Shown: piece after piece, positions 1 through 64,000 of the stretch
How the letters are laid out: each line of letters begins with the position of its first letter
How positions within the stretch are numbered: the stretch's first letter is position 1
NCBI GenBank assembly: GCA_965238005.1
Contig: OZ250165.1
Span: forward strand, 4,416,001 to 4,480,000
Direction: 5' to 3'
DNA length: 64,000 bases
DNA from: Longimicrobiales bacterium
GTDB taxonomy: Bacteria; Gemmatimonadota; Gemmatimonadetes; Longimicrobiales; Gaopeijiaceae
Position numbers and translations under genes: made by a program
The notes under the pieces: model-generated
What the model was told of the DNA's origin: nothing
Database searches by the model: none
The model's input: the letters and a program-made list of their open reading frames with translations, nothing else

Positions 1-757
1 CCGTCGCCCTCATGGTCGGGATGAGCGCGCCGTGGTCCCCGTACTCCGACAGGTCTTTGGTCATCTCCGAGTCGTACGCATCCAGGAAGCGCTGGTAGAA
101 CGCCCGCGCGCTGGCCGAGTCGCCCAGCGCCAGCGAGGCGTCCGCCGCCCCCGCAAGACCCAAGAGGTGGTCCGGCTGCTCGACCAAAATCTCCTCCGCT
201 GACCCGAGGGCGTCATCGTTCAGGGAGCCCTGGAGACGCAGCGTGACAAGGTGGAACTTCCCGTCCGCATCCAGGTCCTCGACGATCTCGTGGGCCCTGA
301 TGGCCATGGGCAGGAAGTTCCTCACTTCCGTGTCGTCCCCTGCCGACGCCGCGGTCATGACGCGGTTGAACAGGCGATCGGCCGCCTGCCGAGGCGTCAT
401 GGACGAGAGGTCCACGCTGGAAGCGCCAGCAGGTGCTGGGGCCGGCGGGGATCCCGGCGACGCCCGACCCGGACCGTAGACCGGGTAGGTGACCACCAGG
501 ATGAGGCCCACCATCAGCGCTCCTGCCATGTACCAGACCGCCTGACTCGCCGGACCCTCTCTGGAGGCGGCTCCGCCGGGGCCCGCCTCCCCACCCGCGC
601 CACCGACACCGGCGATAGCCGTCCCGCACTGGTTGCAGAAGCGTGCGCTGGCCGAAGGCTCATGACCGCACTTCGGGCACGGCGTGGCCCCGAGGGCTGC
701 TCCGCAGTCGGAGCAGAATCGCCCAGCAGCCTCGGATCCACAGTTCGGGCATTTCAT
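1..757 (-). CDS. Double zinc-ribbon / TM / TPR-like protein (3' end outside window)
   Basis: Manual translation from ATG 757 (SD GGAGG): MKCPNCG..FCSDCG..CPKCG..FCNQCG, then a hydrophobic helix (VWYMAGALMVGLILVV) and a helical C-terminal part; frame open to the window edge. Confidence 0.8.
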   Translation of the reverse strand, partial: MKCPNCGSEAAGRFCSDCGAALGATPCPKCGHEPSASARFCNQCGTAIAGVGGAGGEAGPGGAASREGPASQAVWYMAGALMVGLILVVTYPVYGPGRASPGSPPAPAPAGASSVDLSSMTPRQAADRLFNRVMTAASAGDDTEVRNFLPMAIRAHEIVEDLDADGKFHLVTLRLQGSLNDDALGSAEEILVEQPDHLLGLAGAADASLALGDSASARAFYQRFLDAYDSEMTKDLSEYGDHGALIPTMRAT

Positions 758-784
758 CCGCTACCTCCTGCCCTCGGTTCGGGG

Positions 785-3106
785 TCAGTCGCCCGCGCCG
801 GGATTCATGGCGTTGAAGAGGAGCGGCCACGTCGCCACCGTCTGGCCCCGGTAGTTGGGCTGGAACCCTATCAGGACCACCGACCCGCTCCCCACCGACA
901 CCTCCACCATGGCGGCTTTCCCCGCAAGGTGCTCGGGGCCGAGGATCCAGCCCGACCGCACGGGATTCCCCTCGCTGTACCGGGCGGTCACCTGGACGTC
1001 GGGATCCTGGACGTCGAAGGCCCGGCTGCTCCCCCAGTACCAGACCGCCACCGACTCACCCATCCCCCGGTTCAGGCGATGCTCGGTGTCGAGTCGTATC
1101 TCCAGAATGGAGCCCGGAACGTAGAAGTCCCGGGACTCCAGACGCTCCACCGCATTGGAGACCCCGAGGTCGAAGAGGTCGGCCACGAGCTCCGTCGCCT
1201 CCTCGATGGCCACGATTCGGCCTCCCTCGTTCACGAACGCCTCCAGTGCCTGTAGGCCCTCCTCACCCAGGCCTCCCACATATGGCTCCGGCAGGGTGCC
1301 GCGGTCGTACCCCTCGGCGATGGAGCTGGGGCTCTGGTCCTGGAGCACGATGACGTCGTAGTCCCTCCGGAGGGCGCCCTCCCTGACCCGGGCGTCTTTC
1401 AGGGTGTCGTACTGCAGCTCATGCTGGTCGAACACCCAGCGCGTCCATCCGCCCTCCATGGGCTCCTGCCAGGACTTGTACAGCGCGATCCTGGGCGCGC
1501 CGCTTCCCCGCAGATCCGACGGGAGGTCGAAGGCGAAATCGGGCGTGGGAATGGGATCACCCTCGATGAGGGCGTCCAGGCCCGGCTGCACGTCTTCGAC
1601 GGCCATGGCCTCCACGTTCATGAGGAGCGGCAGCGTGTGCGCCGTTACGTCGTAGGGAGGCCGCGGAGGTCCGCCCGGATACTCCCGGAGATCCGGATAG
1701 TGCTGCACCTCCAGGAGGGTCTGGGCGAAGGACGCGTACGGCTGATTCATCGGGATCACGTAGGTGCCCGCGGCGTAGCGGTTTCCGTCCGCCCGGAAGG
1801 CCCGCGACGCCCGATGCACCTCGACGTCGCCCATGCGCAGGATGCGCAGAACGTACGCCAGCCCGCCCGGGTTCCCTTGCTCGGCGGGAAGGACCCACGC
1901 ACTGGGCCACTCGTCCCAACCGTTCACGGCCCGCTCGTTGATCCTGTAGAAATTCTCGAGCCAGAATAGACGGTTCTTCGCCGCGTTGCTGAGGAGCGCC
2001 ATGGCGCCCGCGTCCTGGTAGTCCACGATGTCCGGAAGCCCCCACTCCCCTCCGCGCCACGGGTTCGGGTAGTTGGCCGAGGCGACCGCCGCGTCGTATC
2101 CCCGGCCGCCACCGATCATGTCGGGATCGACGGTCACCGAGGTCGCGATTCGGGCCGACGCCGTCTCGGACAAGATCCGGGCCCCGCCGTGGTAGTGCTG
2201 GTAGGCCCGCGCCGGGGTGAAGCCGTCGTAGATGGCGTTCATGACCACGCCGTCCTTGCCCTGGGCGGTGAGCTCCGCGGCCATGTAGGTACCCAGCATG
2301 TTGACGGCCGTCACGAGGCCGGGGTCCACGTTATGCTCGATGGGATCGATGTACGGCGGGAAGAAGATGCGGGCGCCTCGGCCCCCCATCTGGTGGATGT
2401 CGTGCACGACCTGTGGATGCCACGCATTGTGGGCCCCCAAGACCGTATGCTGGGTCTCCTTCTGCGTGAACGCGTACCAGTCCCGGTTGTTGTCGTGGCC
2501 CACGTAGTAGTGGTACAGCCAGGGCATGGGCGCAGCCTCGTACTCCGTGTCGAGCCACTGATTGTACCAATCCACCACCCACTCCGTCCCGTCCGGGTTG
2601 AGGGAGGGGATGTCGAGGAGAATGACGTTGTCGAGGATCTCCCGGACCTTCGGCTCGTCGGACGAGGCGAGGCGATGAGCCAGCCGGGCGGCCGTCTGGG
2701 CACCCCCCACCTCCGTAGAGTGGATGGCGTGCGTGATGAGCACAACGGCTCGGCCGGTCTCCAGGAGGCGTGCGAGCTCCTCCTCGCCTGAAACCTGGCG
2801 CGGATCCGAGAGCTTCATCTGGATGGCGTGAAGCTCGTCGATGCGAGCCTGGTTCCCCTCACTCGTTATGGTGAGCATCACGAACGGACGACCCATGGTC
2901 GTCGCTCCGAGCGTGTCTATTGTTACCCGTTGACTCGTTTGGGCCAGTTCTTCGTAGTACGAAGTGAGCTCGGTCCAGTTCGCCAGCTTCCGCTCGGCGC
3001 CGATATCGAAACCGAAGTGGGATCGGGGCGTCGGAACGCTCTGAGCCGCGAGCAGGCTCACAGCGACGAATGAGAGGACTGGGCCAGTCAGGAACCGGTA
3101 GGACAC
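785..3106 (-). CDS. M14 family zinc carboxypeptidase with C-terminal class I glutamine-amidotransferase-like domain, secreted
   Basis: HSTE zinc motif, NPDG, DNNRD, DIHQ; signal peptide after GTG 3106 with SD GGAGGAG. Confidence 0.85.
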   Translation of the reverse strand: MSYRFLTGPVLSFVAVSLLAAQSVPTPRSHFGFDIGAERKLANWTELTSYYEELAQTSQRVTIDTLGATTMGRPFVMLTITSEGNQARIDELHAIQMKLSDPRQVSGEEELARLLETGRAVVLITHAIHSTEVGGAQTAARLAHRLASSDEPKVREILDNVILLDIPSLNPDGTEWVVDWYNQWLDTEYEAAPMPWLYHYYVGHDNNRDWYAFTQKETQHTVLGAHNAWHPQVVHDIHQMGGRGARIFFPPYIDPIEHNVDPGLVTAVNMLGTYMAAELTAQGKDGVVMNAIYDGFTPARAYQHYHGGARILSETASARIATSVTVDPDMIGGGRGYDAAVASANYPNPWRGGEWGLPDIVDYQDAGAMALLSNAAKNRLFWLENFYRINERAVNGWDEWPSAWVLPAEQGNPGGLAYVLRILRMGDVEVHRASRAFRADGNRYAAGTYVIPMNQPYASFAQTLLEVQHYPDLREYPGGPPRPPYDVTAHTLPLLMNVEAMAVEDVQPGLDALIEGDPIPTPDFAFDLPSDLRGSGAPRIALYKSWQEPMEGGWTRWVFDQHELQYDTLKDARVREGALRRDYDVIVLQDQSPSSIAEGYDRGTLPEPYVGGLGEEGLQALEAFVNEGGRIVAIEEATELVADLFDLGVSNAVERLESRDFYVPGSILEIRLDTEHRLNRGMGESVAVWYWGSSRAFDVQDPDVQVTARYSEGNPVRSGWILGPEHLAGKAAMVEVSVGSGSVVLIGFQPNYRGQTVATWPLLFNAMNPGAGD

Positions 3107-3204
3107 GTGATCTCCTCCAAGGATGTACGGCCGGGGGCGAATGGTGATCGTACCCACGAGCCATACCGGGGGCAACCTCCCGTGAAGGAAAGGTTTACGA
3201 CGCC

Positions 3205-5319
3205 ATGACCACCGCTCTCGGCCCCTTCCTCCTAGCCGCTTCGCTCCAGGTCGTCCCGCCTGCCTCCGCACCACCGGACACGTACCGGGATGAGGGAGTC
3301 CGGTCGATTCTGGCCAGCGCCATCGCCGCCCGCGAGCGCGACATGGAGGGGATCCTCAGCTATGAGGGCGTCGCCCGTGAGAGGGTCTACGTGGGCTTGA
3401 AGGTGGCCCGCTTCCGGCGCGAGCGGGGCCTCTTCGAAGGGGAGCGGGTGGCCCGGATCCGCTGGGTGCGGGGTGGCGATCGCTACGTGGAGTGGATCGG
3501 TGCCCGCTACCAGGTGCCGCTGGTGGGAAACAGCCCCGAGATCCAGGCCGAGATCAACGCGGACATGGGGGACGACCTCTTGAGCGACGGGCCGGTCGCC
3601 CTCGATTTCGACCCGTGGGACGATCGCATGCTCTTCGGAGACGAGTGGCTTCTCCATCCCCTCTCCGACTCCGCCGCCCTCCACTATCGATTCGCCTCAG
3701 GCGATACGCTCCGCCTGTCTCTCCCCATGCAGGATCGGGCCATAACCATGATCGAGGTGCAGGTCGAGCCCAGGAGGCCCGACATCCACCTGGTGGCCGG
3801 CTCCCTGTGGTTCGACCAGGACTCGGGGAGCCTGGTCCGGGCGAGCTACAAGCCGGCGCGACCTTTCGACTTGGAGCTCATCGAGCCCGAGGACGCCGAC
3901 GAGGTCCCTGGTCTCCTCAAACCCGTCACTGCCGAGATCGACTACGTCACCGTGGAGTACAGCCTCCACGAGTTCCGTTACTGGCTGCCGCGGCGGTTCG
4001 CCCTGGAGGGCGAGGCCTCCCTCGGACGCTTTCTCCACATCCCCATTACGGTGGAGTGGACCGTGACCGGGTATCGCGTGAACGAGGAATCCGAGATGCC
4101 CATCGCACGCCCCCTCCCTCCCGGCTGGACACGGACCGAGCAGCGACGAGATCGGGACGGCCAAATCAGCTACCTGACCGTCCTCATGCCCCCGGCCGAC
4201 TCCGTCATCAACTCGCCTGAGCTCTCCGAGGCCGCGGTCGAGCGCGCGCCCGCGGCGTTCAGCGACAGCGAGATCGACGAGCTCCGGGGCGAGCTCGAGG
4301 ACCTTCTGCCCTCGCAGGCCCGGCCTGGCGTCGAGTGGGTGTACGGCCTCCGTGATGGCATGGCCCGCTACAACCGCATCGAGGGGCTGAGTTTCGGCTC
4401 CTCGGGCACCCTCCCCTTGCCCCATCGCTTCAGCGTTCAGGCCCAGGGACGCATCGGCACAGCGGACCGGGAGCCCAGGGGGGAGCTCACCTTCTTCCGG
4501 GGAGAGCGCGATCGAGGGTGGGCCCTCACCGGATACCGCCGCCTCGACTTCGGATCCGACTGGGCTCGGCCTCTGGAGTTCACCCGGTCGGTGAGCAACC
4601 TGGTCGGCGGCAACGACCAGGGCGCCTTCTTCGACGCCCTCGGTGTGGAGCTCAGCCGGGTCTCGACAGGCCGGGCTTCGCGAAGGACGCTCCGCCTGTT
4701 CTTCGAGGAGCACCGGGCGGTGTCCAAGGAGACGGACTTCTACCTCCAACGCGCCATCGGGCCCGACGACCACATGCCGGAAAACATCACGGCCGTGGAG
4801 GGGTCCGTGTACGGAGGCGAGCTCGAGCTCCGGGGACACAAGGGCGTCGACCCCGCCGGTCTCATGCTCTCGGGCCGCATCGTCCTCGAGGGCGCCGCCG
4901 GCGACTTCGAGTACTGGCGGTGGATGACCAGCGGCGCGTTGTCACATCCCTTCCCCTTCCGCCTCGTAGGAGCCGTGGAGGCCGGGCTGGGTATGTCTGC
5001 CGCCGACACTCCGATCCAGCGGCACTTCTATCTAGGTGGACCCGAGACGTTTCGGGGGTTGCTCACGGGTGACCTGAGCGGCAGCGCCTTCTGGTTCGCG
5101 CGGACAGAGATCGCCAATGACGTCGCGGCGGCGCGGGTGGTGGCCTTCGCCGACTTCGCGTGGACCGGGCACGAGGAGAGGTTCGACACGAATGGATTCG
5201 CCTCATCAGTGGGAGTCGGAGGATCACTCTTGGACGGGCTCATCCGTATCGACCTGGCCCACGTGCTGAAGGGTGAGGACGGGACCCGGCTGCACTTCTA
5301 TTTTGACGGGCTGTTCTAG
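3205..5319 (+). CDS. Outer-membrane beta-barrel protein (Omp85/TamA-like C-terminus)
   Basis: Signal peptide, RYNRIEG, FYLGG..RG, C-terminal Phe. Confidence 0.6.
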   Translation: MTTALGPFLLAASLQVVPPASAPPDTYRDEGVRSILASAIAARERDMEGILSYEGVARERVYVGLKVARFRRERGLFEGERVARIRWVRGGDRYVEWIGARYQVPLVGNSPEIQAEINADMGDDLLSDGPVALDFDPWDDRMLFGDEWLLHPLSDSAALHYRFASGDTLRLSLPMQDRAITMIEVQVEPRRPDIHLVAGSLWFDQDSGSLVRASYKPARPFDLELIEPEDADEVPGLLKPVTAEIDYVTVEYSLHEFRYWLPRRFALEGEASLGRFLHIPITVEWTVTGYRVNEESEMPIARPLPPGWTRTEQRRDRDGQISYLTVLMPPADSVINSPELSEAAVERAPAAFSDSEIDELRGELEDLLPSQARPGVEWVYGLRDGMARYNRIEGLSFGSSGTLPLPHRFSVQAQGRIGTADREPRGELTFFRGERDRGWALTGYRRLDFGSDWARPLEFTRSVSNLVGGNDQGAFFDALGVELSRVSTGRASRRTLRLFFEEHRAVSKETDFYLQRAIGPDDHMPENITAVEGSVYGGELELRGHKGVDPAGLMLSGRIVLEGAAGDFEYWRWMTSGALSHPFPFRLVGAVEAGLGMSAADTPIQRHFYLGGPETFRGLLTGDLSGSAFWFARTEIANDVAAARVVAFADFAWTGHEERFDTNGFASSVGVGGSLLDGLIRIDLAHVLKGEDGTRLHFYFDGLF

Positions 5320-6068
5320 AGCCCCGTGGGGGCGTCAATGAACTCCCAGGGGATGCCGAAGCGGTCCTCGATGTGCGCGGCCAGGGCCTTCACTCCCCAC
5401 GTCTCCGTGGCATAGTGTCCCGCATAGAGCGCGTTCACCCCGAACTCCATGGCGTCGTTGTACGTGTGGTGGGACCCTTCTCCTGTCAGGAGGGCATCGA
5501 GGCCGAACGCCGCGGCCTCCGGAATGAGACTCGCGGCCGCGCCGGTGACCACTCCGACCCGGTAGACGTGCTCGGGCCCACCCGGAATGACCCGGACCGG
5601 ACCCCCAACTACCTCCTCGACATGCGTCGCCAGCGCGTCCCGCTCCGAATCAACCTCGCACCACCAACCGAATTCACGCCCCTGGTAGCTCCCGAAGCGG
5701 CCGGCGGGCTCCCAGCCCAGCTCTCTGCATAGCACGGCGCAGTTGCCCACCTGGACGTGAGCGTCCAGCGGCAAGTGGCATCCGTAGAGGGCCGTGCTCC
5801 CCTGAATGAGGGATCGCAGCTTCCTGAAGCGAGGTCCGGTCACGCGGGTGCGCCCGTCCCAGAAGAGGCCGTGGTGCACGATGAGCAGGTCTACGCCCTG
5901 GTCGACCGCCTCCAGGATCACGCCCTCGCTGGCGTCCACGGCCACGGCCACGCGCTCCACCTCCGAGGGCCCCTCCACCTGCAGACCGTTGTGGGCGGAT
6001 CCGTAGTCCGGAAAGTCCTCTACCTCCAGGTATTCATCAAGATACTGGAGCAAAGATTCTAATTTCAT
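5316..6068 (-). CDS. Nif3/YbgI-like dinuclear metal-centre protein
   Basis: NGLQVEG, HHG, HLPLDAH, GHYATE motifs. Confidence 0.9.
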   Translation of the reverse strand: MKLESLLQYLDEYLEVEDFPDYGSAHNGLQVEGPSEVERVAVAVDASEGVILEAVDQGVDLLIVHHGLFWDGRTRVTGPRFRKLRSLIQGSTALYGCHLPLDAHVQVGNCAVLCRELGWEPAGRFGSYQGREFGWWCEVDSERDALATHVEEVVGGPVRVIPGGPEHVYRVGVVTGAAASLIPEAAAFGLDALLTGEGSHHTYNDAMEFGVNALYAGHYATETWGVKALAAHIEDRFGIPWEFIDAPTGL

Positions 6069-6290
6069 CGACGAAAGCCGAGGAAGTGTGGAAAAATCGG
6101 GACTCTACGGCTCTCAGACCTGGGACACGCCCGGGAACAATTACCGTAACCCACTACGCCGCACCAACATAACAGGCGTTTCCACAGTTGTGGAAAGACT
6201 ACGTCGGCCGCGTCGTCGGGGCCTGCGGCGGCATCTGGCCCGGGAGGTCTTTGCCCTGGGCCGGCGGTGGTGTGGGTTGCTCGTCCGGGT

Positions 6291-6857
6291 TCATCCCGGC
6301 GACGTGTCGGGCGATGCCAGGGGCCTCGGCCTCCCGCGCGACGCCGACGCGCTGGACGCGCCTCCATGGGCCACGCCACCTGGAACTGGAGCCGGGCCGC
6401 CGGGGATCCCTTGACCTCCGGCATCACCTTCCGGTGTGCCCTCACCGGCTGCCTCCTCACGAGTGGAAGCCTGCGCTTGGGCCTTGGGCCGAGATTCGCC
6501 CACGGACACCTGGCCCTGGAGGGTTGCGCCCTCCTCGAGCTGCATTCGCCGTGTATCGATCTCACCCGAAATGTGGCCCGTGGACTGCACCTCCAGGCGC
6601 GACTCCGCATGGACCGATCCGAGAGCCCGACCGGCGATGACGGCGTCCTGGGTGTAGATGTTGCCATCCACCAGCCCTTCCTTGCAAATGACGACGGCCT
6701 TGCCGGCCCGAACATCGCCCTTGACCGTACCCTCGATCCTCACAGCGCCGTCCGTCTCACAGTGGCCCATCAGCGTCATGCCCATGCCGATGATGGAGAT
6801 GACCGCTTCGGGGGGCGTGGCTGGCGTGGCTGGCGTAGTCTTGTTGATCCTGGCCAT
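6291..6857 (-). CDS. Bactofilin (polymer-forming cytoskeletal protein)
   Basis: SIIG.GMT..G...DGAVRIEG.V.G beta-helix repeats; low-complexity tail. Confidence 0.85.
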   Translation of the reverse strand: MARINKTTPATPATPPEAVISIIGMGMTLMGHCETDGAVRIEGTVKGDVRAGKAVVICKEGLVDGNIYTQDAVIAGRALGSVHAESRLEVQSTGHISGEIDTRRMQLEEGATLQGQVSVGESRPKAQAQASTREEAAGEGTPEGDAGGQGIPGGPAPVPGGVAHGGASSASASRGRPRPLASPDTSPG

Positions 6858-6880
6858 AACGTCCGCTTTCCTTACCAATT

Positions 6881-7639
6881 TCAAGGCTGTTGCACCAGTT
6901 CGAGGGGATCGACCGCGGCTCCCTCGAGGAGAATTTCGAAGTGAAGATGAGGGGCGGTAGACCGCCCTGTCGACCCGGTGAACCCGATCACCTCGTTCTT
7001 CCGAACGACCTCGCCGAGCCACACCGCCGTAACTGAAGCATGGGCATAGAGAGTCTCGTACCCGTTTCCGTGCTCGACACGGACGTAGCGTCCGTACGTA
7101 GCGTCCTCCCCGACATCGACGACCTGGCCCGCACCGGCCGCTCTAATATATGAGCCCGTCGGGATGGCGATGTCCAGTCCCGGATGCGCTTGGTCCTCGT
7201 CGTCCAGGCGCCCCTGGGTGACGAATCCCCGCTCAGTGAGCGGCCAGCTGTCGGGAACGCTGGCGCCGCTCACGTCTCTGGTGGAGGAGCGGCTCACGGA
7301 CGTGGACGGCGGCAGCCACAGCGCGGACGGAGCTCCCGTGCCGTCGGGCGCGAAGAGCGCACGAAGACCTTCGTATTCCTCCTCCAGATCGTCGAGCTGG
7401 CGGACGAGGGCCGGGAAGCGGGCTTGATCCGCCCGGAGAGCGGCCACCTCCGCCTCGAGCTCCACGACGTGGGCGACCCGGGCAGCCATGTATCCCCAGG
7501 TGACGATCACGAAGACGAGGATCACGCCGAGACCGATCCCCAGGCCCCTGATAATCCGGAGACGCCTGAGCTCGATCTCGTACGTGCGACTCTCGCTCCC
7601 GTCGGGGATCAGGACGATCCTCAGAATCGGCTCGGTCAC
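6881..7639 (-). CDS. M23 family peptidoglycan endopeptidase with TM and coiled coil
   Basis: HPGLD, YAH, GSTGRSTAPHLHFEI. Confidence 0.9.
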   Translation of the reverse strand: MTEPILRIVLIPDGSESRTYEIELRRLRIIRGLGIGLGVILVFVIVTWGYMAARVAHVVELEAEVAALRADQARFPALVRQLDDLEEEYEGLRALFAPDGTGAPSALWLPPSTSVSRSSTRDVSGASVPDSWPLTERGFVTQGRLDDEDQAHPGLDIAIPTGSYIRAAGAGQVVDVGEDATYGRYVRVEHGNGYETLYAHASVTAVWLGEVVRKNEVIGFTGSTGRSTAPHLHFEILLEGAAVDPLELVQQP

Positions 7640-8532
7640 GACACCACCTCGGACGCGTCACGACCGGTGATGACCTCGAACACGCGCTCGAAGTCCTCCG
7701 AGCTGCGGTACGGGATCTCGATGACCCCCGCGCCCCCGCGCCCCACCCGAACGTGAGCCCGGGTGGCCAGGGCCACGCGGAGCTCCTCCTCCAGCGCCCG
7801 GACGACGGGGTCGCGGGTCGCGCCCGATCGGGGACCCGACTTTTTCTTGGGCGCTCCACTCCGGACACGCCGCTCCACCTCCCGGACCGACCAGCCGGAC
7901 TGGACCGTACGACGGGCGAGCTCGGCCAGCTGCACGGGATCGCTCACGCCCAGGAGAGCCCGGGCGTGACCGGTGGTGAGGTCCCCGCTTTCCACCAGCT
8001 TGCGCACGGAGACAGGGAGCTGCAGCAAGCGCAGCATGTTTGCCACGGTCGAGCGACTCTTGCCCACCGACCGAGCGATGGCCGCGTGGCTCAGCCCATG
8101 CTGGGCCTCCAACGCCTGGTAGCCCTCAGCCTCTTCGATGGGATTCAACGCCTCGCGCTGGAGGTTCTCCACAAGGGCGAGAACCAGGAGAGTGTCGTCA
8201 TCGACCTGGCGAGTCACCGCCGGGACGTCCTCCCATCCGAGCCGCCGTACCGCTCGAAGGCGTCTCTCCCCCACCACCAGCTCGTATCGGTCTCGAGCCC
8301 CAGGGGCGGGGCGGACCAACAGGGGTTGGAGGAGCCCGTTCTCATCGATGGAGCGGGCCAACTCGTCCAGCTCGGAATCGGAGAAGATTCTCCGGGGCTG
8401 CTTGGGGTTCGGAACGATTGCGGCCACGGGCAGGCGGTGGGCTTCGGCGCCTGTGCCGGCAGGGTCCATGTAGTCACCGAGAAGGGCCCCGAGGCCTTTG
8501 CCCAACCGATCCTTCTTCACAGGGGGACTCAC
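7636..8532 (-). CDS. parB: Chromosome partitioning protein ParB
   Basis: LGKGLGALL N-terminus, NPKQPR, GERRLRA, ENLQRE, HTH. Confidence 0.95.
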   Translation of the reverse strand: MSPPVKKDRLGKGLGALLGDYMDPAGTGAEAHRLPVAAIVPNPKQPRRIFSDSELDELARSIDENGLLQPLLVRPAPGARDRYELVVGERRLRAVRRLGWEDVPAVTRQVDDDTLLVLALVENLQREALNPIEEAEGYQALEAQHGLSHAAIARSVGKSRSTVANMLRLLQLPVSVRKLVESGDLTTGHARALLGVSDPVQLAELARRTVQSGWSVREVERRVRSGAPKKKSGPRSGATRDPVVRALEEELRVALATRAHVRVGRGGAGVIEIPYRSSEDFERVFEVITGRDASEVVS

Positions 8533-8571
8533 CGGCCTTTGTCCTCCGATCGAGGTACGGCTAACACGACT

Positions 8572-9351
8572 CTACGCCGCTACAGGTCCGCGTCCCATCA
8601 GGAGCTCCTTCGCTAGAGCCAGATAGCTCTGGGCGCCCTGTGAAAGCACGTCGTACTGCACGATGGGCTGACCGAAGGACGGAGCCTCGGCCAGGCGAAC
8701 GTTACGAGGGATCGCCGTGCGGTAGACACGATCCCGGAAGTACTCGCGGGCCTCCGCCGCGACCTGACGAGAAAGATTCAGGCGGCGGTCGAACATGGTG
8801 AGGAGCACCCCCTCGATCTCGAGCCCGGGATTCAGGGCCCGCTGTACGAGTCGCACGGTGTTCAGGAGCTGACTCAGACCCTCCAGAGCGAAGAACTCGC
8901 ACTGTATCGGAATCAACACCGAGTCTGCCGCCGTGAGCGTGTTGAGGGTCAGCAGGCCCAGGGAAGGGGGACAATCCACCAGGATATAGTCGTAATCGGC
9001 CCGTATCGACTCCAGGGCCCGACGGAAAACCGTCTCTCGACTCAGGGCCCCCACGAGCTCGATCTCGGCTCCCACGAGGTCCCGGGTGCTGGGCATGAGG
9101 TCCAGGAACGGGAACTGAAGCGCCTCGATTACGGCTTCCTTCGCCTCCCGCCCCCCTATGAGGACGTCGTAGATCGTGACGAGCTCCGGATGATCCTCGA
9201 TTCCGAGGCCGCTGGTGGCATTCCCCTGGGGATCCATATCGATCACCAGGGTGCGACACTCGGCTACGGCGAGGGAGGCGCCGAGGTTGATGGCGGTCGT
9301 GGTCTTGCCGACCCCACCCTTCTGGTTGGCGATTGCGATGACGCGCGACAT
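8572..9351 (-). CDS. parA: Chromosome partitioning ATPase ParA/Soj
   Basis: NQKGGVGKTT, DPQGNAT, DCPPSL, EAPSFG. Confidence 0.95.
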   Translation of the reverse strand: MSRVIAIANQKGGVGKTTTAINLGASLAVAECRTLVIDMDPQGNATSGLGIEDHPELVTIYDVLIGGREAKEAVIEALQFPFLDLMPSTRDLVGAEIELVGALSRETVFRRALESIRADYDYILVDCPPSLGLLTLNTLTAADSVLIPIQCEFFALEGLSQLLNTVRLVQRALNPGLEIEGVLLTMFDRRLNLSRQVAAEAREYFRDRVYRTAIPRNVRLAEAPSFGQPIVQYDVLSQGAQSYLALAKELLMGRGPVAA

Positions 9352-9533
9352 GCATGGACCGTTGGGATGTGAATCCTACGGGCGAGGTTCGTGAATATAC
9401 TCCCAGCGCAACACCCGGTAAAGCGAAGCCCGGCTGTTCCGCCGGCTCCCGCCGGGTGATAGATTCAGGCCCCAAGGCACCCGAAAGAGGAGCCTGCCGG
9501 CTCTGGAGGATCCGCCACAAGGCAGTATCACCC

Positions 9534-9930
9534 ATGACCCGAATCCCTCGCTCCGTCGCCCGATTGTCCGCTCTGACGCTGGCATTTGTCGCCTCAGGCC
9601 GCGGTGGCGACGACGATTCGACGGGTCCCCAGGTCAATCCGGACTTGATGGTGGGGGAGTGGATCGCCGAGTCGATGGTGGTGACGAGCAAGGCGAACCC
9701 CGAAGTCGCACCCGATATCACCGTTTTCGGGGCCACCTTCACCCTCTCCGTGCAGCCCTCCGGGCGCTACCTGGCCATTCTCGCCGGATACGGCCAATCC
9801 TCTAGCGAGTCCGGTGCCCTGACGGTGGAGGGCTAATACGTCATCTTCATGAGGCGGCTCCCCAGCCCCGAGGAGTCGAGAGCCCCCTGGGAGCGGGCGG
9901 GTTCGTCGGTGATCCTCGGGGGCGAAGATA
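9534..9930 (+). pseudogene. Degraded lipocalin-like lipoprotein gene
   Basis: Signal-like N-terminus with Arg at the expected lipobox Cys (VASGR), MVGEW motif; in-frame TAA at 9834-9836 with protein-like sequence continuing, then breaking off near 9930. Confidence 0.5.
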
Positions 9931-9971
9931 GTTCCCCGGTAGCTATCGCTCCCATCCAGCCATTCATCCCT

Positions 9972-10015
9972 TGTTTCACGTGAAACGGACCAGTGTTGGT
10001 GTTTCACGTGAAACA
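9972..10015. promoter_or_regulatory. Two parS sites
   Basis: TGTTTCACGTGAAACG (9972-9987) and perfect TGTTTCACGTGAAACA (10000-10015), about 0.6 kb upstream of parA. Confidence 0.95.
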
Positions 10016-10351
10016 GCTAAGGCAAGGTAATCTTGCGTCGAGCTGCTCTTAGGAGAGGTATACGTATCTTTGGCTATCTAATATACGTACGCAGTTCGCC
10101 CCCTCGCCCTCTGCTTCCTCTCGCCGATGAACGCGGTCCCCTCCTGAGCAAACCTTCGCTGTTCCACAGCTCGAAGGGCTCACCTACTACGTCGCGAATA
10201 CCGAGTTGCTCATGCTGGTCACCAACTTCTTCGCGGATCGGTGATGTTACCGGTGACAAACCCCACGGTTTCTGACGGTTGCTGGCGGTTGTTGGAAATC
10301 CGAAAGCCTAATGTCTAGGCGGGTTTCTGTTGCTAGTGGTTGACCGTCTAT

Positions 10352-10397
10352 TGCTTTGCGCAAGCCAGAGGTCGCCGGTTCGATCCCGGCTGGCGCC
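10352..10397 (+). other. Degenerate 3' half of a tRNA (Ala-TGC-like), probable att relic
   Basis: GCTTTGC(GC)AAGCCAG-AGGTC-GCCGG-TTCGATC-CCGGC-TGGCGCC has an intact T-arm; no 5' half. Confidence 0.65.
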
Positions 10398-10574
10398 GCT
10401 GATATAAAGCGTTGTGATATATAGCGTTATGTGATCTGATGCCACCGACGCCAGGCGCAAAGGCAGTGATCCAGGTGAGAATCCGTAGGTGACGATTGGC
10501 CAGGATCATGATTGCGCTCGGGGCTCGTGGACACGGCAGCCCTGATGTCGCTCATGGCCGCCATCGGTTTGGTG

Positions 10575-10662
10575 CTCCGGCCTATGATCTTCGCCTCCGG
10601 AAACGCTTCCCGGACGCGCATCACGACTCCGATGCCGTTCATGTTGGGCATGTAGACGTCCC
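10575..10662 (-). pseudogene. Response-regulator receiver-domain fragment
   Basis: DVYMPNMNGIGVVMRVREAFPEAKII. Confidence 0.55.
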
Positions 10663-10835
10663 AGATTGCTGACCCGACCCCCCACGCACATCTCCCTCGG
10701 GCCGGTCGCTCCCGGCTTGCTGTCCACCCGTGCTCCGCAAAAACACCTCATCGGCCTTGCCGGGCAGCGATTCCAGGAACGGGCTACCAGGCGCTGAGAT
10801 TCCAGAGGCCAAAGGGGCCTCGGCGAGCTATCCGC

Positions 10836-12737
10836 TCACTTCCCCGCCACCCCCACCATCTGCCCGCGCCTCCAGCGTCGAACCTCGAGGATGAGGTTCT
10901 GGAGGTCTGCCGGTGAGACGCCGGGGATGCGGGCCGCCTGGGCCAGTGAGGCCGGACGGATCTGCGACAGCTTCTCCCTCGCCTCGTGCGACAAGTTCAG
11001 GAAGGCTGTGTACGGAATGTCGTCGGGGAGCTCGAATGTGGCCTGCTCCCTCAGCTTCTCGGCCCTCTCGGCCTCCCGTCGCACATATCCCTCGTACTTG
11101 ACCTCCACCTCGACTGCGGCCACGGCGTCGCCCTCGGCATCCGGATCGAAGGGTGCGCCCCCGACTACGGCGAGCTTCCTCGCTGGCACCTGGGGGCGCT
11201 TGAGCAGCTCCGCGGCTCGCACCGACTGCTGAATCGGAGGCGTGCCACACTCGGCCAAAAGCGGATTCACCGCCGACGGCTTCACTACCGTCTCGACGAA
11301 CCACCTCCGGATGCGCGTCTCCCGTTCCACCCGATCGCTCATGGCGCCCTGCTGATCCCCGGTCAGGAGCCCCGCCTCACGGGCCACGGGACCCAGCCGC
11401 CGCGGCGCGTTGTCCTGACGGAGCATGAGCCTGAACTCGGCCCTGGACGTGAACAGCCGGTAGGGCTCATCGACACCCTTCGTGATCAGGTCGTCGATGA
11501 GAACCCCGATGTACGCCTGGTCCCTCTCCAGGATGAACGGGCTCCTACCGAGAGCGCTCAAGCCGGCGTTGGCTCCGGCGATCAGCCCCTGACCGGCCGC
11601 CTCCTCGTAGCCGGTGGTTCCGTTGATCTGTCCGGCGAAGTAGAGTCCGGGGATCGCCCTCACCTCCAGCGTGTGCCTGAGCTGGTGGGGCGGGAAGTAG
11701 TCGTACTCGATGGCGTACCCGACCTTGGTGACCTGGACGCGCTCGAGCCCGGGGACGGTCCGGAGGAAGTCGATCTGCACCTGTGGAGGCAGAGACGTGG
11801 ACAGCCCGTTCACGTACAGCTCCGTCGTCTCCAGTCCCTCGGGCTCCAGGAACACCTGGTGGCGAGGCGCGTCCGGGAAGCGCACGATCTTGTCCTCTAT
11901 AGAGGGACAATACCGGGGCCCCCGTCCGGAAATCTCGCCCCCGAAGAGCGCGCTACGGTCGAGGTTGTCCTCTACAACACGGCGGAGGTCCTCTCCCGTC
12001 CACGTGATCCAGCAAGGACGCTGCTCGGGCACGCGCTCCTCGGTGTATGCGGAGAAACGGAAGTCCTCCGGATCGCCGTCCTGCCTCTCGGTCCGCGAAT
12101 AGTCCACGGTCCGGCCGTCGATGCGGGGCGGCGTCCCGGTCTTGAAGCGGGCGATCTCGAGACCACGGGCCTCCAGCTCCTCGGCCAACGCCACCGACGG
12201 AGCCTCGCCGGCACGACCCGCCCCCACCCCGGCCTCGCCTCCGATGTGGATCCTCCCCCGCAGGAAGGTCCCGGCCGTCACCACGACGGTCTCGCCGCGG
12301 AACTCCAGGCTCCCACGCGCCCGGACGCCCACGGCTCGGCCCCCCTCCATCACCAGCCCGGTCACCATCTCCTGGAAGAGGGCCAGGTTGGGGAGCTCAT
12401 CCAGCGCCCGTCGAACCGCGCGGGGATACAGGCCACGGTCGCACTGGGCCCGGGGACTCCAGACGGCAGGCCCCTTGGAGCGATTGAGCATGCGGAACTG
12501 AATGCGGGAAGCGTCGGTCGCGCGCCCCATGATGCCCCCAAGGGCGTCCACCTCGCGCACCACCACCCCCTTGGCCACCCCACCGATGGCGGGATTGCAG
12601 CTCATCTGCCCGACCCTGGACAGGTCGGGTGTGATCAGGAGGGTCCGCGCACCGACCCGGGCCGCAGCAGCGGCCGCTTCGGAGCCCGCGTGGCCTCCTC
12701 CCACGACGATGACGTCGTAGCGCTCGACGAGCATCAC
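10836..12737 (-). CDS. mnmG: tRNA uridine-5-carboxymethylaminomethyl modification enzyme MnmG (GidA)
   Basis: GGGHAG, MSCNPAIGG, KTGTPPR, GPRYCPSIEDK, GQINGTTGYEEA. Confidence 0.97.
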   Translation of the reverse strand: MMLVERYDVIVVGGGHAGSEAAAAAARVGARTLLITPDLSRVGQMSCNPAIGGVAKGVVVREVDALGGIMGRATDASRIQFRMLNRSKGPAVWSPRAQCDRGLYPRAVRRALDELPNLALFQEMVTGLVMEGGRAVGVRARGSLEFRGETVVVTAGTFLRGRIHIGGEAGVGAGRAGEAPSVALAEELEARGLEIARFKTGTPPRIDGRTVDYSRTERQDGDPEDFRFSAYTEERVPEQRPCWITWTGEDLRRVVEDNLDRSALFGGEISGRGPRYCPSIEDKIVRFPDAPRHQVFLEPEGLETTELYVNGLSTSLPPQVQIDFLRTVPGLERVQVTKVGYAIEYDYFPPHQLRHTLEVRAIPGLYFAGQINGTTGYEEAAGQGLIAGANAGLSALGRSPFILERDQAYIGVLIDDLITKGVDEPYRLFTSRAEFRLMLRQDNAPRRLGPVAREAGLLTGDQQGAMSDRVERETRIRRWFVETVVKPSAVNPLLAECGTPPIQQSVRAAELLKRPQVPARKLAVVGGAPFDPDAEGDAVAAVEVEVKYEGYVRREAERAEKLREQATFELPDDIPYTAFLNLSHEAREKLSQIRPASLAQAARIPGVSPADLQNLILEVRRWRRGQMVGVAGK

Positions 12738-13039
12738 ATGATCCCGAACTCGCAGATGATCTCGAACTGGCCCGGGAGGGACCGCTCCGACGGGAACCGC
12801 TCCACGCCGTCCACCCTCGCCCCCGGCGGTCCCTCGGCCAGGTGGGCCGCGAAAAGCCCCACGGACTCCTCGTCACCGCCGGCGTGCACCTCTACGCTCC
12901 CGTCCATGTGATTCAGGACCACGCCCCGAAGCCCGAGGCTGGCCGCCGTCCGGCGGGCCCACCACCGGAAGCCGACGCCCTGGACCCGGCCCTTGACCCG
13001 GAATCCCACCTGAAGCGCCGTGTGCTCGTCCGTCATCAC
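12734..13039 (-). CDS. Acylphosphatase
   Basis: GRVQGVGFR, V.N..DGSVE, GPP.ARV. Confidence 0.92.
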   Translation of the reverse strand: MMTDEHTALQVGFRVKGRVQGVGFRWWARRTAASLGLRGVVLNHMDGSVEVHAGGDEESVGLFAAHLAEGPPGARVDGVERFPSERSLPGQFEIICEFGIM

Positions 13040-14553
13040 TTGCCGATGCAGAAGTCGCGAAAGACCCGGTCTAGAACCTCGTCGGTGGATATCACTCCCA
13101 GCAACTCTTCCAGTGCCGTCTCGGCCGGTCGCAGGTGCGTCGAAGCCATCTCCACCGGCACCTCCCCCTCCAGCGCCGCGATGAACTCCGCCACGTGATC
13201 CCGGGCCGTGCGCACCCCCTCGCTGTGTCGGGCCCGGGTCAGCGCCGGCACGGACACGCCCGTACGAACGAAGCCACGGTACACGAAGGAGGGCAGAAGT
13301 TCCTGTAGACGTGCGATACCGGTGCCATCCACCACCGAGACCTCGAGGACCTCACGACCCTCCGATCCCCCGCCCTCGGACCCGTCGCCGCCGGACCCCT
13401 CGCTCGAAGACTCCTTCCGGGAGGGATCGATCTCAGACTCCGTCTCGGACGCGGACGCCTCCGCCGGGTGCTCCGTCGAGGGGTCGACCGGCACCAGATC
13501 CGCCGTCGCTTGCAGATCCACCTTCGTTCGGAGGATGACCACCGGCACCTCCCCCAGCTCCTCCAGGAACCGTCGCTCGTCCTCCAGCGGCTCCCTGCCG
13601 CTCTCCACGCAGAAGAGCACCAGGTCCGCGCTGTCCAGGTATTTCTGCGCCACCTCGATGCCCAGGCGCTCCACGGTCTCTTCCGTGTCGCGAATGCCGG
13701 CCGTATCCACGAGCCTGAAGGGAAAGCCGCCTAGCGACACCACGGCCTCCAGCGCGTCACGGGTCGTTCCGGGGATCTCGGTGACGATGGCCCGCTCCTG
13801 GCCCAGGAGCGCGTTGAAGAGGCTCGACTTGCCCGAGTTGGGAAGTCCCGCCAGAACCGTGAGGGCCCCCTCACGGAGAAGCTCCCCCTCGGGGGCCGTG
13901 CTCAGGAGCTCGTCTAGGGCATCGAGCAGGGCCCTCCCCTCTTCCACGACGCGCTCCACCGGAACCGGCGCCTCGTCCTCCTCGGGGAAGTCGATGTGAT
14001 GCACCAGGAGGACCTCCACGGTGACGAGTCGCTGCCGGAGCGCGCCGATCCGCCGGCTGAGGCCCCGCTCCAGCTGGAACAGGGCGCTGTCGTGCAGCGC
14101 CCGGCTGCGCCCCTCCACCAGGTCCAGCACCGCCTCGGCCTGCACCAGGTCCATCTTGCCATGCAGGACCGCTCTCCGCGTGAACTCCCCGGGCTCGGCG
14201 AGACGGGCGCCGGCCGCCTGGCACGCCTCCAGTACCAGAGCGGGCACCAGCCATCCCCCATGACTCGAGATCTCCACCACGTCCTCGCCGGTGTAGCTGT
14301 CGGGCCCGGGGAAGGTGGTGACCAGAGCGCGATCCAGAAGTTCACCCGTCTTCGGATCGCTGACCGATACGAGACGGGGCGAGCGGCTTGGGACGTCGTC
14401 GGGGTGATGGGGCGTGAGGGCCCGGAGAATCTCGAAGGCCCGGCCGCCGGAGAGCCGAACCATGGCAACGGCGCCCACGCCCTGGGCCGTCGCCACCGCT
14501 GCGATGGTATCCACCGCAGGCCCGCTCGGCCGGCCGGAGACCTCCTCAGTCAC
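13036..14553 (-). CDS. mnmE: tRNA modification GTPase MnmE (TrmE)
   Basis: DTIAA.AT, SYTGED, GKSSL, PGTTRD, DTAG, C-terminal FCIGK. Confidence 0.97.
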   Translation of the reverse strand: MTEEVSGRPSGPAVDTIAAVATAQGVGAVAMVRLSGGRAFEILRALTPHHPDDVPSRSPRLVSVSDPKTGELLDRALVTTFPGPDSYTGEDVVEISSHGGWLVPALVLEACQAAGARLAEPGEFTRRAVLHGKMDLVQAEAVLDLVEGRSRALHDSALFQLERGLSRRIGALRQRLVTVEVLLVHHIDFPEEDEAPVPVERVVEEGRALLDALDELLSTAPEGELLREGALTVLAGLPNSGKSSLFNALLGQERAIVTEIPGTTRDALEAVVSLGGFPFRLVDTAGIRDTEETVERLGIEVAQKYLDSADLVLFCVESGREPLEDERRFLEELGEVPVVILRTKVDLQATADLVPVDPSTEHPAEASASETESEIDPSRKESSSEGSGGDGSEGGGSEGREVLEVSVVDGTGIARLQELLPSFVYRGFVRTGVSVPALTRARHSEGVRTARDHVAEFIAALEGEVPVEMASTHLRPAETALEELLGVISTDEVLDRVFRDFCIGK

Positions 14554-16306
14554 CGCTGGTGGCGGGCCTCAAGGGTCCCTGAGCCTTGAGCTTCTGACGC
14601 TCCTTGGCGATCCAGTACTGCTGGGGCAGCGTGGCCAGGTTCGCCGTCGCGTAATAGAGGTTCAGCCCCGACGCGAAGTTCATGAAGATGAAGGTCATCA
14701 TGATGGGCATCATCCACAGCATCATCTTCATCTGGGGATTCGGCTCCGGCATCGACCGCATCGAGATCCACTGCATGAGGAACATGGATACGCCCAGGAG
14801 CACCGGCAGAACGTAGATCGGATCGGCCGCCGCGAGGTTGGGGAGCCAGAGGAAGCTCTCACCCCTGAGCTGAATCGTGTTTTGGAAGACGAAGAAGAGC
14901 GTGATGAGTACCGGCCAAGGGAGCAGCATGGGAAGGCACCCGGCGACCGGGTTGAAGCCGTGGTCCTTGTACAGCTTCATCATCTCCTTCTGGAGCTTCT
15001 CGGGTTGGTCCTTGTACTTCTTCTGGATCTCCTGGAGAAGCGGCTGGACGGCCATGTTCCGCATCTGCGCCCGCATGGCCTTCTGGTTCAGCGGAAAGAG
15101 CAGGACCCGCATCATCACACCGAAGATGATGAGCACCCAGCCGTAGCCGACGTTCAGGTTGCTGTGCAGGAAGTTCAGGATCGCCATCACGATCGCGACG
15201 ACGGGGCGGACCACGACCCGCATCCAGCGATACCCGTAGGGGTTCGCTTCCTCCAGCTCGTTTCCGTAGGCCGTGAGGAGATCCCGCTCCTGGGGCCCCA
15301 GGAACAGCCGATAGCTCACCGTTCCGCTGTTCCCGAGAGGCTGGGTCACGGCCACCTCGGCCTGGTCGTCTCCGGGCGCCGGGCCGGCGATGAGGCCACC
15401 GAGGTACTGCTCGTCACCTCCCACGCCGGGCAGGATCGCGAACAGGAAGTACTTGCTCTTGAGGGCGGACCAGATGAGCGGTCCCTGGACGACCCGATCC
15501 TCATCCACCTTCCGCATGGGCTCGGCTTGAATGCCTTCCCGGAGGTGGTTCGTCACATAGCCCATCACCCGCGACTCTTCGGCCTGCCGCGCTTCGTTGT
15601 ACGCCAGGCCCGTTCCCATGTCCGTCACCAGAAGCGCCCGATCCACGCCGGTGAGGCCGGTCGTCACCCCGACTTCGTAGGACAACGGATCGAAGGTGTA
15701 GGTCGTCTCGAATGTGAGTGCGCCCGAGGGATGCCTGTAGGTGAAGGTCAGGGCCTGGGGCCCGTCGCCCTCCATCAAGCGTATCCCCTCCCGGGGAACG
15801 ACCTCGAAGGGGAGATTGCTGAGGTCGAGGCTACCTCGGTCGGTCCGGACCTCGGCGCCCAGGGCACCGAGGCCGCCCTCGGGGAAGAACTCCACCGGAC
15901 CGTCGCGGGCGAACGACTGAAACTGGATCAGCTGGGCGGAGGTCAGTCGAGCGCCGTAATTGCTGAATGCGAACCGGTAGAGGGGACTCTCCACGACGAT
16001 GGTCTCGAGCGGGACGCGGCTGGGCTGCTCCCCCGGCTCGGGCCCCGCTTCGGTCACTACCCGTTCTGTCGCCGGCGGCTGCCGCAGGTCCCCGAGGATG
16101 GCCGGCACGGTCTCGGTAGGCACCTCTCCGGGCGCTGCGAGCCCAGGCTCTCCGACGGTCTCGCCGGGGCCCTGGACGGAGGTCACCGAGTCCGCAGCGG
16201 ACGGAGCGAGCTCCTCGGGCGGGATGGGCGGAAAGAGCATGTTCGTCGTCACCAGGACGAGGATCATCAGCGTGATCGCCAGGAGGAACCGGGCTTGCTG
16301 ATTCAT
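14546..16306 (-). CDS. yidC: Membrane protein insertase YidC
   Basis: Periplasmic domain, YGW..I, NPVAGCLP, FLWLPNL, GLNLYY. Confidence 0.95.
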   Translation of the reverse strand: MNQQARFLLAITLMILVLVTTNMLFPPIPPEELAPSAADSVTSVQGPGETVGEPGLAAPGEVPTETVPAILGDLRQPPATERVVTEAGPEPGEQPSRVPLETIVVESPLYRFAFSNYGARLTSAQLIQFQSFARDGPVEFFPEGGLGALGAEVRTDRGSLDLSNLPFEVVPREGIRLMEGDGPQALTFTYRHPSGALTFETTYTFDPLSYEVGVTTGLTGVDRALLVTDMGTGLAYNEARQAEESRVMGYVTNHLREGIQAEPMRKVDEDRVVQGPLIWSALKSKYFLFAILPGVGGDEQYLGGLIAGPAPGDDQAEVAVTQPLGNSGTVSYRLFLGPQERDLLTAYGNELEEANPYGYRWMRVVVRPVVAIVMAILNFLHSNLNVGYGWVLIIFGVMMRVLLFPLNQKAMRAQMRNMAVQPLLQEIQKKYKDQPEKLQKEMMKLYKDHGFNPVAGCLPMLLPWPVLITLFFVFQNTIQLRGESFLWLPNLAAADPIYVLPVLLGVSMFLMQWISMRSMPEPNPQMKMMLWMMPIMMTFIFMNFASGLNLYYATANLATLPQQYWIAKERQKLKAQGPLRPATSGD

Positions 16307-16549
16307 CTATCCTTCACTTCCACGTCGATTCGAGTGGGCGACCTCGAGGTCTTCCGGCACCGGGTCGTGGCCCCGCCCTCCGAACGGCCGGCAGCGCAGA
16401 ATGCGCTTGAGGGCGAGCCAGCTCCCACGGGCGCCGTAATGCTCCACGGCCACCGCCGCGTACTCCGAGCATGTGGGTGAGAACCGGCAAGAGGAACGGG
16501 TATACGGCGAGATCCCCCGCTGATAGAACCGGATCACTCTGAGGATCAT
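16307..16549 (-). CDS. yidD: Membrane protein insertion efficiency factor YidD
   Basis: [29 protein letters not shown]. Confidence 0.93.
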
Positions 16550-16950
16550 TCGCCCAAGCACAAGTCCTCCGTCACCGCCTGAAGCTCTGCCCTCAGAGTA
16601 CGGAAACCGGCAGTGTATGCTTCTCTCCGGGCCCTTACCAGCACGTCCAACCCCAACCCTTCCTCCCTGAGCCGCGGGAGCACTTGAGTTCGCCCGATCT
16701 CCCGCAGTCGTCGCTTCACGCGGTTCCGCTGGACAATCGAGTGCCTGTGTTTGGGAACGATGATTCCCCACCGGCTTCTGGAAGCGGGTGAAGACAAAAA
16801 GAAGACGTCCAAATTGGGCGTCTTCTTCCGCGTGCCCCGCCGGAGGAGCGATCGAATGTCTCGAGTCTGGCTGATTCGTACCGAGCGTGGAAAACGGACC
16901 TCACCGGTCCTGCTCGGACCCGGCCCGGCCGCCGAGCGGGCCGCGTTCAT
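16546..16950 (-). CDS. rnpA: RNase P protein component
   Basis: [13 protein letters not shown] (RNR motif); synteny with rpmH and yidD. Confidence 0.92.
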
Positions 16951-16954
16951 GCGA

Positions 16955-17104
16955 TTACTTCGAGCCGATCTTCACCACCAGGCGAGCGCGTCCCCGCGCC
17001 CGTCGCCGCGCCAGCGTCCTCCGCCCCCCGCGAGTCTTCATCCGCTCACGATAGCCGTGCTTGTTCACGCGCTTCCGATTGCGAGGCCTATATGTGGGCT
17101 TCAT
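16955..17104 (-). CDS. rpmH: 50S ribosomal protein L34
   Basis: [35 protein letters not shown]. Confidence 0.95.
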
Positions 17105-17334
17105 AGCCTTGGAGCCTTCTTTCGTCGTCCCAGGACCCGCGCCGCGGGCCGCCAAAAAATAGGCACGGAAAGATATCCGAGAGCGTGAACCAAGGTCAAG
17201 CCCGACCTGGCTAACAGCGCCGAAACTCCTTGACCCGAGCCGCCGAATTGACTTTTCCACATCAGAATTCTAGCGTGCTTGACCGCCAACTCTCCGCTAG
17301 ATTTCGCGATTGTCCAGACATTCCAACGGAGCGC

Positions 17335-18708
17335 ATGGAGTTCACCGCCGAAGACCTGTGGTCAAAGGTCCTCGAGGCAGCCCGAGGCCGCCTTCAGGAG
17401 CAGACCTATCGTACCTGGCTGGCAGGTACGGCGGCGGTGGGACTCACCGACTCGGAGCTCTTGGTGGAGGCACCGAGCCAGTTCCACGTGGAGTGGGTGG
17501 AGGACAAGTACGGGCCCCTCCTGGGGGACATGATCGAGCAGATCCTGGGGCGTCCACTCCGGCTCAAGCTCCAGTGTGGAGACGCAGCCGCCCCGCTCTC
17601 GGTCCCGACCGTCGAGGTGGCCGCCCCCGACGTGGCTCGGTCCGCACCGGCGGCCGAAGCCTCCACTCCCCGGCCGTCCCTGAACGAGCGGTACACCTTC
17701 GACCGGTTCGTGGTGGGGGACAACGCCCAACTGGCAACAGCGGCCTGCAACGCCGTGGCCGAGAAGCCGGCACGGATGTACAACCCGCTCTTCCTCTACG
17801 GCGGCGTGGGCCTGGGTAAGACCCATCTCATGCACGCCATCGGAAACGTCATTCGCGAGACGATGCCCTCGAGCCGGATCGCCTACCTTCCGACGGAGCA
17901 GTTCACCAACGACCTCGTGACTGCCATCCAGCAGGGGACCACCCCCGAATTTCGACGGCGGTACCGTCAGATAGACCTGTTGCTCGTGGACGACATCCAG
18001 TTTCTGCAGGGGAAGGAGCGAACCCAGGAGGAGTTCTTCCACACGTTCAACGCTCTCTACGACGCACACAAGCAGATCGTTCTCACCAGTGATCGGCCGC
18101 CGAAGGAGCTCCCGGGGCTCGAGGAGCGGCTCATCTCCCGCTTCGAGTGGGGGCTGGTGGCCGACATCAAACAGCCCGACTACGAGACGCGCATCGCCAT
18201 CCTCCGGAAGAAGGCTGCGGACGACGACCTCACGCTCGACCACGACGTCATCGATTTCATCGCCCGCTTTTGCACCTCCTCGGTCCGGGAGCTCGAAGGC
18301 GCGGTGATCAAGCTCCTGGCTTATTCGTCCCTCACCCATCAGGAAATCACGGTCGAGTTGGCGCGAACCGCGCTTCAGGGAACCTTCGGATACGAGCCCG
18401 GTTCGGCGGGGGAGCGGGTGACCTCCGAGCGCATCCGAGAGGTGGTAGCGAAGCACTGGCACGTACGCGATGAGGCCCTGAGCTCGAAGCGCCGGACGAA
18501 AGACTTGACGGTCCCCCGCCAGGTCGCCATGTACCTGATCAGAGATCTCCTCGACGACTCCCTAATACAGATAGGAAAGCTGTTCGGAGGCCGGGATCAC
18601 TCGACCGTAATCCACTCGATTCGTAAGGTAGAGGAGACGATGGCGGGCGATCCCTCGTTTCGAAGAAGCATTCAAGCCGTGCGGGACGAGTTGATGAAAC
18701 CGGTCTGA
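17335..18708 (+). CDS. dnaA: Chromosomal replication initiator DnaA
   Basis: YNPLFLYGGVGLGKTHL, DDIQF, QEEFFHTFN, GGRDHSTV. Confidence 0.98.
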   Translation: MEFTAEDLWSKVLEAARGRLQEQTYRTWLAGTAAVGLTDSELLVEAPSQFHVEWVEDKYGPLLGDMIEQILGRPLRLKLQCGDAAAPLSVPTVEVAAPDVARSAPAAEASTPRPSLNERYTFDRFVVGDNAQLATAACNAVAEKPARMYNPLFLYGGVGLGKTHLMHAIGNVIRETMPSSRIAYLPTEQFTNDLVTAIQQGTTPEFRRRYRQIDLLLVDDIQFLQGKERTQEEFFHTFNALYDAHKQIVLTSDRPPKELPGLEERLISRFEWGLVADIKQPDYETRIAILRKKAADDDLTLDHDVIDFIARFCTSSVRELEGAVIKLLAYSSLTHQEITVELARTALQGTFGYEPGSAGERVTSERIREVVAKHWHVRDEALSSKRRTKDLTVPRQVAMYLIRDLLDDSLIQIGKLFGGRDHSTVIHSIRKVEETMAGDPSFRRSIQAVRDELMKPV

Positions 18709-18956
18709 TGGGCCTGGATAGACGTGTGGAAGACGGCTAGGTTTTCTCCGAGTTTTCTACGGGAGGAAGAGGCCGCAGAAATTGTTCACGCTTTCCACAA
18801 TGATGTGGCACAGTGGAAGCTCCTGCAGGGGCAGGGCGAAATCCCGGTCCTCCACACTTCCACACTCTCTACTACTACTAGTTTTTTCTTATAGTGTAAT
18901 CTTTAATAAATAGCCACTGTGAAAAACCCGGGCTCAACAGACGCCGTGGAGGCTCG
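18709..18956. promoter_or_regulatory. oriC (dnaA-dnaN intergenic)
   Basis: DnaA-box-like TGTGGAAGA (18725), CTTTCCACA (18791), TCCACACTTCCACA (18851-18864), TGTGAAAAA (18918); (CTA)4 DnaA-trios 18869-18880; AT-rich tract 18881-18912. Confidence 0.9.
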
Positions 18957-20081
18957 ATGAACTGCACCATCACTCGGCAGAACCTTCACAAGGGCCTCGC
19001 CGCCGTTTCGGCGAGCATTCCTACGAAGACGACTCTCCCGGTTCTTTCCAACATCTTGTTGGAGGCAGGACAAGACGGGGTGTGGATGAGCGGCACGGAC
19101 CTCGACGTTGCGGTGCGTGTATGGGTGCTCGCCGAGGTCAAGGAGCAGGGCAGCCTGACGGCTCCTGGAAAGAAGCTACAGGAGATCGCCCGCGAGCTCC
19201 CCGATCAACCGGTCGAGGTGACGACGACGGCTGATCAGATCGAGCTCAAGTGTGGACCAAGCCACTTCAAGTTGAACGGGCTGCCCAGCGACGAGTTTCC
19301 CACGCTCCCCGAGGTGGACTTCAAAGAGGGGTGGAGGGTCAAGGGTGGCGACCTTCATAGGCTCATCAAGCACACGTCCTTTGCGGTATCCACCGAAGAG
19401 AGCCGCCCCATTCTGAACGGCGTCCTCTGGGAGCTTCGCGAGGGGCACATGCGCATGGTGGCCACGAATGGTCACAGGCTGGCCCGCATGGGGATTCCGG
19501 TTTCCTCCTCCAGCGCCTCCAGCACGCCCAGCGCCGACTTTATCGTGCCACCGGTGGCGCTGCAGCAGGTCCAGCGCCTGTTCGAGCAGGAGGACGATCT
19601 GGAGGTGGCCCGGAGCGGAAACCACCTAGGGTTCAAGGCCGGAGGTACGGAGGTCTACACGCGCCTGATCGAGGGAAGCTATCCGAACTACGAACAGGTC
19701 ATCCCGAAGGATAATGACAAGTTCGCTATCGTCGACAAGAATGCGTTGGCGTCCGCGGTGCGTCGAATGGCGGTGGTCGCGAGCGATCAGACCCATCGCA
19801 TCCGGATGATGTTCGAGGCGAACCGGGTCCACCTGAATGTCCTCACTCCCGATCTCGGAGAGGGAGAAGACGAGCTCGAGCTCAGCTACGAAGGAGAAGG
19901 CCTGGAGATCGGGTTCAACGCCGCGTATCTGCTCGAAGTGCTCCGTCACATGGAGACCGACGACGTAAAGCTCACGTTGAAGGCTCCCGAGCGGGCGGCC
20001 ACCATCGAGCCCGTAATGCCGGATGGGGAAGACCCGGTAGACTACCTCTGCCTAGTCATGCCTCTCAGGCTGCTCGACTGA
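18957..20081 (+). CDS. dnaN: DNA polymerase III beta clamp
   Basis: LPVLSNILL, SRPILNG, VATNGHRL, YPNYEQVIP, VMPLRL. Confidence 0.97.
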   Translation: MNCTITRQNLHKGLAAVSASIPTKTTLPVLSNILLEAGQDGVWMSGTDLDVAVRVWVLAEVKEQGSLTAPGKKLQEIARELPDQPVEVTTTADQIELKCGPSHFKLNGLPSDEFPTLPEVDFKEGWRVKGGDLHRLIKHTSFAVSTEESRPILNGVLWELREGHMRMVATNGHRLARMGIPVSSSSASSTPSADFIVPPVALQQVQRLFEQEDDLEVARSGNHLGFKAGGTEVYTRLIEGSYPNYEQVIPKDNDKFAIVDKNALASAVRRMAVVASDQTHRIRMMFEANRVHLNVLTPDLGEGEDELELSYEGEGLEIGFNAAYLLEVLRHMETDDVKLTLKAPERAATIEPVMPDGEDPVDYLCLVMPLRLLD

Positions 20082-20087
20082 AGAACA

Positions 20088-20666
20088 CTACCTGAATGCG
20101 GCTCCAGCGGCGGTCAAGAGCTCGCCTCCGGTGAACGCCGCAACGAGCGGTAGGCCCAGCTCGCCCAACCGCTCCCTGGCGCCCTCCTCGCGATCCACGA
20201 GACAGAGGACACCGGCGATGCTGGCGCGGTGCTCGCGCACCGCCTCGATGGCCTTGAGCGCGCTTCCCCCGCTGGTGAGGGAATCCTCGATGATCACCAC
20301 CCGGGCGTCCTCGGGTAGACCTCCCTCGATCTGCCGTCCCGTCCCGTGCTCCTTGGCCTCTTTCCGGACGGTGAATCCGTCGAGAGCCCGCTCGCGCCCA
20401 CAGCTGTGGTGGGCGATGGCGTAGGTGACCGGATCGGCACCCAGGGTGAGCCCCCCCACGTGGGATACGTCCCAGCCGGCCTCTTCGATGAGGTCGTAAC
20501 AGACCTTTCCCGTGAGGCGCTGGCCCTCCGCGGTCATGGTGGTCTGGCGGGCGTCCACGTAATAGGACGAACGGGCTCCACTCGCGAGGGTAAAATCTCC
20601 AACACGCACGGAGCGCTCCAAAAGAAGAGCCTTGAGTCGCTCCCGTTCATTCGTTTGTTTGCTCAT
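20088..20666 (-). CDS. pyrE: Orotate phosphoribosyltransferase
   Basis: GDFTLASG, VRKEAKEHG, IIEDSLTSGGS. Confidence 0.95.
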   Translation of the reverse strand: MSKQTNERERLKALLLERSVRVGDFTLASGARSSYYVDARQTTMTAEGQRLTGKVCYDLIEEAGWDVSHVGGLTLGADPVTYAIAHHSCGRERALDGFTVRKEAKEHGTGRQIEGGLPEDARVVIIEDSLTSGGSALKAIEAVREHRASIAGVLCLVDREEGARERLGELGLPLVAAFTGGELLTAAGAAFR

Positions 20667-20704
20667 AGTGCGATCGAACCCTCAATGCTCGACTGGTGTT
20701 CCGG

Positions 20705-21679
20705 ATGACCTCGTTTTCCAGATGGGTCGATAGGATCCTCCCTATCGCCGCAGTCCTGTTGGGAGCGTGCGACGGTGGATCGGGTCCCGACCCCGATGCG
20801 CTTCGCTTCGGTCAGCTCGGGCAGATTCGTGTGACCCTGCTGATTCCGTTGGCGGTGGACCAGGGAGAGCTGCAGCAAACCATGATCTGGGAGTCGTCGG
20901 GGGCGTGGGAGCTCACCGAGAGGATCTCGTACCAGCGAGTGTTGGGGGACGAGAACGTGATGCAGAGCCCCGGCGAGCCCTCCGCATATGCCTCCGCTTA
21001 CGCCGGAATGATCACCCAGATCAACCAGACGGAGGGGCTGACGCTCTTTACCGGCGAGCTCGATCCGGATCTGATTCCGACCTGCGGGATCACCCGCACC
21101 ACGGTGATCCTGACGGTCGAGGACGACTCACGGGGCGAGGTCGCGACGTGGGTACGCTGCTCGTCCGGCGACTTCAGCAATCTGACGGCGGCCGGATCCG
21201 GCCCGGACGCGGCGGCCAGCCGGGTCGTACAGGTGGCCATCCTCGCCAGTGAGTTCACGTTGGGCGATGCGTTCGTGTCCCTGTACGCGGGCAGCGTACC
21301 GTTCGCGACGCTGGACCGGGGCGAGGACTCCTTCGCCGAGCTCGGCGCATCGTTCACCTTCACTTCACAGTTTGGATGGCCGGATTTCTGGAGGTCCCAC
21401 GTCGGCCGCCAGGAGGATCCCCCGGAGGTGGACTTCGAGCGCGACATGGTCGTCATCGGGGCCGTGGGCCTTCGCCTCGAGGCGGGGGACAGTGTGGAGG
21501 TGAGACGCATACTCCAGATCGACGGCGGGACGCTCACCGAGGTCGTCGAGAGGGTTCCCGGTGACTTCTGCTCACCCGCTGCACGCCTCCACCTGCCCTT
21601 CCACATCGTGCTGGCGCCGAGGACGGCTCCGCCCATGCTCTTCCCCGAGCCCCGGGTGGAGCGGGTTCCGTGCGGGTAA
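20705..21679 (+). CDS. Lipoprotein with C-terminal PrcB-like domain
   Basis: Lipobox LLGAC; C-terminal W..FW..H..PPEVDF..MVV..PG.FC..PFHIV. Confidence 0.65.
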   Translation: MTSFSRWVDRILPIAAVLLGACDGGSGPDPDALRFGQLGQIRVTLLIPLAVDQGELQQTMIWESSGAWELTERISYQRVLGDENVMQSPGEPSAYASAYAGMITQINQTEGLTLFTGELDPDLIPTCGITRTTVILTVEDDSRGEVATWVRCSSGDFSNLTAAGSGPDAAASRVVQVAILASEFTLGDAFVSLYAGSVPFATLDRGEDSFAELGASFTFTSQFGWPDFWRSHVGRQEDPPEVDFERDMVVIGAVGLRLEAGDSVEVRRILQIDGGTLTEVVERVPGDFCSPAARLHLPFHIVLAPRTAPPMLFPEPRVERVPCG

Positions 21680-21738
21680 AGCTCGGCGCCGAACCAGGCC
21701 GACCGGATCGGCGGCGGACCGCCCGCGGCCCGGGAGCG

Positions 21739-23187
21739 ATGTCTCTCCGCCGCCGATTCATCATCGTCCTCGTGACGTTCTCGGTGGTGCTCGCCGTCGT
21801 GGGTGGATGGAGCACGTGGCTCATCGTCCGGGCCGACCTTGAAGCCGAGATGGACGACAAGCTCCGGCAGGTGACGGGAGCGGCCGCGAGGGTAGGATTC
21901 TCCACCTCCGGTCTCGCCGCTCTTCGGCCCGGAGACGAGCAGCTCCGGACGTACACGAGTCAGCAGAGCAAGCTTCAGCAGCTACAGGCCTACGTGGCGG
22001 AGGCCTGGATCATCCGCACGGCCGACTACACCTCCGTGGTATCGACCCGACCCGCGAGTGAGGCGCCCATCGGGTCGCTGACCCGCTTCGAGGCATACGG
22101 AGAGGAGATGGGTGAGGCGGAGCGCCTGAACACGGCGACGACATCGGATCTGTTCTCCGTTGACGGGCAGCCCTACAAGTACGGCTTCATCGGCCTGGGC
22201 ACGCAGAACCCCGGCCTCGTGCTGGCGGTGCGCATGCCGGCCGACTACCTGGTCCCCCTCGCTCTCCTCAGGGACAAGATCCTGTGGGGATCCGTAGTGG
22301 CTACGGCGGCGGCGATCCTCCTGGCCCTCTTCCTGTCCAGGAACGTGGCCCGGCCGCTGGAGCGTCTGAGCCGTGTGGCTCTGCGCATCCAGAGGGGCCG
22401 CTGGGCCGAGCCCGTGGGGGAGGAGATGGGGCGCGAGCTCAGGCAACTGTCGAGAGCCATGGAGCGCATGCGCGTGGGCATCGTGCGCAGGGACGAGCAC
22501 CTGCGACTCATGCTGGCCCAGGTGGCCCACGAGATCCGGAACCCCCTAGGAGGCCTCGAGCTCTTCGCGGCGGCGGTGGCGGACGCCGAGTCTCCCGAGG
22601 AGCGGGATCGCCTCGTTAGGCGGATCCGAAGTGAGGTGCAGGCGCTCAACGTCATCATCCACGACTTCCTGACGTTCGCCAAGCCGCTGAACCCCAACGT
22701 GAGCTTCCACGACGTCTGCGAGCCGGTGCGGGAGGCGGCCGAGCTCGTGGCGCTCGAGACCAGGGACGACTGTCACTTGGAGGTCGACCTTCCTTCGGAG
22801 CCGCTGGTGGCTCACGCCGATCCGAGTCACGTGAAGCAGGTCACGCTGAACCTCCTGCGGAATGCGGCCCAGGCGGGTGACAACGTGAAGCTCAGCTGTG
22901 AGCCGCACCACGGGGAGGTGCGGGTCATCGTGAAGGACGACGGTCCGGGAATCTCGGAGGAGCTCCGGGACCGGATTTTCGAGCCCTTCGTCTCGCACAA
23001 GGAGCAGGGGGCCGGACTGGGGCTGGCCATCGTCCAGAAGTTGGTCGCCGCCAACGGAGGACGCGTGACGCTCTACACCGGAGATGGCTCCGGAGATGGC
23101 GATTCCCTTGGGAGCGGCGCGGAGTTCCGCGTATATTTCAACGGATCGGAGGATCTCCCCATCTCCAGCATGTCTCCGGCCACGTAA
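21739..23187 (+). CDS. Sensor histidine kinase (HAMP-HisKA-HATPase)
   Basis: Two TM helices, HAMP, AHEIRNPL, NLLRNA, DDGPG, GAGLGL. Confidence 0.93.
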   Translation: MSLRRRFIIVLVTFSVVLAVVGGWSTWLIVRADLEAEMDDKLRQVTGAAARVGFSTSGLAALRPGDEQLRTYTSQQSKLQQLQAYVAEAWIIRTADYTSVVSTRPASEAPIGSLTRFEAYGEEMGEAERLNTATTSDLFSVDGQPYKYGFIGLGTQNPGLVLAVRMPADYLVPLALLRDKILWGSVVATAAAILLALFLSRNVARPLERLSRVALRIQRGRWAEPVGEEMGRELRQLSRAMERMRVGIVRRDEHLRLMLAQVAHEIRNPLGGLELFAAAVADAESPEERDRLVRRIRSEVQALNVIIHDFLTFAKPLNPNVSFHDVCEPVREAAELVALETRDDCHLEVDLPSEPLVAHADPSHVKQVTLNLLRNAAQAGDNVKLSCEPHHGEVRVIVKDDGPGISEELRDRIFEPFVSHKEQGAGLGLAIVQKLVAANGGRVTLYTGDGSGDGDSLGSGAEFRVYFNGSEDLPISSMSPAT

Positions 23188-23212
23188 CCCTGACACTTCA
23201 GCCGTCCACGAC

Positions 23213-24610
23213 ATGGCCAGCGTTCTCATCATCGACGATCACGACAGCATCCGGGAAGGGCTCGAGCTCCTTCTCCGGAGGCGAGGTCATCGTACGTCGT
23301 CGGCGGGGGACGGCGAGAGCGGGCTCGAGCTCCTCCAGGAAGAGGGCGCCGACCTGGTCATCACCGACCTGAAGATGGTAAGGATGGACGGCCTCGAGGT
23401 GCTTCAGCAGGTACGTGACATGTCGCCGGACTCGGAGGTCATGGTCATCACGGCCTTCGGCAGCATCGAGGAGGCCGTGGCGGCCATGAAGCAGGGAGCA
23501 ATCGACTTCATCACCAAGCCGTTCTCCTCCGAGGAGTTCGGCGTGAAGGTGGACCGGATTCTGAACGACCGGGCAGAGCGCTTGCGACTCCGCCGGGAGA
23601 ACGAGACCCTCAGGGTCGAGAACGCCTACCTGCGGGAGGAGGCGGAGGCCCGGTACGGCGAGATGGTGGGCGCCTCTCGCCCCATGGAAGAAGTATTCCG
23701 CATGGTCGACCGCGTCGCCCGAAGCGACTCGACGGTCATGATCTACGGGGAGTCGGGAACGGGGAAGGAGCTCGTGGCCCGTGCGGTCCACGCCCGCTCG
23801 CGGCGCGCCGAGGGACCGTTCGTCCGCGTGAACTGCGGCGCTCTGACCGAGAGCCTCCTCGACTCCGAGCTCTTCGGACACGAGAAGGGGGCCTTTACGG
23901 GTGCGGAAAAGCAGCGGCGCGGACGCTTCGAGTTGGCCGACGGCGGAACGCTCTTCTTGGACGAGATCTCCACCATCGCCCAGTCGACCCAGGTGAGGCT
24001 CCTGCGCGTGCTCCAGGAGCGCGAGTTTGAGCGCGTGGGCGGTGAAGAGACCATCAGCGTGGACGTACGCATCATCGTGGCGACCAACGTCCCGGTGGAC
24101 GAGCTCGTCCGATCCCACGGATTCCGCGAAGACCTGTTCTACCGGCTGCACGTGGTGCCTCTGTCGATCCCGCCCCTGCGGGACCGAATGTCCGACGTGC
24201 CTCTGCTGGTCCAGTACTTCATCGAGAAGCTCACCGAGCGGACGCGGTCCGCCGTGCGCTCGGTGAGCATGAACGCCATGGCGAGGCTGTCGGCGTACGA
24301 CTGGCCGGGGAACGTGAGAGAGCTGGAGAACGTGATGGAGCGGGCCCTGGTCCTTGCCGAGGGTGAGATGCTGGAGCCCGACGACATCCCGCTCCCCGAG
24401 AACGATGGCGAGAGCTTCGTGAGGTTCCCCGATGCGGAGCTCCCGGACACGGGCATGGACCTGAACAACCTGGTCGAGACCATGGAGGAGCGGATGCTCC
24501 GCAGGGCTCTCGAGAAGGCGCACGGTGTAAAGGCTGAGGCGGCGCGACTTCTCGGGCTGAAGTCCAGCGCGTTCTACTACAAGTTGGAGAAGTACGGCAT
24601 AGAGGCATGA
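23213..24610 (+). CDS. NtrC-family sigma54 response regulator
   Basis: Receiver domain, GESGTGKE, GAFTGA, WPGNVREL, Fis-type HTH. Confidence 0.95.
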   Translation: MASVLIIDDHDSIREGLELLLRRRGHRTSSAGDGESGLELLQEEGADLVITDLKMVRMDGLEVLQQVRDMSPDSEVMVITAFGSIEEAVAAMKQGAIDFITKPFSSEEFGVKVDRILNDRAERLRLRRENETLRVENAYLREEAEARYGEMVGASRPMEEVFRMVDRVARSDSTVMIYGESGTGKELVARAVHARSRRAEGPFVRVNCGALTESLLDSELFGHEKGAFTGAEKQRRGRFELADGGTLFLDEISTIAQSTQVRLLRVLQEREFERVGGEETISVDVRIIVATNVPVDELVRSHGFREDLFYRLHVVPLSIPPLRDRMSDVPLLVQYFIEKLTERTRSAVRSVSMNAMARLSAYDWPGNVRELENVMERALVLAEGEMLEPDDIPLPENDGESFVRFPDAELPDTGMDLNNLVETMEERMLRRALEKAHGVKAEAARLLGLKSSAFYYKLEKYGIEA

Positions 24611-25551
24611 CGACCCGGGCTCGGCATCGGACGGAGCACAGGGGGCCGTGGGACAGGCTGACGCTCACGACGGTGGTGGCTCTGTGCGCCGCGATCACCG
24701 CTCCCGGGACCCTCTCGGGGCAGACCCCACCCAATCTGTCGCAGGTTCGCCTCGACTATCAGTCAGCAGTGAGCGAGGCCGAAGCAGCCCGCTTCGCCTT
24801 CGAGGCCCGCGACGGACAGTGGACCGAGGTCATGGACTCCATCGCGGCCGCTCGCGCTCGGGAAGACGAGGCGGGACGTACGCGGTGGTTCGCCCGGGCC
24901 GAGGCGCTGGCCGGCGCCAGGAGCACGGCCGGGGAGCGCTACGAGGAGCGGACCCGGACGGCTCAAGGCGCCGGTGGGCGCCTCGCCGCGGTTCTGGACC
25001 AGGAGATCGAGCGGCTGGTCGCGGCTGCCGACACCGCCAGTCCTCTGACCTTCCGCAAGCTCAACGCCTTCGTGGGTGACCTGGAGCTCGAGCGGGACCA
25101 ACTCGTAAGCGAGAGCAGGGTAACGGTGCAGGCCGTGGCCCTATCCTCCATCACCATCGATCCCATCGACGGCCTCGAGGACATTCTCGCGAAGGCGGAG
25201 CTCCTGGAGCACCGGGCCCGACAGGCCGACGACAACATCGCGGACATCGACGAGCAACTCAGCACTCTGCGGGAGCGGGAACGCTTCAATCGTAGCCGTC
25301 GCGACAACCTCTCGGAGCTGGGCCGATTCGACGACAATCGCCTCCCGATGGGATCTCCCGGCCGTGGCCCGGAGACGGACCCGGTGGTGGGAGTGGCGCC
25401 CGGCGACTCTACGACAGTCCAGCGACTGCGCACACCGGAGTATCAGATCCGCGGGCTCCAGAGCCTCCGCGCAGACCTGGTGAGCTTCCGCGACCAGTTG
25501 AGGGCCCGGGCCGTGAGCTTCCGGGACGTGGCGGGGGTGGACACCCGATGA
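24607..25551 (+). CDS. Secreted coiled-coil hypothetical protein
   Basis: Signal-like N-terminus, helical; ATGA overlaps with both neighbours. Confidence 0.7.
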   Translation: MTTRARHRTEHRGPWDRLTLTTVVALCAAITAPGTLSGQTPPNLSQVRLDYQSAVSEAEAARFAFEARDGQWTEVMDSIAAARAREDEAGRTRWFARAEALAGARSTAGERYEERTRTAQGAGGRLAAVLDQEIERLVAAADTASPLTFRKLNAFVGDLELERDQLVSESRVTVQAVALSSITIDPIDGLEDILAKAELLEHRARQADDNIADIDEQLSTLRERERFNRSRRDNLSELGRFDDNRLPMGSPGRGPETDPVVGVAPGDSTTVQRLRTPEYQIRGLQSLRADLVSFRDQLRARAVSFRDVAGVDTR

Positions 25552-26687
25552 AGATCCGGGCCTTCTTCGTCCTGGGCGCCCTTGGGACCCTTTGTGCGCC
25601 CTTGGTCGGTGTCGCACCTGCCGGCGGCCAGGTGATCCGAGACCTCGTGATCACGGGCGGCGTGGCCGCTGAGGGCTACTCGGGGAACCTCTCGGCGGTG
25701 ACCATCCCAGTGGTGGACAGCGTCAACGACGCGGCGGCGGCGGTGGGGCAGTTCTCCACGCGCCTGGAGATGGACCTGCTGCCCGGACATGAGCGGAGCC
25801 TGTTGGACGTCACCGTGGACGTTGGACTCCGCCAGTTCGCCGCCACGGGATTCAAGATCCGGGATTACGCCCCCAGGGAGTGGGTCGGCAGCATCGACGC
25901 CAACTATTCCCGGGCGCTCCAGGACTGGGGCAGCCTCGTCCTCATGGGAGGCTTCAAGGGGCGTGCGGTCGAGGATCGACCACCGATGCCGCTCTTCCTC
26001 CAGCCCGGCTACGACCAATGGGCCGGAGGTACGCTCGTGCGATACCTGGCCGCTGGAGGGTTGTCGATCGATGTGGGGCTCAACGGCGAGATCGAGAACT
26101 ACCAGGGCGTCGACCCGGTTCCGCAGCTCAACCTCCTGGACCGGCGCGGAGCGTCGGCCGAGCTGCGCGTGAACTGGCTGAGCCGCCGCGACTGGAGACT
26201 CAGGCTCTTCGGGGAGCTCGAGCGCTCGACCTATCCGCAGCAGGGGAGCTTCGATCCCGACGATCCGTTCCGGCGGGATCATACGCTGAAGGTCGGAGCC
26301 GCGTGGACCTACCTCGGCGAGGCCCTTCTCGTCGACCTGGGCGTCGAGGGGACTCGGAATCGATCCAACTCCCGACGGCCGGAGTACGACGCCTTGGCCT
26401 TCCGGACGCAGATCACCTATCCCTTGCCCTGGTCCGTCATCGCCGATGGCTTTCTGGTGGTGACCGGGAAGAGCTACCTGTTCGAGACCGAGTTCGTGCG
26501 GCTGGTGCCTGGTGAGGAGGCCGACAACGCCTCGCAGGCCTATCTGACCCTGAGCCGTCCGGTGGCAGCCAACCTCGACGCCGCCCTCCAGTTCGGATGG
26601 ACGCGCGCGGAGACCGACGTGGGCGACCAGTACTACGAGCGTTACGGCGTCACCGTCCTCTTCCGCTACCGCCCCAACGGGGGCTAG
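25548..26687 (+). CDS. Putative outer-membrane beta-barrel protein
   Basis: Signal peptide, alternating amphipathic strands. Confidence 0.6.
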   Translation: MKIRAFFVLGALGTLCAPLVGVAPAGGQVIRDLVITGGVAAEGYSGNLSAVTIPVVDSVNDAAAAVGQFSTRLEMDLLPGHERSLLDVTVDVGLRQFAATGFKIRDYAPREWVGSIDANYSRALQDWGSLVLMGGFKGRAVEDRPPMPLFLQPGYDQWAGGTLVRYLAAGGLSIDVGLNGEIENYQGVDPVPQLNLLDRRGASAELRVNWLSRRDWRLRLFGELERSTYPQQGSFDPDDPFRRDHTLKVGAAWTYLGEALLVDLGVEGTRNRSNSRRPEYDALAFRTQITYPLPWSVIADGFLVVTGKSYLFETEFVRLVPGEEADNASQAYLTLSRPVAANLDAALQFGWTRAETDVGDQYYERYGVTVLFRYRPNGG

Positions 26688-28289
26688 GAGTCTGCGCCGC
26701 AGAAGCACAGCTGACTGAGCCGAATGGTCATCGAGCCGTCCGCGGCGAGGCGGATCCGGGTGATTGGGAGGTTGAGGACTTGTGTCTGCGACGGATCGGG
26801 AGAGCGGAATGGATGCGTTGGGGGGGGCAAGAGAGCTACGAGAGCCCTCGCGCCGGCAGATGCGGGTGAACCCTCGTGCAGTCATGCCGCCTGAAGGGTG
26901 TGCAGCCGCTTCACATTGAGTGCCAGGCACACGAGGGTCCACTCGGCCCGGACCTTCTCGAGGCCCCGGTAGCTGAATCGTCGAAAGCCCATCACTTCCT
27001 TGATCCAGCCGATGGGCGCCTCGGCCTGCGACTTTCGCCGTGCGTAGCGTCTGCGGCCATCTTCGCTCGCCAGCTTCTCCGCCATGCGGACTTTCGCCGG
27101 ATATTCCTCCTTGTCAACCGTGGGGGCGGCCTTGCCCTCCCGGGCCAGCGCCACATACCCGTCGATGTCTCGCTCTTCCAGTTCCTCGAGATCCCGCTCG
27201 TTGCAATAGCCCGTGTCCGCCAGCACCTGCGCCGGCGTCTCGCCGTACGCTTGCGCCACCGCGTCGACCATGGGCACCAGCTGGCCCTGGTCGCTCGCGT
27301 TGTCCGTCACCTCGGCCCCGACCACCAGCTGGTTCTCCCCCTCCACGACCGTCTGTGCGTTGTAGCACTGCTGGAACCCCTCCGAACTCGTCTTCATGAT
27401 CCGGCTCTCAGGGTCCGTGAAGTTGCTCTGCGCCGCCTCGTCCGGCTCTCCGTACTCCCGCTTGTAGGGCCTGCCGCCCTTCGGGTTGCGCGTCTGCCCC
27501 GGCTTGCGGCCCCGTGCGTCGTCCGCCGCTCTCTGCTCGGCTTCCAGGCGCGCCTTCGCCTCCCGGATCGCCGCCAGCCGGTCCTCGCGCCGCTTGAGCT
27601 CCTCCGGCACCTCGTCTCCGCATGCTTCCTCGCCGTAGCGCTCGTCTTCCGCTTCGTCCACCGCCTCGACCCTCTCCAACAGCCCCCGGATCTCCGCCTC
27701 CAGCCGAGGCTCCCCGGTCACCATCCGGCCGTAGCTCATCGCCTTGCGCTTGTTCGCGTTCGCCCGAACCTTCGTCCCGTCCACCGACACCCTGCCAAGC
27801 CCCGCCAGCCCCAAGGCCCGCGCGAGCATCACCACCTCCACAAACACCGCCCGGAAATCCCCGAGATGGCGCTTGCGGAACTCGCACAGCGTCCGGTGCT
27901 TCGGGAAGTTCTCCGCCGCCAGCATCCGAAACGCGACATCCTCCTCCAGCTTCCTCGCCATCTTCCGCGACGAGAAGGTGCCCGTCGCATACGCGTAGAT
28001 CAGCACCTTGACCATCATCCGAGGGTCGTACGGCGAGTTGCGCCGCCCGTCCCCCCGGTACCGCCCGTAGAACGCGCTCAGCTCCACCGCGTCCACCAGG
28101 TCGCTCACATGGTGCGCCAAATGACCCTCCGACACCCACTCCCGAAGATCCGGAGGCAGCAACAACATCTGCTCCGGATCGTACGGTCGAAATGTCGTTC
28201 CCATTCACCCCCCTCGGTGATCCGCAAGCCTTCCCAATGCCTTCGCTACCACCAAAGATAGCCGCCGCAGGGTTCTGCGGCGCAGACTC
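26688..28289 (-). mobile_element. IS1182-like insertion sequence
   Basis: Perfect 17-bp TIR GAGTCTGCGCCGCAGAA at 26688 and 28273-28289; CTAG direct repeats at 26684-26687 and 28290-28293. Confidence 0.92.
26882..28204 (-). CDS. IS1182-family DDE transposase
   Basis: YDPRMM..L.YAY..G.FSSR, VDGTK..ANA, TDPESRIM, YNAQ, ADTGY, GFRRF..RG. Confidence 0.92.
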   Translation of the reverse strand: MGTTFRPYDPEQMLLLPPDLREWVSEGHLAHHVSDLVDAVELSAFYGRYRGDGRRNSPYDPRMMVKVLIYAYATGTFSSRKMARKLEEDVAFRMLAAENFPKHRTLCEFRKRHLGDFRAVFVEVVMLARALGLAGLGRVSVDGTKVRANANKRKAMSYGRMVTGEPRLEAEIRGLLERVEAVDEAEDERYGEEACGDEVPEELKRREDRLAAIREAKARLEAEQRAADDARGRKPGQTRNPKGGRPYKREYGEPDEAAQSNFTDPESRIMKTSSEGFQQCYNAQTVVEGENQLVVGAEVTDNASDQGQLVPMVDAVAQAYGETPAQVLADTGYCNERDLEELEERDIDGYVALAREGKAAPTVDKEEYPAKVRMAEKLASEDGRRRYARRKSQAEAPIGWIKEVMGFRRFSYRGLEKVRAEWTLVCLALNVKRLHTLQAA

Positions 28290-28338
28290 CTAGTGTCCCG
28301 TTACCAAAAGTGTCTCGGCCAACGGAACACTAAGAGCC

Positions 28339-28620
28339 TCCGTCAGCGTCCCTGCTCCTGGGCCAGTCGCTTGGAGATGTCGGTAACGGCGTCCACGACA
28401 CCCGTCAAGTGCCCGTCGGCATCGTGAAGTGGGCTCGAGATGACTTCCACGTCGATGGCGCCTCTGTCCTTGTGAAGGAGCGGAGCTCGGTACTGCATGC
28501 GCTTGCGCTCTCTGCGGGCGGCCATCCTCACATCGGCCTTCTTCCATCTCTTCGTGTCGAAGAGGAGCTCCTGGGCGTTCCGTCCACCGAGATCCTGCGG
28601 GCGATGCCAGGTGCGCTGTG
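28339..28620 (-). pseudogene. PAS/PAC domain fragment
   Basis: LGGRNAQELL..HKDRGAIDVEVISSPLHDADGHLTGVV..VTDIS, cut off by the IS481-like element. Confidence 0.6.
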
Positions 28621-28621
28621 A

Positions 28622-29935
28622 TGGGTACAGCCTACCCTGATCCTTTACACAATGGCCTACACTGATGGTTGACAGGTTCCTATCAACCAGGGTTCTGCAA
28701 CTAGGAGAGCCCGATGCACTGGAACCGGTCGACCATGTACGAGCAAAGAGTACGCTTCATCCTCGAAGTGCAGCAACGGACATTCAGTTTCTGCGAGTCC
28801 TGTAGGCGTTACGGCATCAGCAGGACCGCGGGATACACGTGGTGGAAACGGTTTCTCGTGGGAGGATTTGAAGGGCTCCACGACCGATCGCACCGACCCC
28901 ATCACTGCCCGCACGCTATAGCGGATCCGATCGTCGAACACATCGTGGATCTGCGTCAGCGCTACGGATGGGGATCACGCAAGATCCGCAAACTCACAGC
29001 CGAGAGGTTCGGCCGGGCCCCAGCTCGCAGGACGATCGACCGCATTTTCGAGCGTCACGACCTGATCACGAAGAAGCGCAGACGCTCCGGCAAACCGGGC
29101 CATCCCGGCAAGCCGCTCACTCCCATGGATGAGCCCAATGCGGTCTGGACCGTCGACTTCAAGGGCCAGTTCAAGATGCGCAACGGCCGCTACTGCTATC
29201 CCCTCACCATCCAGGACGGCTGCAGCCGATTCCTGCTCGAGTGCAGAGGGCTGTACTCCACGTCGATCGAGCTCGCAAAGCCTGTCTTCATCAGGACTTT
29301 CCGCGAGTTCGGCCTTCCCGCCGTCATCCGCTCCGACAACGGTACGCCCTTCGCTTCCATCGGCCTCGCTCGGCTCACACGTCTCAGCGCTTGGTGGATC
29401 CGTCTCGGCATCCGGCCTGAGACCATCGAGCCTGGAAAGCCGCAGCAGAACGGCCGACACGAGCGTATGCACCGAACCCTCAAGCGCGAAGCTACTCGCC
29501 CGCCGAAGGCCAACCTCAGCGCGCAGCAGCGCCACTTCAACGACTTCCTCCACATCTTCAATCACATCCGGCCGCACGAGGCTCTCGACGATGCGACTCC
29601 CGACTCCGTCTACCGATCTGCCTCTAAAGCCTACCCTGAGACCCTTCCTCCGCTCGAGTACCCCGAGCACTTCGAGGTCCGAAAGGTTTCTACGAACGGA
29701 GGGATCCGCTGGCACTCCCGTTGGATCAACGTCAGCTCAGCTCTGGGCAACGACTTCATCGGGCTCGAACCCATCGGTCCCGCTCTGTGGCAGGTCTACT
29801 TCGGACCCACTACCCTCGGGTGGTTTGACGAAGAACTCTTCGTCATTTGCGACACCCACGGTAACACAGGACGTAACCCAATCTGTTAACCATCAGCTGG
29901 CACCATTGTGTCAACGATCAGGTGCGCTGTTCACA
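28622..29935 (+). mobile_element. IS481-like insertion sequence 1
   Basis: Imperfect ~50-bp IRs including CTGATGGTTGACAG (28662) / CTGTTAACCATCAG (29883); right end ...ACA; no target duplication. Confidence 0.85.
28714..29889 (+). CDS. IS481-family transposase (HTH + rve)
   Basis: ISRTAGY.W..R, W.VDFKG, SDNG.PF, PQQNGRHER.H. Confidence 0.92.
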   Translation: MHWNRSTMYEQRVRFILEVQQRTFSFCESCRRYGISRTAGYTWWKRFLVGGFEGLHDRSHRPHHCPHAIADPIVEHIVDLRQRYGWGSRKIRKLTAERFGRAPARRTIDRIFERHDLITKKRRRSGKPGHPGKPLTPMDEPNAVWTVDFKGQFKMRNGRYCYPLTIQDGCSRFLLECRGLYSTSIELAKPVFIRTFREFGLPAVIRSDNGTPFASIGLARLTRLSAWWIRLGIRPETIEPGKPQQNGRHERMHRTLKREATRPPKANLSAQQRHFNDFLHIFNHIRPHEALDDATPDSVYRSASKAYPETLPPLEYPEHFEVRKVSTNGGIRWHSRWINVSSALGNDFIGLEPIGPALWQVYFGPTTLGWFDEELFVICDTHGNTGRNPIC

Positions 29936-30344
29936 GTCCCACTTCCTCCAGAAGCTCTACAGCCCTTGTCCTGGACTGAGGTCGTTTCTGCCCGGCCATG
30001 TTCAGGGGGAGCTCTACGTTCTCGACAGCGCTCAGCGCATCGATTAGTCGGGCGTTCTGGAAGACGAATCCCATCTGCTTCAGACGAAAAGCCTGTAGGG
30101 CGCTGGCCTGCAACCCTTCCAGCTCGCTGTCGCAGATTCGGACGGAGCCCCGGGTCGGAGAGAGAATCCCAGCTAGGAGGCACAGGAGGGTCGTCTTGCC
30201 GCTTCCGCTGGGTCCGAGGATGAGGACGACTTCTCCGGCTTCGAGGGCAAGGTCCACCCCCTGGACAGCCTTCACCGTCTCCCCGGAGGGCCCCCGGAAC
30301 TCCTTCGTGAGCCCCTCCGCCTGAATGACCGGTCCCGGACTCAT
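29936..30344 (-). pseudogene. ABC transporter ATPase (LolD/MacB type), 3'-truncated by IS
   Basis: GPSGSGKTT and GFVFQ present; ends at LLEEVGL at the IS end, lacking the signature and Walker B. Confidence 0.85.
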
Positions 30345-31504
30345 GGCCGGAATACCTCCGCGGGTTGGATCTTCCGGAGTTGGTGGAGAGGAAGGAGCAC
30401 TGCCGATACACCCAGGACGAGGGTGAAGGCGACTACGGCGAGAATGATCCGGGGAGCCGGCCAGAAGGTGAGTTGTGGCACAAAGTAGAGAAACAGGGGC
30501 ACAGAAGCGGAAAAGGCGACACCGCCCAGGACCAACCCAGCCCACACGTTCAGAAGGGCCTGGCGGACAAGTAGTCCCTCCACCCACCCCTTGGGGGCTC
30601 CGACTGCCAGAAGGAGGGCGTAGTCCTCCCGCCGCTCGATGACCCCCACGTAAAGGAGCAGGGTGAGAGTGATCCCGCCGGCTAGGCTGCTGAAGAGGGC
30701 CGTGGCCCACAAGACGGGAACCAATCCGGTCTTGAGCTCCCCCCTGTTGTTCCTGGAGAACTGCTCCTGAGTAATGGGGTTCAGCTCGGGAATGCGCCTT
30801 TTGATGGCCGCCGCCAGCTCTGTCGGGGCGATGCCTTCTTCTCCATGCACGAGCCAGAAGCTGACGATGCCGGGAAAGCCGAGAAGGTCCTGTGCGTCTT
30901 CCAGCGTTGTGAAGCTGAACTGGGTCACGAGGGCGTTGGTCCCGGAGCTGAGCCCGACGACCCTGAACATCCGGTTCTGGACCCGGATGGATTGGCCGAC
31001 CTTCAGGTCATGGATCGCGGCGAAGGCACGATCCAGGATCATCTGACCGGCGGCCAGGTTGGGGGATCCCTCCACGACCTTTGGAAGAGTGGTAGGAAGC
31101 TCCGGGTCTACGCCCAACACGAAGAAGGTCGCGGATCTGCCGTCTTTCTCGGTCCTGGCGATGGCTCTGAGAAGGGGAGCGACCCTCGCCACCTCCGGCA
31201 TGGTGTCCAGCGCTTCGCCAATGGTATTGAGCATGTACGACGAACTTCGGATGAGGTTGTTCGAGTTGATGTGGGATACCCACACATCGACATCACGCGA
31301 GGCCACGTAGCCGTTGGCCTCCCGCTGCACCCCTTCCAAAACGGTAAAGAGAAAGAGGACCAGGGACACGGCTGCCCCCACGCCCATTGCGGTGACCACG
31401 AATCGAGCCCGATCTCAGGCAAGGAGGCGCCTGCTCAGCGGAACTTCACGCCCCATGAGCCTTGGCTTGGGCTCCTCCGGCGGATTGGCGTCTCTCGTGT
31501 TCAT
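30341..31504 (-). pseudogene. ABC permease (MacB/FtsX) with in-frame TGA near the N-terminus
   Basis: ATG 31504 is in frame with ORF 30341-31399; TGA at 31415-31417 within RRLLA*DRARF. Confidence 0.7.
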
Positions 31505-31507
31505 GCG

Positions 31508-32608
31508 TCAGAACGTGCCCATATCGACGAATGGGACCTCATCGCCTGTGAGTTTTGGCCCACTCTCCTTGTGACCGGCCAGGAAGATCTGGCTGGGGGA
31601 GACATGGCGCCACAGTCCCCGGAGGGCGCTCTTCAGTGGGTCCTCCCTGGAAAACGCAGCCTGAAGGACGTGGTATCCACTGCCGTGGTACCGGTCGAGG
31701 GCCGCGACCATCAGTGCCCGAAAAACTCCGGGATCACCCTCCTCTACCGCCGGCCACCGGAGAGTCAGCCGGCCCAGAGCGGCGCCCGGTGCGGGAAGGT
31801 GGGGTACGGAAGGGGAGAACAGGGATGCCGTCCGGAAGACCACTCGGAGGGGTAGGCTCTTGAGGGGGAACTTCAGGACTACGGTCTCCCGACTGTTTCC
31901 GTCGTCCGAGAAGGCGGCAACTCCCCGGAGCCGGCTTCCCTTTTCCGCCAGGAACCAGTTCTCCAGGCTCAACCCTTCGCCCGTTCGCCAGCTTCGAGTC
32001 AGGGTCTCCTCGTCCAGGTAGGGAGCCAGCATGCGTCCCGAGTACGCTCGGTGGATCAACTCCGCCACGGCCGGAGCGTCACTGGGCTCTGGGTGTCGAA
32101 TCCGCAAGTCGTCGGTACGCGGAAACCTCCGCAGGAGCGGGAGCGTGACGATGTCGAAGGGGAAGATCTTCAGGATAGGGAAAACAGGCCATCGCCAGGC
32201 AGCCACGATTCGCTCCGCCGGTCGATTCCCGCCGATTACAATTCCCGAGGCCACCGATGCCCTGGGAATGACGTATTCGCCAAATCCCTCGATGAGCATG
32301 CGCAGGAGCCCCCGGCCCCGGGCCTCGGGAAGCACCCTTCCGTCCGCGATGTACGCGTGCGTGGTCCAGTCCCTTTCCATCCATGACCGGTGAAAGCCCA
32401 CCATGCAGTAGCCGACAATCCGGCCCTTCTCGAACACGCCCAGGTGAATGTGGTCTTCGAATGCCTGCCTAGGCCATGCAAAGAAGTCCGGACCTCGCTC
32501 TAGGAGGTGAGTAAAGACCCCCTCGATGGGGCAGGCGCGGTTGATGGCGAGGAGCTCTTCGTTGAAGGATTCGTCCAGGAGACCGAATTCAAGGCCGCTC
32601 CCCGTCAT
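31508..32608 (-). CDS. Tandem GNAT N-acetyltransferase
   Basis: RVLPEARGRG acetyl-CoA motif; second GNAT-like repeat. Confidence 0.75.
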   Translation of the reverse strand: MTGSGLEFGLLDESFNEELLAINRACPIEGVFTHLLERGPDFFAWPRQAFEDHIHLGVFEKGRIVGYCMVGFHRSWMERDWTTHAYIADGRVLPEARGRGLLRMLIEGFGEYVIPRASVASGIVIGGNRPAERIVAAWRWPVFPILKIFPFDIVTLPLLRRFPRTDDLRIRHPEPSDAPAVAELIHRAYSGRMLAPYLDEETLTRSWRTGEGLSLENWFLAEKGSRLRGVAAFSDDGNSRETVVLKFPLKSLPLRVVFRTASLFSPSVPHLPAPGAALGRLTLRWPAVEEGDPGVFRALMVAALDRYHGSGYHVLQAAFSREDPLKSALRGLWRHVSPSQIFLAGHKESGPKLTGDEVPFVDMGTF

Positions 32609-33744
32609 TCTCCACCCTGGTTCACGCTGGCTGGAATCAGGTCCCAGATGGGGAGCATCTCGTCCTTTCGAAGCTCTCGACCGAGGTCATCATCCACCAG
32701 AATCGTGCCTTGCAAGTCCTCTGGAATGGCGCGGCGAACGTGCATCTGCCGAGTGAGGAGGCGGGCCTTCTTCTTCGAGGCCCGGACTACACCCCTCAAC
32801 ACTCGCTCAAACTCACTCTGGGAGAGCCAGTCGGGGAGGTTGGAGAGGTCAAACCCGTCGAATGGTCCCGGAACCGTCTCCCCCCCCAGAAAGGCCGTTA
32901 TGTCCGCCCTGATCGTCTCTAGGCCTCCGGCCCGGGTTCGTACTTCCGGAAAGCCCTCCTCAGACAGGAAGACGGGGACGGAGTCAGGGGAGATGACTCT
33001 CCCCAGCAGCAGCAGCTGCATCACGTGATTCTGTCGAATGGGCGTTCCGGTCATGCCCACCCTCATCACCCCGAAACAGTACTCTCCGAATGATTCCTGT
33101 CGCTCTCGGTGGGTCAGACTTTGAGGATCGGTGCCGAAAGCGGTGAAGAGGGTCGGATGGAAGACCACCTGAAAGGCTCGGCGAAGCCAGGAGGTCTCGA
33201 AGTAACGACGGAATACCTCTTCCTGCTCAGCGAGGGTCCGGCACTCGAACAGCGCCCGCGTACCAGCAGCGACGAAGGTTCGAATGACCCACCCGATGTG
33301 CCGCATATACCTCCCGAGACGAGCCCCGTGGATGGCGCCCCGCTTCACGAAGACCTGTTGAGAATCCCAGAACGCCAGCGACTCACTGTCCAGGGCCGAC
33401 CTCACCGTCCTATACCAACTCAGCCGCTGAGAGGCCTCGGCCGGGAGATAGCCCAGAAAGGAGATGGCGTCCTCCCTCAGAAGGCTCACCACCGTCGCCA
33501 GTTTCAGATGGACCAGGTGGAGCTGCTCGGGGCTGATGTCCAACGCCGTCACCTCATCGGCGCCCTGCGCCAGAAGGCCCAAAGGGACCTCGCCCCCACT
33601 GGCGATGGAGAGGAAGGCGCCACCCGGCAGGTCCAGGGCCCTGCCATCCAGGCGGTCGTTCTCCAAGGCGAACCCATAGCGGAAGAGCTGTGACATCGCC
33701 TGGTCCAGGTGGAGAGAGGGCGTGGGCGGCCGGGACGGGTTCAT
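32605..33744 (-). CDS. DUF3419/BtaA-like SAM-dependent transferase
   Basis: LSIASGG, ALDISPEQL.L..LK, LSNLPDWL. Confidence 0.75.
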   Translation of the reverse strand: MNPSRPPTPSLHLDQAMSQLFRYGFALENDRLDGRALDLPGGAFLSIASGGEVPLGLLAQGADEVTALDISPEQLHLVHLKLATVVSLLREDAISFLGYLPAEASQRLSWYRTVRSALDSESLAFWDSQQVFVKRGAIHGARLGRYMRHIGWVIRTFVAAGTRALFECRTLAEQEEVFRRYFETSWLRRAFQVVFHPTLFTAFGTDPQSLTHRERQESFGEYCFGVMRVGMTGTPIRQNHVMQLLLLGRVISPDSVPVFLSEEGFPEVRTRAGGLETIRADITAFLGGETVPGPFDGFDLSNLPDWLSQSEFERVLRGVVRASKKKARLLTRQMHVRRAIPEDLQGTILVDDDLGRELRKDEMLPIWDLIPASVNQGGE

Positions 33745-34182
33745 GATGAACCCCACTCCTGAGGGTAAAGTAGGAACCCGAATCGGTGGTGGAAAGGATC
33801 GACCTGCTTTGAGGGCCGTTGCGATGGACGGGGAGCACGGGGATGCGGGCGGACGTTGAAGGCGGTAGTCGAGCCGTTGACGCCCTTCTAAGCCACAAGG
33901 GCGCTCTGCCCTAAGGTCGCTCACACGGTAGCCTCGCCAGTTTCTGGCGGTGGAGAGAATGCGTCAGCAGTCTCAGCGATGTCCACTTCCCCGATCATTG
34001 TGAGTTCCTTATCGCCAGAGACGTGCAGCCGCCAGTGACAAACATCTTCGACACTCACGAGGGAGAGTCTCTCCACCCAAATGTTGTGTGGTCCTCCGAA
34101 TTCTTCGTGCTCGTCTTGGCATAGCTCTCAGCCCCCCCTTAAGAACGAAAAGACCCCCCAGATCAACGACGTGGAGGGCCAC

Positions 34183-34209
34183 GCGGAGCCGGTGGGATTC
34201 GAACCCACA
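34183..34209 (-). repeat. Duplicated 3' end of tRNA-Ser(CGA) (att-like)
   Basis: 27 bp GCGGAGCCGGTGGGATTCGAACCCACA, identical to 35264-35290. Confidence 0.9.
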
Positions 34210-34249
34210 AGTCCGTTAGGAGACAAATCTTCGACCGACTTGTCGTCTG

Positions 34250-34969
34250 CTACCCCGTCCCCGGCCGCGGCAGCCCCGGCGTCCCGAAGATGATCTCGGT
34301 GATCGCCTTGATGCTCCGATTGCCATACCGGAACGGCATGACGAGACGCAGGGGCGCTCCGTGTTGGGGATCGAGCGACTCCTCGTTCATCATCCAGACG
34401 AGCATGACCTGCGGATGCCGCAACTCCTCCACGGACTCGTCCACGTAGTGGCCGTCCGACCCGGTCAAGCGGCAGTAGTGGGCGCCCGGAACGAGGCCGA
34501 GCATGTCCGCGAAGTCGGTGAAGCGAACCCCGGTCCACTTCACGATACCGGTGGGCTCCGGTGCACCGCACTGCATGAGGAAGGTGTGCGAAACCCTCGT
34601 CAGGGGTTCGAGGTCGCTGAACCGCATCGTCCCACGCTTGGTGCCAAGCCCGCGCGTGTCCACCCGGATCGCCATCCTCGTGTAGTCGTACTCGATCTCG
34701 GGCGCCCTGCGGTCCGACGTCCTCCACATGAGGCGGCCCCGGATCGGGCCGGCGGCCGACTCGGGATGCTCGGGGGCCGAGCCGTCGGGGTTCAGCGGGA
34801 GGTCCACCGGGAACGTGGCGCGCGGATCGACGTCGATGAGTCGGTCCGGGAACTCCTGCTCCTGTCCGGCGACCTGAGCCGCCAACTCCTTAGGATCCAA
34901 GCCGCCGACCGACAGGCCAACGATTGCGGACCCGGATACGGCGATGGCGTCGCGTCTCGAGATCGTCAT
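34250..34969 (-). CDS. Tat-exported molybdopterin-dependent oxidoreductase (sulfite oxidase/MsrP family)
   Basis: SRRDAI Tat motif, QC, WTGVRF, HGAPLRL..P.RYG..SIK. Confidence 0.85.
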   Translation of the reverse strand: MTISRRDAIAVSGSAIVGLSVGGLDPKELAAQVAGQEQEFPDRLIDVDPRATFPVDLPLNPDGSAPEHPESAAGPIRGRLMWRTSDRRAPEIEYDYTRMAIRVDTRGLGTKRGTMRFSDLEPLTRVSHTFLMQCGAPEPTGIVKWTGVRFTDFADMLGLVPGAHYCRLTGSDGHYVDESVEELRHPQVMLVWMMNEESLDPQHGAPLRLVMPFRYGNRSIKAITEIIFGTPGLPRPGTG

Positions 34970-35264
34970 GCGGGACTGCTCCTCCGAGGGGACAGGCGCG
35001 GGCGTGCGCGCAATCAGAATACTCCGGCACGCTCGGCGGGGATAGTCCGACCTCACGGACTTTTCATGGAGATCTGATGGGGGGCGCGTAGCGGGTCCGG
35101 ATCATCACCCCCCCCCCCTTTCCGGGGAGGGTCCGCTAAGACCCTGCAAGGTCCGGTACGCGGGTAACGAATCGGGTAACGCGACAGGCAAAGTTCGGGT
35201 CTACAAAAAAGGTGGTCACCGAATCGGGAATGCCCGATGTGCCGTAAGTCGCTGTGCTATAAAG

Positions 35265-35347
35265 CGGAGCCGGTGGGATTCGAACCCACACACCCTCACG
35301 GGCGCCGGTTTTCGAGACCGGTGCAATACCAATTATGCGACGGCTCC
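35265..35347 (-). tRNA. tRNA-Ser(CGA)
   Basis: Cloverleaf, CCGGT-CT-CGA-AA-ACCGG, long variable arm. Confidence 0.92.
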
Positions 35348-35358
35348 AAACGTCGCAA

Positions 35359-35381
35359 TCAGTCGGGGCGCCCGGATTTGA
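35359..35381 (-). repeat. Duplicated 3' end of tRNA-Pro(CGG)
   Basis: 23 bp TCAGTCGGGGCGCCCGGATTTGA, identical to 35507-35529. Confidence 0.85.
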
Positions 35382-35510
35382 GCTGCGGTCGCCCTCGGCG
35401 ATCCTCGCTCGTCTCGGCGGTCAGCTCCTAGACCGCAGAGCGGATCACACCAAGTCGCCTCGGCTGAACCTCCCGCTCAAACCCGGAAAAACCCAATCTG
35501 TTTTCCTCAG

Positions 35511-35584
35511 TCGGGGCGCCCGGATTTGAACCGGGGACCTCTGCGTCCCGAACGCAGCGCTCTACCGGACTGAGCCACGCCCCG
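35511..35584 (-). tRNA. tRNA-Pro(CGG)
   Basis: CTGCG-TT-CGG-GA-CGCAG anticodon arm. Confidence 0.95.
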
Positions 35585-35715
35585 AATTCTACCATTAAGC
35601 GCCCAGAAACCGCGTTCCTACGGGACGCGTGGGCCATCCTACTCCTAGCGGAAAGGGGTGGGAGTGTACTCGAACCGAATCACACAACGCCCGCGGTGGC
35701 CTCGTGTACTCCAAG

Positions 35716-35800
35716 CGGACGGGGTGGGATTCGAACCCACGTGGGCTATCAACCCACACGATTTCCAATCGTGCGCCTTAAGCCGCTCGGCCACCCGTCC
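35716..35800 (-). tRNA. tRNA-Ser(GGA)
   Basis: CACGA-TT-GGA-AA-TCGTG. Confidence 0.95.
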
Positions 35801-35846
35801 AGTTGTCAGTGAAGAATCCCACGTCCAACGCATTCAAGTACCTAAG

Positions 35847-35930
35847 CGGAGGGAGTGGGATTCGAACCCACGCGGACTTGCGTCCAACGCCTTAGCAGGG
35901 CGCCGCCTTAAGCCACTCGGCCATCCCTCC
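35847..35930 (-). tRNA. tRNA-Ser(GCT)
   Basis: GCGCC-CT-GCT-AA-GGCGT. Confidence 0.95.
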
Positions 35931-35937
35931 CAACAAG

Positions 35938-36010
35938 TTGCCCCTCTAGGGCTCGAACCTAGACTCTCCGGAACCAGAATCCGGCGTGTTGCCAATTACA
36001 CCAAGGGGCA
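35938..36010 (-). tRNA. tRNA-Gln(CTG)
   Basis: CCGGA-TT-CTG-GT-TCCGG. Confidence 0.95.
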
Positions 36011-36016
36011 TCTGAG

Positions 36017-36090
36017 AGCCACCTGTCGGAATCGAACCGACGACCCCGTCATTACGAGTGACGTGCTCTACCAGACTGAGCTAAGGTGGC
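36017..36090 (-). tRNA. tRNA-Thr(CGT)
   Basis: CGTCA-CT-CGT-AA-TGACG. Confidence 0.95.
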
Positions 36091-36096
36091 AAGCAG

Positions 36097-36169
36097 TGGA
36101 GCCGAGGGGAATCGAACCCCTGACCTCAGCATTGCGAACGCTGCGCTCTCCCAACTGAGCTACGGCCCC
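36097..36169 (-). tRNA. tRNA-Ala(CGC)
   Basis: CAGCG-TT-CGC-AA-TGCTG. Confidence 0.95.
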
Positions 36170-36213
36170 CGACCATATCGGCCACTCGGCGTGTCCGCCA
36201 AGGGCCGCCAAAA

Positions 36214-36287
36214 TGGGCGCGAGAGGACTCGAACCTCTGACCTCTACGATGTCAACGTAGCGCTCTAACCAACTGAGCTACGCGCCC
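36214..36287 (-). tRNA. tRNA-Val(GAC)
   Basis: CTACG-TT-GAC-AT-CGTAG. Confidence 0.95.
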
Positions 36288-36297
36288 GGTCCCCTCC

Positions 36298-36335
36298 TTG
36301 TACTCCAACTTTGTACTCCAACTTTGTACTCCAAC
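36298..36335. repeat. 3 x 13-bp tandem repeat (T)TTGTACTCCAAC
   Basis: Read directly between tRNA-Val and tRNA-Arg. Confidence 0.9.
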
Positions 36336-36409
36336 ACGCCCGGAGGGACTCGAACCCCCGGCCTCCTGATCCGTAGTCAGGCGCTCTAATCCAACTGAGC
36401 TACGGGCGC
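36335..36409 (-). tRNA. tRNA-Arg(ACG)
   Basis: CCTGA-CT-ACG-GA-TCAGG. Confidence 0.95.
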
Positions 36410-36580
36410 AAACAAACAAACTGCAATACAGACGGTCTCGAAGACCACTCCTTTTCATCAGGCGACTTTGGTGCGGCGGTAGGAGGGCAAGGCGACCCGA
36501 CTGAGGCGTACACTCGTACGCCGCAGGGAGGGGAGACCGCAGTCCCGACACCGCGCTGCGCCAAAAGCGCCCGTGAAAAG

Positions 36581-36664
36581 TGCCCACGACAGGACTCGAA
36601 CCTGTACGCCGTTTCCGACACTGGTCCCTCAAACCAGCCTGTCTACCAATTCCAGCACGTGGGC
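36581..36664 (-). tRNA. tRNA-Leu(GAG)
   Basis: CTGGT-TT-GAG-GG-ACCAG, variable arm. Confidence 0.95.
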
Positions 36665-36696
36665 GCTCTGTCGGACCGAACCGAGCCGAGCAGAAA

Positions 36697-36781
36697 TGCT
36701 CGGGGAGGGACTCGAACCCTCACGGGGTTAACCCCCACAGGGTCCTGAACCCTGCGCGTCTACCAATTCCGCCACCCGAGC
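36697..36781 (-). tRNA. tRNA-Leu(CAG)
   Basis: CAGGG-TT-CAG-GA-CCCTG. Confidence 0.95.
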
Positions 36782-36794
36782 CCGATCTGCACAG

Positions 36795-36867
<73 letters not shown>

Positions 36868-36906
36868 CGCACAATCAACCTGTGAGATGTCAAACAGCGT
36901 CTCCAG

Positions 36907-36981
36907 CGGGGCTGACGGGACTTGAACCCGCGACCTCCGGTGTGACAGACCGGCACTCTAACCAAGCTGAGCTACAGCCCC
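36907..36981 (-). tRNA. tRNA-Asp(GTC)
   Basis: CCGGT-CT-GTC-AC-ACCGG. Confidence 0.95.
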
Positions 36982-37025
36982 AAACGTCTACCGCGTCCGG
37001 ACCCCTGGTCCGGTGTCCTGCACCA

Positions 37026-37097
37026 TGCCCCCACGGGGAATCGAACCCCGATCTCCACCTTGAAAGAGTGGTGTCCTAGCCGCTAGACGATGGGGGC
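37026..37097 (-). tRNA. tRNA-Glu(TTC)
   Basis: CCACT-CT-TTC-AA-GGTGG. Confidence 0.95.
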
Positions 37098-37113
37098 GCA
37101 CTCCCCTGCCCAA

Positions 37114-37186
37114 CAGGCCCGGAGGGACTCGAACCCCCAACCCCCGGTTTTGGAGACCGGTGCTCTACCAGTTGAGCTACGGACCT
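37114..37186 (-). tRNA. tRNA-Trp(CCA)
   Basis: CCGGT-CT-CCA-AA-ACCGG. Confidence 0.95.
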
Positions 37187-37224
37187 CTGTTGTCCCGCGA
37201 CCGCAGAGGCGATCGGTGCATCAG

Positions 37225-37297
37225 TGGCCAGGGGCGGAATCGAACCACCGACACCGCGATTTTCAGTCGCGTGCTCTACCAACTGAGCTACCTGGCC
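37225..37297 (-). tRNA. tRNA-Phe(GAA)
   Basis: CGCGA-CT-GAA-AA-TCGCG. Confidence 0.95.
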
Positions 37298-37300
37298 GAC

Positions 37301-37336
37301 AAAAAAACCGCCCGGGCCTCTCGGCTACAGACGGTC
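37301..37336 (-). terminator. Intrinsic terminator (attenuator 3:4 hairpin) 3 nt upstream of tRNA-Phe
   Basis: Minus strand ACCGTCTG-TA-GCC-GAGA-GGC-C-CGGGCGGT followed by TTTTTT. Confidence 0.75.
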
Positions 37337-37362
37337 TGACGAAGGGTGCGCGCTCGAAGTTT

Positions 37363-37455
37363 CTAGCGGCTCCCCTCGACCGCCCACGGTCGCAGGCTAG
37401 ACCACGTATCGGCCATCGTCCAACCCCGGGCCTGCTTGGCATCCGTCTGGAACAT
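37363..37455 (-). CDS. Putative attenuator leader peptide (30 aa, Trp12/Trp18/Trp24)
   Basis: SD AGGGAG 7 nt before ATG; MFQTDAKQARGWTMADTWSSLRPWAVEGSR*; overlaps alternative hairpins. Confidence 0.6.
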   Translation of the reverse strand: MFQTDAKQARGWTMADTWSSLRPWAVEGSR

Positions 37456-37524
37456 CGACCGACTCCCTGAAAGCTGAATGGCCAGCACGTGGAAACGCCG
37501 CCCGAAGGCGGCGTTGTCAGCAAG

Positions 37525-37598
<74 letters not shown>

Positions 37599-37610
37599 CT
37601 GTAAAGCAAA

Positions 37611-37639
37611 AAGATATTGGAGATCGCGGAAAGGTTCAA
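37611..37639 (-). promoter_or_regulatory. Sigma70-type promoter of the tRNA array
   Basis: TTGAAC-17 bp-TATCTT, 12 nt upstream of tRNA-fMet. Confidence 0.7.
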
Positions 37640-37708
37640 CCCCGATCCTCGTACCTCAGAAGTGCTAGTTTAACCCACTCGCCGAACAGCACCTCGAGAG
37701 GTGAGACG

Positions 37709-38302
37709 ATGATGATGCGAGGTTGGAGCTGGGCAATCGTGGGCGCTGCGCTCGCCCTCCCCATGGCCGCATGTGGGGCACCCGATGATGGCGCGACCGC
37801 ACAGGACGACATGGGCGGTCGGGACACCGGCCTCAAGAGCTGGCACGAGGAGCAGGTGGCCGACTTCGAGACCATGCGGGACAAGTTCCTCGCCCTGGCC
37901 GAGGCCTTCCCCGAGGAGACCTGGGACTGGCGTCCCATGGAAGGCGTCCGCTCGGTCCGAGACGTCATGGCGCTCATGGTCGCCGAGGGATACCTCTTCC
38001 CCAGGCTTTGGGGCGCCACGGCTCCGGAGGGCGTGGCCTCGGGCTTCGGGGCTGAGATCGCCCGCGTGGCCGCGCTGTCCAAGAGCGAGATCATGGCCGA
38101 GATGGAGAAAGCGTTCGAGCACTTGCTCGCTTCGTGCCGGGACATGACCGAGGCCGAGCAGAACGCCGAGGCCAACTGGTTCGATCGGAAGGTGACGGCC
38201 ACCGCGGCCATGGGCCTCGCGGCCGGAGACATGCACGAGCACTTGGGGCAGTCCATCGCCTACGCGCGCACGAATCACATCGTGCCGCCCTGGAGTCGGT
38301 AG
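37709..38302 (+). CDS. DinB-family lipoprotein
   Basis: Lipobox MAAC; WRPMEGVRS, HEHLGQSIAYAR....PPWS. Confidence 0.85.
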   Translation: MMMRGWSWAIVGAALALPMAACGAPDDGATAQDDMGGRDTGLKSWHEEQVADFETMRDKFLALAEAFPEETWDWRPMEGVRSVRDVMALMVAEGYLFPRLWGATAPEGVASGFGAEIARVAALSKSEIMAEMEKAFEHLLASCRDMTEAEQNAEANWFDRKVTATAAMGLAAGDMHEHLGQSIAYARTNHIVPPWSR

Positions 38303-38317
38303 GGGGCGCTTCGCGAG

Positions 38318-39001
38318 CTAGAACGGCCGTCCTAAGTCGGCCTGTACCCGGACCCTCGTGATCTGGGTCGCGTCGAGGAACGTGCGCGAGCCCAGCGTAC
38401 ATCCCGTCGCCATGAGGTTGCCCTGGGCGGTGCACGGCACGTGTATCAAGCCCAGGGAGTGACCCAGCTCGTGGGCGAGGATGCGCGCCATGCCTCCGTC
38501 GATGTCGCGCCCTCCCAGGGGATCGATCTCTGTGGAGACCACCACCTTCTCGCTCGGCAGGTACACGCCTCCCAATCCGCCCCCTAAATCCCGGATCATG
38601 AAGACGTTCCAGATGTCGGGCCGCAGGTTCTCCGGTGAGAGCACGGACGTGATCAATCCGAGCGGGCTCACGGTGGGATCCATGAGAGCGCGGCGGAACA
38701 GAGACTCGTTCCGCGCATCCTCGCGGACGATGCTCTCCAGGCCCCAGATGATGCCGGCCTGCGCCCAAGTCTCGTTCACCGCGGTCACGAGCTCGGTGAC
38801 TTCCTCGTCGCTCAGGCGAACGTTCAACGCGTCCAGCTCGTCGGACTGAACCAAGTGCAGCCGGACGGCGAGCTCGTTGGCCCCCGGCTCGCTGGTTTCG
38901 GGCCCGATCGGCTCATCGGTGCCGTCCGAGCAAGCACCCAGGATCAGTGCGACTGCCATGAGGACCGACAGCCGGTTCCTCGGATTGGCTCTATTGGTCA
39001 C
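38318..39001 (-). CDS. Metzincin-type zinc metalloprotease lipoprotein
   Basis: Lipobox LGAC; AHELGHSLGLIH and NLM Met-turn. Confidence 0.8.
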   Translation of the reverse strand: MTNRANPRNRLSVLMAVALILGACSDGTDEPIGPETSEPGANELAVRLHLVQSDELDALNVRLSDEEVTELVTAVNETWAQAGIIWGLESIVREDARNESLFRRALMDPTVSPLGLITSVLSPENLRPDIWNVFMIRDLGGGLGGVYLPSEKVVVSTEIDPLGGRDIDGGMARILAHELGHSLGLIHVPCTAQGNLMATGCTLGSRTFLDATQITRVRVQADLGRPF

Positions 39002-39172
39002 GTATTCCCCGGTTGCCGAGTAATTCAGCTATGGTGGGTATAACCGTCGGGCCTCGGCACCAGTTCCAGCGAATCGAGATCGGGATCCCCCAGGGGCGAC
39101 CACGGCACCTGCCGGGAGTAGCTCGGCCCTGGTGTTGAGGGGCGTAGGACCGAGCTTACCTTTCCTCTTCCA

Positions 39173-39246
39173 CGGGACGTGGCGCAGCTCGGTAGCGCAC
39201 CTGAATGGGGTTCAGGGGGTCGCCGGTTCGAATCCGGCCGTCCCGA
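39173..39246 (+). tRNA. tRNA-Pro(GGG), probable integration site
   Basis: CCTGA-AT-GGG-GT-TCAGG; integrase gene immediately downstream. Confidence 0.95.
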
Positions 39247-39261
39247 CTGTGGAGGTGATTG

Positions 39262-39295
39262 CCCCGCTTGATGTTACAGCATCAGGCGGGGTTTT
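39262..39295 (+). terminator. Terminator after tRNA-Pro(GGG)
   Basis: CCCCGCTTGATG-ttacag-CATCAGGCGGGG-TTTT. Confidence 0.7.
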
Positions 39296-40509
39296 GCGTT
39301 TGTCCCAAAAGTGGGACTTGTGCCTTTTCGTGTGCCTTTTCGTGCGCCATTCTGGCACTCTTTCCGGCGTTCCAACGCCCCTCGGAGTTTGTCTTCGTCG
39401 GGTCGTTGGTAGCACTTGATGACGGTCTCGATGTCCCGCCAGCCACCCAACTGGCACACCACACTGAGGGGCTCCTCATGGAGATCGGTGGCGAACTTCC
39501 TCCGGAGCGAGTGCCATCCCCGCCCTGGTTTCCGCTCGAGCCCGGCCCTCACCTCCGCCCGCCTCCACCAGTTCCTGAGCAGATAGCGCCCCACGGGCCT
39601 CGCAGGGTCCTTGGGCGCCGGGAGCACCGGGGAGTCACCGATGCCAGGGCCATGCACTCGAGCCTCCTCAAACGCGACCCTGGCGTCCTCCGTCATCGGT
39701 GTGACGTGGGCATAGCCCGTCTTCTCAGACTCAGCACGCCAGTGGATGCTCGCCCCTTCGAAGTCGAGGTCGGACCACCGGAGCACCCGGATGGCGCCGA
39801 TCCTGTGGCCTGTTTCGTGCGCCAGGATCAGCGCAACACGGAACCTCCAGTCGACCTCACCCGCGACGCCGAGCAAGACCGAATACTCATGAGCAGTCAG
39901 GGTAATACGCCTCGGGTTCTTCTCTTTCGGCAGGCGGTACCCCTTGAGGGGGTCCCGCTCAAGCAGCACTCCACCGTGGCCGTCCCCTGCCATGGTTGCC
40001 CACGTGAGCACCGACCTCAGGTAACTCAGATCCTTCTGGACGGTGCGGGTGGCCACCGGCTCCCACTGCCCGGGCCGTGGTCCAATACGACCCGATCCAC
40101 GGTCCCGGATGAATCCATCCCAGTCCCTCCTGTTCAGCGTCGTTGCTCGACGATCCGGACCGAAGTACCGGACAAACATGTCCGCCGCCTTGCGGTCGTA
40201 TTGCTGATGACGCTCCCCGTTTCTCGGGGTCACCTCACCTAGGTATATGTCAAACAGCTCTTGGAGCGTGAGCTCCGGCGGAGCCTCCTCGATCACGGAC
40301 TCCGCTCTTGCGAGCTTGGCCGCAACCTCGTCAGCCTTACGCTTCGCCTTCTCGCGGTCGGAGTGACCCAGGGCGATGCGCTTCCGCTCACCGTCGTCCC
40401 GGAACTCGAGGGTCAGTGATCCTCCCGGCCGCTCGAAGATCCGAACACGGTTCCTGCCCTTCTCGCCGGACAGGTAGCTCCATCCCTTCCTTGTGCGTCT
40501 GGCCATCAT
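39274..40509 (-). CDS. Tyrosine integrase
   Basis: TGHRIG (R), EKTG (K), HSLRR, GGWR, CY catalytic set. Confidence 0.93.
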   Translation of the reverse strand: MMARRTRKGWSYLSGEKGRNRVRIFERPGGSLTLEFRDDGERKRIALGHSDREKAKRKADEVAAKLARAESVIEEAPPELTLQELFDIYLGEVTPRNGERHQQYDRKAADMFVRYFGPDRRATTLNRRDWDGFIRDRGSGRIGPRPGQWEPVATRTVQKDLSYLRSVLTWATMAGDGHGGVLLERDPLKGYRLPKEKNPRRITLTAHEYSVLLGVAGEVDWRFRVALILAHETGHRIGAIRVLRWSDLDFEGASIHWRAESEKTGYAHVTPMTEDARVAFEEARVHGPGIGDSPVLPAPKDPARPVGRYLLRNWWRRAEVRAGLERKPGRGWHSLRRKFATDLHEEPLSVVCQLGGWRDIETVIKCYQRPDEDKLRGALERRKECQNGARKGTRKGTSPTFGTNAKPRLML

Positions 40510-40886
40510 TGGTCTCCTGCTCTGATGGCAGATTGCACGACCTCCGTCCGTGAAATCTGGAGGTTCTGGGGGTGCCGTACCACCCCTGCCCTGACCGGCA
40601 GGTCTCCTCGGGCGATCCGGGGAGCTCCAGGCCTACCAGCGTTCGCGATCCTTCCCTCTCGGACGAGGCGCCCGAGGTGGTCTGTAGAGTACCCGCTGAG
40701 GTCGGAGGCCTCGGTGAGGGTCAGGGGGGCGTCGGCTCCCTCGCGGAGGGCTTTCTCGAGGGCGTCAGCGCATTTCTCGTAGGCGAGGGCCACGGAGGTC
40801 TCCTCGTGCTCTCGAAAGAGCCTACTCCTATCGCGCCACTCCTCAGGGAGGTCAGCGGGGAGCACGGGGCCGTTGGCGGACTTCAC
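40506..40886 (-). CDS. Excisionase-like MerR/HTH_17 DNA-binding protein
   Basis: LTLTEASDLSGYSTDHLGRLVREGRI..GAPRI; overlaps the int start. Confidence 0.7.
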   Translation of the reverse strand: MKSANGPVLPADLPEEWRDRSRLFREHEETSVALAYEKCADALEKALREGADAPLTLTEASDLSGYSTDHLGRLVREGRIANAGRPGAPRIARGDLPVRAGVVRHPQNLQISRTEVVQSAIRAGDQ

Positions 40887-43294
40887 GACCCCACCTCCTC
40901 GTCCTCCGTCGCCGACTCATCCACTAGATCAAAGAGGTCGGCGACGTTCTCGACGCGACCGCCGTGTCCGGCCCGCCACCCGGGAATAGCGTAGTACCTG
41001 TGCCGGTTCCCAGTGCGCCTGTTCTCGATGGCTCCACGGTGGATCAAATCACGAACAGCTTCCTGTTTGGCACCGTTACGACCCTCGACACGGTCGCGGA
41101 TGTGTTGCGCAGCACAGCCCGGCTCGCTCTCAATGAACTGGAACACACGTGCGAGAAGGGAGAGCTCTCTTGGGACGTCCACGAGCTCGACCACGGCGCT
41201 CGCAAAGAGAGTTGGTTCACTGTCGTCTGTGGTCGTCAGCGACAGACCCGTAAGCCCCTTCAGACGGAAGCCGAGCGGCAGAGGTTTGTGGCCGCCGTCC
41301 CGCATCTTCCGTGTCTTGAGGGTCATGGGGTTGCCGCTATCGAGAGCTTCCCTCGTGCCTTTGATCACATAGGAGAAGTCCAGGCCCTGTTCCCAGGCCG
41401 AAGCCCCCCGTAGGCGGTCGCTGTCGCCGTATCCCACGTGGTGCGTGAAAAGAGACGTGCAGTCAGTTTCGGCTGCAAACCGTGAGAGTAAGCCAGTGAT
41501 GGCGTTGGCAGTGTCGTTGTCATTCTCCGACTGCTCTGCCCCTAACGTTTTTCCGAGCGTGTCGATGATGACGAGGCCAGCGCCGGTCTGATTGATTGTG
41601 TTGATCAATCCGGTTTCAAAAACCGGGTCGTCGAACCGAGGCGGGTACTCGCTGATTATGACACGGCCCCGAAGCACCTCCTCCATCTCGGCGAGCGTAG
41701 CACTCTCGCGTAGGTACCCGTGTTCAACCAACCAGCCGAAAATCCGCTTTGGGAAGTCGCGATTTCCCTCGGCGATTAGAAAAATGACGGGCTGCTGCGT
41801 CGTCTCGGACCCGAGCCAGGGCCGCCCGAAGGCGACCGAGCATCCCAGGTCGATCACCAGCCAGGTCTTCCCAAGAGAGAAATCTGAGACGATGGCGCCA
41901 ACGCCAGCAGCGGGGATGCGCCCGTCGACGAGGTACCGATCTTCCAATCGGATGTCCTTTATATTTAGGGCTCGGAGAACGGGCACCCCGTCAGCATCGC
42001 GCACGAAGGCGGCCCGCCCATTGGATGGCTTGACCGAGTTCAGTACATCCTGCGCCCCCTGCCTGCCCAGAAGGTTGTCCAACTTGCGGGTCAAGGCGGC
42101 TTCGGCGAGCGTGCGCTCCCGATGATCCAACGTGGGGAGCATCGCCAGCACCCGGTCACTCGTGTCCAGTGCTGTCGCCAGTGAGTTCGGACCGAGCTGC
42201 CCAATCAGCTTAAGCGCGGTGGACAGGGCGTCAGAGCAGCATGCAGGGCCCTCCGTAGCCTCTGGAGCGTCCTGGTCAGCCTCAAACAGCCCTTGAATCT
42301 CCTCCACCCTCTCTTGGGAGAGTTCCTCCTTGAGGGTGTCCTCCCCAACCTTGAAGCCCTGCCCCCGTAGCCACTTCCACCCGATCTCGAATGGGGGTTT
42401 GAGACTATCCCATGTCCTCTCCACGAGATCAGGATCGTTCTCGCCCCCCTTCCAGCGGCCGGAAAAGTCCTGAAACATCTCAAGCCCTGCGATCACGTCG
42501 TCCTGGGCCGCCGCCCGGATCGCGATTCCAAACCTGATCCACTCGTCGCGGGTCTCGTACGTGTTCGGGATCCGGGCAATGAGCTCCTCGAGCTCCTTGA
42601 TCGAGGGGGCCTTGAGGTCCTCCTGCGGAGGCGCCTCCTTCACTCTCCCGTCCCCCACGATCTCGACGTCGAAGCCCTCGTCGCGAAGAAGGGTCGCGAG
42701 GTGCTCGAAGAAAGCCTGAGCGCTCACCCTGCTCACCCACGGGAGGGTCTCCGGGTCTACCTCCCAGAGCGGGGCGCCCTCCCATCCATAGTCGACCCCG
42801 GAGGGGTGACGGCCGTGGATGAGGTACTGGCGGCCCTTGCCGAGCCACTCGATCTCTGCCGATTCGTCTCCCTTCCGGACCTTGAGGACCATCTTGGGGA
42901 AGGGCTCCTTCGTCCGATAGACGAGGAGGCCGCGAGGGTGGCGCGAGGTCCGGTAGGGCGACGGCCCGAAGGAGGACTCGGCCTCCTTGCGGACCAACTG
43001 CGTCAGCTTCTCGAAGTCAGAGTCGATGTCCAGAGCTGGGAAGCGGTTACCGAGGAGACCAATGTTCGCCCTCCACTCGTCGATGGTGGCGGGGTCGATG
43101 CTCTCCTTCGTGAAATTGTAGCCCCGCCACCCGTGGGGTCCCATCTCACCAGGACATTTCCCGCGCTGGCCGGGGTCTATCTTAGAGTACGGTGAAAGGT
43201 CACCGTCCGGTGGGATGACGGAAACGAGCTCTGTGTAGCCTCTGTTGTAGAGTTTGGTCGCGACGTCGTTGTCGCGGCGTGTGTTGTGAGACAT
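40883..43294 (-). CDS. Prim-Pol + PriCT-2 + AAA_25 (RecA-like) primase-helicase with C-terminal wHTH
   Basis: NIGLL..ALDID, HPSG..Y.W; RDEWIRFGIAI; LGKT, IIDTL, END, HHVG, RLRGASA. Confidence 0.85.
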   Translation of the reverse strand: MSHNTRRDNDVATKLYNRGYTELVSVIPPDGDLSPYSKIDPGQRGKCPGEMGPHGWRGYNFTKESIDPATIDEWRANIGLLGNRFPALDIDSDFEKLTQLVRKEAESSFGPSPYRTSRHPRGLLVYRTKEPFPKMVLKVRKGDESAEIEWLGKGRQYLIHGRHPSGVDYGWEGAPLWEVDPETLPWVSRVSAQAFFEHLATLLRDEGFDVEIVGDGRVKEAPPQEDLKAPSIKELEELIARIPNTYETRDEWIRFGIAIRAAAQDDVIAGLEMFQDFSGRWKGGENDPDLVERTWDSLKPPFEIGWKWLRGQGFKVGEDTLKEELSQERVEEIQGLFEADQDAPEATEGPACCSDALSTALKLIGQLGPNSLATALDTSDRVLAMLPTLDHRERTLAEAALTRKLDNLLGRQGAQDVLNSVKPSNGRAAFVRDADGVPVLRALNIKDIRLEDRYLVDGRIPAAGVGAIVSDFSLGKTWLVIDLGCSVAFGRPWLGSETTQQPVIFLIAEGNRDFPKRIFGWLVEHGYLRESATLAEMEEVLRGRVIISEYPPRFDDPVFETGLINTINQTGAGLVIIDTLGKTLGAEQSENDNDTANAITGLLSRFAAETDCTSLFTHHVGYGDSDRLRGASAWEQGLDFSYVIKGTREALDSGNPMTLKTRKMRDGGHKPLPLGFRLKGLTGLSLTTTDDSEPTLFASAVVELVDVPRELSLLARVFQFIESEPGCAAQHIRDRVEGRNGAKQEAVRDLIHRGAIENRRTGNRHRYYAIPGWRAGHGGRVENVADLFDLVDESATEDEEVGS

Positions 43295-43473
43295 CTCATA
43301 GTTCCTCCACTACCTACCCCTGGCATCGTGCCGATGCAGGGGCTCGGCTCTCTCTAACCTCATGCGTCGGTCATCCGACGCAGACCTCATTGCCCGAGGG
43401 CGGGGCTTGCCTCACGCACCACGGCGGGGGCAACCTGTCCTGGACTTTAATTATGAAGAGTCGGGGCCGATGC

Positions 43474-44418
43474 ATGCGTGACGAAAATGAGGAACAATCC
43501 ATGCATCACATCAGGATCGTCGACGACGAGAAGCTCAGGGGCGTGGTCGAGGAGCTGAGTGGGCGGTATGGGAGCGGTCGGAAGGCCGCTAAGCGCTGGG
43601 GGATAGGGCAGTCTACGTTCGCCCGGATCCGGAATGGCACGACAACGAAGGCCATGTCTTATGACACGTACGCGAGCATCTGCTGGGCGCTTGACGCTGA
43701 TCCGGACGTCCCCCGACGACGGCTTGACCAGGGTCCTCCGGCTCCGACGGTAGAGGGTTTTGACGTTTGGGGGAGGGCGGTCCAGATCAAAGCACGGGAA
43801 CTGCAAGCAGGGGAGGGGGAGATCCACTCCGACGACCTGGATTCGGCCGTGCAGTCGATCCCACCAGACGTTGTAATCGGGCCTGATGAGCTCGAGGAGG
43901 CTCGGCAGGCTCTCATCGAGGAGCAGGTGCAGCTCGCCCTCGCCGACCATTCCCTGTTAGAGAGGTTCCTCGACAGTGTTCTGACGGTGGATGAGCGAGA
44001 GGTACTGGACCGGTACGAGGCCTGGCTCGATAGGGAGTTGAGATGGTTCACAAAGCGGGTCAAGCCCGTTCTCGGTGTGTTGCTGGAGCGGGAAGAGCTC
44101 AACGAGCTCATCGGGGACTTCCTCGCCGCAGTCCGGAAGGAGGACGAACCGGAATCCTACCAGAAACGGTGTACGTTGGCCCTCTACCGAGCCGTTGACC
44201 CCTTGGTCGACGCCCACGATACATGGGGAGTGGAACGGTCGTGGCGGGAGCTCGATGACGTCGATCTCCTGCTCCCGTATCTAAGGGCCGCGCTCGACCG
44301 AGAGGAGATTCTGTTGCGGGAGCGTGAGAGTGAGCTCACGAGGATCAGAGGGGCCCACCCGCCAACAACCCACGACGAGGACGGGGAAGAAGAGGAGATG
44401 GACTCGGATTCGGGTTAG
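43474..44418 (+). CDS. N-terminal XRE-like HTH protein, divergent from primase (putative repressor)
   Basis: SGRKAAKRWGIGQSTFARIRNG HTH; acidic C-terminal region of unknown function. Confidence 0.6.
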   Translation: MRDENEEQSMHHIRIVDDEKLRGVVEELSGRYGSGRKAAKRWGIGQSTFARIRNGTTTKAMSYDTYASICWALDADPDVPRRRLDQGPPAPTVEGFDVWGRAVQIKARELQAGEGEIHSDDLDSAVQSIPPDVVIGPDELEEARQALIEEQVQLALADHSLLERFLDSVLTVDEREVLDRYEAWLDRELRWFTKRVKPVLGVLLEREELNELIGDFLAAVRKEDEPESYQKRCTLALYRAVDPLVDAHDTWGVERSWRELDDVDLLLPYLRAALDREEILLRERESELTRIRGAHPPTTHDEDGEEEEMDSDSG

Positions 44419-44933
44419 ACCCGTGCCGGTCAGGGAGGGATCGGCACTCGCCCCGGTAGGGTGTGCCCGTAAGGGCACCCCCGGGCGAGTAGGCCAGGCC
44501 TTGGAGGGACGGACAGATGTCACACCTTGAGTGGAGAGACTGGGTCGGACCTGCGACAGAGCCGTGTCTCAGCGATATTCAGTGCGGCGTCGCGGAGCAT
44601 CTGACTTGCTGATCGTCAATTGATCTCAGGCATTTCTTTCGGAACATGAATCGACAAGAACTGGATACAATCGTCACGGGCGGTGAGTCAGAGCAAGTCG
44701 AGTTCAAGCGCACTACCGGCCAAAGGACGGAAGGAGCAAGAGCCGTCTGCGGAATGCTGAACGGATCAGGTGGCTTCGTCTTTTGGGGTGTAGCCGACGA
44801 CGGGCAGATTAGTGGCCAAGAGATCGGATCAGGGACGATCGAAGGGCTGGTTGCCGCTCTTCGGCAGCTGGAGCCACCTGTGCTTATGCAGCCAGAGCTC
44901 GTCCCTATAGGCAACAATCGATCAGTGATAGCC

Positions 44934-46411
44934 CACTGATAGGTAACGCTTTTCTCACCCCTGATGGGTGACAGTCTCGACCCGTAACGTGGCGCTCCTT
45001 CGACACGCTCTTGGAGCTGCCCATGCCATGGTTGGAGACCGATCCCATGAACGAACGCAAGCGATTCATCCTCGAGGCCACCGCGAGCCTCTTCTCCCAC
45101 TCCGAACTCTGCCGACGCTACAACATCAGCCGCAAGACGGGCTACAAGTGGCTCGAACGATACGAGACCCAAGGACCCGACGGGCTGCTCGACCGCTCCC
45201 ATCGGCCCCATTGCTGTCCCCACGCTACTGAGCCCCACATCCTCGAGGCTGCCTTCGAGCTCCGCCGTCGTCGACCCCGGTGGGGAGCTGCCAAGATCCT
45301 AGGCCGCCTCCTCGAGGTGCACCCCGACTGGTCGCTACCCGCGCCCCAGGTCCTGCACAGACACTTCCTGCGCGAGGGCCTGGTCAACAAGCTGCGGCGC
45401 CGACGTAAATCCTCTCATCCCGGTCGACCCACCGCGCCCTTCGATGCGCCCAACTCCATCTGGTCCGCCGACTTCAAGGGGCAGTTCAAGACCCTCGACG
45501 GCGTCTACTGCTACCCGCTCACCGTCCAGGATGGCTTCAGCCGCTACCTGCTCGCTTGTCAGGGCCTCTCAGGGACCACCTACGCCGGTTCCAGACGTGT
45601 TTTCACCCGCCTCTTCCACGAGTTCGGGATCCCCGACCGCATCCGTACCGACAACGGTACTCCCTTTGCCTCCATAGCCTTAGGGCGCCTCTCCAGGCTC
45701 TCCGTCTGGTGGATCAAGCTCGGCATCCTGCCCGATCTCATCGAGCCCGCATCTCCCCAGCAGAACGGCCGCCACGAACGCATGCACAAAGACCTCAAGG
45801 CTGAGGCCACCATCCCGCCCGCCGGAAACCGATCCGCTCAGCAGAAACGCTTCAATGCCTTCCGCATTGATTTCAACGAGATCCGGCCCCACGAGGCCCA
45901 CGGCCAGAGGCCGCCCGCCTCCGTCTACGAGCCCTCAACCCGTCCCTTCCCCAGCAAGCTCTTGACCCCCGACTACCCCGCCCACTTCGAGACCCGTAAG
46001 GTCTCCATCAACGGCGGCATCCGATGGCACTCCGCCTGGGCCAACGTCTCTCATCTGCTCGGCGGCGAATACATTGGCCTCGAGGAGGTCGCCGACGATG
46101 TCTGGGCTGTCTACTTCGGTCCCGTCGCCCTCGGTTGGCTTCACGTCCGAAAAGCTGCCATCCTCGATCACGATGGCTCCTCGTCCCGTAATCCACGACG
46201 CTGAGGCCGCGTGAACTGCCCAGCCCCTCAGACGTCGACGCGAACCGCTACCTTCGTGGAACTCCGCTCGCTTCTACTCCCCTGCGCTCCGGCGCAGCGG
46301 AAGCTTCTGACTCCACCGGTGGAGGTAACAAAAAAAACAGCAGCTTACCTGACAAGAACTGTCACCCATCAGGGGTGTGTAACTGTTGGTACCCATCAGG
46401 GGTACCGCTCA
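44934..46411 (+). mobile_element. IS481-like insertion sequence 2 (ends approximate)
   Basis: Perfect 18-bp IR CCCCTGATGGGTGACAGT (44958-44975) / 46358-46375, plus outer imperfect copies. Confidence 0.85.
45023..46204 (+). CDS. IS481-family transposase
   Basis: ISRKTGYKW..RY, WSADFKG, TDNGTPF, PQQNGRHER. Confidence 0.92.
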   Translation: MPWLETDPMNERKRFILEATASLFSHSELCRRYNISRKTGYKWLERYETQGPDGLLDRSHRPHCCPHATEPHILEAAFELRRRRPRWGAAKILGRLLEVHPDWSLPAPQVLHRHFLREGLVNKLRRRRKSSHPGRPTAPFDAPNSIWSADFKGQFKTLDGVYCYPLTVQDGFSRYLLACQGLSGTTYAGSRRVFTRLFHEFGIPDRIRTDNGTPFASIALGRLSRLSVWWIKLGILPDLIEPASPQQNGRHERMHKDLKAEATIPPAGNRSAQQKRFNAFRIDFNEIRPHEAHGQRPPASVYEPSTRPFPSKLLTPDYPAHFETRKVSINGGIRWHSAWANVSHLLGGEYIGLEEVADDVWAVYFGPVALGWLHVRKAAILDHDGSSSRNPRR

Positions 46412-47657
46412 CTGGGAGTACCGGGCGGTCGTATCGAACCCTACACCTATGACGGACGTCCATATGTCCGCCATGGTCCGACGACGCTGCAAATGCCTCA
46501 GGAGGAGTATCGGCGGCGACTGATTGAGCAAATGCACCCCACGCAGCGATGGGAGATCCAGCCCGCTCACGAATTGTCCATGGAAGACCTCGATACGTCT
46601 GAGATCGTCAGAACGGTTGAAGAGGCGATCCGTCGAGGCCGTTTGGATGAGCCCGCCACGAGGGACCCTGGGCATCTACTCCGTGGGTTGGGACTCCTCC
46701 GAGATGACCGAATCCTAAATGCAGCGGTCGCGCTATTTGGTCTTGAGAGCTCGTTTCTCCCTCACTATCCCCAGTGCCTTCTAAGGATGGCCCGATTTCG
46801 AGGGGTTACCACGCACGACTTCGAAGATAATCGACAAGTCCATGGTAACGTCTTCGACCTGCTTCTGCGCGCCCAGCGCTTTCTTCGGGAGCACCTGCCC
46901 GTCGCTGGACGGATCGTCCCGGACCTCTTTCAGCGGCAAGACGATCCGCTCTACCCTCCAGAGGCTCTTCGGGAGGCACTCGCCAATGCGTTTTGCCACA
47001 AATCCTACGGGATAGGAGGTGGCTCGGTGAGTATCGCGATCTTCGATGACCGACTCGAAGTCTCAAGTACGGGTCGCCTACCATTTGGTCTCACGGTAGA
47101 CGACCTCACTCGACCCCATCCATCCCGACCGTGGAATCCACTCATGGCGGGGGTCCTGTACCGAAGGGGCCTTATCGAGCAATGGGGTAGGGGAACGCTC
47201 CGTATCGCGGAGCTAATCGAACAGGCTGGATTAGCCGAACCAGAGTTTGAGGAGCGAGGTGGGGAGGTCGTGGTCCGCTTCTTTCCGACCGGATATGTGC
47301 CGCCTCGGCGGGTCGATCATCCGTTGACGGACCTTCAGCAGCAGCTCCTTCGGGCTCTTGCGGAGATCGGCCCAGCTCTGTTGAATGAAATCCTCACCCT
47401 ACTCCCCGCAGGTGTTGCTTCCAGGACCGTGCAGTACAACCTAGGGACGTTACGCGAGCTAGATCTAGTTGAGCTGCAGGGCTGGGGCCGAGGAGCTCGT
47501 TGGCGCCTAACGGGCAGGTGACTGGTTGCGCCTTTTTGTTCCTTTTGCGCCTTTATAGTGCTGACCGTTTGATCGGCGACGAAACTCGGTTGGAATAGCC
47601 AGGGCCTTAGAACCAGGGCCGTTCCGGGTCACTTAGGCAAAAGGGCAGCGAGACTCC

Positions 47658-47728
47658 GTTCGGGCTCATTCGGGTCCATTCGGGTCCATTCGGGCTCATT
47701 CGGTCCATTCGGGTCCATTCGGGTCCAT
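47658..47728. repeat. 7 x ~10-bp tandem repeat ATTCGGG(TC/CT)C, iteron-like
   Basis: Read directly; one unit is 9 bp. Confidence 0.9.
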
Positions 47729-47768
47729 CTACCTTCTTCGACAGTCGTAGCGCGCGCGTAGCACACCG

Positions 47769-48089
47769 CCCCCCCCTTGGGGCCCCTCCCCCCGGGGGCG
47801 AGGCAGACAAATCTCGACAGCACTTTGGCCGTGACAGTCCTCGCGCACGCGTGAGACACGCGCCGAGATCGGCAGTCGATAACTACACGGCCGAGCTGCA
47901 TACTCGAGCGCAATCTCTCCCGTAGCGACGAGCTCATGAATATCCGCTGATCTGTAAATGACTGTCCTGCACTCACTTACGGCACAGTACAGGCTGCGTA
48001 TAATAGGGATTATGTAAAGCATCTGACCCCGGCACCCGGCGCTGCCGTGCACCCCCCCTTTGGGGCCCCTCCCCCCGGGGGCGAGGCAG
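47769..48089. repeat. ~38-bp GC-rich direct repeat pair upstream of terS
   Basis: CCCCCCCTT(T)GGGGCCCCTCCCCCCGGGGGCGAGGCAG at 47769-47806 and 48052-48089. Confidence 0.9.
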
Positions 48090-48238
48090 TCGCCTACCCC
48101 TCACAGCGCGACGCGGGGAGTCCCGCCAAAAAAAATGGGGGATCTGGCCATTTTCTCCGATCCGCCCCCCTCCGGGCATTTCTCGACCCAGAAAAACCCT
48201 TTCCCTGGGGAATCCATTAGTTGGGTCATACAACTACT

Positions 48239-48703
48239 ATGTCAGGACGACCGTTTCTACAAATGATCTCAAAGAAGATCGAATCCCTCGGCGGGGACGA
48301 GTGGTTTTTTGGGCGGATCATCAACGGGGACACGATGGCGGCCATCGCGGAGACCGTGGAGTGCTCCCGTCCGTTTCTGTACCAGTGGCTCGACCTCAAG
48401 CGGGAGGAGCGCCGGGCGGCGCTCCCTGCAGCTAGACGGCTGTCGGCGGACGCCCACGTCGAGGGCGGGCAGGAGCTCCTGGACCGCCTGGCGGGCACCG
48501 ACGCGACCTCGTCCGAGGTCTCCCTGACCATCGCCCGGGCCAGGTACAGGCAGTGGCGGGCCTCGCGGTACAATCGGGAGCTGTATGGGGAGCCCCGGCC
48601 CGGGCTGGATGTGAGTATCTCGATAGGGCAGCTCCACCTGGACGCACTTCGGGCGAAGGGGGCCATGGAGGTCCCGGAGGCGGAGGTCAAGCTTGTCGAG
48701 TAA
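48239..48703 (+). CDS. Terminase small subunit (Sf6/P22-like)
   Basis: HTH (RI.NG.T...IA...SR..LY.WL), AR...AD, RQWRASRYNRELYGE signature. Confidence 0.75.
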   Translation: MSGRPFLQMISKKIESLGGDEWFFGRIINGDTMAAIAETVECSRPFLYQWLDLKREERRAALPAARRLSADAHVEGGQELLDRLAGTDATSSEVSLTIARARYRQWRASRYNRELYGEPRPGLDVSISIGQLHLDALRAKGAMEVPEAEVKLVE

Positions 48704-48805
48704 TCGCGCACCCCCCTCAGGGCTTCAGCCAGCGTAGTAGTATCAAGAAAAAGTGGGTCGACGAGCGGTCCCTGGCGGAAGTCCGGCCGCTGTCGCGGAG
48801 GGCCG

Positions 48806-49261
48806 TTATCGGCGACGGGAGGTTCGTCCTCTCGACCAAGACTTGAGCGTTTCCGCAGCCTCGTAAGCGCCTGCTGACAAGACCGCCGCAAGCCCGACAG
48901 CCACAGCCATCCAGACCAGACCCAGCCAAAGCACATTGCCGTTGAGGAAGAACTCTGCAAGGACTCGCTGCCCGTGAACCCAAGAGGGGTCTGGCACGTA
49001 GACCGCCTCCGGCGAAAAACTTCCGCCCCAGAGCTGGTAGGCGCTGACGCTCCGGGCGGTACCCTCGTACCACCAGTTGACGAGCGGGGCGCCGATCCCG
49101 ACTAGCACCATGACAAGACCGGGCGACATTAGGATGAGATTGATGCCAACGAGGGCGTTCTCAAGCCTGGGATCTTCCACCTGATCCACCTTTGTGTCAG
49201 CACGGTCGCGCGGGGGGGGGGCGCCATTTGCGGCCCCCACGTCGGTTCTGTCCGCCTTCAA
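48806..49261 (-). CDS. Hypothetical two-TM membrane protein
   Basis: Two hydrophobic stretches; upstream GAAGG-like SD. Confidence 0.45.
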   Translation of the reverse strand: MKADRTDVGAANGAPPPRDRADTKVDQVEDPRLENALVGINLILMSPGLVMVLVGIGAPLVNWWYEGTARSVSAYQLWGGSFSPEAVYVPDPSWVHGQRVLAEFFLNGNVLWLGLVWMAVAVGLAAVLSAGAYEAAETLKSWSRGRTSRRR

Positions 49262-49357
49262 TCAATCGGACGGACAGAAAACCACCCTGTAATGAACAAA
49301 GAACCGCTACTTCTATGGTGTCGATGCCTATGGTAGGAACGCCTAACGTCCTCGTCA

Positions 49358-49627
49358 ATGGATCAGGAGGCCGAGAGACTACATCGGGCCATTGGCCGAC
49401 GTCTACGGGAGCTGCGCCGTGCCGAACCGGAGCTCTCGCAGGAGAAGCTCGCCGCACTAGCGGGCTTCCATCGAACGTACATAGGGAAGGTCGAGCGCGG
49501 AGAGACGGCGACGACGGTGGACGGCCTGGCGGCACTCTGCTCAGCGCTCGGCACAACCCTCGCCGAGTTCTTTCAGCCTTTCGATCGGCCCCTCAAGCTC
49601 CGCGGCCCCCGTCGTCGTCGTCCGTAA
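49358..49627 (+). CDS. XRE-family transcriptional regulator
   Basis: GRRLRELR..LSQEKLA..AGFHRTYIGKVERGE. Confidence 0.9.
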   Translation: MDQEAERLHRAIGRRLRELRRAEPELSQEKLAALAGFHRTYIGKVERGETATTVDGLAALCSALGTTLAEFFQPFDRPLKLRGPRRRRP

Positions 49628-49917
49628 CGACGAATCCCGCTCCTGACGTATGTGGAGCGGTGCGTTATCAGAGAGCAGGAGACGATGCGCCGCTTCAGAG
49701 AAACGACTGCGTTCCTTACGGACGTCGCCAAGCCGTCATCGGACCGGTGAGGTCTGAGGAAAAAGACGGCCTACAAGCGGCTGGTGTAGAAAGGGGCCTA
49801 TGAGGACCGCGAATCCCTATATCTTTGCGGGGTTCGCGGTCCTCACGTTGTTACGGAATCGTGAGAATCGGCACCAGAAACGGCACCCGATGAACCTGGC
49901 GCCGCCAAGGGGTCTTC

Positions 49918-49946
49918 GTGACGGCCCGGCGGATGTCTTATATTAT
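49918..49946 (+). promoter_or_regulatory. Sigma70-type promoter upstream of the GHKL ATPase leader
   Basis: GTGACG-17 bp-TATTAT. Confidence 0.5.
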
Positions 49947-50257
49947 GAACGTGCTCGGGCCGGAGTGGCCCTAGCGCCGGGACATACCAAGGGCGGCAGT
50001 CCTTGGATATCAGAAGGATACCTCTAATGGCGGTTTATCCGGTCACGCTGGGCCGTTCCCTTATTGCACCTGTTCCGGTGCTCTGCCTATTAGGCAGCCT
50101 CCCGCGCCACCATCACTCCGCGATCCCGCCTGCACGTCCGTGATGTGGCGAGGCCAGCTACTCGGCCCCGTCGCATCCTCCTGCTAGGGCCCACCCGGGG
50201 GCCTAGCCGAACGACCGCCAAGGGCCATGTCCTTGGGTGATATGAAAGGGTACTGCT

Positions 50258-52180
50258 ATGGTTTTCGATCATGGTGTCCTGCCCATGAAGACGGCAGGAA
50301 CACATCACTTCATCGACCGGACGTATCGCGAGAGCGGGCAATTCCAGTGGGTGCGAGAGACCTTCACCAACGCCATCGAGGCCGACGCGACGCGCGTAGA
50401 GTTCGGCATCGAATGGCAGGCAGTGGAGAGCCTCGGTGTTTACCGGCGTGTGATCGCCGATAACGGTCAGGGGATGACCGCCGACGAACTCGTCGAGTTC
50501 TTCAACACGTTCGGTGGAGGCGGGAAGCCGATCGGTGGGGTCCACGAGAATTTCGGTGTCGGCGCGAAGACGTCCCTACTTCCATGGAACAAGTATGGTC
50601 TCGTCGTCATCTCTTGGGTCGACGGTGACCCCGCGATGATCTGGGTTCGCCATGACCCCAAGTCAGAAGAGTACGGCCTCCAGGTTTTCGAGGCGTTCGA
50701 CCCGGACACGGACGACATGAGTCTGGAAGAGGTGGTCTTCCCCTTCGACGACCCTGATCACGGGTGTGACTGGGAGTTGGTCAAGCCGGACTGGATTCAG
50801 GAGCACGGCACCGTTGTGGTGCTGCTCGGCGACGATCCCACGGCCCATACCGTTCTGGGTGATCCAAACCGGGAGGAGGCTGACATCAAAGGCATCTCCC
50901 GCTACCTGAATCGTCGGATCTGGACCGTCCCGGACGACGTGGACGTGCTTGTGGATGAGCTTCGCACCAACGATCGGGCGAATTGGCCCCGATCTGAGGA
51001 GGAGGCTCACGGAGCTCCGCCAGACAAGGGGTACGACAGGCGGTCGAACCTGCGGCGTATCGAGGGGGCCGAGTACTTCATCGAGTATCCAGCCAAAGGC
51101 TTCAAGAAGGGTGCGCTGGAGGCTTCGGGGGTCGTCGGGCTGGAGGACGGTACCGACGTGGCGTGGTATCTCTGGAGCGGAGATCGTCCCGCCGTTCAGT
51201 CGTATGCTGCCATCGGCGGGTACATAGGCGCTCTCTACCAAAACGAGCTCTACGATATCACCGCCCATGCAGCCACCTACCGGTCTTTTGGTGTCAGCGA
51301 GGGCGATGTTCGTCGGCGGCTCTGGCTGATTGTTATGCCGGCGCGGCTAGATGACGATCGGACCCAGGGCGTGTACCCCAGGACCGACCGAAACTCGCTG
51401 CTGTTGAAGGGTGGCCCGAGCGCCGGGGAGCCCCTCCCCATCAACGACTGGGGGAACGAGTTCTCCGACCTCCTGCCAGAGCCCATCCTGGCGGCTATCC
51501 GATCGGCTCGTGGAGGAGCGCACGGTTCGATCACGGACCCGACGTGGCGAGATCGTCTGGCAGAGCGGTTTGGGAAGCTGTGGCGGATTCCAAAGCTCAG
51601 GCGGAAGAAGGGTGGCCCAGTATCGATGGATCCCGACCAAGAGGGGACCGATCCGCGACCGGTTAGAAAGCCCTCTCGCAGGCGCGGAATGAAGGGGTCG
51701 GGAGGAGGTGGTGGCACCAAGGGAGCCTCGAACACAGGCAGCGCCGGTTCCAAAGAGGAGGGACGGAAGTCCAAGGTCTCCGGCGGCATTCCGGAGTTCC
51801 TCTGGCGACCCGCGACCGACTTCGAGTCGCTCGGATATCTCGGTGCCTGGCAACCGAATGACCCTGATTACCCCCAGGGCGTCGTACTCCTGAACGTCGA
51901 GCATCCAGTGATAGAAGGCGAGATCGAACGCTGGCAGTCGATGTATGCTGACCATCACGCAGACGGTGTCCGGGAGGAGGTACTCCGGGCCTACGGGGAG
52001 ATCGCGGTCTCGAAAGTGGCCCACTCCGAGTTTCTCAAGGCCCACCTCGCCTCTGGGAAGGTCGATGAAGAACTTCGATCGCCAGGAGCGCTAACGATGG
52101 CGCTTCTTGGGCTCCTGGCTGAGGAGGCCGTCATCTCAACCCGAGTGGGTGGAAAGTTCGGCCGCAGGCGAACCGCCTGA
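50258..52180 (+). CDS. GHKL (MORC/MutL/Hsp90-like) ATPase
   Basis: RETFTNAIEA, DNGQGM, NFGVGAK, GTVVVL motifs. Confidence 0.85.
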   Translation: MVFDHGVLPMKTAGTHHFIDRTYRESGQFQWVRETFTNAIEADATRVEFGIEWQAVESLGVYRRVIADNGQGMTADELVEFFNTFGGGGKPIGGVHENFGVGAKTSLLPWNKYGLVVISWVDGDPAMIWVRHDPKSEEYGLQVFEAFDPDTDDMSLEEVVFPFDDPDHGCDWELVKPDWIQEHGTVVVLLGDDPTAHTVLGDPNREEADIKGISRYLNRRIWTVPDDVDVLVDELRTNDRANWPRSEEEAHGAPPDKGYDRRSNLRRIEGAEYFIEYPAKGFKKGALEASGVVGLEDGTDVAWYLWSGDRPAVQSYAAIGGYIGALYQNELYDITAHAATYRSFGVSEGDVRRRLWLIVMPARLDDDRTQGVYPRTDRNSLLLKGGPSAGEPLPINDWGNEFSDLLPEPILAAIRSARGGAHGSITDPTWRDRLAERFGKLWRIPKLRRKKGGPVSMDPDQEGTDPRPVRKPSRRRGMKGSGGGGGTKGASNTGSAGSKEEGRKSKVSGGIPEFLWRPATDFESLGYLGAWQPNDPDYPQGVVLLNVEHPVIEGEIERWQSMYADHHADGVREEVLRAYGEIAVSKVAHSEFLKAHLASGKVDEELRSPGALTMALLGLLAEEAVISTRVGGKFGRRRTA

Positions 52181-52261
52181 GGCCGTGACCAACACTCACA
52201 AGCTCGGCATCACGGTACCGCCGGGGGGTCCCCCGGTGGTGCCTGTCGGGAAGGAGATGAC

Positions 52262-53161
52262 ATGAAGAATGCGTTCTACAGGGCTCGTCGTCGCGGTTCA
52301 GTTATCCTCGGCCCTGACGGACTCCCCGTGCGCAGGAACCGGCGCTACGCTGCAGACAAGCTTTCGTTCTTTGATCGGTGGCTACCTCCCGCACTGAAGA
52401 TTACCAGAAAGAAGATCCACAGACACTACGTGGACTTCTTCGCCGGCTACGGAGCGTACCAGGATGAGAACGAGGAATTCTGCCAGGGATCACCCATAAA
52501 GGCCCTTACCCTCTCTCCGGACGAAGCTGGATTCACCCACGCAACGTTCGTGAATCTGGACGAGGAGGCTCACTACACGCTGCAGGAGCGGGTACGGCAA
52601 GTAGTCGACGCGGGGAAGACGGGTGTCCCTTGGTCCAACGTCCGCTTCATCCTCGGAGACGCCAACGAGGTCGTTGAGGACGTGCTCTCCGAGATCCACC
52701 CACGGGCCTTCGTCTTTGCGTTTATCGACCCGGAACAGGTGCGACAGTGGCACTGGTCCACGGTGCAGAAGCTGGGTGGCGGCCGCCATGAGAGTGTGGA
52801 CATCTATATGCTGCTTCCACTGGAAATGGGGATTTTCCGAGAGATGGGATATGACCTAGAAGCCTGGCCCGCCGACGATCTGGACACGTTCGTAGGCTCA
52901 CGCGAGTGGGAGAATCTGAAGCGACTCCGGACTTCGCAGCGCAGGAGTCGTGAGATGCGGGCAGCGTTTGAGAAGTTGTACGTACGACGACTCCGGCAGC
53001 ATTGGTCCTATGCGGGGAGGCAACGGAAGGTCTACCTCAGGGGTAACCAGGCGCTATATCGGATGATATTCGCGACCAACAATGAGCATGCGTGGGACCT
53101 GGCGGAGTGGGAAGTCTCAGGCCCCCGCCCTCGCGACCCTCAACTCAGCCTCGACCTGTAA
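52262..53161 (+). CDS. tcmP: Three-Cys-motif partner protein TcmP (SAM-MTase-like fold)
   Basis: DKL.FF, YVDFFAG.G, GSPI.AL, GDAN, FAFIDP, Y.MIFAT. Confidence 0.8.
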   Translation: MKNAFYRARRRGSVILGPDGLPVRRNRRYAADKLSFFDRWLPPALKITRKKIHRHYVDFFAGYGAYQDENEEFCQGSPIKALTLSPDEAGFTHATFVNLDEEAHYTLQERVRQVVDAGKTGVPWSNVRFILGDANEVVEDVLSEIHPRAFVFAFIDPEQVRQWHWSTVQKLGGGRHESVDIYMLLPLEMGIFREMGYDLEAWPADDLDTFVGSREWENLKRLRTSQRRSREMRAAFEKLYVRRLRQHWSYAGRQRKVYLRGNQALYRMIFATNNEHAWDLAEWEVSGPRPRDPQLSLDL

Positions 53162-53923
53162 TCGGTTTGTCGACGGATACTGATCCCACGTCACACCGTC
53201 GAGTAGGCGGCCGTGTGCCTTCGGCGTGCGGCCGCCTACTTGCTTGAAGAAGAAGGGCACGCCGGCCGCAAGGGATTGATCGCGGACGCCACGAGCCCAA
53301 TCCAGGTCCATCGGCCGGTGGTGGGGCCCGCTCTCCCCTCCCGCGATCACCCAGTGCACTCCTTCGAGCTCCAGAAGGAGTGGGCCGAGGAGCGGCTCGC
53401 AGGAGAGGAATCGGACCGCTGCTGGTACCTGACGTAGCTGGCTTACACGGTAGTAAACCTTCTGCCCCTCGACGGAGGTACCGATCCAGATGTGGGCCGG
53501 TATGGCCTCGCCGCCGAAGAGGTCCACATTTCGCCTGTAGAATCGATGAGCTCGCGACGGACGCTTGGTAAGGACCTGATATACATGCCGATCCTCGTCG
53601 AGCATGACTCTAAAGATCCGGCGGATATACTCGTTGGGGATGTCGTTGTGGAAGAGGTCGCTCATCGAATTGACGAAGACCATCCGCGACGCGGACCAGC
53701 TTCGGGGCTGGCCCAACCGTTCGGGCCAGAGCCGGACAGCGAAAGGGTCTCTCCGATTCTCAGCGGTATCGACAACGGGAAGGCGACGAGTGTAGGTCTT
53801 CCTCAGCCGGCGTCCTGCAAGCTCGGCGGCATAACAGTGGTCGCACCCAGTCGACACCTTCGTGCAGCCAGTGGTCGGATTCCACGTAGCGTCCGTCCAC
53901 TCGATGCCGGTTTTCTCACCCAA
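53117..53923 (-). CDS. DUF5131 / phage Gp37Gp68 three-Cys (radical-SAM-like) protein
   Basis: IEWTDATWNP.TGCTKVS.GCDHCYA, NSMSDLFH, LTKR, SCEPLLG, GGESG, FFFKQ. Confidence 0.93.
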   Translation of the reverse strand: MGEKTGIEWTDATWNPTTGCTKVSTGCDHCYAAELAGRRLRKTYTRRLPVVDTAENRRDPFAVRLWPERLGQPRSWSASRMVFVNSMSDLFHNDIPNEYIRRIFRVMLDEDRHVYQVLTKRPSRAHRFYRRNVDLFGGEAIPAHIWIGTSVEGQKVYYRVSQLRQVPAAVRFLSCEPLLGPLLLELEGVHWVIAGGESGPHHRPMDLDWARGVRDQSLAAGVPFFFKQVGGRTPKAHGRLLDGVTWDQYPSTNRLQVEAELRVARAGA

Positions 53924-54290
53924 GGCTTGCCCTCCCGAATAAAAACCGAATCTACGATAACAAGATCGCTGCTACTGTGACAAACCGGCGATAGCTCTCG
54001 CCCCCAGGGGGAGGCCACGCGGGCCAATGATATAGTCTAACCCGTGGACATGACTACCCCGTCCTCCGGATGACCACGCTACGACTGGACACCTCAGCCA
54101 CTACTCGGGCGACGGTCTCCGAATCGCGGTACCGGCGCCGGGAAAGGGCCCTAGGAGCAGCGTCGCGGGTGAGGTCCGGCCTCCGGGGCCTCTGGGATCT
54201 ATATCGGGGTCCCCAGACCTTCAGCAAGCCCGACCCTTTATGGCCCCCAGCGTAGAAACGGGCCACTCCGAAGGATGACCCGCTCCCGTC

Positions 54291-54398
54291 CTACTTGCGT
54301 ATGGCCATCCACGTCTCGTGAGCCCACTTCATGGCCCACAGGATCGGGGCTACAATCAGTGCGGCTTTGATCGCACCCACCACGGACGTTGCTTCCAT
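54291..54398 (-). CDS. 35-aa hydrophobic peptide, Ldr/Fst-like candidate
   Basis: MEATSVVGAIKAALIVAPILWAMKWAHETWMAIRK*, SD GGGGGAAGG. Confidence 0.45.
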   Translation of the reverse strand: MEATSVVGAIKAALIVAPILWAMKWAHETWMAIRK

Positions 54399-54440
54399 GC
54401 GGGATCGCCTTCCCCCATACCGGGGTGAACGAGTGACTCC

Positions 54441-54635
54441 CTACGTGCTCTGAAGTGCCACGGCTGGCGAGGTACGAGCGGCCCGCTGGGCAGGGATAGC
54501 ACCGGCCAGAGCGGCCACCGTGAGGAAGATCACCGACCCACCCACCAGCGTTAGTGGATCAAAGCGGCTCACCCCGAAGAGGAAGGAAGTCAGGAGCCTA
54601 CCCGCTGCTGCGGCCGCTAGGAGTCCGATCACGAC
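54441..54635 (-). pseudogene. C-terminal fragment of MacB/FtsX-type permease
   Basis: LLTSFLFGVSRFDPLT...IPAQRAARTSPAVAL. Confidence 0.65.
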
Positions 54636-55013
54636 CCAGCCTCTGCGAGTCGCATTGCTTGCTTGAGAATCATGGTGCGAACGCTCTCCGAATCCGCACC
54701 CAAGGACCATCCACCATCTCGTTGTCGACCGGGATATGGCTCTCCCTCGCGAGCTCGGAGGCGCTCAATTCTTCCGAAGGGAGACCCTCGGACATCTAGC
54801 GGAAGGGCGCGACGCTTACCTGAGTCCGAAACACACGGTCTATACTCCGTCATTACGTAATCGCGCGCGCTGACCTCCTCCTCCGTGAGCTCACCCAGCC
54901 GACTTCCCCAGCCGGCCAGCGCCGCGCGTAGTTCTCGATCTTCAATGAGACCGAGTTGGGCTGAGCCGATGAGGCCATTGAGCGTGCCCAGAGTCAGTCT
55001 GAGTGGTTGGAGC

Positions 55014-55270
55014 CTACCGGCCCCGCTTGATGATCGCCTCTTGGATTTCGATGTACGTACCCGCCGCATCGATGAACCGCTGGTAGTCGATCGACGGCGT
55101 CCGGTCGGCGTAGCCCTTGGATCGTCGGAAGAGCGTCAGCGCCTGCTGGAACATGGGCAGTGACCGGTTGGCCGTCTCCAGCGTCTCCTGTGATCCGACC
55201 GCCATCCCCTGGTTGAAGAGGCTGTAAGCGTGCCAGAAGTCGAACTGCTCACGGGTCTGAGCCGTGACTG
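55014..55270 (-). pseudogene. C-terminal fragment of a helical (TPR-like) protein
   Basis: Protein-like QTREQFDFWHAYSL...IEIQEAIIKRGR* without a credible start. Confidence 0.4.
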
Positions 55271-55339
55271 GAGTGAGCGAGGCGATTGGGGTCATCCGAA
55301 TATCCCGAGCGCTTCCAGGATGGCTTCTTACGAGCGGGG

Positions 55340-57883
55340 TCAGCGCCCCTCCCACTCCGCCCGAAGCCGCGCGATCACCTCGCGGGTCTCGGCGATGCGG
55401 TCCTCAAGCCCCGCTCGGTATCTCCAGGCCAGCTGATTGAGCGTCTCGTTCGGCTGCACGATCACGGCCGCGAGTTCATCGAGGTACCGGACGTTCAGCG
55501 CCAGGTAGTCGAGCGCGGTGTCGGGGTTGTGGAAGCTCGAGCCGTCCGTGGTCACGTACACGGGCGTCGTGTGCGCCACCTGGCCCTCGGCCCCCCGGGC
55601 GCGGGCCGCGACCCAGACGCCGTGGTCCAGCTCGAGGTCGAACTCGACCGTGAGCGCCGCCGGCGATTGACCTGGCTGGTCGGGGCTCGCGGACGCGATC
55701 ACCTCGCCGTGGACGACGATTTCGAGCGCGGAGAGCGGCACCTGTACCGCATGGCCGAGTGCCTCCGCGGTGACGCTTAGCGTCGATCCCGCGCTCAGGT
55801 CGAGCTGGTCCCCGGGAATCGCTCCGTTGACCCGCAGATCGATCACGGGGCCGTTGCTCACGAAGGTGTGGCCCGCGTGCAGGCTCTCCCGCCATGCCTC
55901 GAAGGACAGCCCGTCCTCAAGGTAGGTGTAGAAGCGGGCGTCACCGATCTCCCCGCCGAAGGGAAAGTCGGATCCGGCCATCGCCGTGAGCTTGTAGCCG
56001 AGATCGAGGAAGTGGTAGTAGTGATCGAGCACCATCTCCCCGAACTGCAGGATCTCGATGAAATCGACCTTCTCCCTCAGGACGTCCAGCGTCAGCCCGC
56101 GGTAGCCGAAAAACCCCACCCCCTTGTGTGCGTAACCGGTCAGGCCACCGAGCTCGTGGACAGTGTCGAAGACACGGTCGTAGTAGTAGTACTGCCCCGC
56201 GAAGCGCACGAAGTCGTCCGCCGCCAGGGAGATGGTGTTCCCGATCTCGTGGGTCCTCGGCTCTTCCTGACCCGAGGAGAGCATGTAATCCTCCACCCGG
56301 TATGCGCCGTCCTCGCCCCATGCGTATTGGGCGAAGTAGGTGGCCCAGAAGTCGCCCATCTGGAGGAGCGCGCCGACGTGGATGTCCTCGGCTGCGATCC
56401 ACTTCAGGATCAGCGGGTCCTCTCGGGGCGATCGCCTCAGATGGATGTGATCGTCCGTCGAGAACCACCCCCGCTCCGGCATGTCGACCCAGCGCTCGAG
56501 CCGGACCGTCTCCGACCGGTCCACCCCCGGCGCGAGTTCCAGCTCCAGCTCCTGCACCAGGTACTCGTAACCCTTGGAAACTTCGAGGTGATAGGTGCCG
56601 GGCTGCAGCTCCAGTTCGAAGCTGCCATCGATGTAGAAAAACCTGCCGTATGGGGCGTCGAACCCGCGGGCGACGTCGTTCGGGCCGTGCATGATCCCGA
56701 TCGCGGCTTGAGGGATCGGCGCGACGGCACCGCTTGCATCTGTGAGCCGTGCTCGGACTGGAGTGGGGTTCCCGCTCGCCGCGTCGACGATTGTGGCCGA
56801 GAGTCTGACGGAGGTATACAGGGTCGGGTTCCTCCAGAGCGCGACCGTCCCCTCGCGATCCGACTCGGCCTCCAGTGTCAGGACGACCGATTCGCCGGCG
56901 AAGGCGGCCAGGTCGACCGACCGCGCCGCCCACTCCGCACGGTCCGCCCACACCTCATCGAACAGTCGCTCGGTGCGGCCATCCTCGGAAGTTATCAAGA
57001 CGCCGAAGGTCACCGGCGCATCGTCGCGCAAGACGCCGAGGGCCAGATCCAACCGTCCCTCGTCCGGCACCTCGACGTTGAAGTCGATGCGACCGGGAGC
57101 GCGAATGTAGAGGGCGGGCGGCTCCCGCACGTCGACGGACCGTACGCCTACCGCCGCGTCCGAAAAGGGGGCTTCCTTCGAGACAATCCGGATCGACAAG
57201 ATGTCGATACTGACGGGCTCGGTGGAGCCGATCCAGAGACCCAGCTCGCGCCACACTCCATCCCAGCCCTGCTGTCCGGGGGGGAAATCCGCACGCAGTA
57301 GGTACGCGTGGACCTCGCCGTCTTCAATCACTGCAGTGCTGGGGGAATTGAACTCGAACGGGTACGGCTGTTCCCGGACCGTGCCCGACCCCTCGCGTAG
57401 GTTGAACGCGGTACCGATGTATTGGACCGGATCGGAGGTCCGGGCGCGCACCTCGATGAAACCCCAGTCCCACATTTGGAGATCGGGAACCTCCACAACG
57501 AGCCCCCCGCGCGGGAAGCCACCCAGATTCCGAGTGCCCTCGGTGAGCGTGACGCGAAGGGCGTCCGTGGTATGGGTGACGGTCGCCGACTCGATCTCAG
57601 GGTTCCAGGGGACCACCGCACCCCAGTCCGGCTGAGGCCGATCGAAGATCCACTCGATCAGGCTCGGAACATCGGTGGGCATCGCCGAGCCACTCACTGT
57701 CGCCTCAGCTAGCATCTGGTCGAGGTGCGCCGGGTTAGGAAAGTCCGAGCCCGGACCGGCTGGCCCGCAACTGACCAGGGTTGCCGCAGTGACGAGAACA
57801 GCGAGAGCGGAACGGGTGAGCCGGGCGAGCGAGCGGGTTGGCGCCGGTCGCGGGAGACGGGAGGACGGAGCGTGGTGTCGCAT
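55340..57883 (-). CDS. CehA/McbA-family (PHP-like) metallohydrolase lipoprotein
   Basis: Lipobox LVSC; KGYEY, GWFSTDDHIH, GYAH, AGSD, TFVSNGP. Confidence 0.75.
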   Translation of the reverse strand: MRHHAPSSRLPRPAPTRSLARLTRSALAVLVTAATLVSCGPAGPGSDFPNPAHLDQMLAEATVSGSAMPTDVPSLIEWIFDRPQPDWGAVVPWNPEIESATVTHTTDALRVTLTEGTRNLGGFPRGGLVVEVPDLQMWDWGFIEVRARTSDPVQYIGTAFNLREGSGTVREQPYPFEFNSPSTAVIEDGEVHAYLLRADFPPGQQGWDGVWRELGLWIGSTEPVSIDILSIRIVSKEAPFSDAAVGVRSVDVREPPALYIRAPGRIDFNVEVPDEGRLDLALGVLRDDAPVTFGVLITSEDGRTERLFDEVWADRAEWAARSVDLAAFAGESVVLTLEAESDREGTVALWRNPTLYTSVRLSATIVDAASGNPTPVRARLTDASGAVAPIPQAAIGIMHGPNDVARGFDAPYGRFFYIDGSFELELQPGTYHLEVSKGYEYLVQELELELAPGVDRSETVRLERWVDMPERGWFSTDDHIHLRRSPREDPLILKWIAAEDIHVGALLQMGDFWATYFAQYAWGEDGAYRVEDYMLSSGQEEPRTHEIGNTISLAADDFVRFAGQYYYYDRVFDTVHELGGLTGYAHKGVGFFGYRGLTLDVLREKVDFIEILQFGEMVLDHYYHFLDLGYKLTAMAGSDFPFGGEIGDARFYTYLEDGLSFEAWRESLHAGHTFVSNGPVIDLRVNGAIPGDQLDLSAGSTLSVTAEALGHAVQVPLSALEIVVHGEVIASASPDQPGQSPAALTVEFDLELDHGVWVAARARGAEGQVAHTTPVYVTTDGSSFHNPDTALDYLALNVRYLDELAAVIVQPNETLNQLAWRYRAGLEDRIAETREVIARLRAEWEGR

Positions 57884-58161
57884 GAGCACTTCCCCCTGAT
57901 CATGCCTCGCTAGAGCAGTCGTGCCTTCCCCGTAACCTACCTCTCGTTCAGGTAGTCGTGCACGAACCGGATCGAAAGTGAGCCGTGGCCATCCCGCCCT
58001 CACCAAACTCGCGCTCGCTGGAGTAGCGGCCTTCTAGGGCAGCGTTCAGACGGGTGATAGGGTCGGACATGGGCACCTCACAGCCACATGAGCCTTCGGA
58101 TCATCATGGGCGACCCCTCTCAGACATTGTGCGTCCACTTCATTATCAAGCGTCTCCCCGA

Positions 58162-58896
58162 CTAACGCGCGGCTTCGACCAGTGCGTCGATCAGCGCGTC
58201 GCGCAGGTTTGAGTTCGCTCCACCGAACAGGTTCCAGCTGTTGATCACGGCGACGATGTCGTGATCCGGCAGGACCAACAGGAACTGCCCGCCGAACCCC
58301 TGCCCCGCCCAGACGTCGACCCCGTTCCGGTCGGGCCGGCACCACCGGTATCCGTACCCGGTCGAGCTGCCACCGATGCCGTCGACGTGCCGGGCGGTGG
58401 CCGTATCCGCCCATCCTTCGGGCAAGATGCGCAGACCATCCCAGACACCACCCCGCAGATACAGATAGCCGACCTTGGCGAGCTGCTCCGCCTCCAGGTA
58501 CAGCCCTCCTAGAGCGTCGGGCAGGCCGGCGGGGGTCATCTTCCACTGGTAGTCCGTGATTCCGAGCGGCCCGAAGAGGTGCTCCTCCGCGTAGCGGTCC
58601 ATCGTGAGCCCGCTAACCCGGCGCAGAATGGCCGACATGAGCTGGCTGCCACCGGAGTTGTAGACCCACTTGACCCCGGGAGCCGCGTCTGAGGGCTGAT
58701 CGAGCGTGTATTGGACCCAGTCGTCGCTCCGCTCAAGCTGGATGGTCGTATTGCTGTCGTTCATGGGCCGGTCGGTCTCGTGCCACTCGATGCCCGTCCG
58801 CATGGTCAGCAGATCCTGGAGCGTGGCCCTGCGCACGCGAGGGGCCAGGCGCGAGAGGTCATAGACCTCGAGAAGAGGCAAGAGCGGGGCGTCCAC
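58162..58896 (-). pseudogene. Serine hydrolase (class C beta-lactamase family), 5'-truncated
   Basis: LLTMRTG, PG.KW.YNS, LFGPLGI, YGY.W, GFGGQ present; catalytic SxxK absent. Confidence 0.75.
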
Positions 58897-58964
58897 GCCC
58901 GAGACGGCGGCAAGTTGGTACGAATCTCCTCGTCAGCTTGCCCCCGCCGTTCCTGATCCTTACT

Positions 58965-59110
58965 TTGACACTCCCGCCATTGAAATAGGGGGATTCTTCC
59001 TTCATCGACCACCGCGTTAGCATCCGAAAATGCTTACGTCTTACACGATCTCCAGAAGCGTTTACGCCTCACGGCGACGTTCGGGTGAGCCCCACCCTAC
59101 GGATATTCAA
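58965..59110 (-). ncRNA. Orphan TnpB omegaRNA-like scaffold / IS200-IS605 right end
   Basis: Minus strand LNIRRVG tail, ACGCTTCTGGAGA..GTAAGAC..TCGATGAAGGAAGAATCCCCCTATTTCAATGGCGGGAGTGTCAA. Confidence 0.7.
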
Positions 59111-59259
59111 AACTTGTTTTGTCAACCGCTAGCTTGGTTATCGCAAATGCGGCTGCTGCCGTCTGTAGACGGCGGTGAGTATGCTCTCATGGTTTTACCT
59201 GCCCCAAGACGCTGAGACAGAACCCCATACCACGACATCAAAGAACGGCACGGGCAACC

Positions 59260-59304
59260 TACGAAAAACGGGTGTCACCCCTATGACACCCGTTTCTTTT
59301 TCGT
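59260..59304. terminator. Bidirectional terminator-like hairpin
   Basis: AAAAACGGGTGTCA-cccta-TGACACCCGTTTCTTTT. Confidence 0.65.
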
Positions 59305-59424
59305 TTCGTCAGCCTCTCAACCCAATCGCGGCTTCCTCCCCCCTCTGGGGGAGGGGGGTTCCGCCTACCGTCCTTATGATCAAGCTACCATGCCCCTACT
59401 CCTTCACCGTCAACCCCTGTTCCC

Positions 59425-59895
59425 ATGAAGCATAGAAGATCCTTCTTGAAAGTGACAGGCGCTCTTTTGGCCGCCTTCGGTGTCGGTACGGCAAGCGCCC
59501 TCGCTTCCGATTCCCCTTCGACGGGCGGCAAACGGGTGGTGGGCACTGTCGTGCGAGACGACGACGACCCGCTGTTCTCGAGCGCCGTAGCCCATGGCAA
59601 CCTGCTCTACCTGGCCGGAAAGGGGGCGCATTTTGAAGGAGACATCAAAGCCCACACCGATCATGTGTTAAGCGAGCTCGAAAAAGAGCTTACAAAACAC
59701 GGATCCTCCATGGAAAAGGTGCTCAAAGTGAACGTGTACCTCCACGACCTGAATGACTACAAGGCCATGAACGAAGTGTATCGGGGCCGGTTTGGGAAGC
59801 ACCCGCCGGTACGCACGACGGTGGCCTGTCACGCGGGCATCCCCGGAAATTCTCTGGTAGAAATCGACTGCATCGCCGCGCTGGACCAACCCTAA
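59425..59895 (+). CDS. RidA/YjgF-family protein with Tat signal
   Basis: HRRSFLK; MNEVY..F...PP.RTT, VEIDCIA. Confidence 0.9.
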   Translation: MKHRRSFLKVTGALLAAFGVGTASALASDSPSTGGKRVVGTVVRDDDDPLFSSAVAHGNLLYLAGKGAHFEGDIKAHTDHVLSELEKELTKHGSSMEKVLKVNVYLHDLNDYKAMNEVYRGRFGKHPPVRTTVACHAGIPGNSLVEIDCIAALDQP

Positions 59896-60021
59896 TTACA
59901 TAGGGATAATTCCTGCGCGTCCTGCTTTTTCAGGGCCATCATGAGTCACGAGTCATTGGTTTGTTTGAGAGATCCTAATGACCCATGACCAGTGACCCAT
60001 GACCCATGACCGATCAAAGCC

Positions 60022-61227
60022 ATGCTGACCCGTAGAAAACTTCTCCAATACCTGCCCAGCCTGCCCTTCGTCGGCGGAGGCTTGGTCTCGGAGGGCGAAG
60101 CTATCGCTCCCTCCTCCCTCCCCTACAGAGACTACTTCAAAGAACTGGGGCTGCGAACCTACATCAACGCGGCAGGAACCTACACCTCCCTCACCGGCTC
60201 GTTGATGCCCAAAGAGGTCACCGAGGCCATTCAGTATGCCGCCCGCGAATACGTACGCCTCGACGATATCCAGGACAAGGTCGGAGAGCGAATCGCTTCC
60301 ATGCTCCAGTGCGAAGCCGCTGCGGTGACGGCCGGGGCGGCGTCGGCCCTGACCCTGGGCACCGCCGGGATTCTGTGCGGGATGGATGAGGAAAAAGCCG
60401 TTCAGCTTCCGGATCTAACCGGGATGAAAACGGAAGTGATCCTGCAGAAGGCCCATCGCATCGGCTACACCCATGCCGTGCGTAATTGCGGCGTGGAGAT
60501 CATCTATGTGGAGACCCGGAAAGAGTTGGAAGACGCCATCAACGAAAACACCGCCCTGCTGTTGTTTATCAACGCGTACAATTTCGACGGCGAGGTCCGG
60601 GATGAGGAATTTGTGGCCATCGGCAAGGCGCACGGGATTCCCACGTTTAACGATTGCGCCGCCGACGTACCCCCGGTCGAGAACCTGTGGAAGCATACGC
60701 AGATGGGCTTCGACCTGGTGACGTTTTCCGGCGGCAAAGGACTGCGAGGACCGCAGAGCGCCGGGCTGCTGTTGGGTCGTAAAGACTTGATTGCGGCGGC
60801 CCGTCTTCATGCGGCGCCCCGAGGCAATACCATTGGCCGGGGGATGAAGGTCAATAAAGAAGAAGTGCTGGGCATGCTGGTGGCGTTGGAACTCTACCTG
60901 GAAAAAGATCACGAAAAAGAATGGAAACTCTGGGAAGCGCAGATTCAACTCATAAGTGATCAGGCCCGCGCCGTAGCGGGCGTGGAGACCGAAATCCACG
61001 TGCCGGAGGTGGCCAACCACGTCCCCTCGCTACGCATTCGCTGGGATCATGATCAAGTGAAAATCACGCCCGATGAAGTACGGGAAACTTTGCGAAACGG
61101 ACACCCTTCCATCGAAACGGTCGGCGGGGCCGAATCGGTAGGCATCACGACCTGGATGATGCGCCCCGCCGAAGAACGGGTGGTGGCCCGACGCCTGCAT
61201 GACATCCTCAGACAAGCGGCGAGGTAG
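60022..61227 (+). CDS. SelA-like/DgaE-like PLP-dependent enzyme with Tat-like N-terminus
   Basis: INAAGT.T.L.GS, DCAA, FSGGK.LRGPQ, IGRGMKV.KEE. Confidence 0.85.
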   Translation: MLTRRKLLQYLPSLPFVGGGLVSEGEAIAPSSLPYRDYFKELGLRTYINAAGTYTSLTGSLMPKEVTEAIQYAAREYVRLDDIQDKVGERIASMLQCEAAAVTAGAASALTLGTAGILCGMDEEKAVQLPDLTGMKTEVILQKAHRIGYTHAVRNCGVEIIYVETRKELEDAINENTALLLFINAYNFDGEVRDEEFVAIGKAHGIPTFNDCAADVPPVENLWKHTQMGFDLVTFSGGKGLRGPQSAGLLLGRKDLIAAARLHAAPRGNTIGRGMKVNKEEVLGMLVALELYLEKDHEKEWKLWEAQIQLISDQARAVAGVETEIHVPEVANHVPSLRIRWDHDQVKITPDEVRETLRNGHPSIETVGGAESVGITTWMMRPAEERVVARRLHDILRQAAR

Positions 61228-61339
61228 TGTTTTAACGAATCGTAGAGACGGTAAGGTTTGCGGGGGCAGGTTCCGGAACGCGTTGGGCGGTCCCTCGGCC
61301 ATTTCCCGGGACAGGTCTATTGAGGGGGCGCTGGCGGGC

Positions 61340-62569
61340 GTGACCCTCTCGCTGATTCTCATCTCACTCAGCCTGGCCTCGCCCGTCCACGCACAATCCC
61401 TGGATCTGTTGATCAAGGGCGGGCACGTCATCGATTCGAAGAACGGCATAAGCGGGGTGATGGACGTAGGGATTGCCGACGGTAGAATCGCAGAGGTGGC
61501 TCGCAACATCGCGGAGGACCGCGCCGCAACGGTCGTCGATGCCTCGGGCCTTTACGTAACCCCTGGCCTGATCGACCCGCATGCCCATGTCTTTTCGGGC
61601 ACGGAGTCCGACGGCGGGCTGAGCAATGGCCGTGAGAGCCTTCCGCCCGATGGCTTCGTCTTCCGCTCGGGTGTGACCACGGTGGTCGACGTGGGAGGAT
61701 CCGGTTGGCGGAATTTCGCGCAGTTCAAAGCGCAAACCATCGATTATGCTAAAACGCGGGTCCTGGCGTTTCTCAACATCGTCGGTTCCGGGATGAAGGG
61801 CGGGCACATCGAGCAGAATAACAACGACATGGACCCGAAGATGACCGCGTTGGTGGCCAAGCAGTACCCGGGCCTCATTGTCGGGGTTAAGCTCGCCCAT
61901 TACGAGGGACGGGAGTGGGAGCCGACGGATCGGGCCGTCGAAGCAGGACGTCTGGCCGATCTGCCCGTGATGATTGACTTCGGCCGCGCTGAACCCGTAC
62001 TCCCGTTGGATGAACTGCTGTTCCAGCATCTGCGGCCAGGCGACATCTTCACGCACACGTACGGCAACGTGGGGCGTCGGATGGCTATCGTGGACGAAGC
62101 AGGGCATGTACGTCCCTTCCTCTTCGAGGCCCAGGAGCGGGGTATCATCTTCGACGTCGGCCACGGTGGCGGCAGTTTCGCCTTCAGCCAGGCCGTGCCG
62201 GCTACCGAGCAGGGCTTCTGGCCTAACTCGATCAGCACCGACCTGCACACCGGCAGCATGAACGGCGGGATGAAGACCCTGGCGAACGTGATGTCGAAAT
62301 TTCTCAATCTGGGCATGTCCATCGAGGACGTGATCCGGAGCACGACCTGGACCCCGGCGCAGTACCTCCATCGGCCCGACCTCGGCAACCTGGACGTGGG
62401 CGTCGTGGCAGATGTCGCTGTCTTCAACCTCCGTACTGGCGACTTCGGATTTTTGGACGCCCGGGACCTCCGAATGCCCGGTACGCAAAAGCTGGAAGCG
62501 GAGCTGACGATTCGGGAGGGGGAGGTGGTGTGGGATCTCAACGGAATTTCCCGGCCGTTGTGGAACTAG
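61340..62569 (+). CDS. Amidohydrolase/deacetylase family metallohydrolase, secreted
   Basis: PGLID.HAH, GVTTVVD, LRPGDIFTH, DVGHGGGSF, ISTD. Confidence 0.88.
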   Translation: MTLSLILISLSLASPVHAQSLDLLIKGGHVIDSKNGISGVMDVGIADGRIAEVARNIAEDRAATVVDASGLYVTPGLIDPHAHVFSGTESDGGLSNGRESLPPDGFVFRSGVTTVVDVGGSGWRNFAQFKAQTIDYAKTRVLAFLNIVGSGMKGGHIEQNNNDMDPKMTALVAKQYPGLIVGVKLAHYEGREWEPTDRAVEAGRLADLPVMIDFGRAEPVLPLDELLFQHLRPGDIFTHTYGNVGRRMAIVDEAGHVRPFLFEAQERGIIFDVGHGGGSFAFSQAVPATEQGFWPNSISTDLHTGSMNGGMKTLANVMSKFLNLGMSIEDVIRSTTWTPAQYLHRPDLGNLDVGVVADVAVFNLRTGDFGFLDARDLRMPGTQKLEAELTIREGEVVWDLNGISRPLWN

Positions 62570-62647
62570 GACGCTGCTTATTGACCTCAGGGGGCGTCGG
62601 ACCTTGAGGTCGGGTTCGCGGGATACACCTTAAACACCATCGAATCC

Positions 62648-63376
62648 ATGAAACGTAGAGACGTCGTGAAAGGTCTGGCTGTGCTCCCCTTTACCGGGGG
62701 CCTGATGGCCTCGGACTCGGTTCGAGCGACTGCGGCCGGAACACATCCCCTGCAGTCGAGTGATGATTAGTTCACCCCACCATGGCCCGGGCCGAGACAA
62801 CAAGGTGGGAAAGGAAGAGATGCTGGGAATGGTTGCCGCGGTTGAGGCGTGGACAACCAGGGATCACGAGGGGGAATGGAACACCTGGCTGACGTGGTTG
62901 GACAATATTTCCAACCGAGTACTTAGGGTTCAAGGAGTTACGACAAGCATTCAACAGCCCGAAGGCCTCAATAATCGAGCTCCCAGGCTGATCATTTCCT
63001 GGGATCCCGACAGATTGAATATTACAGGTGATGAACTGGCCGAAGAAGTGGCCCGAAAGAAGCCGAGGCTGGCGATCGGCAGTGGCCAAGATGATGGCAT
63101 GACCTCGGTCAACATCACACCGAGTCAGATGCAGCTTTTCCGTGCGTGACATGGTGGGCACGATCGAGGGGGATCAGGTGAAGCTCCGTAGCATGGATCG
63201 TCAGGTTGCCGATCGCATTTACGTTCATATTCCACGGTACTCTCAAGGGCGACACCATCTCCGGATCGATCTTCTTGGGAGAGTACATGAATGCCGAATT
63301 CGAGGCTATCCGAAACAGTTATCCCGAGTCTAGGCAGAGGATCTCCGTTCCGGGAGGGCCACCACTGGCCACGTGA
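62648..63376 (+). pseudogene. Second SelA-like PLP enzyme, internally deleted and frameshifted
   Basis: Tat N-terminus MKRRDVVK joined near 62757 to PHHGPGRDNKVGKEEMLGM, missing the PLP core; further frame breaks after 63130. Confidence 0.75.
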
Positions 63377-64000
63377 TGGTCGGCTCTTTCTCAGAATCAG
63401 GTACTCCACGAGTTGTTTGTGAGCCTCCTACGGCTTTTCCGATCTTGATCAAATCGTTCGCACGGCACGGGCTTCTCCTTCTTGCCCTGGTTGGGCTCTC
63501 CCAATGTCAGCGGAGCACGATGCTGCCTCCCGGGGATCCCGACAATGGAGGGCTTTACCTTCCCGAAGGGTTTGAAGCGGTAGTAGTCCTGGATAGCCTG
63601 AAGGGGAGGGCTCGACACTTGGCCGTCAATGAAAACGGAGATGTTTATGTCAAGCTGGCGATGGATGATGGGGGTAGGGGGAATGCCGCGTTGAGGGATA
63701 CGGACAACGACGGGCATGCGGATATCGTTGAGATATTCGGAGAATACAAGAGCTATCGCAGGTATGGGACGGCCATGCGGATTCACGATGATCATCTCTA
63801 CTTCTCTTCCGAATTGGTGGTCTATCGTCAGAGACTAACTCCGGGCAAGCTGGTGCCTGAGAGTGACCTGGAGGAGGTCGTGGTCGACGATCATGAACAC
63901 GGCCCGCACGAACACATTGGCAAACCTGTAGCGTTTGATGAACAAGGGAACCTGTATGTGCCATTTGGCGCTCCATCCAACGCGTGTCAGGATCCGAAAA
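63376..64000 (+). CDS. PQQ-dependent sugar/sorbosone dehydrogenase-like protein (partial)
   Basis: LPEGFEA, ARHLAV..NGDVYV, LRDTD.DG.AD, FD..GNLYV..GAPSNAC; frame open to the window edge. Confidence 0.8.
   Translation, partial: MVGSFSESGTPRVVCEPPTAFPILIKSFARHGLLLLALVGLSQCQRSTMLPPGDPDNGGLYLPEGFEAVVVLDSLKGRARHLAVNENGDVYVKLAMDDGGRGNAALRDTDNDGHADIVEIFGEYKSYRRYGTAMRIHDDHLYFSSELVVYRQRLTPGKLVPESDLEEVVVDDHEHGPHEHIGKPVAFDEQGNLYVPFGAPSNACQDPK

Follow-up and report, generated by a model that had tools for sequence, protein, structure and literature searches.

A trpL-type ribosome-mediated (leader-peptide) transcription attenuator is likely to operate within the core tRNA operon of a Longimicrobiales bacterium and its relatives in the Gemmatimonadota, where it would gate 16 tRNA genes, that of tRNA-Trp included. 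An earlier note, made on the window (the whole stretch of 64,000 nt of DNA that was analysed), had proposed a trpL-type architecture inside a tRNA operon, and the anatomy of the locus, the conservation of the reading frame and the pairing of the helices all support that proposal. The cell probably sets the output of the 16 tRNA genes by the speed at which the ribosome reads a leader Trp codon. We infer from the sequence that the attenuator regulates these genes, that it does so by controlling read-through, and in which direction. Statistics on the window alone leave doubt, which the sequence comparison with relatives removes.

Organization and promoter of the tRNA operon

All features of the attenuator lie on the minus strand, and the spacer between tRNA-fMet and tRNA-Phe is 226 nt long. 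The features of the locus are as follows.

37639-37634 and 37616-37611, minus strand: promoter-like site, TTGAAC and TATCTT with a 17-nt spacer, read from the sequence
37598-37524, minus strand: tRNA-Met(CAT), initiator-like, first gene of the operon (ARAGORN and Rfam)
37513-37496, minus strand: hairpin 1, CGCCGCC-TTCG-GGCGGCG
37495-37487, minus strand: box TTTCCACGT, following hairpin 1
37468-37463, minus strand: Shine-Dalgarno (SD) sequence AGGGAG, 7 nt upstream of the ATG at 37455
37455-37363, minus strand: leader ORF, 30 codons and TAG
37401-37387, minus strand: segment 1 (UCUAGCCUGCGACCG), codons 19-23, directly after Trp18
37386-37362, minus strand: segment 2 (UGGGCGGUCGAGGGGAGCCGCUAGA), including the stop codon; partner of segment 1 or 3
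37354-37328, minus strand: segment 3 (AGCGCGCACCCUUCGUCAGACCGUCUG); partner of segment 2 (antiterminator) or 4 (terminator)
37335-37307, minus strand: intrinsic terminator, ACCGUCUG..GCC-GAGA-GGC..CGGGCGGU
37307-37301, minus strand: U7 run, ending 3 nt before tRNA-Phe
37297-35264, minus strand: 16 elongator tRNA genes past the terminator, in an order also found in relatives
37297-37224, minus strand: tRNA-Phe
37186-37114, minus strand: tRNA-Trp, second gene past the terminator

The tRNA-Met(CAT) gene, which we take to encode an initiator from its GGG/CCC anticodon stem and its unpaired positions 1:72 under the known identity rules, precedes tRNA-Phe in 24 of 30 loci. The order of the array is Phe, Trp, Glu, Asp, Ala, Leu, Leu, Arg, Val, Ala, Thr, Gln, Ser, Ser, Pro, Ser; thus, as the earlier note had counted, tRNA-Phe and tRNA-Trp are followed by 14 further tRNA genes on the minus strand, the last of which reaches 35264.

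The promoter-like site lies 12 nt upstream of tRNA-fMet in the window. It scored 8/12 in a generic sigma-70 scan and was missed there. The pattern TTGA[CA]-N16-19-TAnnnT was present upstream of tRNA-fMet in all of the 64 testable loci, at a distance of 9-18 nt (9-13 nt in 63 of them). An independent promoter driving tRNA-Phe, a possibility that the earlier note had raised, was looked for as the promoter-like pattern in 123 fMet-Phe spacers and was found in none. With a promoter before tRNA-fMet and none in the spacers, the locus from tRNA-fMet to the end of the array reads as one transcription unit.

Each of five near-complete relatives contained a single full-length match to tRNA-Trp (99-100% identity), within the operon. 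Since tRNA-Trp is the second gene past the terminator and the sole full-length match in these relatives, the tRNA that is sensed would also be a target of the control. The genome of the window has a second tRNA-Trp gene, within a foreign-looking array; a leader was looked for upstream of this second tRNA array, and none was seen.

The leader ORF and its conservation

The SD sequence, the 30-codon ORF and the Trp codons 12, 18 and 24 described in the earlier note are all present in the window. The translation is MFQTDAKQARGWTMADTWSSLRPWAVEGSR*, and the TGG codons lie at 37422-37420 (codon 12), 37404-37402 (codon 18) and 37386-37384 (codon 24). At the genome frequency of Trp (1.53%), the probability of at least three Trp in 29 codons is 0.0097, a modest value for the window alone.

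For comparison, leaders were defined by D-[TSA]-W with a stop codon 9-14 codons on, a definition by which the central Trp is fixed by selection in the set; 72 of 123 unique spacers contained such an ORF. The stop codon followed the central Trp at 12 codons in 35 leaders and at 13 codons in 31 (66/72). The stop codon was TAG in 54, TAA in 13 and TGA in 5, and the Asp codon was GAT in 40 and GAC in 32. A Trp was found at -6 from the central Trp in 63/72 leaders and a Ser at +1 in 69/72. The conservation of SD and start that was expected from the earlier proposal was seen in 65/72 leaders, in the form of an SD-like 4-mer 4-16 nt ahead of an in-frame start.

The conservation of the three Trp codons was uneven. 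Trp18 was kept throughout, and the central Trp was also found in the variant leaders L050, L059, L053, L077 and L082; the exceptions were L139, which has no Trp codon, and L049 and L066, which have Arg in its place. Trp12 was kept in the 63 leaders with Trp at -6, and Trp24 was conserved among close relatives only.

The indels in the ORF part of alignment A1 were mostly multiples of 3, the main gap blocks being 3 columns each, with single-base gaps in L012 and L055. For 17 sequences, pN/pS was 0.23 in codons -13..+2 and 1.0 in codons +2..+9, where the RNA helices lie, and all four synonymous codons were in use at Ala, Arg and Gly. The retention of SD/start, Trp and stop across genera, together with the synonymous variation and the exchange of stop codons, indicates that the leader ORF is a real coding sequence. 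Judged by its substitutions, the C-terminal half of the leader evolves as RNA and not as protein.

Competing helices and the terminator

The three competing helices that the earlier note had drawn are present in the window. The minimum free energy (MFE) fold of the 226-nt spacer (-105.8 kcal/mol, z = -2.75, with 0/200 shuffles as good) includes the terminator together with the inner hairpin of 1:2 and a further hairpin that encloses the stop codon. When the first 33 nt were masked and segment 4 was not yet made, the 2:3 pairing was the MFE structure. The U-tract was confirmed as U7, with its end 3 nt before tRNA-Phe. The terminator hairpin of the window is absent from a simple terminator scan because the loop rule of the scan excludes it.

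Compensatory changes, which had been anticipated, were found in all three helices in 55 sequences, the structure under test being taken from one member of the alignment. The 1:2 helix was 86.9% paired, with 4 pairs showing changes on both sides and a score of 0.248 vs 0.173. The 2:3 helix was 81.7% paired, with 7 such pairs and a score of 0.224 vs 0.143, and the 3:4 helix was 80.1% paired, also with 7 such pairs and a score of 0.130 vs 0.084. For each helix, the score was reached by 0/500 shuffles, and slid controls for the three helices were 21-55% paired. Concerted changes were seen in segments 1, 2 and 3 of L068 and in segments 2, 3 and 4 of the window's own group. Unbiased consensus folds by RNAalifold contained only 5-6 pairs, with small covariation terms; the complete alignment yielded the 3:4 core, and the alignment trimmed of segment 4 yielded the 2:3 core. 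The U-run was kept in 71/72 leaders, and the mean energy of the terminator hairpin was -21.4 kcal/mol.

We also folded the leaders with a ribosome mask at equilibrium (n = 71). In the full-length RNA, the terminator formed in 43 leaders when the RNA was free, in 47 with the ribosome at Trp and in 68 with the ribosome at the stop codon. In the RNA made before segment 4, segment 3 was paired with the ORF in 65, 58 and 45 leaders, respectively. Thus, the masked folding proposed in the earlier note gave the 2:3 pairing in the window before segment 4 and failed to separate the states across the 71 leaders, and the model therefore needs kinetics.

Hairpin 1 was kept across the order, in leaderless spacers too, and the box after it was conserved, with variants among the spacers. 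A pairing of the box, TTTCC(C)ACGT, with the Thr-Trp codons ACGTGG was considered as a required helix and rejected: it showed no covariation, as the box was unchanged in the inspected leaders that have ACC for ACG (10/72).

Of 24 sequencing runs, 18 were recorded as RNA and 2 more were only guessed to be so, and these contained only 5-9% of the sampled words. In four of these metatranscriptome runs, the coverage lay almost only on tRNA bodies and came from other organisms, and no contig in these four runs spanned the whole spacer. A 157-nt contig, X4 (depth 3.2, 4 differences), covered 37388-37544, from the end of tRNA-fMet to the leader, and could be DNA.

Proposed mechanism

Transcription would start at the conserved promoter before tRNA-fMet and pass through tRNA-fMet and hairpin 1 into the short translated leader. 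A ribosome pausing with Trp18 in its A site would cover segment 1 and leave segment 2 free for segment 3; the 2:3 pairing would preclude the terminator, and RNA polymerase would enter tRNA-Phe, tRNA-Trp and the 14 further tRNA genes. When Trp-tRNA is plentiful, the ribosome would reach the stop codon 12-13 codons on and cover segment 2, and the 3:4 terminator would form. If translation is absent, the predicted helices are 1:2 and 3:4, and transcription would stop. The outcome would be a feedback in which the operon, with its conserved tRNA-Trp gene, is expressed more strongly when UGG is decoded slowly, and the physiological signal may be the amount of tRNA-Trp, its charging, or both. That the ribosome stalls at the Trp codon, how strongly and in which direction the operon responds, and what signal it answers to are predictions of this model.

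The earlier note had assigned the masking of segment 1 to stalling at either Trp12 or Trp18. The position fits for Trp18, which abuts segment 1 in the window and also in the columns of the alignment; Trp12 lies 18 nt too far upstream for masking it. Neither Trp12 nor Trp24 plays the part that had been assumed for it.

Some observations stand against the attenuator model. The Trp at -6 sits at too great a distance upstream to act in antitermination, plain codon sensing neither needs nor predicts conservation of the peptide at the amino-acid level, and a shortage of tryptophan is not cured by extra tRNA. The second tRNA-Trp gene of the genome, the leaders that lack the central Trp, the leaderless relatives and the folds with a ribosome mask weigh in the same direction.

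A wider reading could fall either way: that the lineage gauges its own decoding capacity, the reading speed of a Trp codon setting a core operon of 16 elongator tRNAs, the only conserved tRNA-Trp gene among them, through a leader whose peptide was tuned by selection and a homeostatic feedback encoded in the chromosome.

Distribution among relatives

Covariance model R1 had matches in 74 of the 151 genomes of the family, in 62 of its 110 good-quality genomes and in 45 of its 81 genera, nearly always one per genome and in the fMet-Phe spacer. In the phylum sample, 7 of 17 family genomes had R1 matches. Three matches among 134 genomes from outside the family (L200-L202) were false, being generic terminators or coding DNA far from any tRNA, and a second match in genome G069 was a plain gene-end terminator. 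Four pattern matches titled Chrysiogenales, Chrysiogenia or Aminicenantes were rejected, as they had no tRNA gene.

About half of the family, and a Longimicrobium-like family, have the same operon without the leader, and some of the leaderless spacers retain a terminator-like hairpin before tRNA-Phe. Since the operon is kept without the leader in these relatives, cells would be able to do without control by the attenuator, and the hairpins that stand at this site must allow some read-through.

Relation to known systems

The locus resembles trpL (Rfam Trp_leader) in its SD and short ORF with Trp codons, in the placement of a Trp before segment 1, in the mutually exclusive 1:2, 2:3 and 3:4 pairings, in the terminator with its U-tract immediately ahead of the genes under control, and in the position of the stop codon, at which a ribosome that terminates would lie over segment 2. 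Unlike in trpL, the targets are 16 tRNA genes and not biosynthetic enzymes, and a tRNA gene of the same operon precedes the attenuator. Nor are the Trp codons in tandem: they are spaced six codons apart, and only one of them is well placed. The amino-acid sequence of the peptide is also conserved. Attenuators of the trpL class act on genes for the synthesis or the charging of the amino acid that they sense; the 16 tRNA genes here do neither, and the mechanism class still applies. A search of 37298-37523 against Rfam at E<=1 gave no match, Trp_leader and other leader families included. A leader of the trp operon itself was sought for comparison; the only TrpE-like gene has approximately 50 nt upstream before a divergent gene, leaving no room for a leader.

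Classical attenuation of aminoacyl-tRNA synthetase genes is surveyed in, e.g., PMC1262725. Like the pheST leader pheM, the present leader would control a component of translation through the reading of a cognate codon. The targets of the synthetase attenuators are protein enzymes, whereas here the target would be the tRNA itself and 15 others, so that the sensed molecule and the product would be the same RNA species.

T-boxes are known to control tRNA genes in some Firmicutes. A T-box riboswitch likewise couples the state of a specific tRNA to the choice between terminator and antiterminator before translation-related genes; it makes direct contact with the tRNA, with no ORF involved, whereas the ORF here is conserved as coding. 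The T-box model had no match at E<=1 over positions 30000-45000 of the window.

The TnaC arrest peptide has a Trp, an Asp four residues later, a Pro eight residues past the Asp, and then the stop. The present leader shares with TnaC, of the tna operon, the short length, a conserved Trp with Asp four residues later (W-x3-D in 63/72 leaders) and a fixed distance to the stop codon. It differs in having no Pro at Asp+8, in the position of the stop codon, which is 14-15 codons past the Asp in 66/72 leaders and 11-16 overall, and in its intrinsic terminator, that of TnaC being Rho-dependent.

In the textbook view, bacterial tRNA genes are controlled at the promoter level, by growth rate and the stringent response. 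To our knowledge, the published cases of leader-peptide attenuation all concern genes of amino-acid biosynthesis or of synthetases, and our literature search turned up none in which tRNA genes were the target. If the proposed attenuator is real, it would provide direct feedback from decoding speed to tRNA synthesis, and it bears on the way in which the level of each tRNA is adjusted to the need for it. It is also suited to testing, being small, single-copy, located in an essential operon and provided with one invariant codon to mutate; approximately 100 natural variants are at hand, with natural loss variants in sister genera as controls. A second question that it raises is why the peptide is conserved upstream of the sensor codon.

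Alternative explanations

One alternative would be a nascent-peptide switch, in which A-R-G-W-T-M-A-D-T-W-S-S acts in the ribosome tunnel on the same RNA switch, either by a chain-dependent pause at the Trp codon or by sensing a small molecule (e.g. free tryptophan, as in TnaC); the signal would then not be, or not solely be, the supply of charged tRNA-Trp. We consider this unlikely. The constraint on the amino acids upstream of and around the Trp next to a C-terminal half free of it (the pN/pS values of 0.23 and 1.0) speaks for such a switch, as does the spacing of Trp -6 and Asp -2, since this W-x3-D is conserved in TnaC. The constancy of the 12-13 codons from the central Trp to the stop codon would fit as well, but the RNA helices also demand a fixed distance. 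The Pro eight residues past the Asp is missing, and most of the leader peptides end in Arg; stalling close to the stop codon would have the same outcome as normal termination and so would bring no obvious added control; and the short leaders give only 12 residues by the time the Trp codon is read. The leader peptide was also searched against Pfam and NCBIfam, where it matched no family and, in particular, no arrest-peptide family.

It is also quite improbable that there is no switch, and that the leader is the gene of a small protein, or is released as an RNA or peptide with an independent function, and simply ends at a constitutive leaky terminator, the hairpins serving processing or setting the ratio of initiator to elongator tRNA. 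The conserved peptide sequence would agree with this, as would the leaderless fMet-Phe spacers that have hairpin 1 and sometimes a terminator-like hairpin, and peTrpL, reported in 10.1101/606483 as a leader peptide with its own function, is a precedent. However, such an arrangement has no role for the supported 2:3 pairing, which overlaps both 1:2 and 3:4; the fixed place of the stop codon within the helices and the evolution of the C-terminal half as RNA and not as protein also speak against it. That the ORF arose by chance, in a tRNA spacer rich in GC and in structure, is barely credible. The Trp enrichment in the window alone (P ~0.01) and the rarity of stop codons at 65% GC would allow for this, but it is contradicted by the conservation of frame, start, Trp codon and stop over 45 genera and by variation of the coding type, namely synonymous changes, the exchange of three stop codons, and ORF-part indels that are mostly multiples of 3. 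The ribosome-mediated attenuator remains our preferred reading.

Leader-like sequences and codon choice

The genome of the window contains 27 six-frame matches to W-x3-D-[TSA]-W, the leader itself among them. The two most leader-like of these (1178801 and 926282) were examined as paralogues of the leader and discarded; they lie inside longer reading frames and have no attenuator features.

The array tRNAs read 24 of the 29 codons of the window leader, compared with 57.2% genome-wide (P = 0.0035). A leader with codons matched to the array was thus considered, and we treat it as no more than a weak hint: all synonymous codons occur where Arg and Gly are conserved, some of them not decoded by the array, and the RNA helices likewise bias codon choice. 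The rare codons GAT and TCT are used in the window leader.

Anatomy of the operon and its first spacer

Judged from the comparisons described here, the spacer between tRNA-fMet and tRNA-Phe holds a real, conserved, translated leader, a three-helix switch and a terminator inside a core tRNA operon, and this element is very probably regulatory. The genes behind the spacer are, in order, Phe, Trp, Glu, Asp, Ala, Leu, Leu, Arg, Val, Ala, Thr, Gln, Ser, Ser, Pro and Ser.

Features of the operon and spacer
37598-35264, minus strand: tRNA operon; first gene, an initiator-like tRNA-Met(CAT)
37523-37298, minus strand: spacer from tRNA-fMet to tRNA-Phe, 226 nt
First item in the spacer, minus strand: hairpin 1, CGCCGCC-TTCG-GGCGGCG, with a short U-run and the box TTTCCACGT attached
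7 nt 5′ of ATG 37455, minus strand: candidate SD, AGGGAG
Start at ATG 37455, minus strand: leader ORF of 30 codons, MFQTDAKQARGWTMADTWSSLRPWAVEGSR-stop; Trp at codons 12, 18 and 24
U7 end 3 nt from tRNA-Phe, minus strand: predicted terminator, hairpin plus U7

The SD, the 30-codon ORF with its three Trp codons, the pairing segments and the U-tract hairpin of the earlier note were all found in the window as described. The fold energy of the spacer was better than that of all shuffled sequences (200/200; z = -2.75), and its minimum free energy structure combined the inner hairpin of 1:2, a stem-loop whose loop carries the stop codon, and the terminator. No Rfam match was obtained within the spacer at E<=1. 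At the Trp frequency of this genome, three Trp in 29 codons have P ~0.01; the case against chance from the window alone is thus modest, and it is the relatives' sequences that settle the non-chance origin.

Elsewhere in the array, GTTGGAGTACAA(A/G) is repeated three times in tandem in the spacer from tRNA-Arg to tRNA-Val (36300-36336, minus strand), and GGAGTAC-like words also occur in other spacers, near 35700-35712 and 35640-35650. Between tRNA-Pro and tRNA-Ser(cga), at ~35370-35395 (minus strand), there is a second copy of the tRNA-Pro(cgg) 3′ end (35510-35530), which looks like what an old integration event would leave behind.

Conservation of the leader ORF

Codons are numbered from the central Trp (Trp18 in the window). 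Among 72 leaders, which were picked by D-x-W and a nearby stop so that those features are circular, (i) Trp was present at -6 in 63 and Ser at +1 in 69, (ii) the Asp codon was GAT in 40 and GAC in 32, (iii) the stop lay exactly 12 or 13 codons past Trp in 66 and was TAG in 54, TAA in 13 and TGA in 5, and (iv) an SD-like 4-mer preceded an in-frame start in 65. In the leader alignment, gaps in the ORF part were mostly multiples of three, and those after the stop were of any length. A subgroup of 17 leaders shared the block D-A-x-Q-A-R-G-W-T-M-A-D-T-W-S-S, with all four synonymous codons found at each of Ala, Arg and Gly. In this subgroup pN/pS was 0.23 over codons -13 to +2, with the three selection codons excluded, and 1.0 over codons +2 to +9, the region of helices 1 and 2; the 5′ half of the ORF thus evolves as protein and the 3′ half as RNA structure. 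These patterns mark the ORF as genuinely coding. The peptide matched no family in Pfam or NCBIfam.

Three mutually exclusive helices

The three exclusive helices put forward earlier were 80-87% paired over 55 sequences, with changes on both sides of pairs.

Helices derived from one leader (L076) and counted on the 55-sequence alignment; the structure comes from an alignment member and the sequences are related
Helix 1:2 (protector): 86.9% of cells paired; 4 pairs changed on both sides; score 0.248, shuffled mean 0.173
Helix 2:3 (antiterminator): 81.7% of cells paired; 7 pairs changed on both sides; score 0.224, shuffled mean 0.143
Helix 3:4 (terminator): 80.1% of cells paired; 7 pairs changed on both sides; score 0.130, shuffled mean 0.084

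For each helix, neither the score nor the percentage paired was reached by any of 500 shuffles, and sliding the partners by 1-3 columns as a control gave only 21-55% pairing. Concerted changes were seen in one leader (L068) across segment 1 (GTCCGC), segment 2 (GCGGAC) and segment 3 (CCCGTCCGC), and in the window's own group across segments 2, 3 and 4 (GGTC / GACC..., with an A-U closing pair). Unbiased RNAalifold recovered 6 terminator pairs from the full alignment, and 5 pairs of 2:3 once segment 4 was removed; this consensus is thin, yet the two results show segment 3 in precisely the two alternative pairings required of an attenuator.

Promoter-like site and transcription unit

The pattern TTGA[CA]-N16-19-TAnnnT ended 9-18 nt before tRNA-fMet (9-13 nt in 63/64) at all 64 leader loci with enough flank. 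A separate tRNA-Phe promoter would have spoken against the proposal of the earlier note; no promoter-like site of this type was present in any of the 123 spacers collected, so tRNA-Phe appears to have no promoter of this type of its own, and the leader is most likely translated from the primary transcript, which begins with tRNA-fMet. Hairpin 1 is present after tRNA-fMet across the whole order, even in family members with spacers of 51-74 nt, and carries U5-6 in the Longimicrobium-like family. Since the sole tRNA-Phe gene of the window's genome is situated behind hairpin 1, hairpins in this position must let some polymerase through.

Hairpin 1 and the box after it occupy 37487-37514 (minus strand), and the box is conserved in the family as TTTCC(C)ACGT. 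Its pairing with the Thr-Trp codons ACGTGG, its reverse complement, was considered and rejected as a required helix, as no co-variation was found.

Distribution among relatives

The gene order fMet-Phe-Trp-Glu-Asp-Ala-Leu-Leu-Arg-Val-Ala-Thr-Gln-Ser is common to the order, and the matching public contigs were titled as Gemmatimonadota MAGs, with the labels Longimicrobiales, Longimicrobiaceae or Gemmatimonadales. The 123 unique fMet-Phe spacers came from searches biased to likeness with the query, so that their breakdown is not a prevalence: 72 contained D-[TSA]-W in an ORF that ends 9-14 codons further on, 33 were of <=80 nt with a hairpin only, and 18 were of other types, some with different Trp-containing leaders. 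One short spacer (L017, genome G025) supports no claim.

Prevalence was taken from R1, a covariance model whose source alignment spanned Trp(-6) to tRNA-Phe in 55 leaders. R1 matched 74 of 151 sampled family genomes, 62 of the 110 of good quality, and 45 of 81 genera, nearly always once per genome and in the fMet-Phe spacer; about half of the family keeps the operon without the element. The expected conservation of the ORF in relatives was thus borne out in 72 of the 123 spacers, with stop exchange and synonymous change, and by R1 across those 45 genera. In a phylum-wide sample of 151 genomes, R1 matched 7 of 17 family genomes; just 3 matches fell among the 134 others, all far from any tRNA gene, and were discarded. 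A second match in one genome (G069) was rejected as an ordinary gene-end terminator.

Variant leaders occupy the same site in genus g79 (L053, L077, L082), with three conserved Trp in W-A-E-V-S-W-G-T-S-T-N-P-W. Those of genus g38 (L049, L066), from small low-GC genomes, have two upstream Trp and Arg at the central position, and the short ones of genus g74 (L050, L059) keep the central Trp alone. The L139 leader has no Trp. Three family members (L209 in G071, L210 in G117, L061 in G045) carry a terminator-like hairpin and U-run before tRNA-Phe, with no recognisable leader ORF in the spacer; the terminator may have been in place before the leader arose, or these members may have lost their leader. 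A MAG labelled Solirubrobacterales (L140) has a full Gemmatimonadota-type leader between tRNA-fMet and tRNA-Phe, probably a binning or labelling issue.

Proposed mechanism and comparison with known systems

The element would belong to the leader-peptide attenuators, four of whose five testable defining features were found in its sequence. The fifth calls for regulated genes that synthesise or charge the sensed amino acid; here they are tRNA genes instead, and this is the novelty. The element is not a member of the Rfam leader families (no spacer match at E<=1) or of the T-box family. The W-x3-D spacing recalls TnaC, but the Pro of TnaC has no counterpart and the distances differ.

The logic would be that of trpL: the anatomy is shown, and we infer the stall as well as how strongly, and in which direction, the system responds. 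With its A site on the invariant Trp codon, a ribosome would cover the next 12-15 nt, the 5′ arm of helix 1:2, which the codon abuts whether the form is short (TGG AGC CCG...) or long (TGG TCT AGC...). Segment 2 would then pair with segment 3 ahead of segment 4 synthesis, allowing read-through; a ribosome at the stop, 12-13 codons on and inside the stop-codon hairpin, would cover segment 2 and favour the terminator. Equilibrium folding with masked ribosome footprints did not separate these states and so gave the model no computational confirmation; a choice made kinetically would lead to such an outcome.

Behind the terminator tRNA-Trp comes second, and five near-complete relatives each had one full-length 99-100% match to it, in the operon, besides weaker matches of <=82%, which points to feedback on tRNA-Trp and 15 co-transcribed tRNAs. 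Since more tRNA is no cure for tryptophan lack, what is usefully sensed is more probably how the supply of tRNA compares with the demand from ribosomes.

Some observations do not fit. The earlier note had a stall at Trp12 or Trp18 masking segment 1; the placement suits Trp18, whereas the conserved Trp12 (-6) lies 18 nt upstream of the sensor codon, out of reach. The central Trp is Arg in L049 and L066, the L139 leader lacks Trp altogether, the element is missing from about half of the family, and the genome has another tRNA-Trp in its second array. Codon sensing would not require the peptide ahead of the sensor to be conserved in its amino acids, as it is; this suggests tuning of the pause by the nascent chain, or an additional function of the peptide. 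There is also a weak hint that the leader codons are matched to the tRNA array, which decodes 24/29 of them against 57.2% genome-wide (P = 0.0035), with the rare codons GAT and TCT adjoining Trp in the window leader; however, the conserved Arg and Gly take every synonymous codon, and composition is skewed by the pairing segments.

Full-text literature searches turned up no description of tRNA genes under leader-peptide attenuation; in the passages pairing 'tRNA operon' with attenuation terms, PMC4448311 and PMC3082878 are not precedents.

A second array of 17 tRNAs in the same genome, outside the window (G000:C1:1035994-1037821), includes another tRNA-Trp(cca), and no leader was seen upstream of it. 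Its odd members are Ile(aat), one tRNA without clear identity and, near 1035810-1035930, a tRNA-like gene interrupted by a long insert; this array looks acquired or foreign.

Follow-up and report, generated by a model that had tools for sequence, protein, structure and literature searches.

The question raised by this locus was whether three adjacent genes, encoding a GHKL-type ATPase, TcmP, and a DUF5131 protein, constitute a single three-component system of phage defense or DNA modification, as was proposed in an earlier note on the sequence, or whether they are separate cargo. The window, that is, the whole stretch of DNA analyzed, comprises 64,000 nucleotides from a Longimicrobiales bacterium (GCA_965238005.1 OZ250165.1:4416001-4480000), and positions are counted from its first letter.

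Layout of the locus and its host element

The ATPase gene (50258..52180, plus strand) is an ORF of 640 aa, which public databases start at M10 to give 631 aa. It is followed on the same strand by tcmP (52262..53161; three-Cys-motif partner protein, short form, 299 aa). The DUF5131 gene, also labeled phage Gp37/Gp68 (53117..53923, minus strand; 268 aa, TTG start), is convergent with tcmP, and in the ORF listing the two genes have positions 53117-53161 in common, an overlap of 45 bp that joins two nonconserved C-terminal tails. The three ORFs, including the CX6CX2C motif of DUF5131, were thus as the earlier note had described them.

Between the stop codon of the ATPase gene and the start of tcmP lies a spacer of 81 bp, in which a GC-rich hairpin was recognized from sequence and folding (52203..52250, plus strand). 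Downstream of it lies GGAAGGAG, a ribosome-binding-site-like sequence ahead of tcmP. The region 52176-52265 folded at -41.5 kcal/mol (z = -1.81), with 10 of 200 shuffles folding equally well, and a terminator scan made no call at the hairpin. The hairpin may be a transcript boundary, although it is suggestive only; with the two genes 81 bp apart and the hairpin just marginally better than shuffles, co-transcription of the ATPase gene and tcmP is possible. If all three genes formed one defense or modification system, the MORC-like ATPase would be its sensor or motor. The adjacency of the genes, the co-orientation and close spacing of the first two, and the location of all three among the accessory genes of an element with an integrase are consistent with such a system, whereas the hairpin and the separate ribosome-binding-site-like sequence ahead of tcmP argue against it.

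The element itself was outlined as follows. A tRNA-Pro(ggg) gene found by ARAGORN (39173-39247, plus strand) is abutted by a tyrosine integrase gene (39274-40509, minus strand; Phage_integrase, 1.8e-16; phrog_1, 1.9e-47), and the region 39173..40509 is probably the left junction of the integrated element bearing the three genes. A primase-helicase gene with PriCT_2 and AAA_25 domains in Pfam lies at 40883..43294 (minus strand; phrog_906, 2.2e-26), and an ORF weakly resembling Sf6-type small terminases lies at 48221..48703 in the same orientation as the ATPase gene (plus strand; Sf6_terminase, 2.7e-6, 27.9 bits against a GA of 27; phrog_1482, 4.3e-6). From ~55.3 kb, GC3 climbs to host-like values. 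The right end of the element was not marked by a repeat of the tRNA 3' end, and the lone candidate att repeat was a 13-bp match between 39261-39273 and 55020-55032, for which ~0.05 occurrences are expected by chance on a rough estimate. That the three genes stand at the distal end of such an element, as the earlier note had it, is plausible; the integrase at the tRNA and the primase-helicase are present, and no tRNA-derived repeat was found. An array of 17 tRNA genes was also observed 2 kb from the element; its position is beyond the integrase junction, and it may belong to the chromosome.

Assignment and neighborhoods of the ATPase

Three regions were predicted in the ATPase: residues 1 to ~420 hold a GHKL domain plus a transducer-like middle domain, residues 420-509 a disordered linker rich in Lys, Arg, and Gly, and residues 510-640 a helical C-terminal domain. 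Its GHKL identity was weak by Pfam, where HATPase_c_3 scored 24.2 bits, marginally below the gathering score of 25, but was supported by the predicted fold; in addition, some homologs bear a precomputed PF13589 label. The AlphaFold2 model (pLDDT 71.7) was matched in Foldseek by GyrB/ParE 43-kDa ATPase fragments and Hsp90 (E of ~3e-9, TM on target of ~0.5), and the alignments to GyrB/ParE extended over 446-492 columns with a TM on target of up to 0.51. The residues found invariant among 24 homologs were E34, N38, D68, G70, G72, G100, G102, K104, G184, and T185, and we take E34/N38, D68/G70/G72, G100/G102/K104, and G184/T185 to be motifs I-IV of the Bergerat fold. With these motifs conserved and a GHKL-plus-transducer architecture in the model, the protein was assigned as a putative GHKL ATPase of the MORC type. 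Searches of Pfam, NCBIfam, PADLOC, and PHROGs returned neither a nuclease nor any other effector domain for it, which bears out the earlier statement that it has no recognizable nuclease domain.

MORC/MutL-type ATPases of restriction loci were reportedly treated by Iyer, Abhiman, and Aravind in 2008. GHKL ATPases also occur in known defense proteins, a precedent that favors the three-gene system: Tiamat (10.64898/2026.09.30.754977) and the GHKL-Shedu protein VcSduA (PMC12137116) are each a GHKL protein with a C-terminal PD-(D/E)xK nuclease. The window ATPase resembles Tiamat, VcSduA, and the MORC/MutL-type ATPases in its N-terminal GHKL domain, motifs I-IV, and clamp-like middle domain; unlike the nuclease-bearing Tiamat and VcSduA, it carries no detected effector domain and has no PADLOC match. 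Assignment as Tiamat or GHKL-Shedu was rejected, as no PADLOC model matched at E<=0.01 and no library returned a nuclease domain. It also resembles single-protein GHKL defense factors in being a single gene that often lies near mobile-element or defense-type genes; a mobile-element, toxin-antitoxin, or defense-type domain was found nearby in 16 of 25 loci, a raw share without background control.

Evidence on a three-gene system came from the neighborhoods of ATPase homologs, in which the earlier note had looked to co-occurrence with tcmP and DUF5131. The family is rare and strongly conserved, at about 60% identity across phyla. Fifty homologous loci from at least eight phyla were compared with flanks of up to 10 kb, 37 of them with 2 kb or more of downstream sequence. 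When all 25 proteins of the window served as tblastn queries, TcmP was found in 0/50 loci and DUF5131 in 0/50, and each other element protein had matches in 0 or 1 of the 50. Profile HMMs built from 69 TcmP and 30 DUF5131 sequences, which gave positive-control values of 1.8e-104 and 2.7e-151, likewise yielded 0 matches at E<=10 among the 3,957 ORFs of these loci. In all-versus-all clustering, only the ATPase (47 loci) and its alternative-frame ORFs were widespread; the best real neighbor cluster covered five loci, and no conserved neighbor was found among the 50. No match to the ATPase was found among 50,697 phage records, and 72,556 plasmids gave six weak matches, none with >=80% query coverage. 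Conversely, the ATPase was present in none of the 10 DUF5131 loci sampled (see below), and PADLOC has two-component models for the pair and none that matched the ATPase. ATPase homologs that rarely adjoin tcmP or DUF5131, the observation that the earlier note had named as refuting its claim, are thus what was found. The three-component claim did not survive these comparisons: a three-gene system is close to refuted by co-occurrence, and we regard it as very unlikely. The relatives whose context was compared are at most 67% identical to the window ATPase, and the ATPase may therefore have joined the TcmP-DUF5131 pair recently, in this lineage alone.

The ATPase is accordingly described here, from its sequence and model, as an apparently uncharacterized solo gene of MORC-like type, its ATP motifs intact and no effector domain found. 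It could act alone, as a dimeric clamp driven by ATP in the manner of MORC/MutL proteins, its basic disordered linker may bind DNA, and it could be a single-gene defense factor or a factor for maintenance of the element.

Assignment of TcmP and DUF5131

TcmP matched NCBIfam TIGR04474 (1.1e-32, 114 bits, cutoff 53), and its neighbor is a PF07505 gene; no match was found in Pfam. A profile search of PDB sequences gave nothing significant (best E=0.97). The AlphaFold2 model (pLDDT 92.3) gave 328 PDB matches at E<=1e-3 in Foldseek with methyltransferases at the top, and among these matches the closest solved folds were RlmJ, Trm1, YhhF, and TYW4, with DUF519 also matched. Against RlmJ/Trm1/RsmD-type enzymes, E was 7e-6 to 2e-5, TM was 0.41-0.55, and identity was 10-16%. 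These nearest structural relatives methylate exocyclic amines of rRNA or tRNA bases, i.e., RNA and not DNA. Among 69 homologs, G64, D156, R193, and W216 were invariant and D58, F60, and G62 nearly so; the D-x-F-x-G-x-G SAM-binding motif and a D-P motif are kept. TcmP is thus predicted to have a class I SAM-methyltransferase fold with a glycine-rich motif I, closest to RlmJ/Trm1. The canonical motif IV of amino-methyltransferases is (D/N/S)PP(Y/F/W), which TcmP does not match. While the fold is common to TcmP and the RlmJ/Trm1/RsmD-type enzymes, TcmP has D156-P157-E158 at this position, with D156 alone invariant and the aromatic residue absent, and TcmP may in fact not be a transferase. One long-form TcmP has a C-terminal winged-helix domain (PF22560, 1.9e-7).

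DUF5131 matched PF07505 with E=8.7e-90 (300.9 bits, gathering threshold 28.9) and phrog_2045 with 4.6e-90. The three cysteines of its C20-x6-C27-x2-C30 motif were invariant in 30 homologs, as were C175 and G195-G196-E197-S198-G199. In radical SAM proteins, a GGE-type motif has the role of SAM motif. DUF5131 is like this superfamily in its three cysteines and GGE-type motif; it differs in that CX6CX2C stands in place of the canonical CX3CX2C, and no match to Pfam Radical_SAM PF04055 was found at E<=0.01. The radical SAM protein of TIGR04471 ("mobile pair" protein A) was distantly similar (1.2e-10 over residues 19-228), but membership of DUF5131 in that family was ruled out by a score of 41 bits against a cutoff of 355. 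The RadicalSAM.org/SFLD table, as given in PMC9477430, includes DUF5131 among its radical SAM subgroups (Megacluster-5-2). From the three-cysteine site, the GGE-type motif, and this curated inclusion, DUF5131 was assigned as a probable radical-SAM-superfamily member. The methyltransferase-like and radical-SAM-like characters that the earlier note had ascribed to the pair were upheld by the Foldseek matches of TcmP and the radical SAM listing of DUF5131.

By sequence comparison, DUF5131 is the slowly evolving partner and TcmP the fast-evolving one: the best 120 DUF5131 matches were 64-74% identical, and TcmP matches, of which there were 606 at E<=1e-3, were 25-44% identical.

The pair in other loci and its possible functions

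Ten loci with DUF5131 (three phage, seven plasmid), hand-picked from ranked lists and not random, were inspected. TcmP adjoined DUF5131 in six, in agreement with the claim that the two are recurrent partners. Five of these six pairs were convergent, and three of the five had overlaps of 4, 29, and 4 bp. In 4/10 loci, including phage replication-gene clusters, DUF5131 occurred without TcmP, from which it follows that TcmP is not obligatory for DUF5131. In Gordonia phage Easley the pair has the integrase on one side and the immunity repressor on the other, and on a Burkholderia plasmid DUF5131 lies downstream of a C5 DNA methyltransferase.

In PADLOC, the two adjacent genes matched both component models of one candidate system, tcmP being PDC-M41A (3e-18, 52262-53161) and DUF5131 being PDC-M41B (4.6e-88, 53117-53923); PDC-M30B was also matched (1.1e-84). 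The PADLOC comparison foreseen earlier was therefore positive for the pair, which stands as candidate defense or modification cargo, and negative for the ATPase at E<=0.01. PDC-M41 is one of 145 PADLOC "phage defense candidates," which are candidates only and were compiled from genes found inside BREX, DISARM, and type I RM systems; the TcmP-DUF5131 pair is absent from the main-text discussion of that preprint (Payne et al., bioRxiv 10.1101/2024.01.29.577857). The PDC-M41/PDC-M30 models were also matched by the pairs of Gordonia phage Easley, a Streptomyces plasmid, and a Pseudomonas plasmid. The short window TcmP (299 aa) is PDC-M41-like, whereas the sampled phage and plasmid TcmPs (370-438 aa) are PDC-M30-like. 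Relative to the known TcmP/PF07505 pair (TIGR04474 and DUF5131, the latter formerly phage Gp37/Gp68), the window pair is distinguished solely by its 45-bp convergent overlap. A literature search found no functional study of the ATPase, TcmP, or DUF5131.

The convergent layout invites comparison with restriction-modification (RM), as convergent genes with separate promoters are common in type II RM systems. TcmP would then methylate and protect self DNA, and DUF5131 would damage unmodified incoming DNA by radical chemistry. The methyltransferase fold and intact SAM motif of TcmP fit this, as do the immunity-region position in phage Easley and the embedding of PDC candidates in RM, BREX, and DISARM loci (10.1101/2024.01.29.577857). 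No nuclease motif was found in DUF5131 with Pfam, PADLOC, or NCBIfam, however, and in the 4/10 sampled loci without TcmP an unguarded restriction activity would be hazardous. Furthermore, typical RM systems show the opposite pattern of evolutionary rates to this pair, in which the catalytic partner is slow and the methyltransferase-like partner fast. An RM-like function was considered unlikely.

Modification of tRNA or rRNA, e.g., protecting or retuning translation in phage-host conflict, was judged quite unlikely. It is suggested by the rRNA/tRNA methyltransferases among the closest solved folds of TcmP (RlmJ, Trm1, YhhF, and TYW4) and by the tRNA array 2 kb from the element, and radical SAM enzymes and methyltransferases together build tRNA hypermodifications such as wybutosine. 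These fold matches reach just TM ~0.5 at 10-16% identity, however, and the array lies beyond the integrase junction and may be chromosomal. The winged-helix domain of one long-form TcmP and the plasmid on which DUF5131 is paired with a C5 DNA methyltransferase also argue against RNA.

DUF5131 was found in 177 of 50,697 phage records, frequently amid genes of DNA metabolism, and could be a lyase that repairs DNA, similar to spore photoproduct lyase, and serves upkeep of the element genome, with TcmP as an accessory and no defense role. This would leave unexplained why a fast-evolving partner with a methyltransferase fold recurs beside it, why the pair occupies an immunity-region position in phage Easley, and the embedding in RM, BREX, and DISARM loci (10.1101/2024.01.29.577857), and megacluster proximity is a coarse measure. 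A repair lyase was deemed highly improbable.

Proposed interpretation

Since 0/50 ATPase loci carried TcmP or DUF5131, it was concluded that a catalogued two-gene candidate pair probably stands beside an independent orphan ATPase. The locus is best read as two units: the convergent TcmP-DUF5131 pair (52262-53923), a PDC-M41-type module, and the ATPase gene (50258-52180). That these are independent cargo of one integrase-bearing element, lying side by side and not forming one three-gene system, with the pair as a SAM-dependent modification module, is the interpretation we moderately favor. The pair is already catalogued as a PADLOC candidate, and its grouping with the ATPase appears not to recur.

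In the proposed mechanism, TcmP would bind SAM and a nucleic acid target and set the site or substrate specificity, and DUF5131, with a [4Fe-4S] cluster and SAM, would act by radical chemistry on the base or nucleotide presented to it. The outcome would be a covalent nucleic acid modification, with DNA as the favored target, that the carrier element or prophage could use in conflict with phages or host restriction. The convergent, tail-overlapping layout would give each gene its own promoter. The pair may thus be a SAM-dependent nucleic acid modification module in conflicts between mobile elements and hosts.

More tentatively, and with some doubt on our part, TcmP-DUF5131 could represent a new epigenetic or defense chemistry in which a rapidly diversifying TcmP steers a highly conserved DUF5131 to specific DNA sites, and phages, plasmids, and satellites employ the resulting radical-derived base modification for marking or shielding DNA; separately, the ATPase would be an effector-less single-gene immune or maintenance clamp spread across at least eight phyla. 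If this is true, the short-TcmP PDC-M41 form in the window would be a minimal version of the DNA-marking chemistry.

Three ORFs and their domain assignments

The locus comprises three ORFs, namely, the ATPase gene (50258 to 52180, plus strand, 640 aa), tcmP (52262 to 53161, plus strand, 299 aa), and the DUF5131 gene (53117 to 53923, minus strand, 268 aa with a TTG start), the last two being convergent with 45 bp in common. The 268-aa protein was identified as a full-length DUF5131 (PF07505, 8.7e-90) with the cysteine motif C20-x6-C27-x2-C30. The 299-aa protein scored above the NCBIfam cutoff for TcmP (TIGR04474, 114 bits versus 53) and was without a Pfam match, while the 640-aa ATPase fell just below the gathering score of HATPase_c_3 (24.2 bits versus 25). 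The ORF layout, the CX6CX2C motif, and the 45-bp tcmP/DUF5131 overlap claimed in an earlier note on this DNA were all found as placed.

The ATPase gene and tcmP are separated by a GC-rich hairpin (52203 to 52250; −41.5 kcal/mol, z = −1.81, equaled by 10 of 200 shuffles), and the ribosome-binding-site-like GGAAGGAG is situated 3' of this hairpin, ahead of tcmP. These two features are compatible with separate expression of the ATPase and tcmP, short of proof. No Rfam match was obtained at gathering thresholds between 47 and 56 kb of the window.

Genomic neighborhoods of the ATPase family

The earlier note had proposed that the ATPase, TcmP, and DUF5131 form one three-component defense or base modification system. 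The major data bearing on this proposal were the neighborhoods of ATPase homologues. The family gave at least 461 matches at E ≤ 1e-3 among 8,000 candidates scored, and the best 120 relatives of those listed were 57 to 67% identical along their entire length (100% for the window protein itself); the closest homologues of both the ATPase and TcmP are known from metagenomic proteins only. With each species represented by a single genome, scanning yielded 50 ATPase loci, retrieved with as much as 10 kb of flanking sequence, from Actinomycetota, Planctomycetota, Chloroflexota, Myxococcota, Acidobacteriota, Pseudomonadota, Bacteroidota, and Verrucomicrobiota. At least 2 kb of downstream sequence, enough to reveal a pair placed as in the window, was present in 37 of the 50, the other 13 being shorter.

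When all 25 proteins of the putative integrated element carrying the three genes were compared to these loci by tblastn, the ATPase was found in 50/50 and each other protein in none or one, with TcmP and DUF5131 both at 0/50. Since TcmP diverges quickly, the test was redone with profile HMMs built from 69 TcmP and 30 DUF5131 sequences. Neither gave a match at E ≤ 10 in the 50 loci (3,957 ORFs, each 70 aa or longer), and the window proteins used as controls were recovered at 1.8e-104 (TcmP) and 2.7e-151 (DUF5131). The reverse comparison, of the ATPase profile with 10 sampled phage and plasmid DUF5131 loci, gave 0/10. The rarity of tcmP/DUF5131 beside ATPase homologues, named in the earlier note as evidence against its own proposal, is therefore what was observed, and on these sequence comparisons the membership of the ATPase in a three-gene system with the pair is not supported.

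Nor was any other partner apparent. In an all-versus-all clustering of ORFs, the ATPase (47 loci) and its other-frame ORFs alone were widespread, and the largest genuine neighbor cluster comprised five closely related loci; the family is about 60% identical across at least eight phyla and yet has no conserved neighbor. A Pfam scan of 218 heuristically called neighbor ORFs, within ±3.6 kb in the 25 of 50 loci with long flanks on both sides, showed heterogeneous contexts, some of them housekeeping (DnaE, lipoyl synthase, dUTPase, RecJ, and aconitase). A domain of the integrase, recombinase, transposase, terminase, relaxase, toxin-antitoxin, or defense type was present in 16 of the 25 (17 counting DUF222-HNH), a figure without a background control. 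At one locus (L032) genes for an EVE+MTaX1 protein and a DUF2357+PD-(D/E)xK protein come after the ATPase, and at another (L013) it is adjoined by a large terminase.

Among 50,697 phage records there was no member of the family, and the six weak matches in 72,556 plasmids all fell short of 80% coverage of the query. In a quick tree of 42 ATPase sequences (SH-aLRT supports), phyla were partly clustered with several cross-phylum neighbors, and the phylum label changed 13 times (at least 7 changes are required, and shuffled labels averaged 22.3). Misbinning of metagenome-assembled genomes may account in part for this pattern. About 100 nt upstream of the ATPase start was found to be noncoding and conserved within subgroups only, and the window does not have it; no terminal repeats of the single-gene transposon type were found flanking the ATPase genes.

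Structure and analogues of the ATPase

The AlphaFold2 model of the ATPase (pLDDT 71.7) aligned with the 43-kDa ATPase fragments of GyrB/ParE and with Hsp90 over 446 to 492 columns (E about 3e-9, TM on the target up to 0.51). Residues E34/N38, D68/G70/G72, G100/G102/K104, and G184/T185 were invariant across 24 aligned homologues and presumably represent GHKL motifs I to IV of the MutL/MORC type. The earlier statement that the protein has no recognizable nuclease domain is borne out, as neither a nuclease nor another effector domain was found in Pfam, NCBIfam, PADLOC, or PHROGs; no PADLOC model matched the ATPase at E ≤ 0.01. The ATPase profile had no match at E ≤ 1 among PDB sequences, and the viral structures retrieved by Foldseek were all generic GHKL proteins (topoisomerase II ATPase subunits, rIIA, and Hsp90). 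A protein atlas search with the whole ATPase placed it in unnamed HATPase_c_3 clusters of its own, one of which was 58% viral. Residues 420 to 509 are predicted to be disordered and are rich in Lys, Arg, and Gly, and residues 510 to 640 form a small strand-plus-helix domain in the model. This C-terminal domain was given no assignment because the atlas matches of residues 505 to 640 were inconsistent and low in features.

The description that best suits the ATPase is that of a rare and horizontally mobile family, encoded as a single gene, in which a MORC/MutL-like ATPase core is present without an effector. Its closest characterized analogues are the single-protein GHKL defense factors Tiamat (10.64898/2026.09.30.754977) and GHKL-Shedu VcSduA (PMC12137116), both of which have PD-(D/E)xK nucleases, whereas the window ATPase is without one. 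We infer that it would act as an ATP-gated dimeric DNA clamp, with a role in either defense or element maintenance.

The TcmP-DUF5131 pair as a catalogued candidate

Among PADLOC models, tcmP matched component A of a phage defense candidate (PDC-M41A, 3e-18), and DUF5131 matched PDC-M41B (4.6e-88) and PDC-M30B (1.1e-84). The long TcmPs (370 to 438 aa) of sampled pairs were better matched by PDC-M30A, and the window form was therefore deduced to be the short, PDC-M41 type. From profile matches, the pair stands as a catalogued candidate system of this type. According to their source (bioRxiv 10.1101/2024.01.29.577857), the PDCs are 145 single- and multigene candidates, drawn from genes located inside BREX, DISARM, and type I RM systems, and are explicitly untested; the main text of this preprint mentions neither TcmP nor Gp37. 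In other papers, TcmP is no more than an entry in tables of genes, listed beside the Hna defense gene of Sinorhizobium meliloti pSymA (PMC12445080) and in phiLM21-like prophages (PMC12429752). Full-text searches for DUF5131, PF07505, TIGR04474, PDC-M30, PDC-M41, and the partner phrase gave listings and no functional study, the slash form of the family name not being searchable.

DUF5131 itself is very common: no fewer than 8,000 protein clusters matched, and it was present in 177 of the 50,697 phage records and in 395 of the 72,556 plasmids. In 10 loci (3 phage and 7 plasmid) chosen from ranked lists rather than at random, the TcmP profile matched the gene adjoining DUF5131 in 6, which agrees with the claim that the two are recurrent partners. 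Five of the six pairs, all from Actinomycetota or their phage, were convergent (overlaps of 4, 29, and 4 bp; gaps of 180 and 92 bp), and the sixth, which adjoins an integrase on a Pseudomonas plasmid, was codirectional. In Gordonia phage Easley (L051), gp39 (3744 to 4859), deposited as a "methyltransferase," was found to be a long-form TcmP (TIGR04474, 5.5e-55) with a C-terminal GMT-like winged-helix domain, and together with gp38, the DUF5131 gene, it occupies the interval separating the integrase from the immunity repressor. This phage TcmP exists although tblastn with the window TcmP found no match in phages, and single-sequence searches were accordingly judged too insensitive for the family; a word-indexed search gave 4 TcmP homologues, and an exhaustive one gave 606 at E ≤ 1e-3.

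The remaining four loci had DUF5131 without TcmP. On a Burkholderia plantarii plasmid (L060, 2094 to 4969), DUF5131 lies in a conjugative transfer region, where it follows a C5 DNA methyltransferase gene and is translationally coupled to it by a 4-bp overlap. In a mycobacterial prophage (L052, 3001 to 5114), it is immediately next to a weak PAPS-reductase-like gene, in the company of genes for phage replication. These two proteins may be alternative partners of DUF5131. Of the other two loci, one is near a phage integrase and one is on a mycobacterial plasmid. The DUF5131 gene of prophiGD08-3 is recorded as an "RNA methyltransferase" and matches PF07505 at 1.5e-94.

Proposed roles of the two proteins

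DUF5131 was found to be slow evolving, its top 120 matches being 64 to 74% identical, with C20/C27/C30, C175, and G195-G196-E197-S198-G199 invariant. TcmP is fast evolving (25 to 44% identity among the exhaustive matches) and retains D58-x-F60-x-G62-x-G64, with D156, R193, and W216 invariant. The TcmP model (pLDDT 92.3) has a class I methyltransferase fold, and the nearest folds were RlmJ, Trm1, YhhF, and a DUF519 protein (TM 0.41 to 0.55, 10 to 16% identity). Against PDB sequences, the TcmP profile gave one match (E = 0.97) and the DUF5131 profile gave two chance-level Dps matches (E about 0.05). The C-terminal winged helix PF22560 was above threshold in one of six long-form TcmPs and at E ≤ 0.01 in two, the second being weak. 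Prediction of a DUF5131-TcmP complex with both alignments scored 0.00 without controls, a value given no weight either way on binding.

It is proposed that DUF5131 would be the catalytic radical-SAM partner and that TcmP would bind SAM and nucleic acid and set the target specificity, the two together placing a covalent modification on nucleic acid. Three features favor DNA as the target, namely, the winged-helix domain, the pairing with a C5 methyltransferase, and the embedding in RM and BREX loci. The pair would serve mobile elements in their conflicts with phages or with restriction systems. Counting against this proposal are motif IV of TcmP, in which D-P-E lacks the aromatic residue normally present, the RNA substrates of the nearest TcmP folds, and the occurrence of DUF5131 without TcmP.

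The putative integrated element

The probable left end of the element is marked by a tyrosine integrase gene (39274 to 40509, minus strand) abutting tRNA-Pro(ggg) (39173 to 39247, plus strand), with a PriCT_2/AAA_25 primase-helicase gene (40883 to 43294) downstream of the integrase. There follow an inserted IS481-family transposase gene (45011 to 46204), a HATPase_c_4/HTH protein gene (46211 to 47521), and a weak Sf6-type small-terminase-like ORF (48221 to 48703; 27.9 bits versus 27), and then the ATPase, tcmP, and DUF5131 genes. The stretch separating the HATPase_c_4 gene from the small-terminase-like ORF holds iteron-like tandem repeats, about eight copies of a 10-bp unit (47653 to 47738), and a 38-nt GC-rich direct repeat in two copies (47769 to 47806 and 48052 to 48089) that are 97% identical and 283 bp apart. 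This region (47653 to 48089) could be the replication origin or packaging site of the element. The remaining element ORFs had no PADLOC match at E ≤ 1e-5.

The GC3 of element ORFs is 0.72 to 0.79, and from 55.3 kb it is 0.82 to 0.85. The integrase, the primase-helicase, and this GC3 pattern fit an integrated, satellite-like element. A downstream search for the 3' end of tRNA-Pro with up to three mismatches found no copy, the sole match being another tRNA-Pro gene. A 10-mer scan gave one 13-bp exact direct repeat, GCCCCGCTTGATG, at 39261 to 39273, 14 nt past the tRNA-Pro end, and at 55020 to 55032, where GC3 turns host-like again. It is the sole candidate attL/attR pair and implies an element of 15.8 kb, and it is regarded as weak since about 0.05 such matches are expected by chance (a rough estimate). 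The earlier placement of the three genes at the distal end of an integrated element is plausible given the integrase at tRNA-Pro and the primase-helicase, this weak repeat being the candidate for the right boundary.

In the surroundings, 17 tRNA genes (Ser ×3, Pro, Gln, Thr, Ala ×2, Val, Arg, Leu ×2, Asp, Glu, Trp, Phe, and Met) occupy 2.3 kb (35264 to 37598, minus strand) some 1.6 kb to the left of where tRNA-Pro meets the integrase gene. A second IS481-family transposase gene (28714 to 29889) and a DDE_Tnp_1 transposase gene (26882 to 28204) were observed outside the element. An 888-aa ORF (55340 to 58006, minus strand) has a host-like GC3 of 0.82 and no Pfam, PHROGs, or PADLOC match.

Implications

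The locus holds a PDC-M41-type TcmP-DUF5131 pair beside a member of an uncharacterized solo ATPase family. The result argues against annotating the trio, a chance adjacency, as a single three-gene system and shifts the focus to two questions. One is the role of the solo ATPase, effector-less and MORC-like, conserved across phyla without a fixed genomic partner. The other is the role of the very widespread TcmP-DUF5131 pair, for which a slow radical-SAM-like enzyme set against a fast methyltransferase-fold partner offers a testable "catalyst plus specificity subunit" model.
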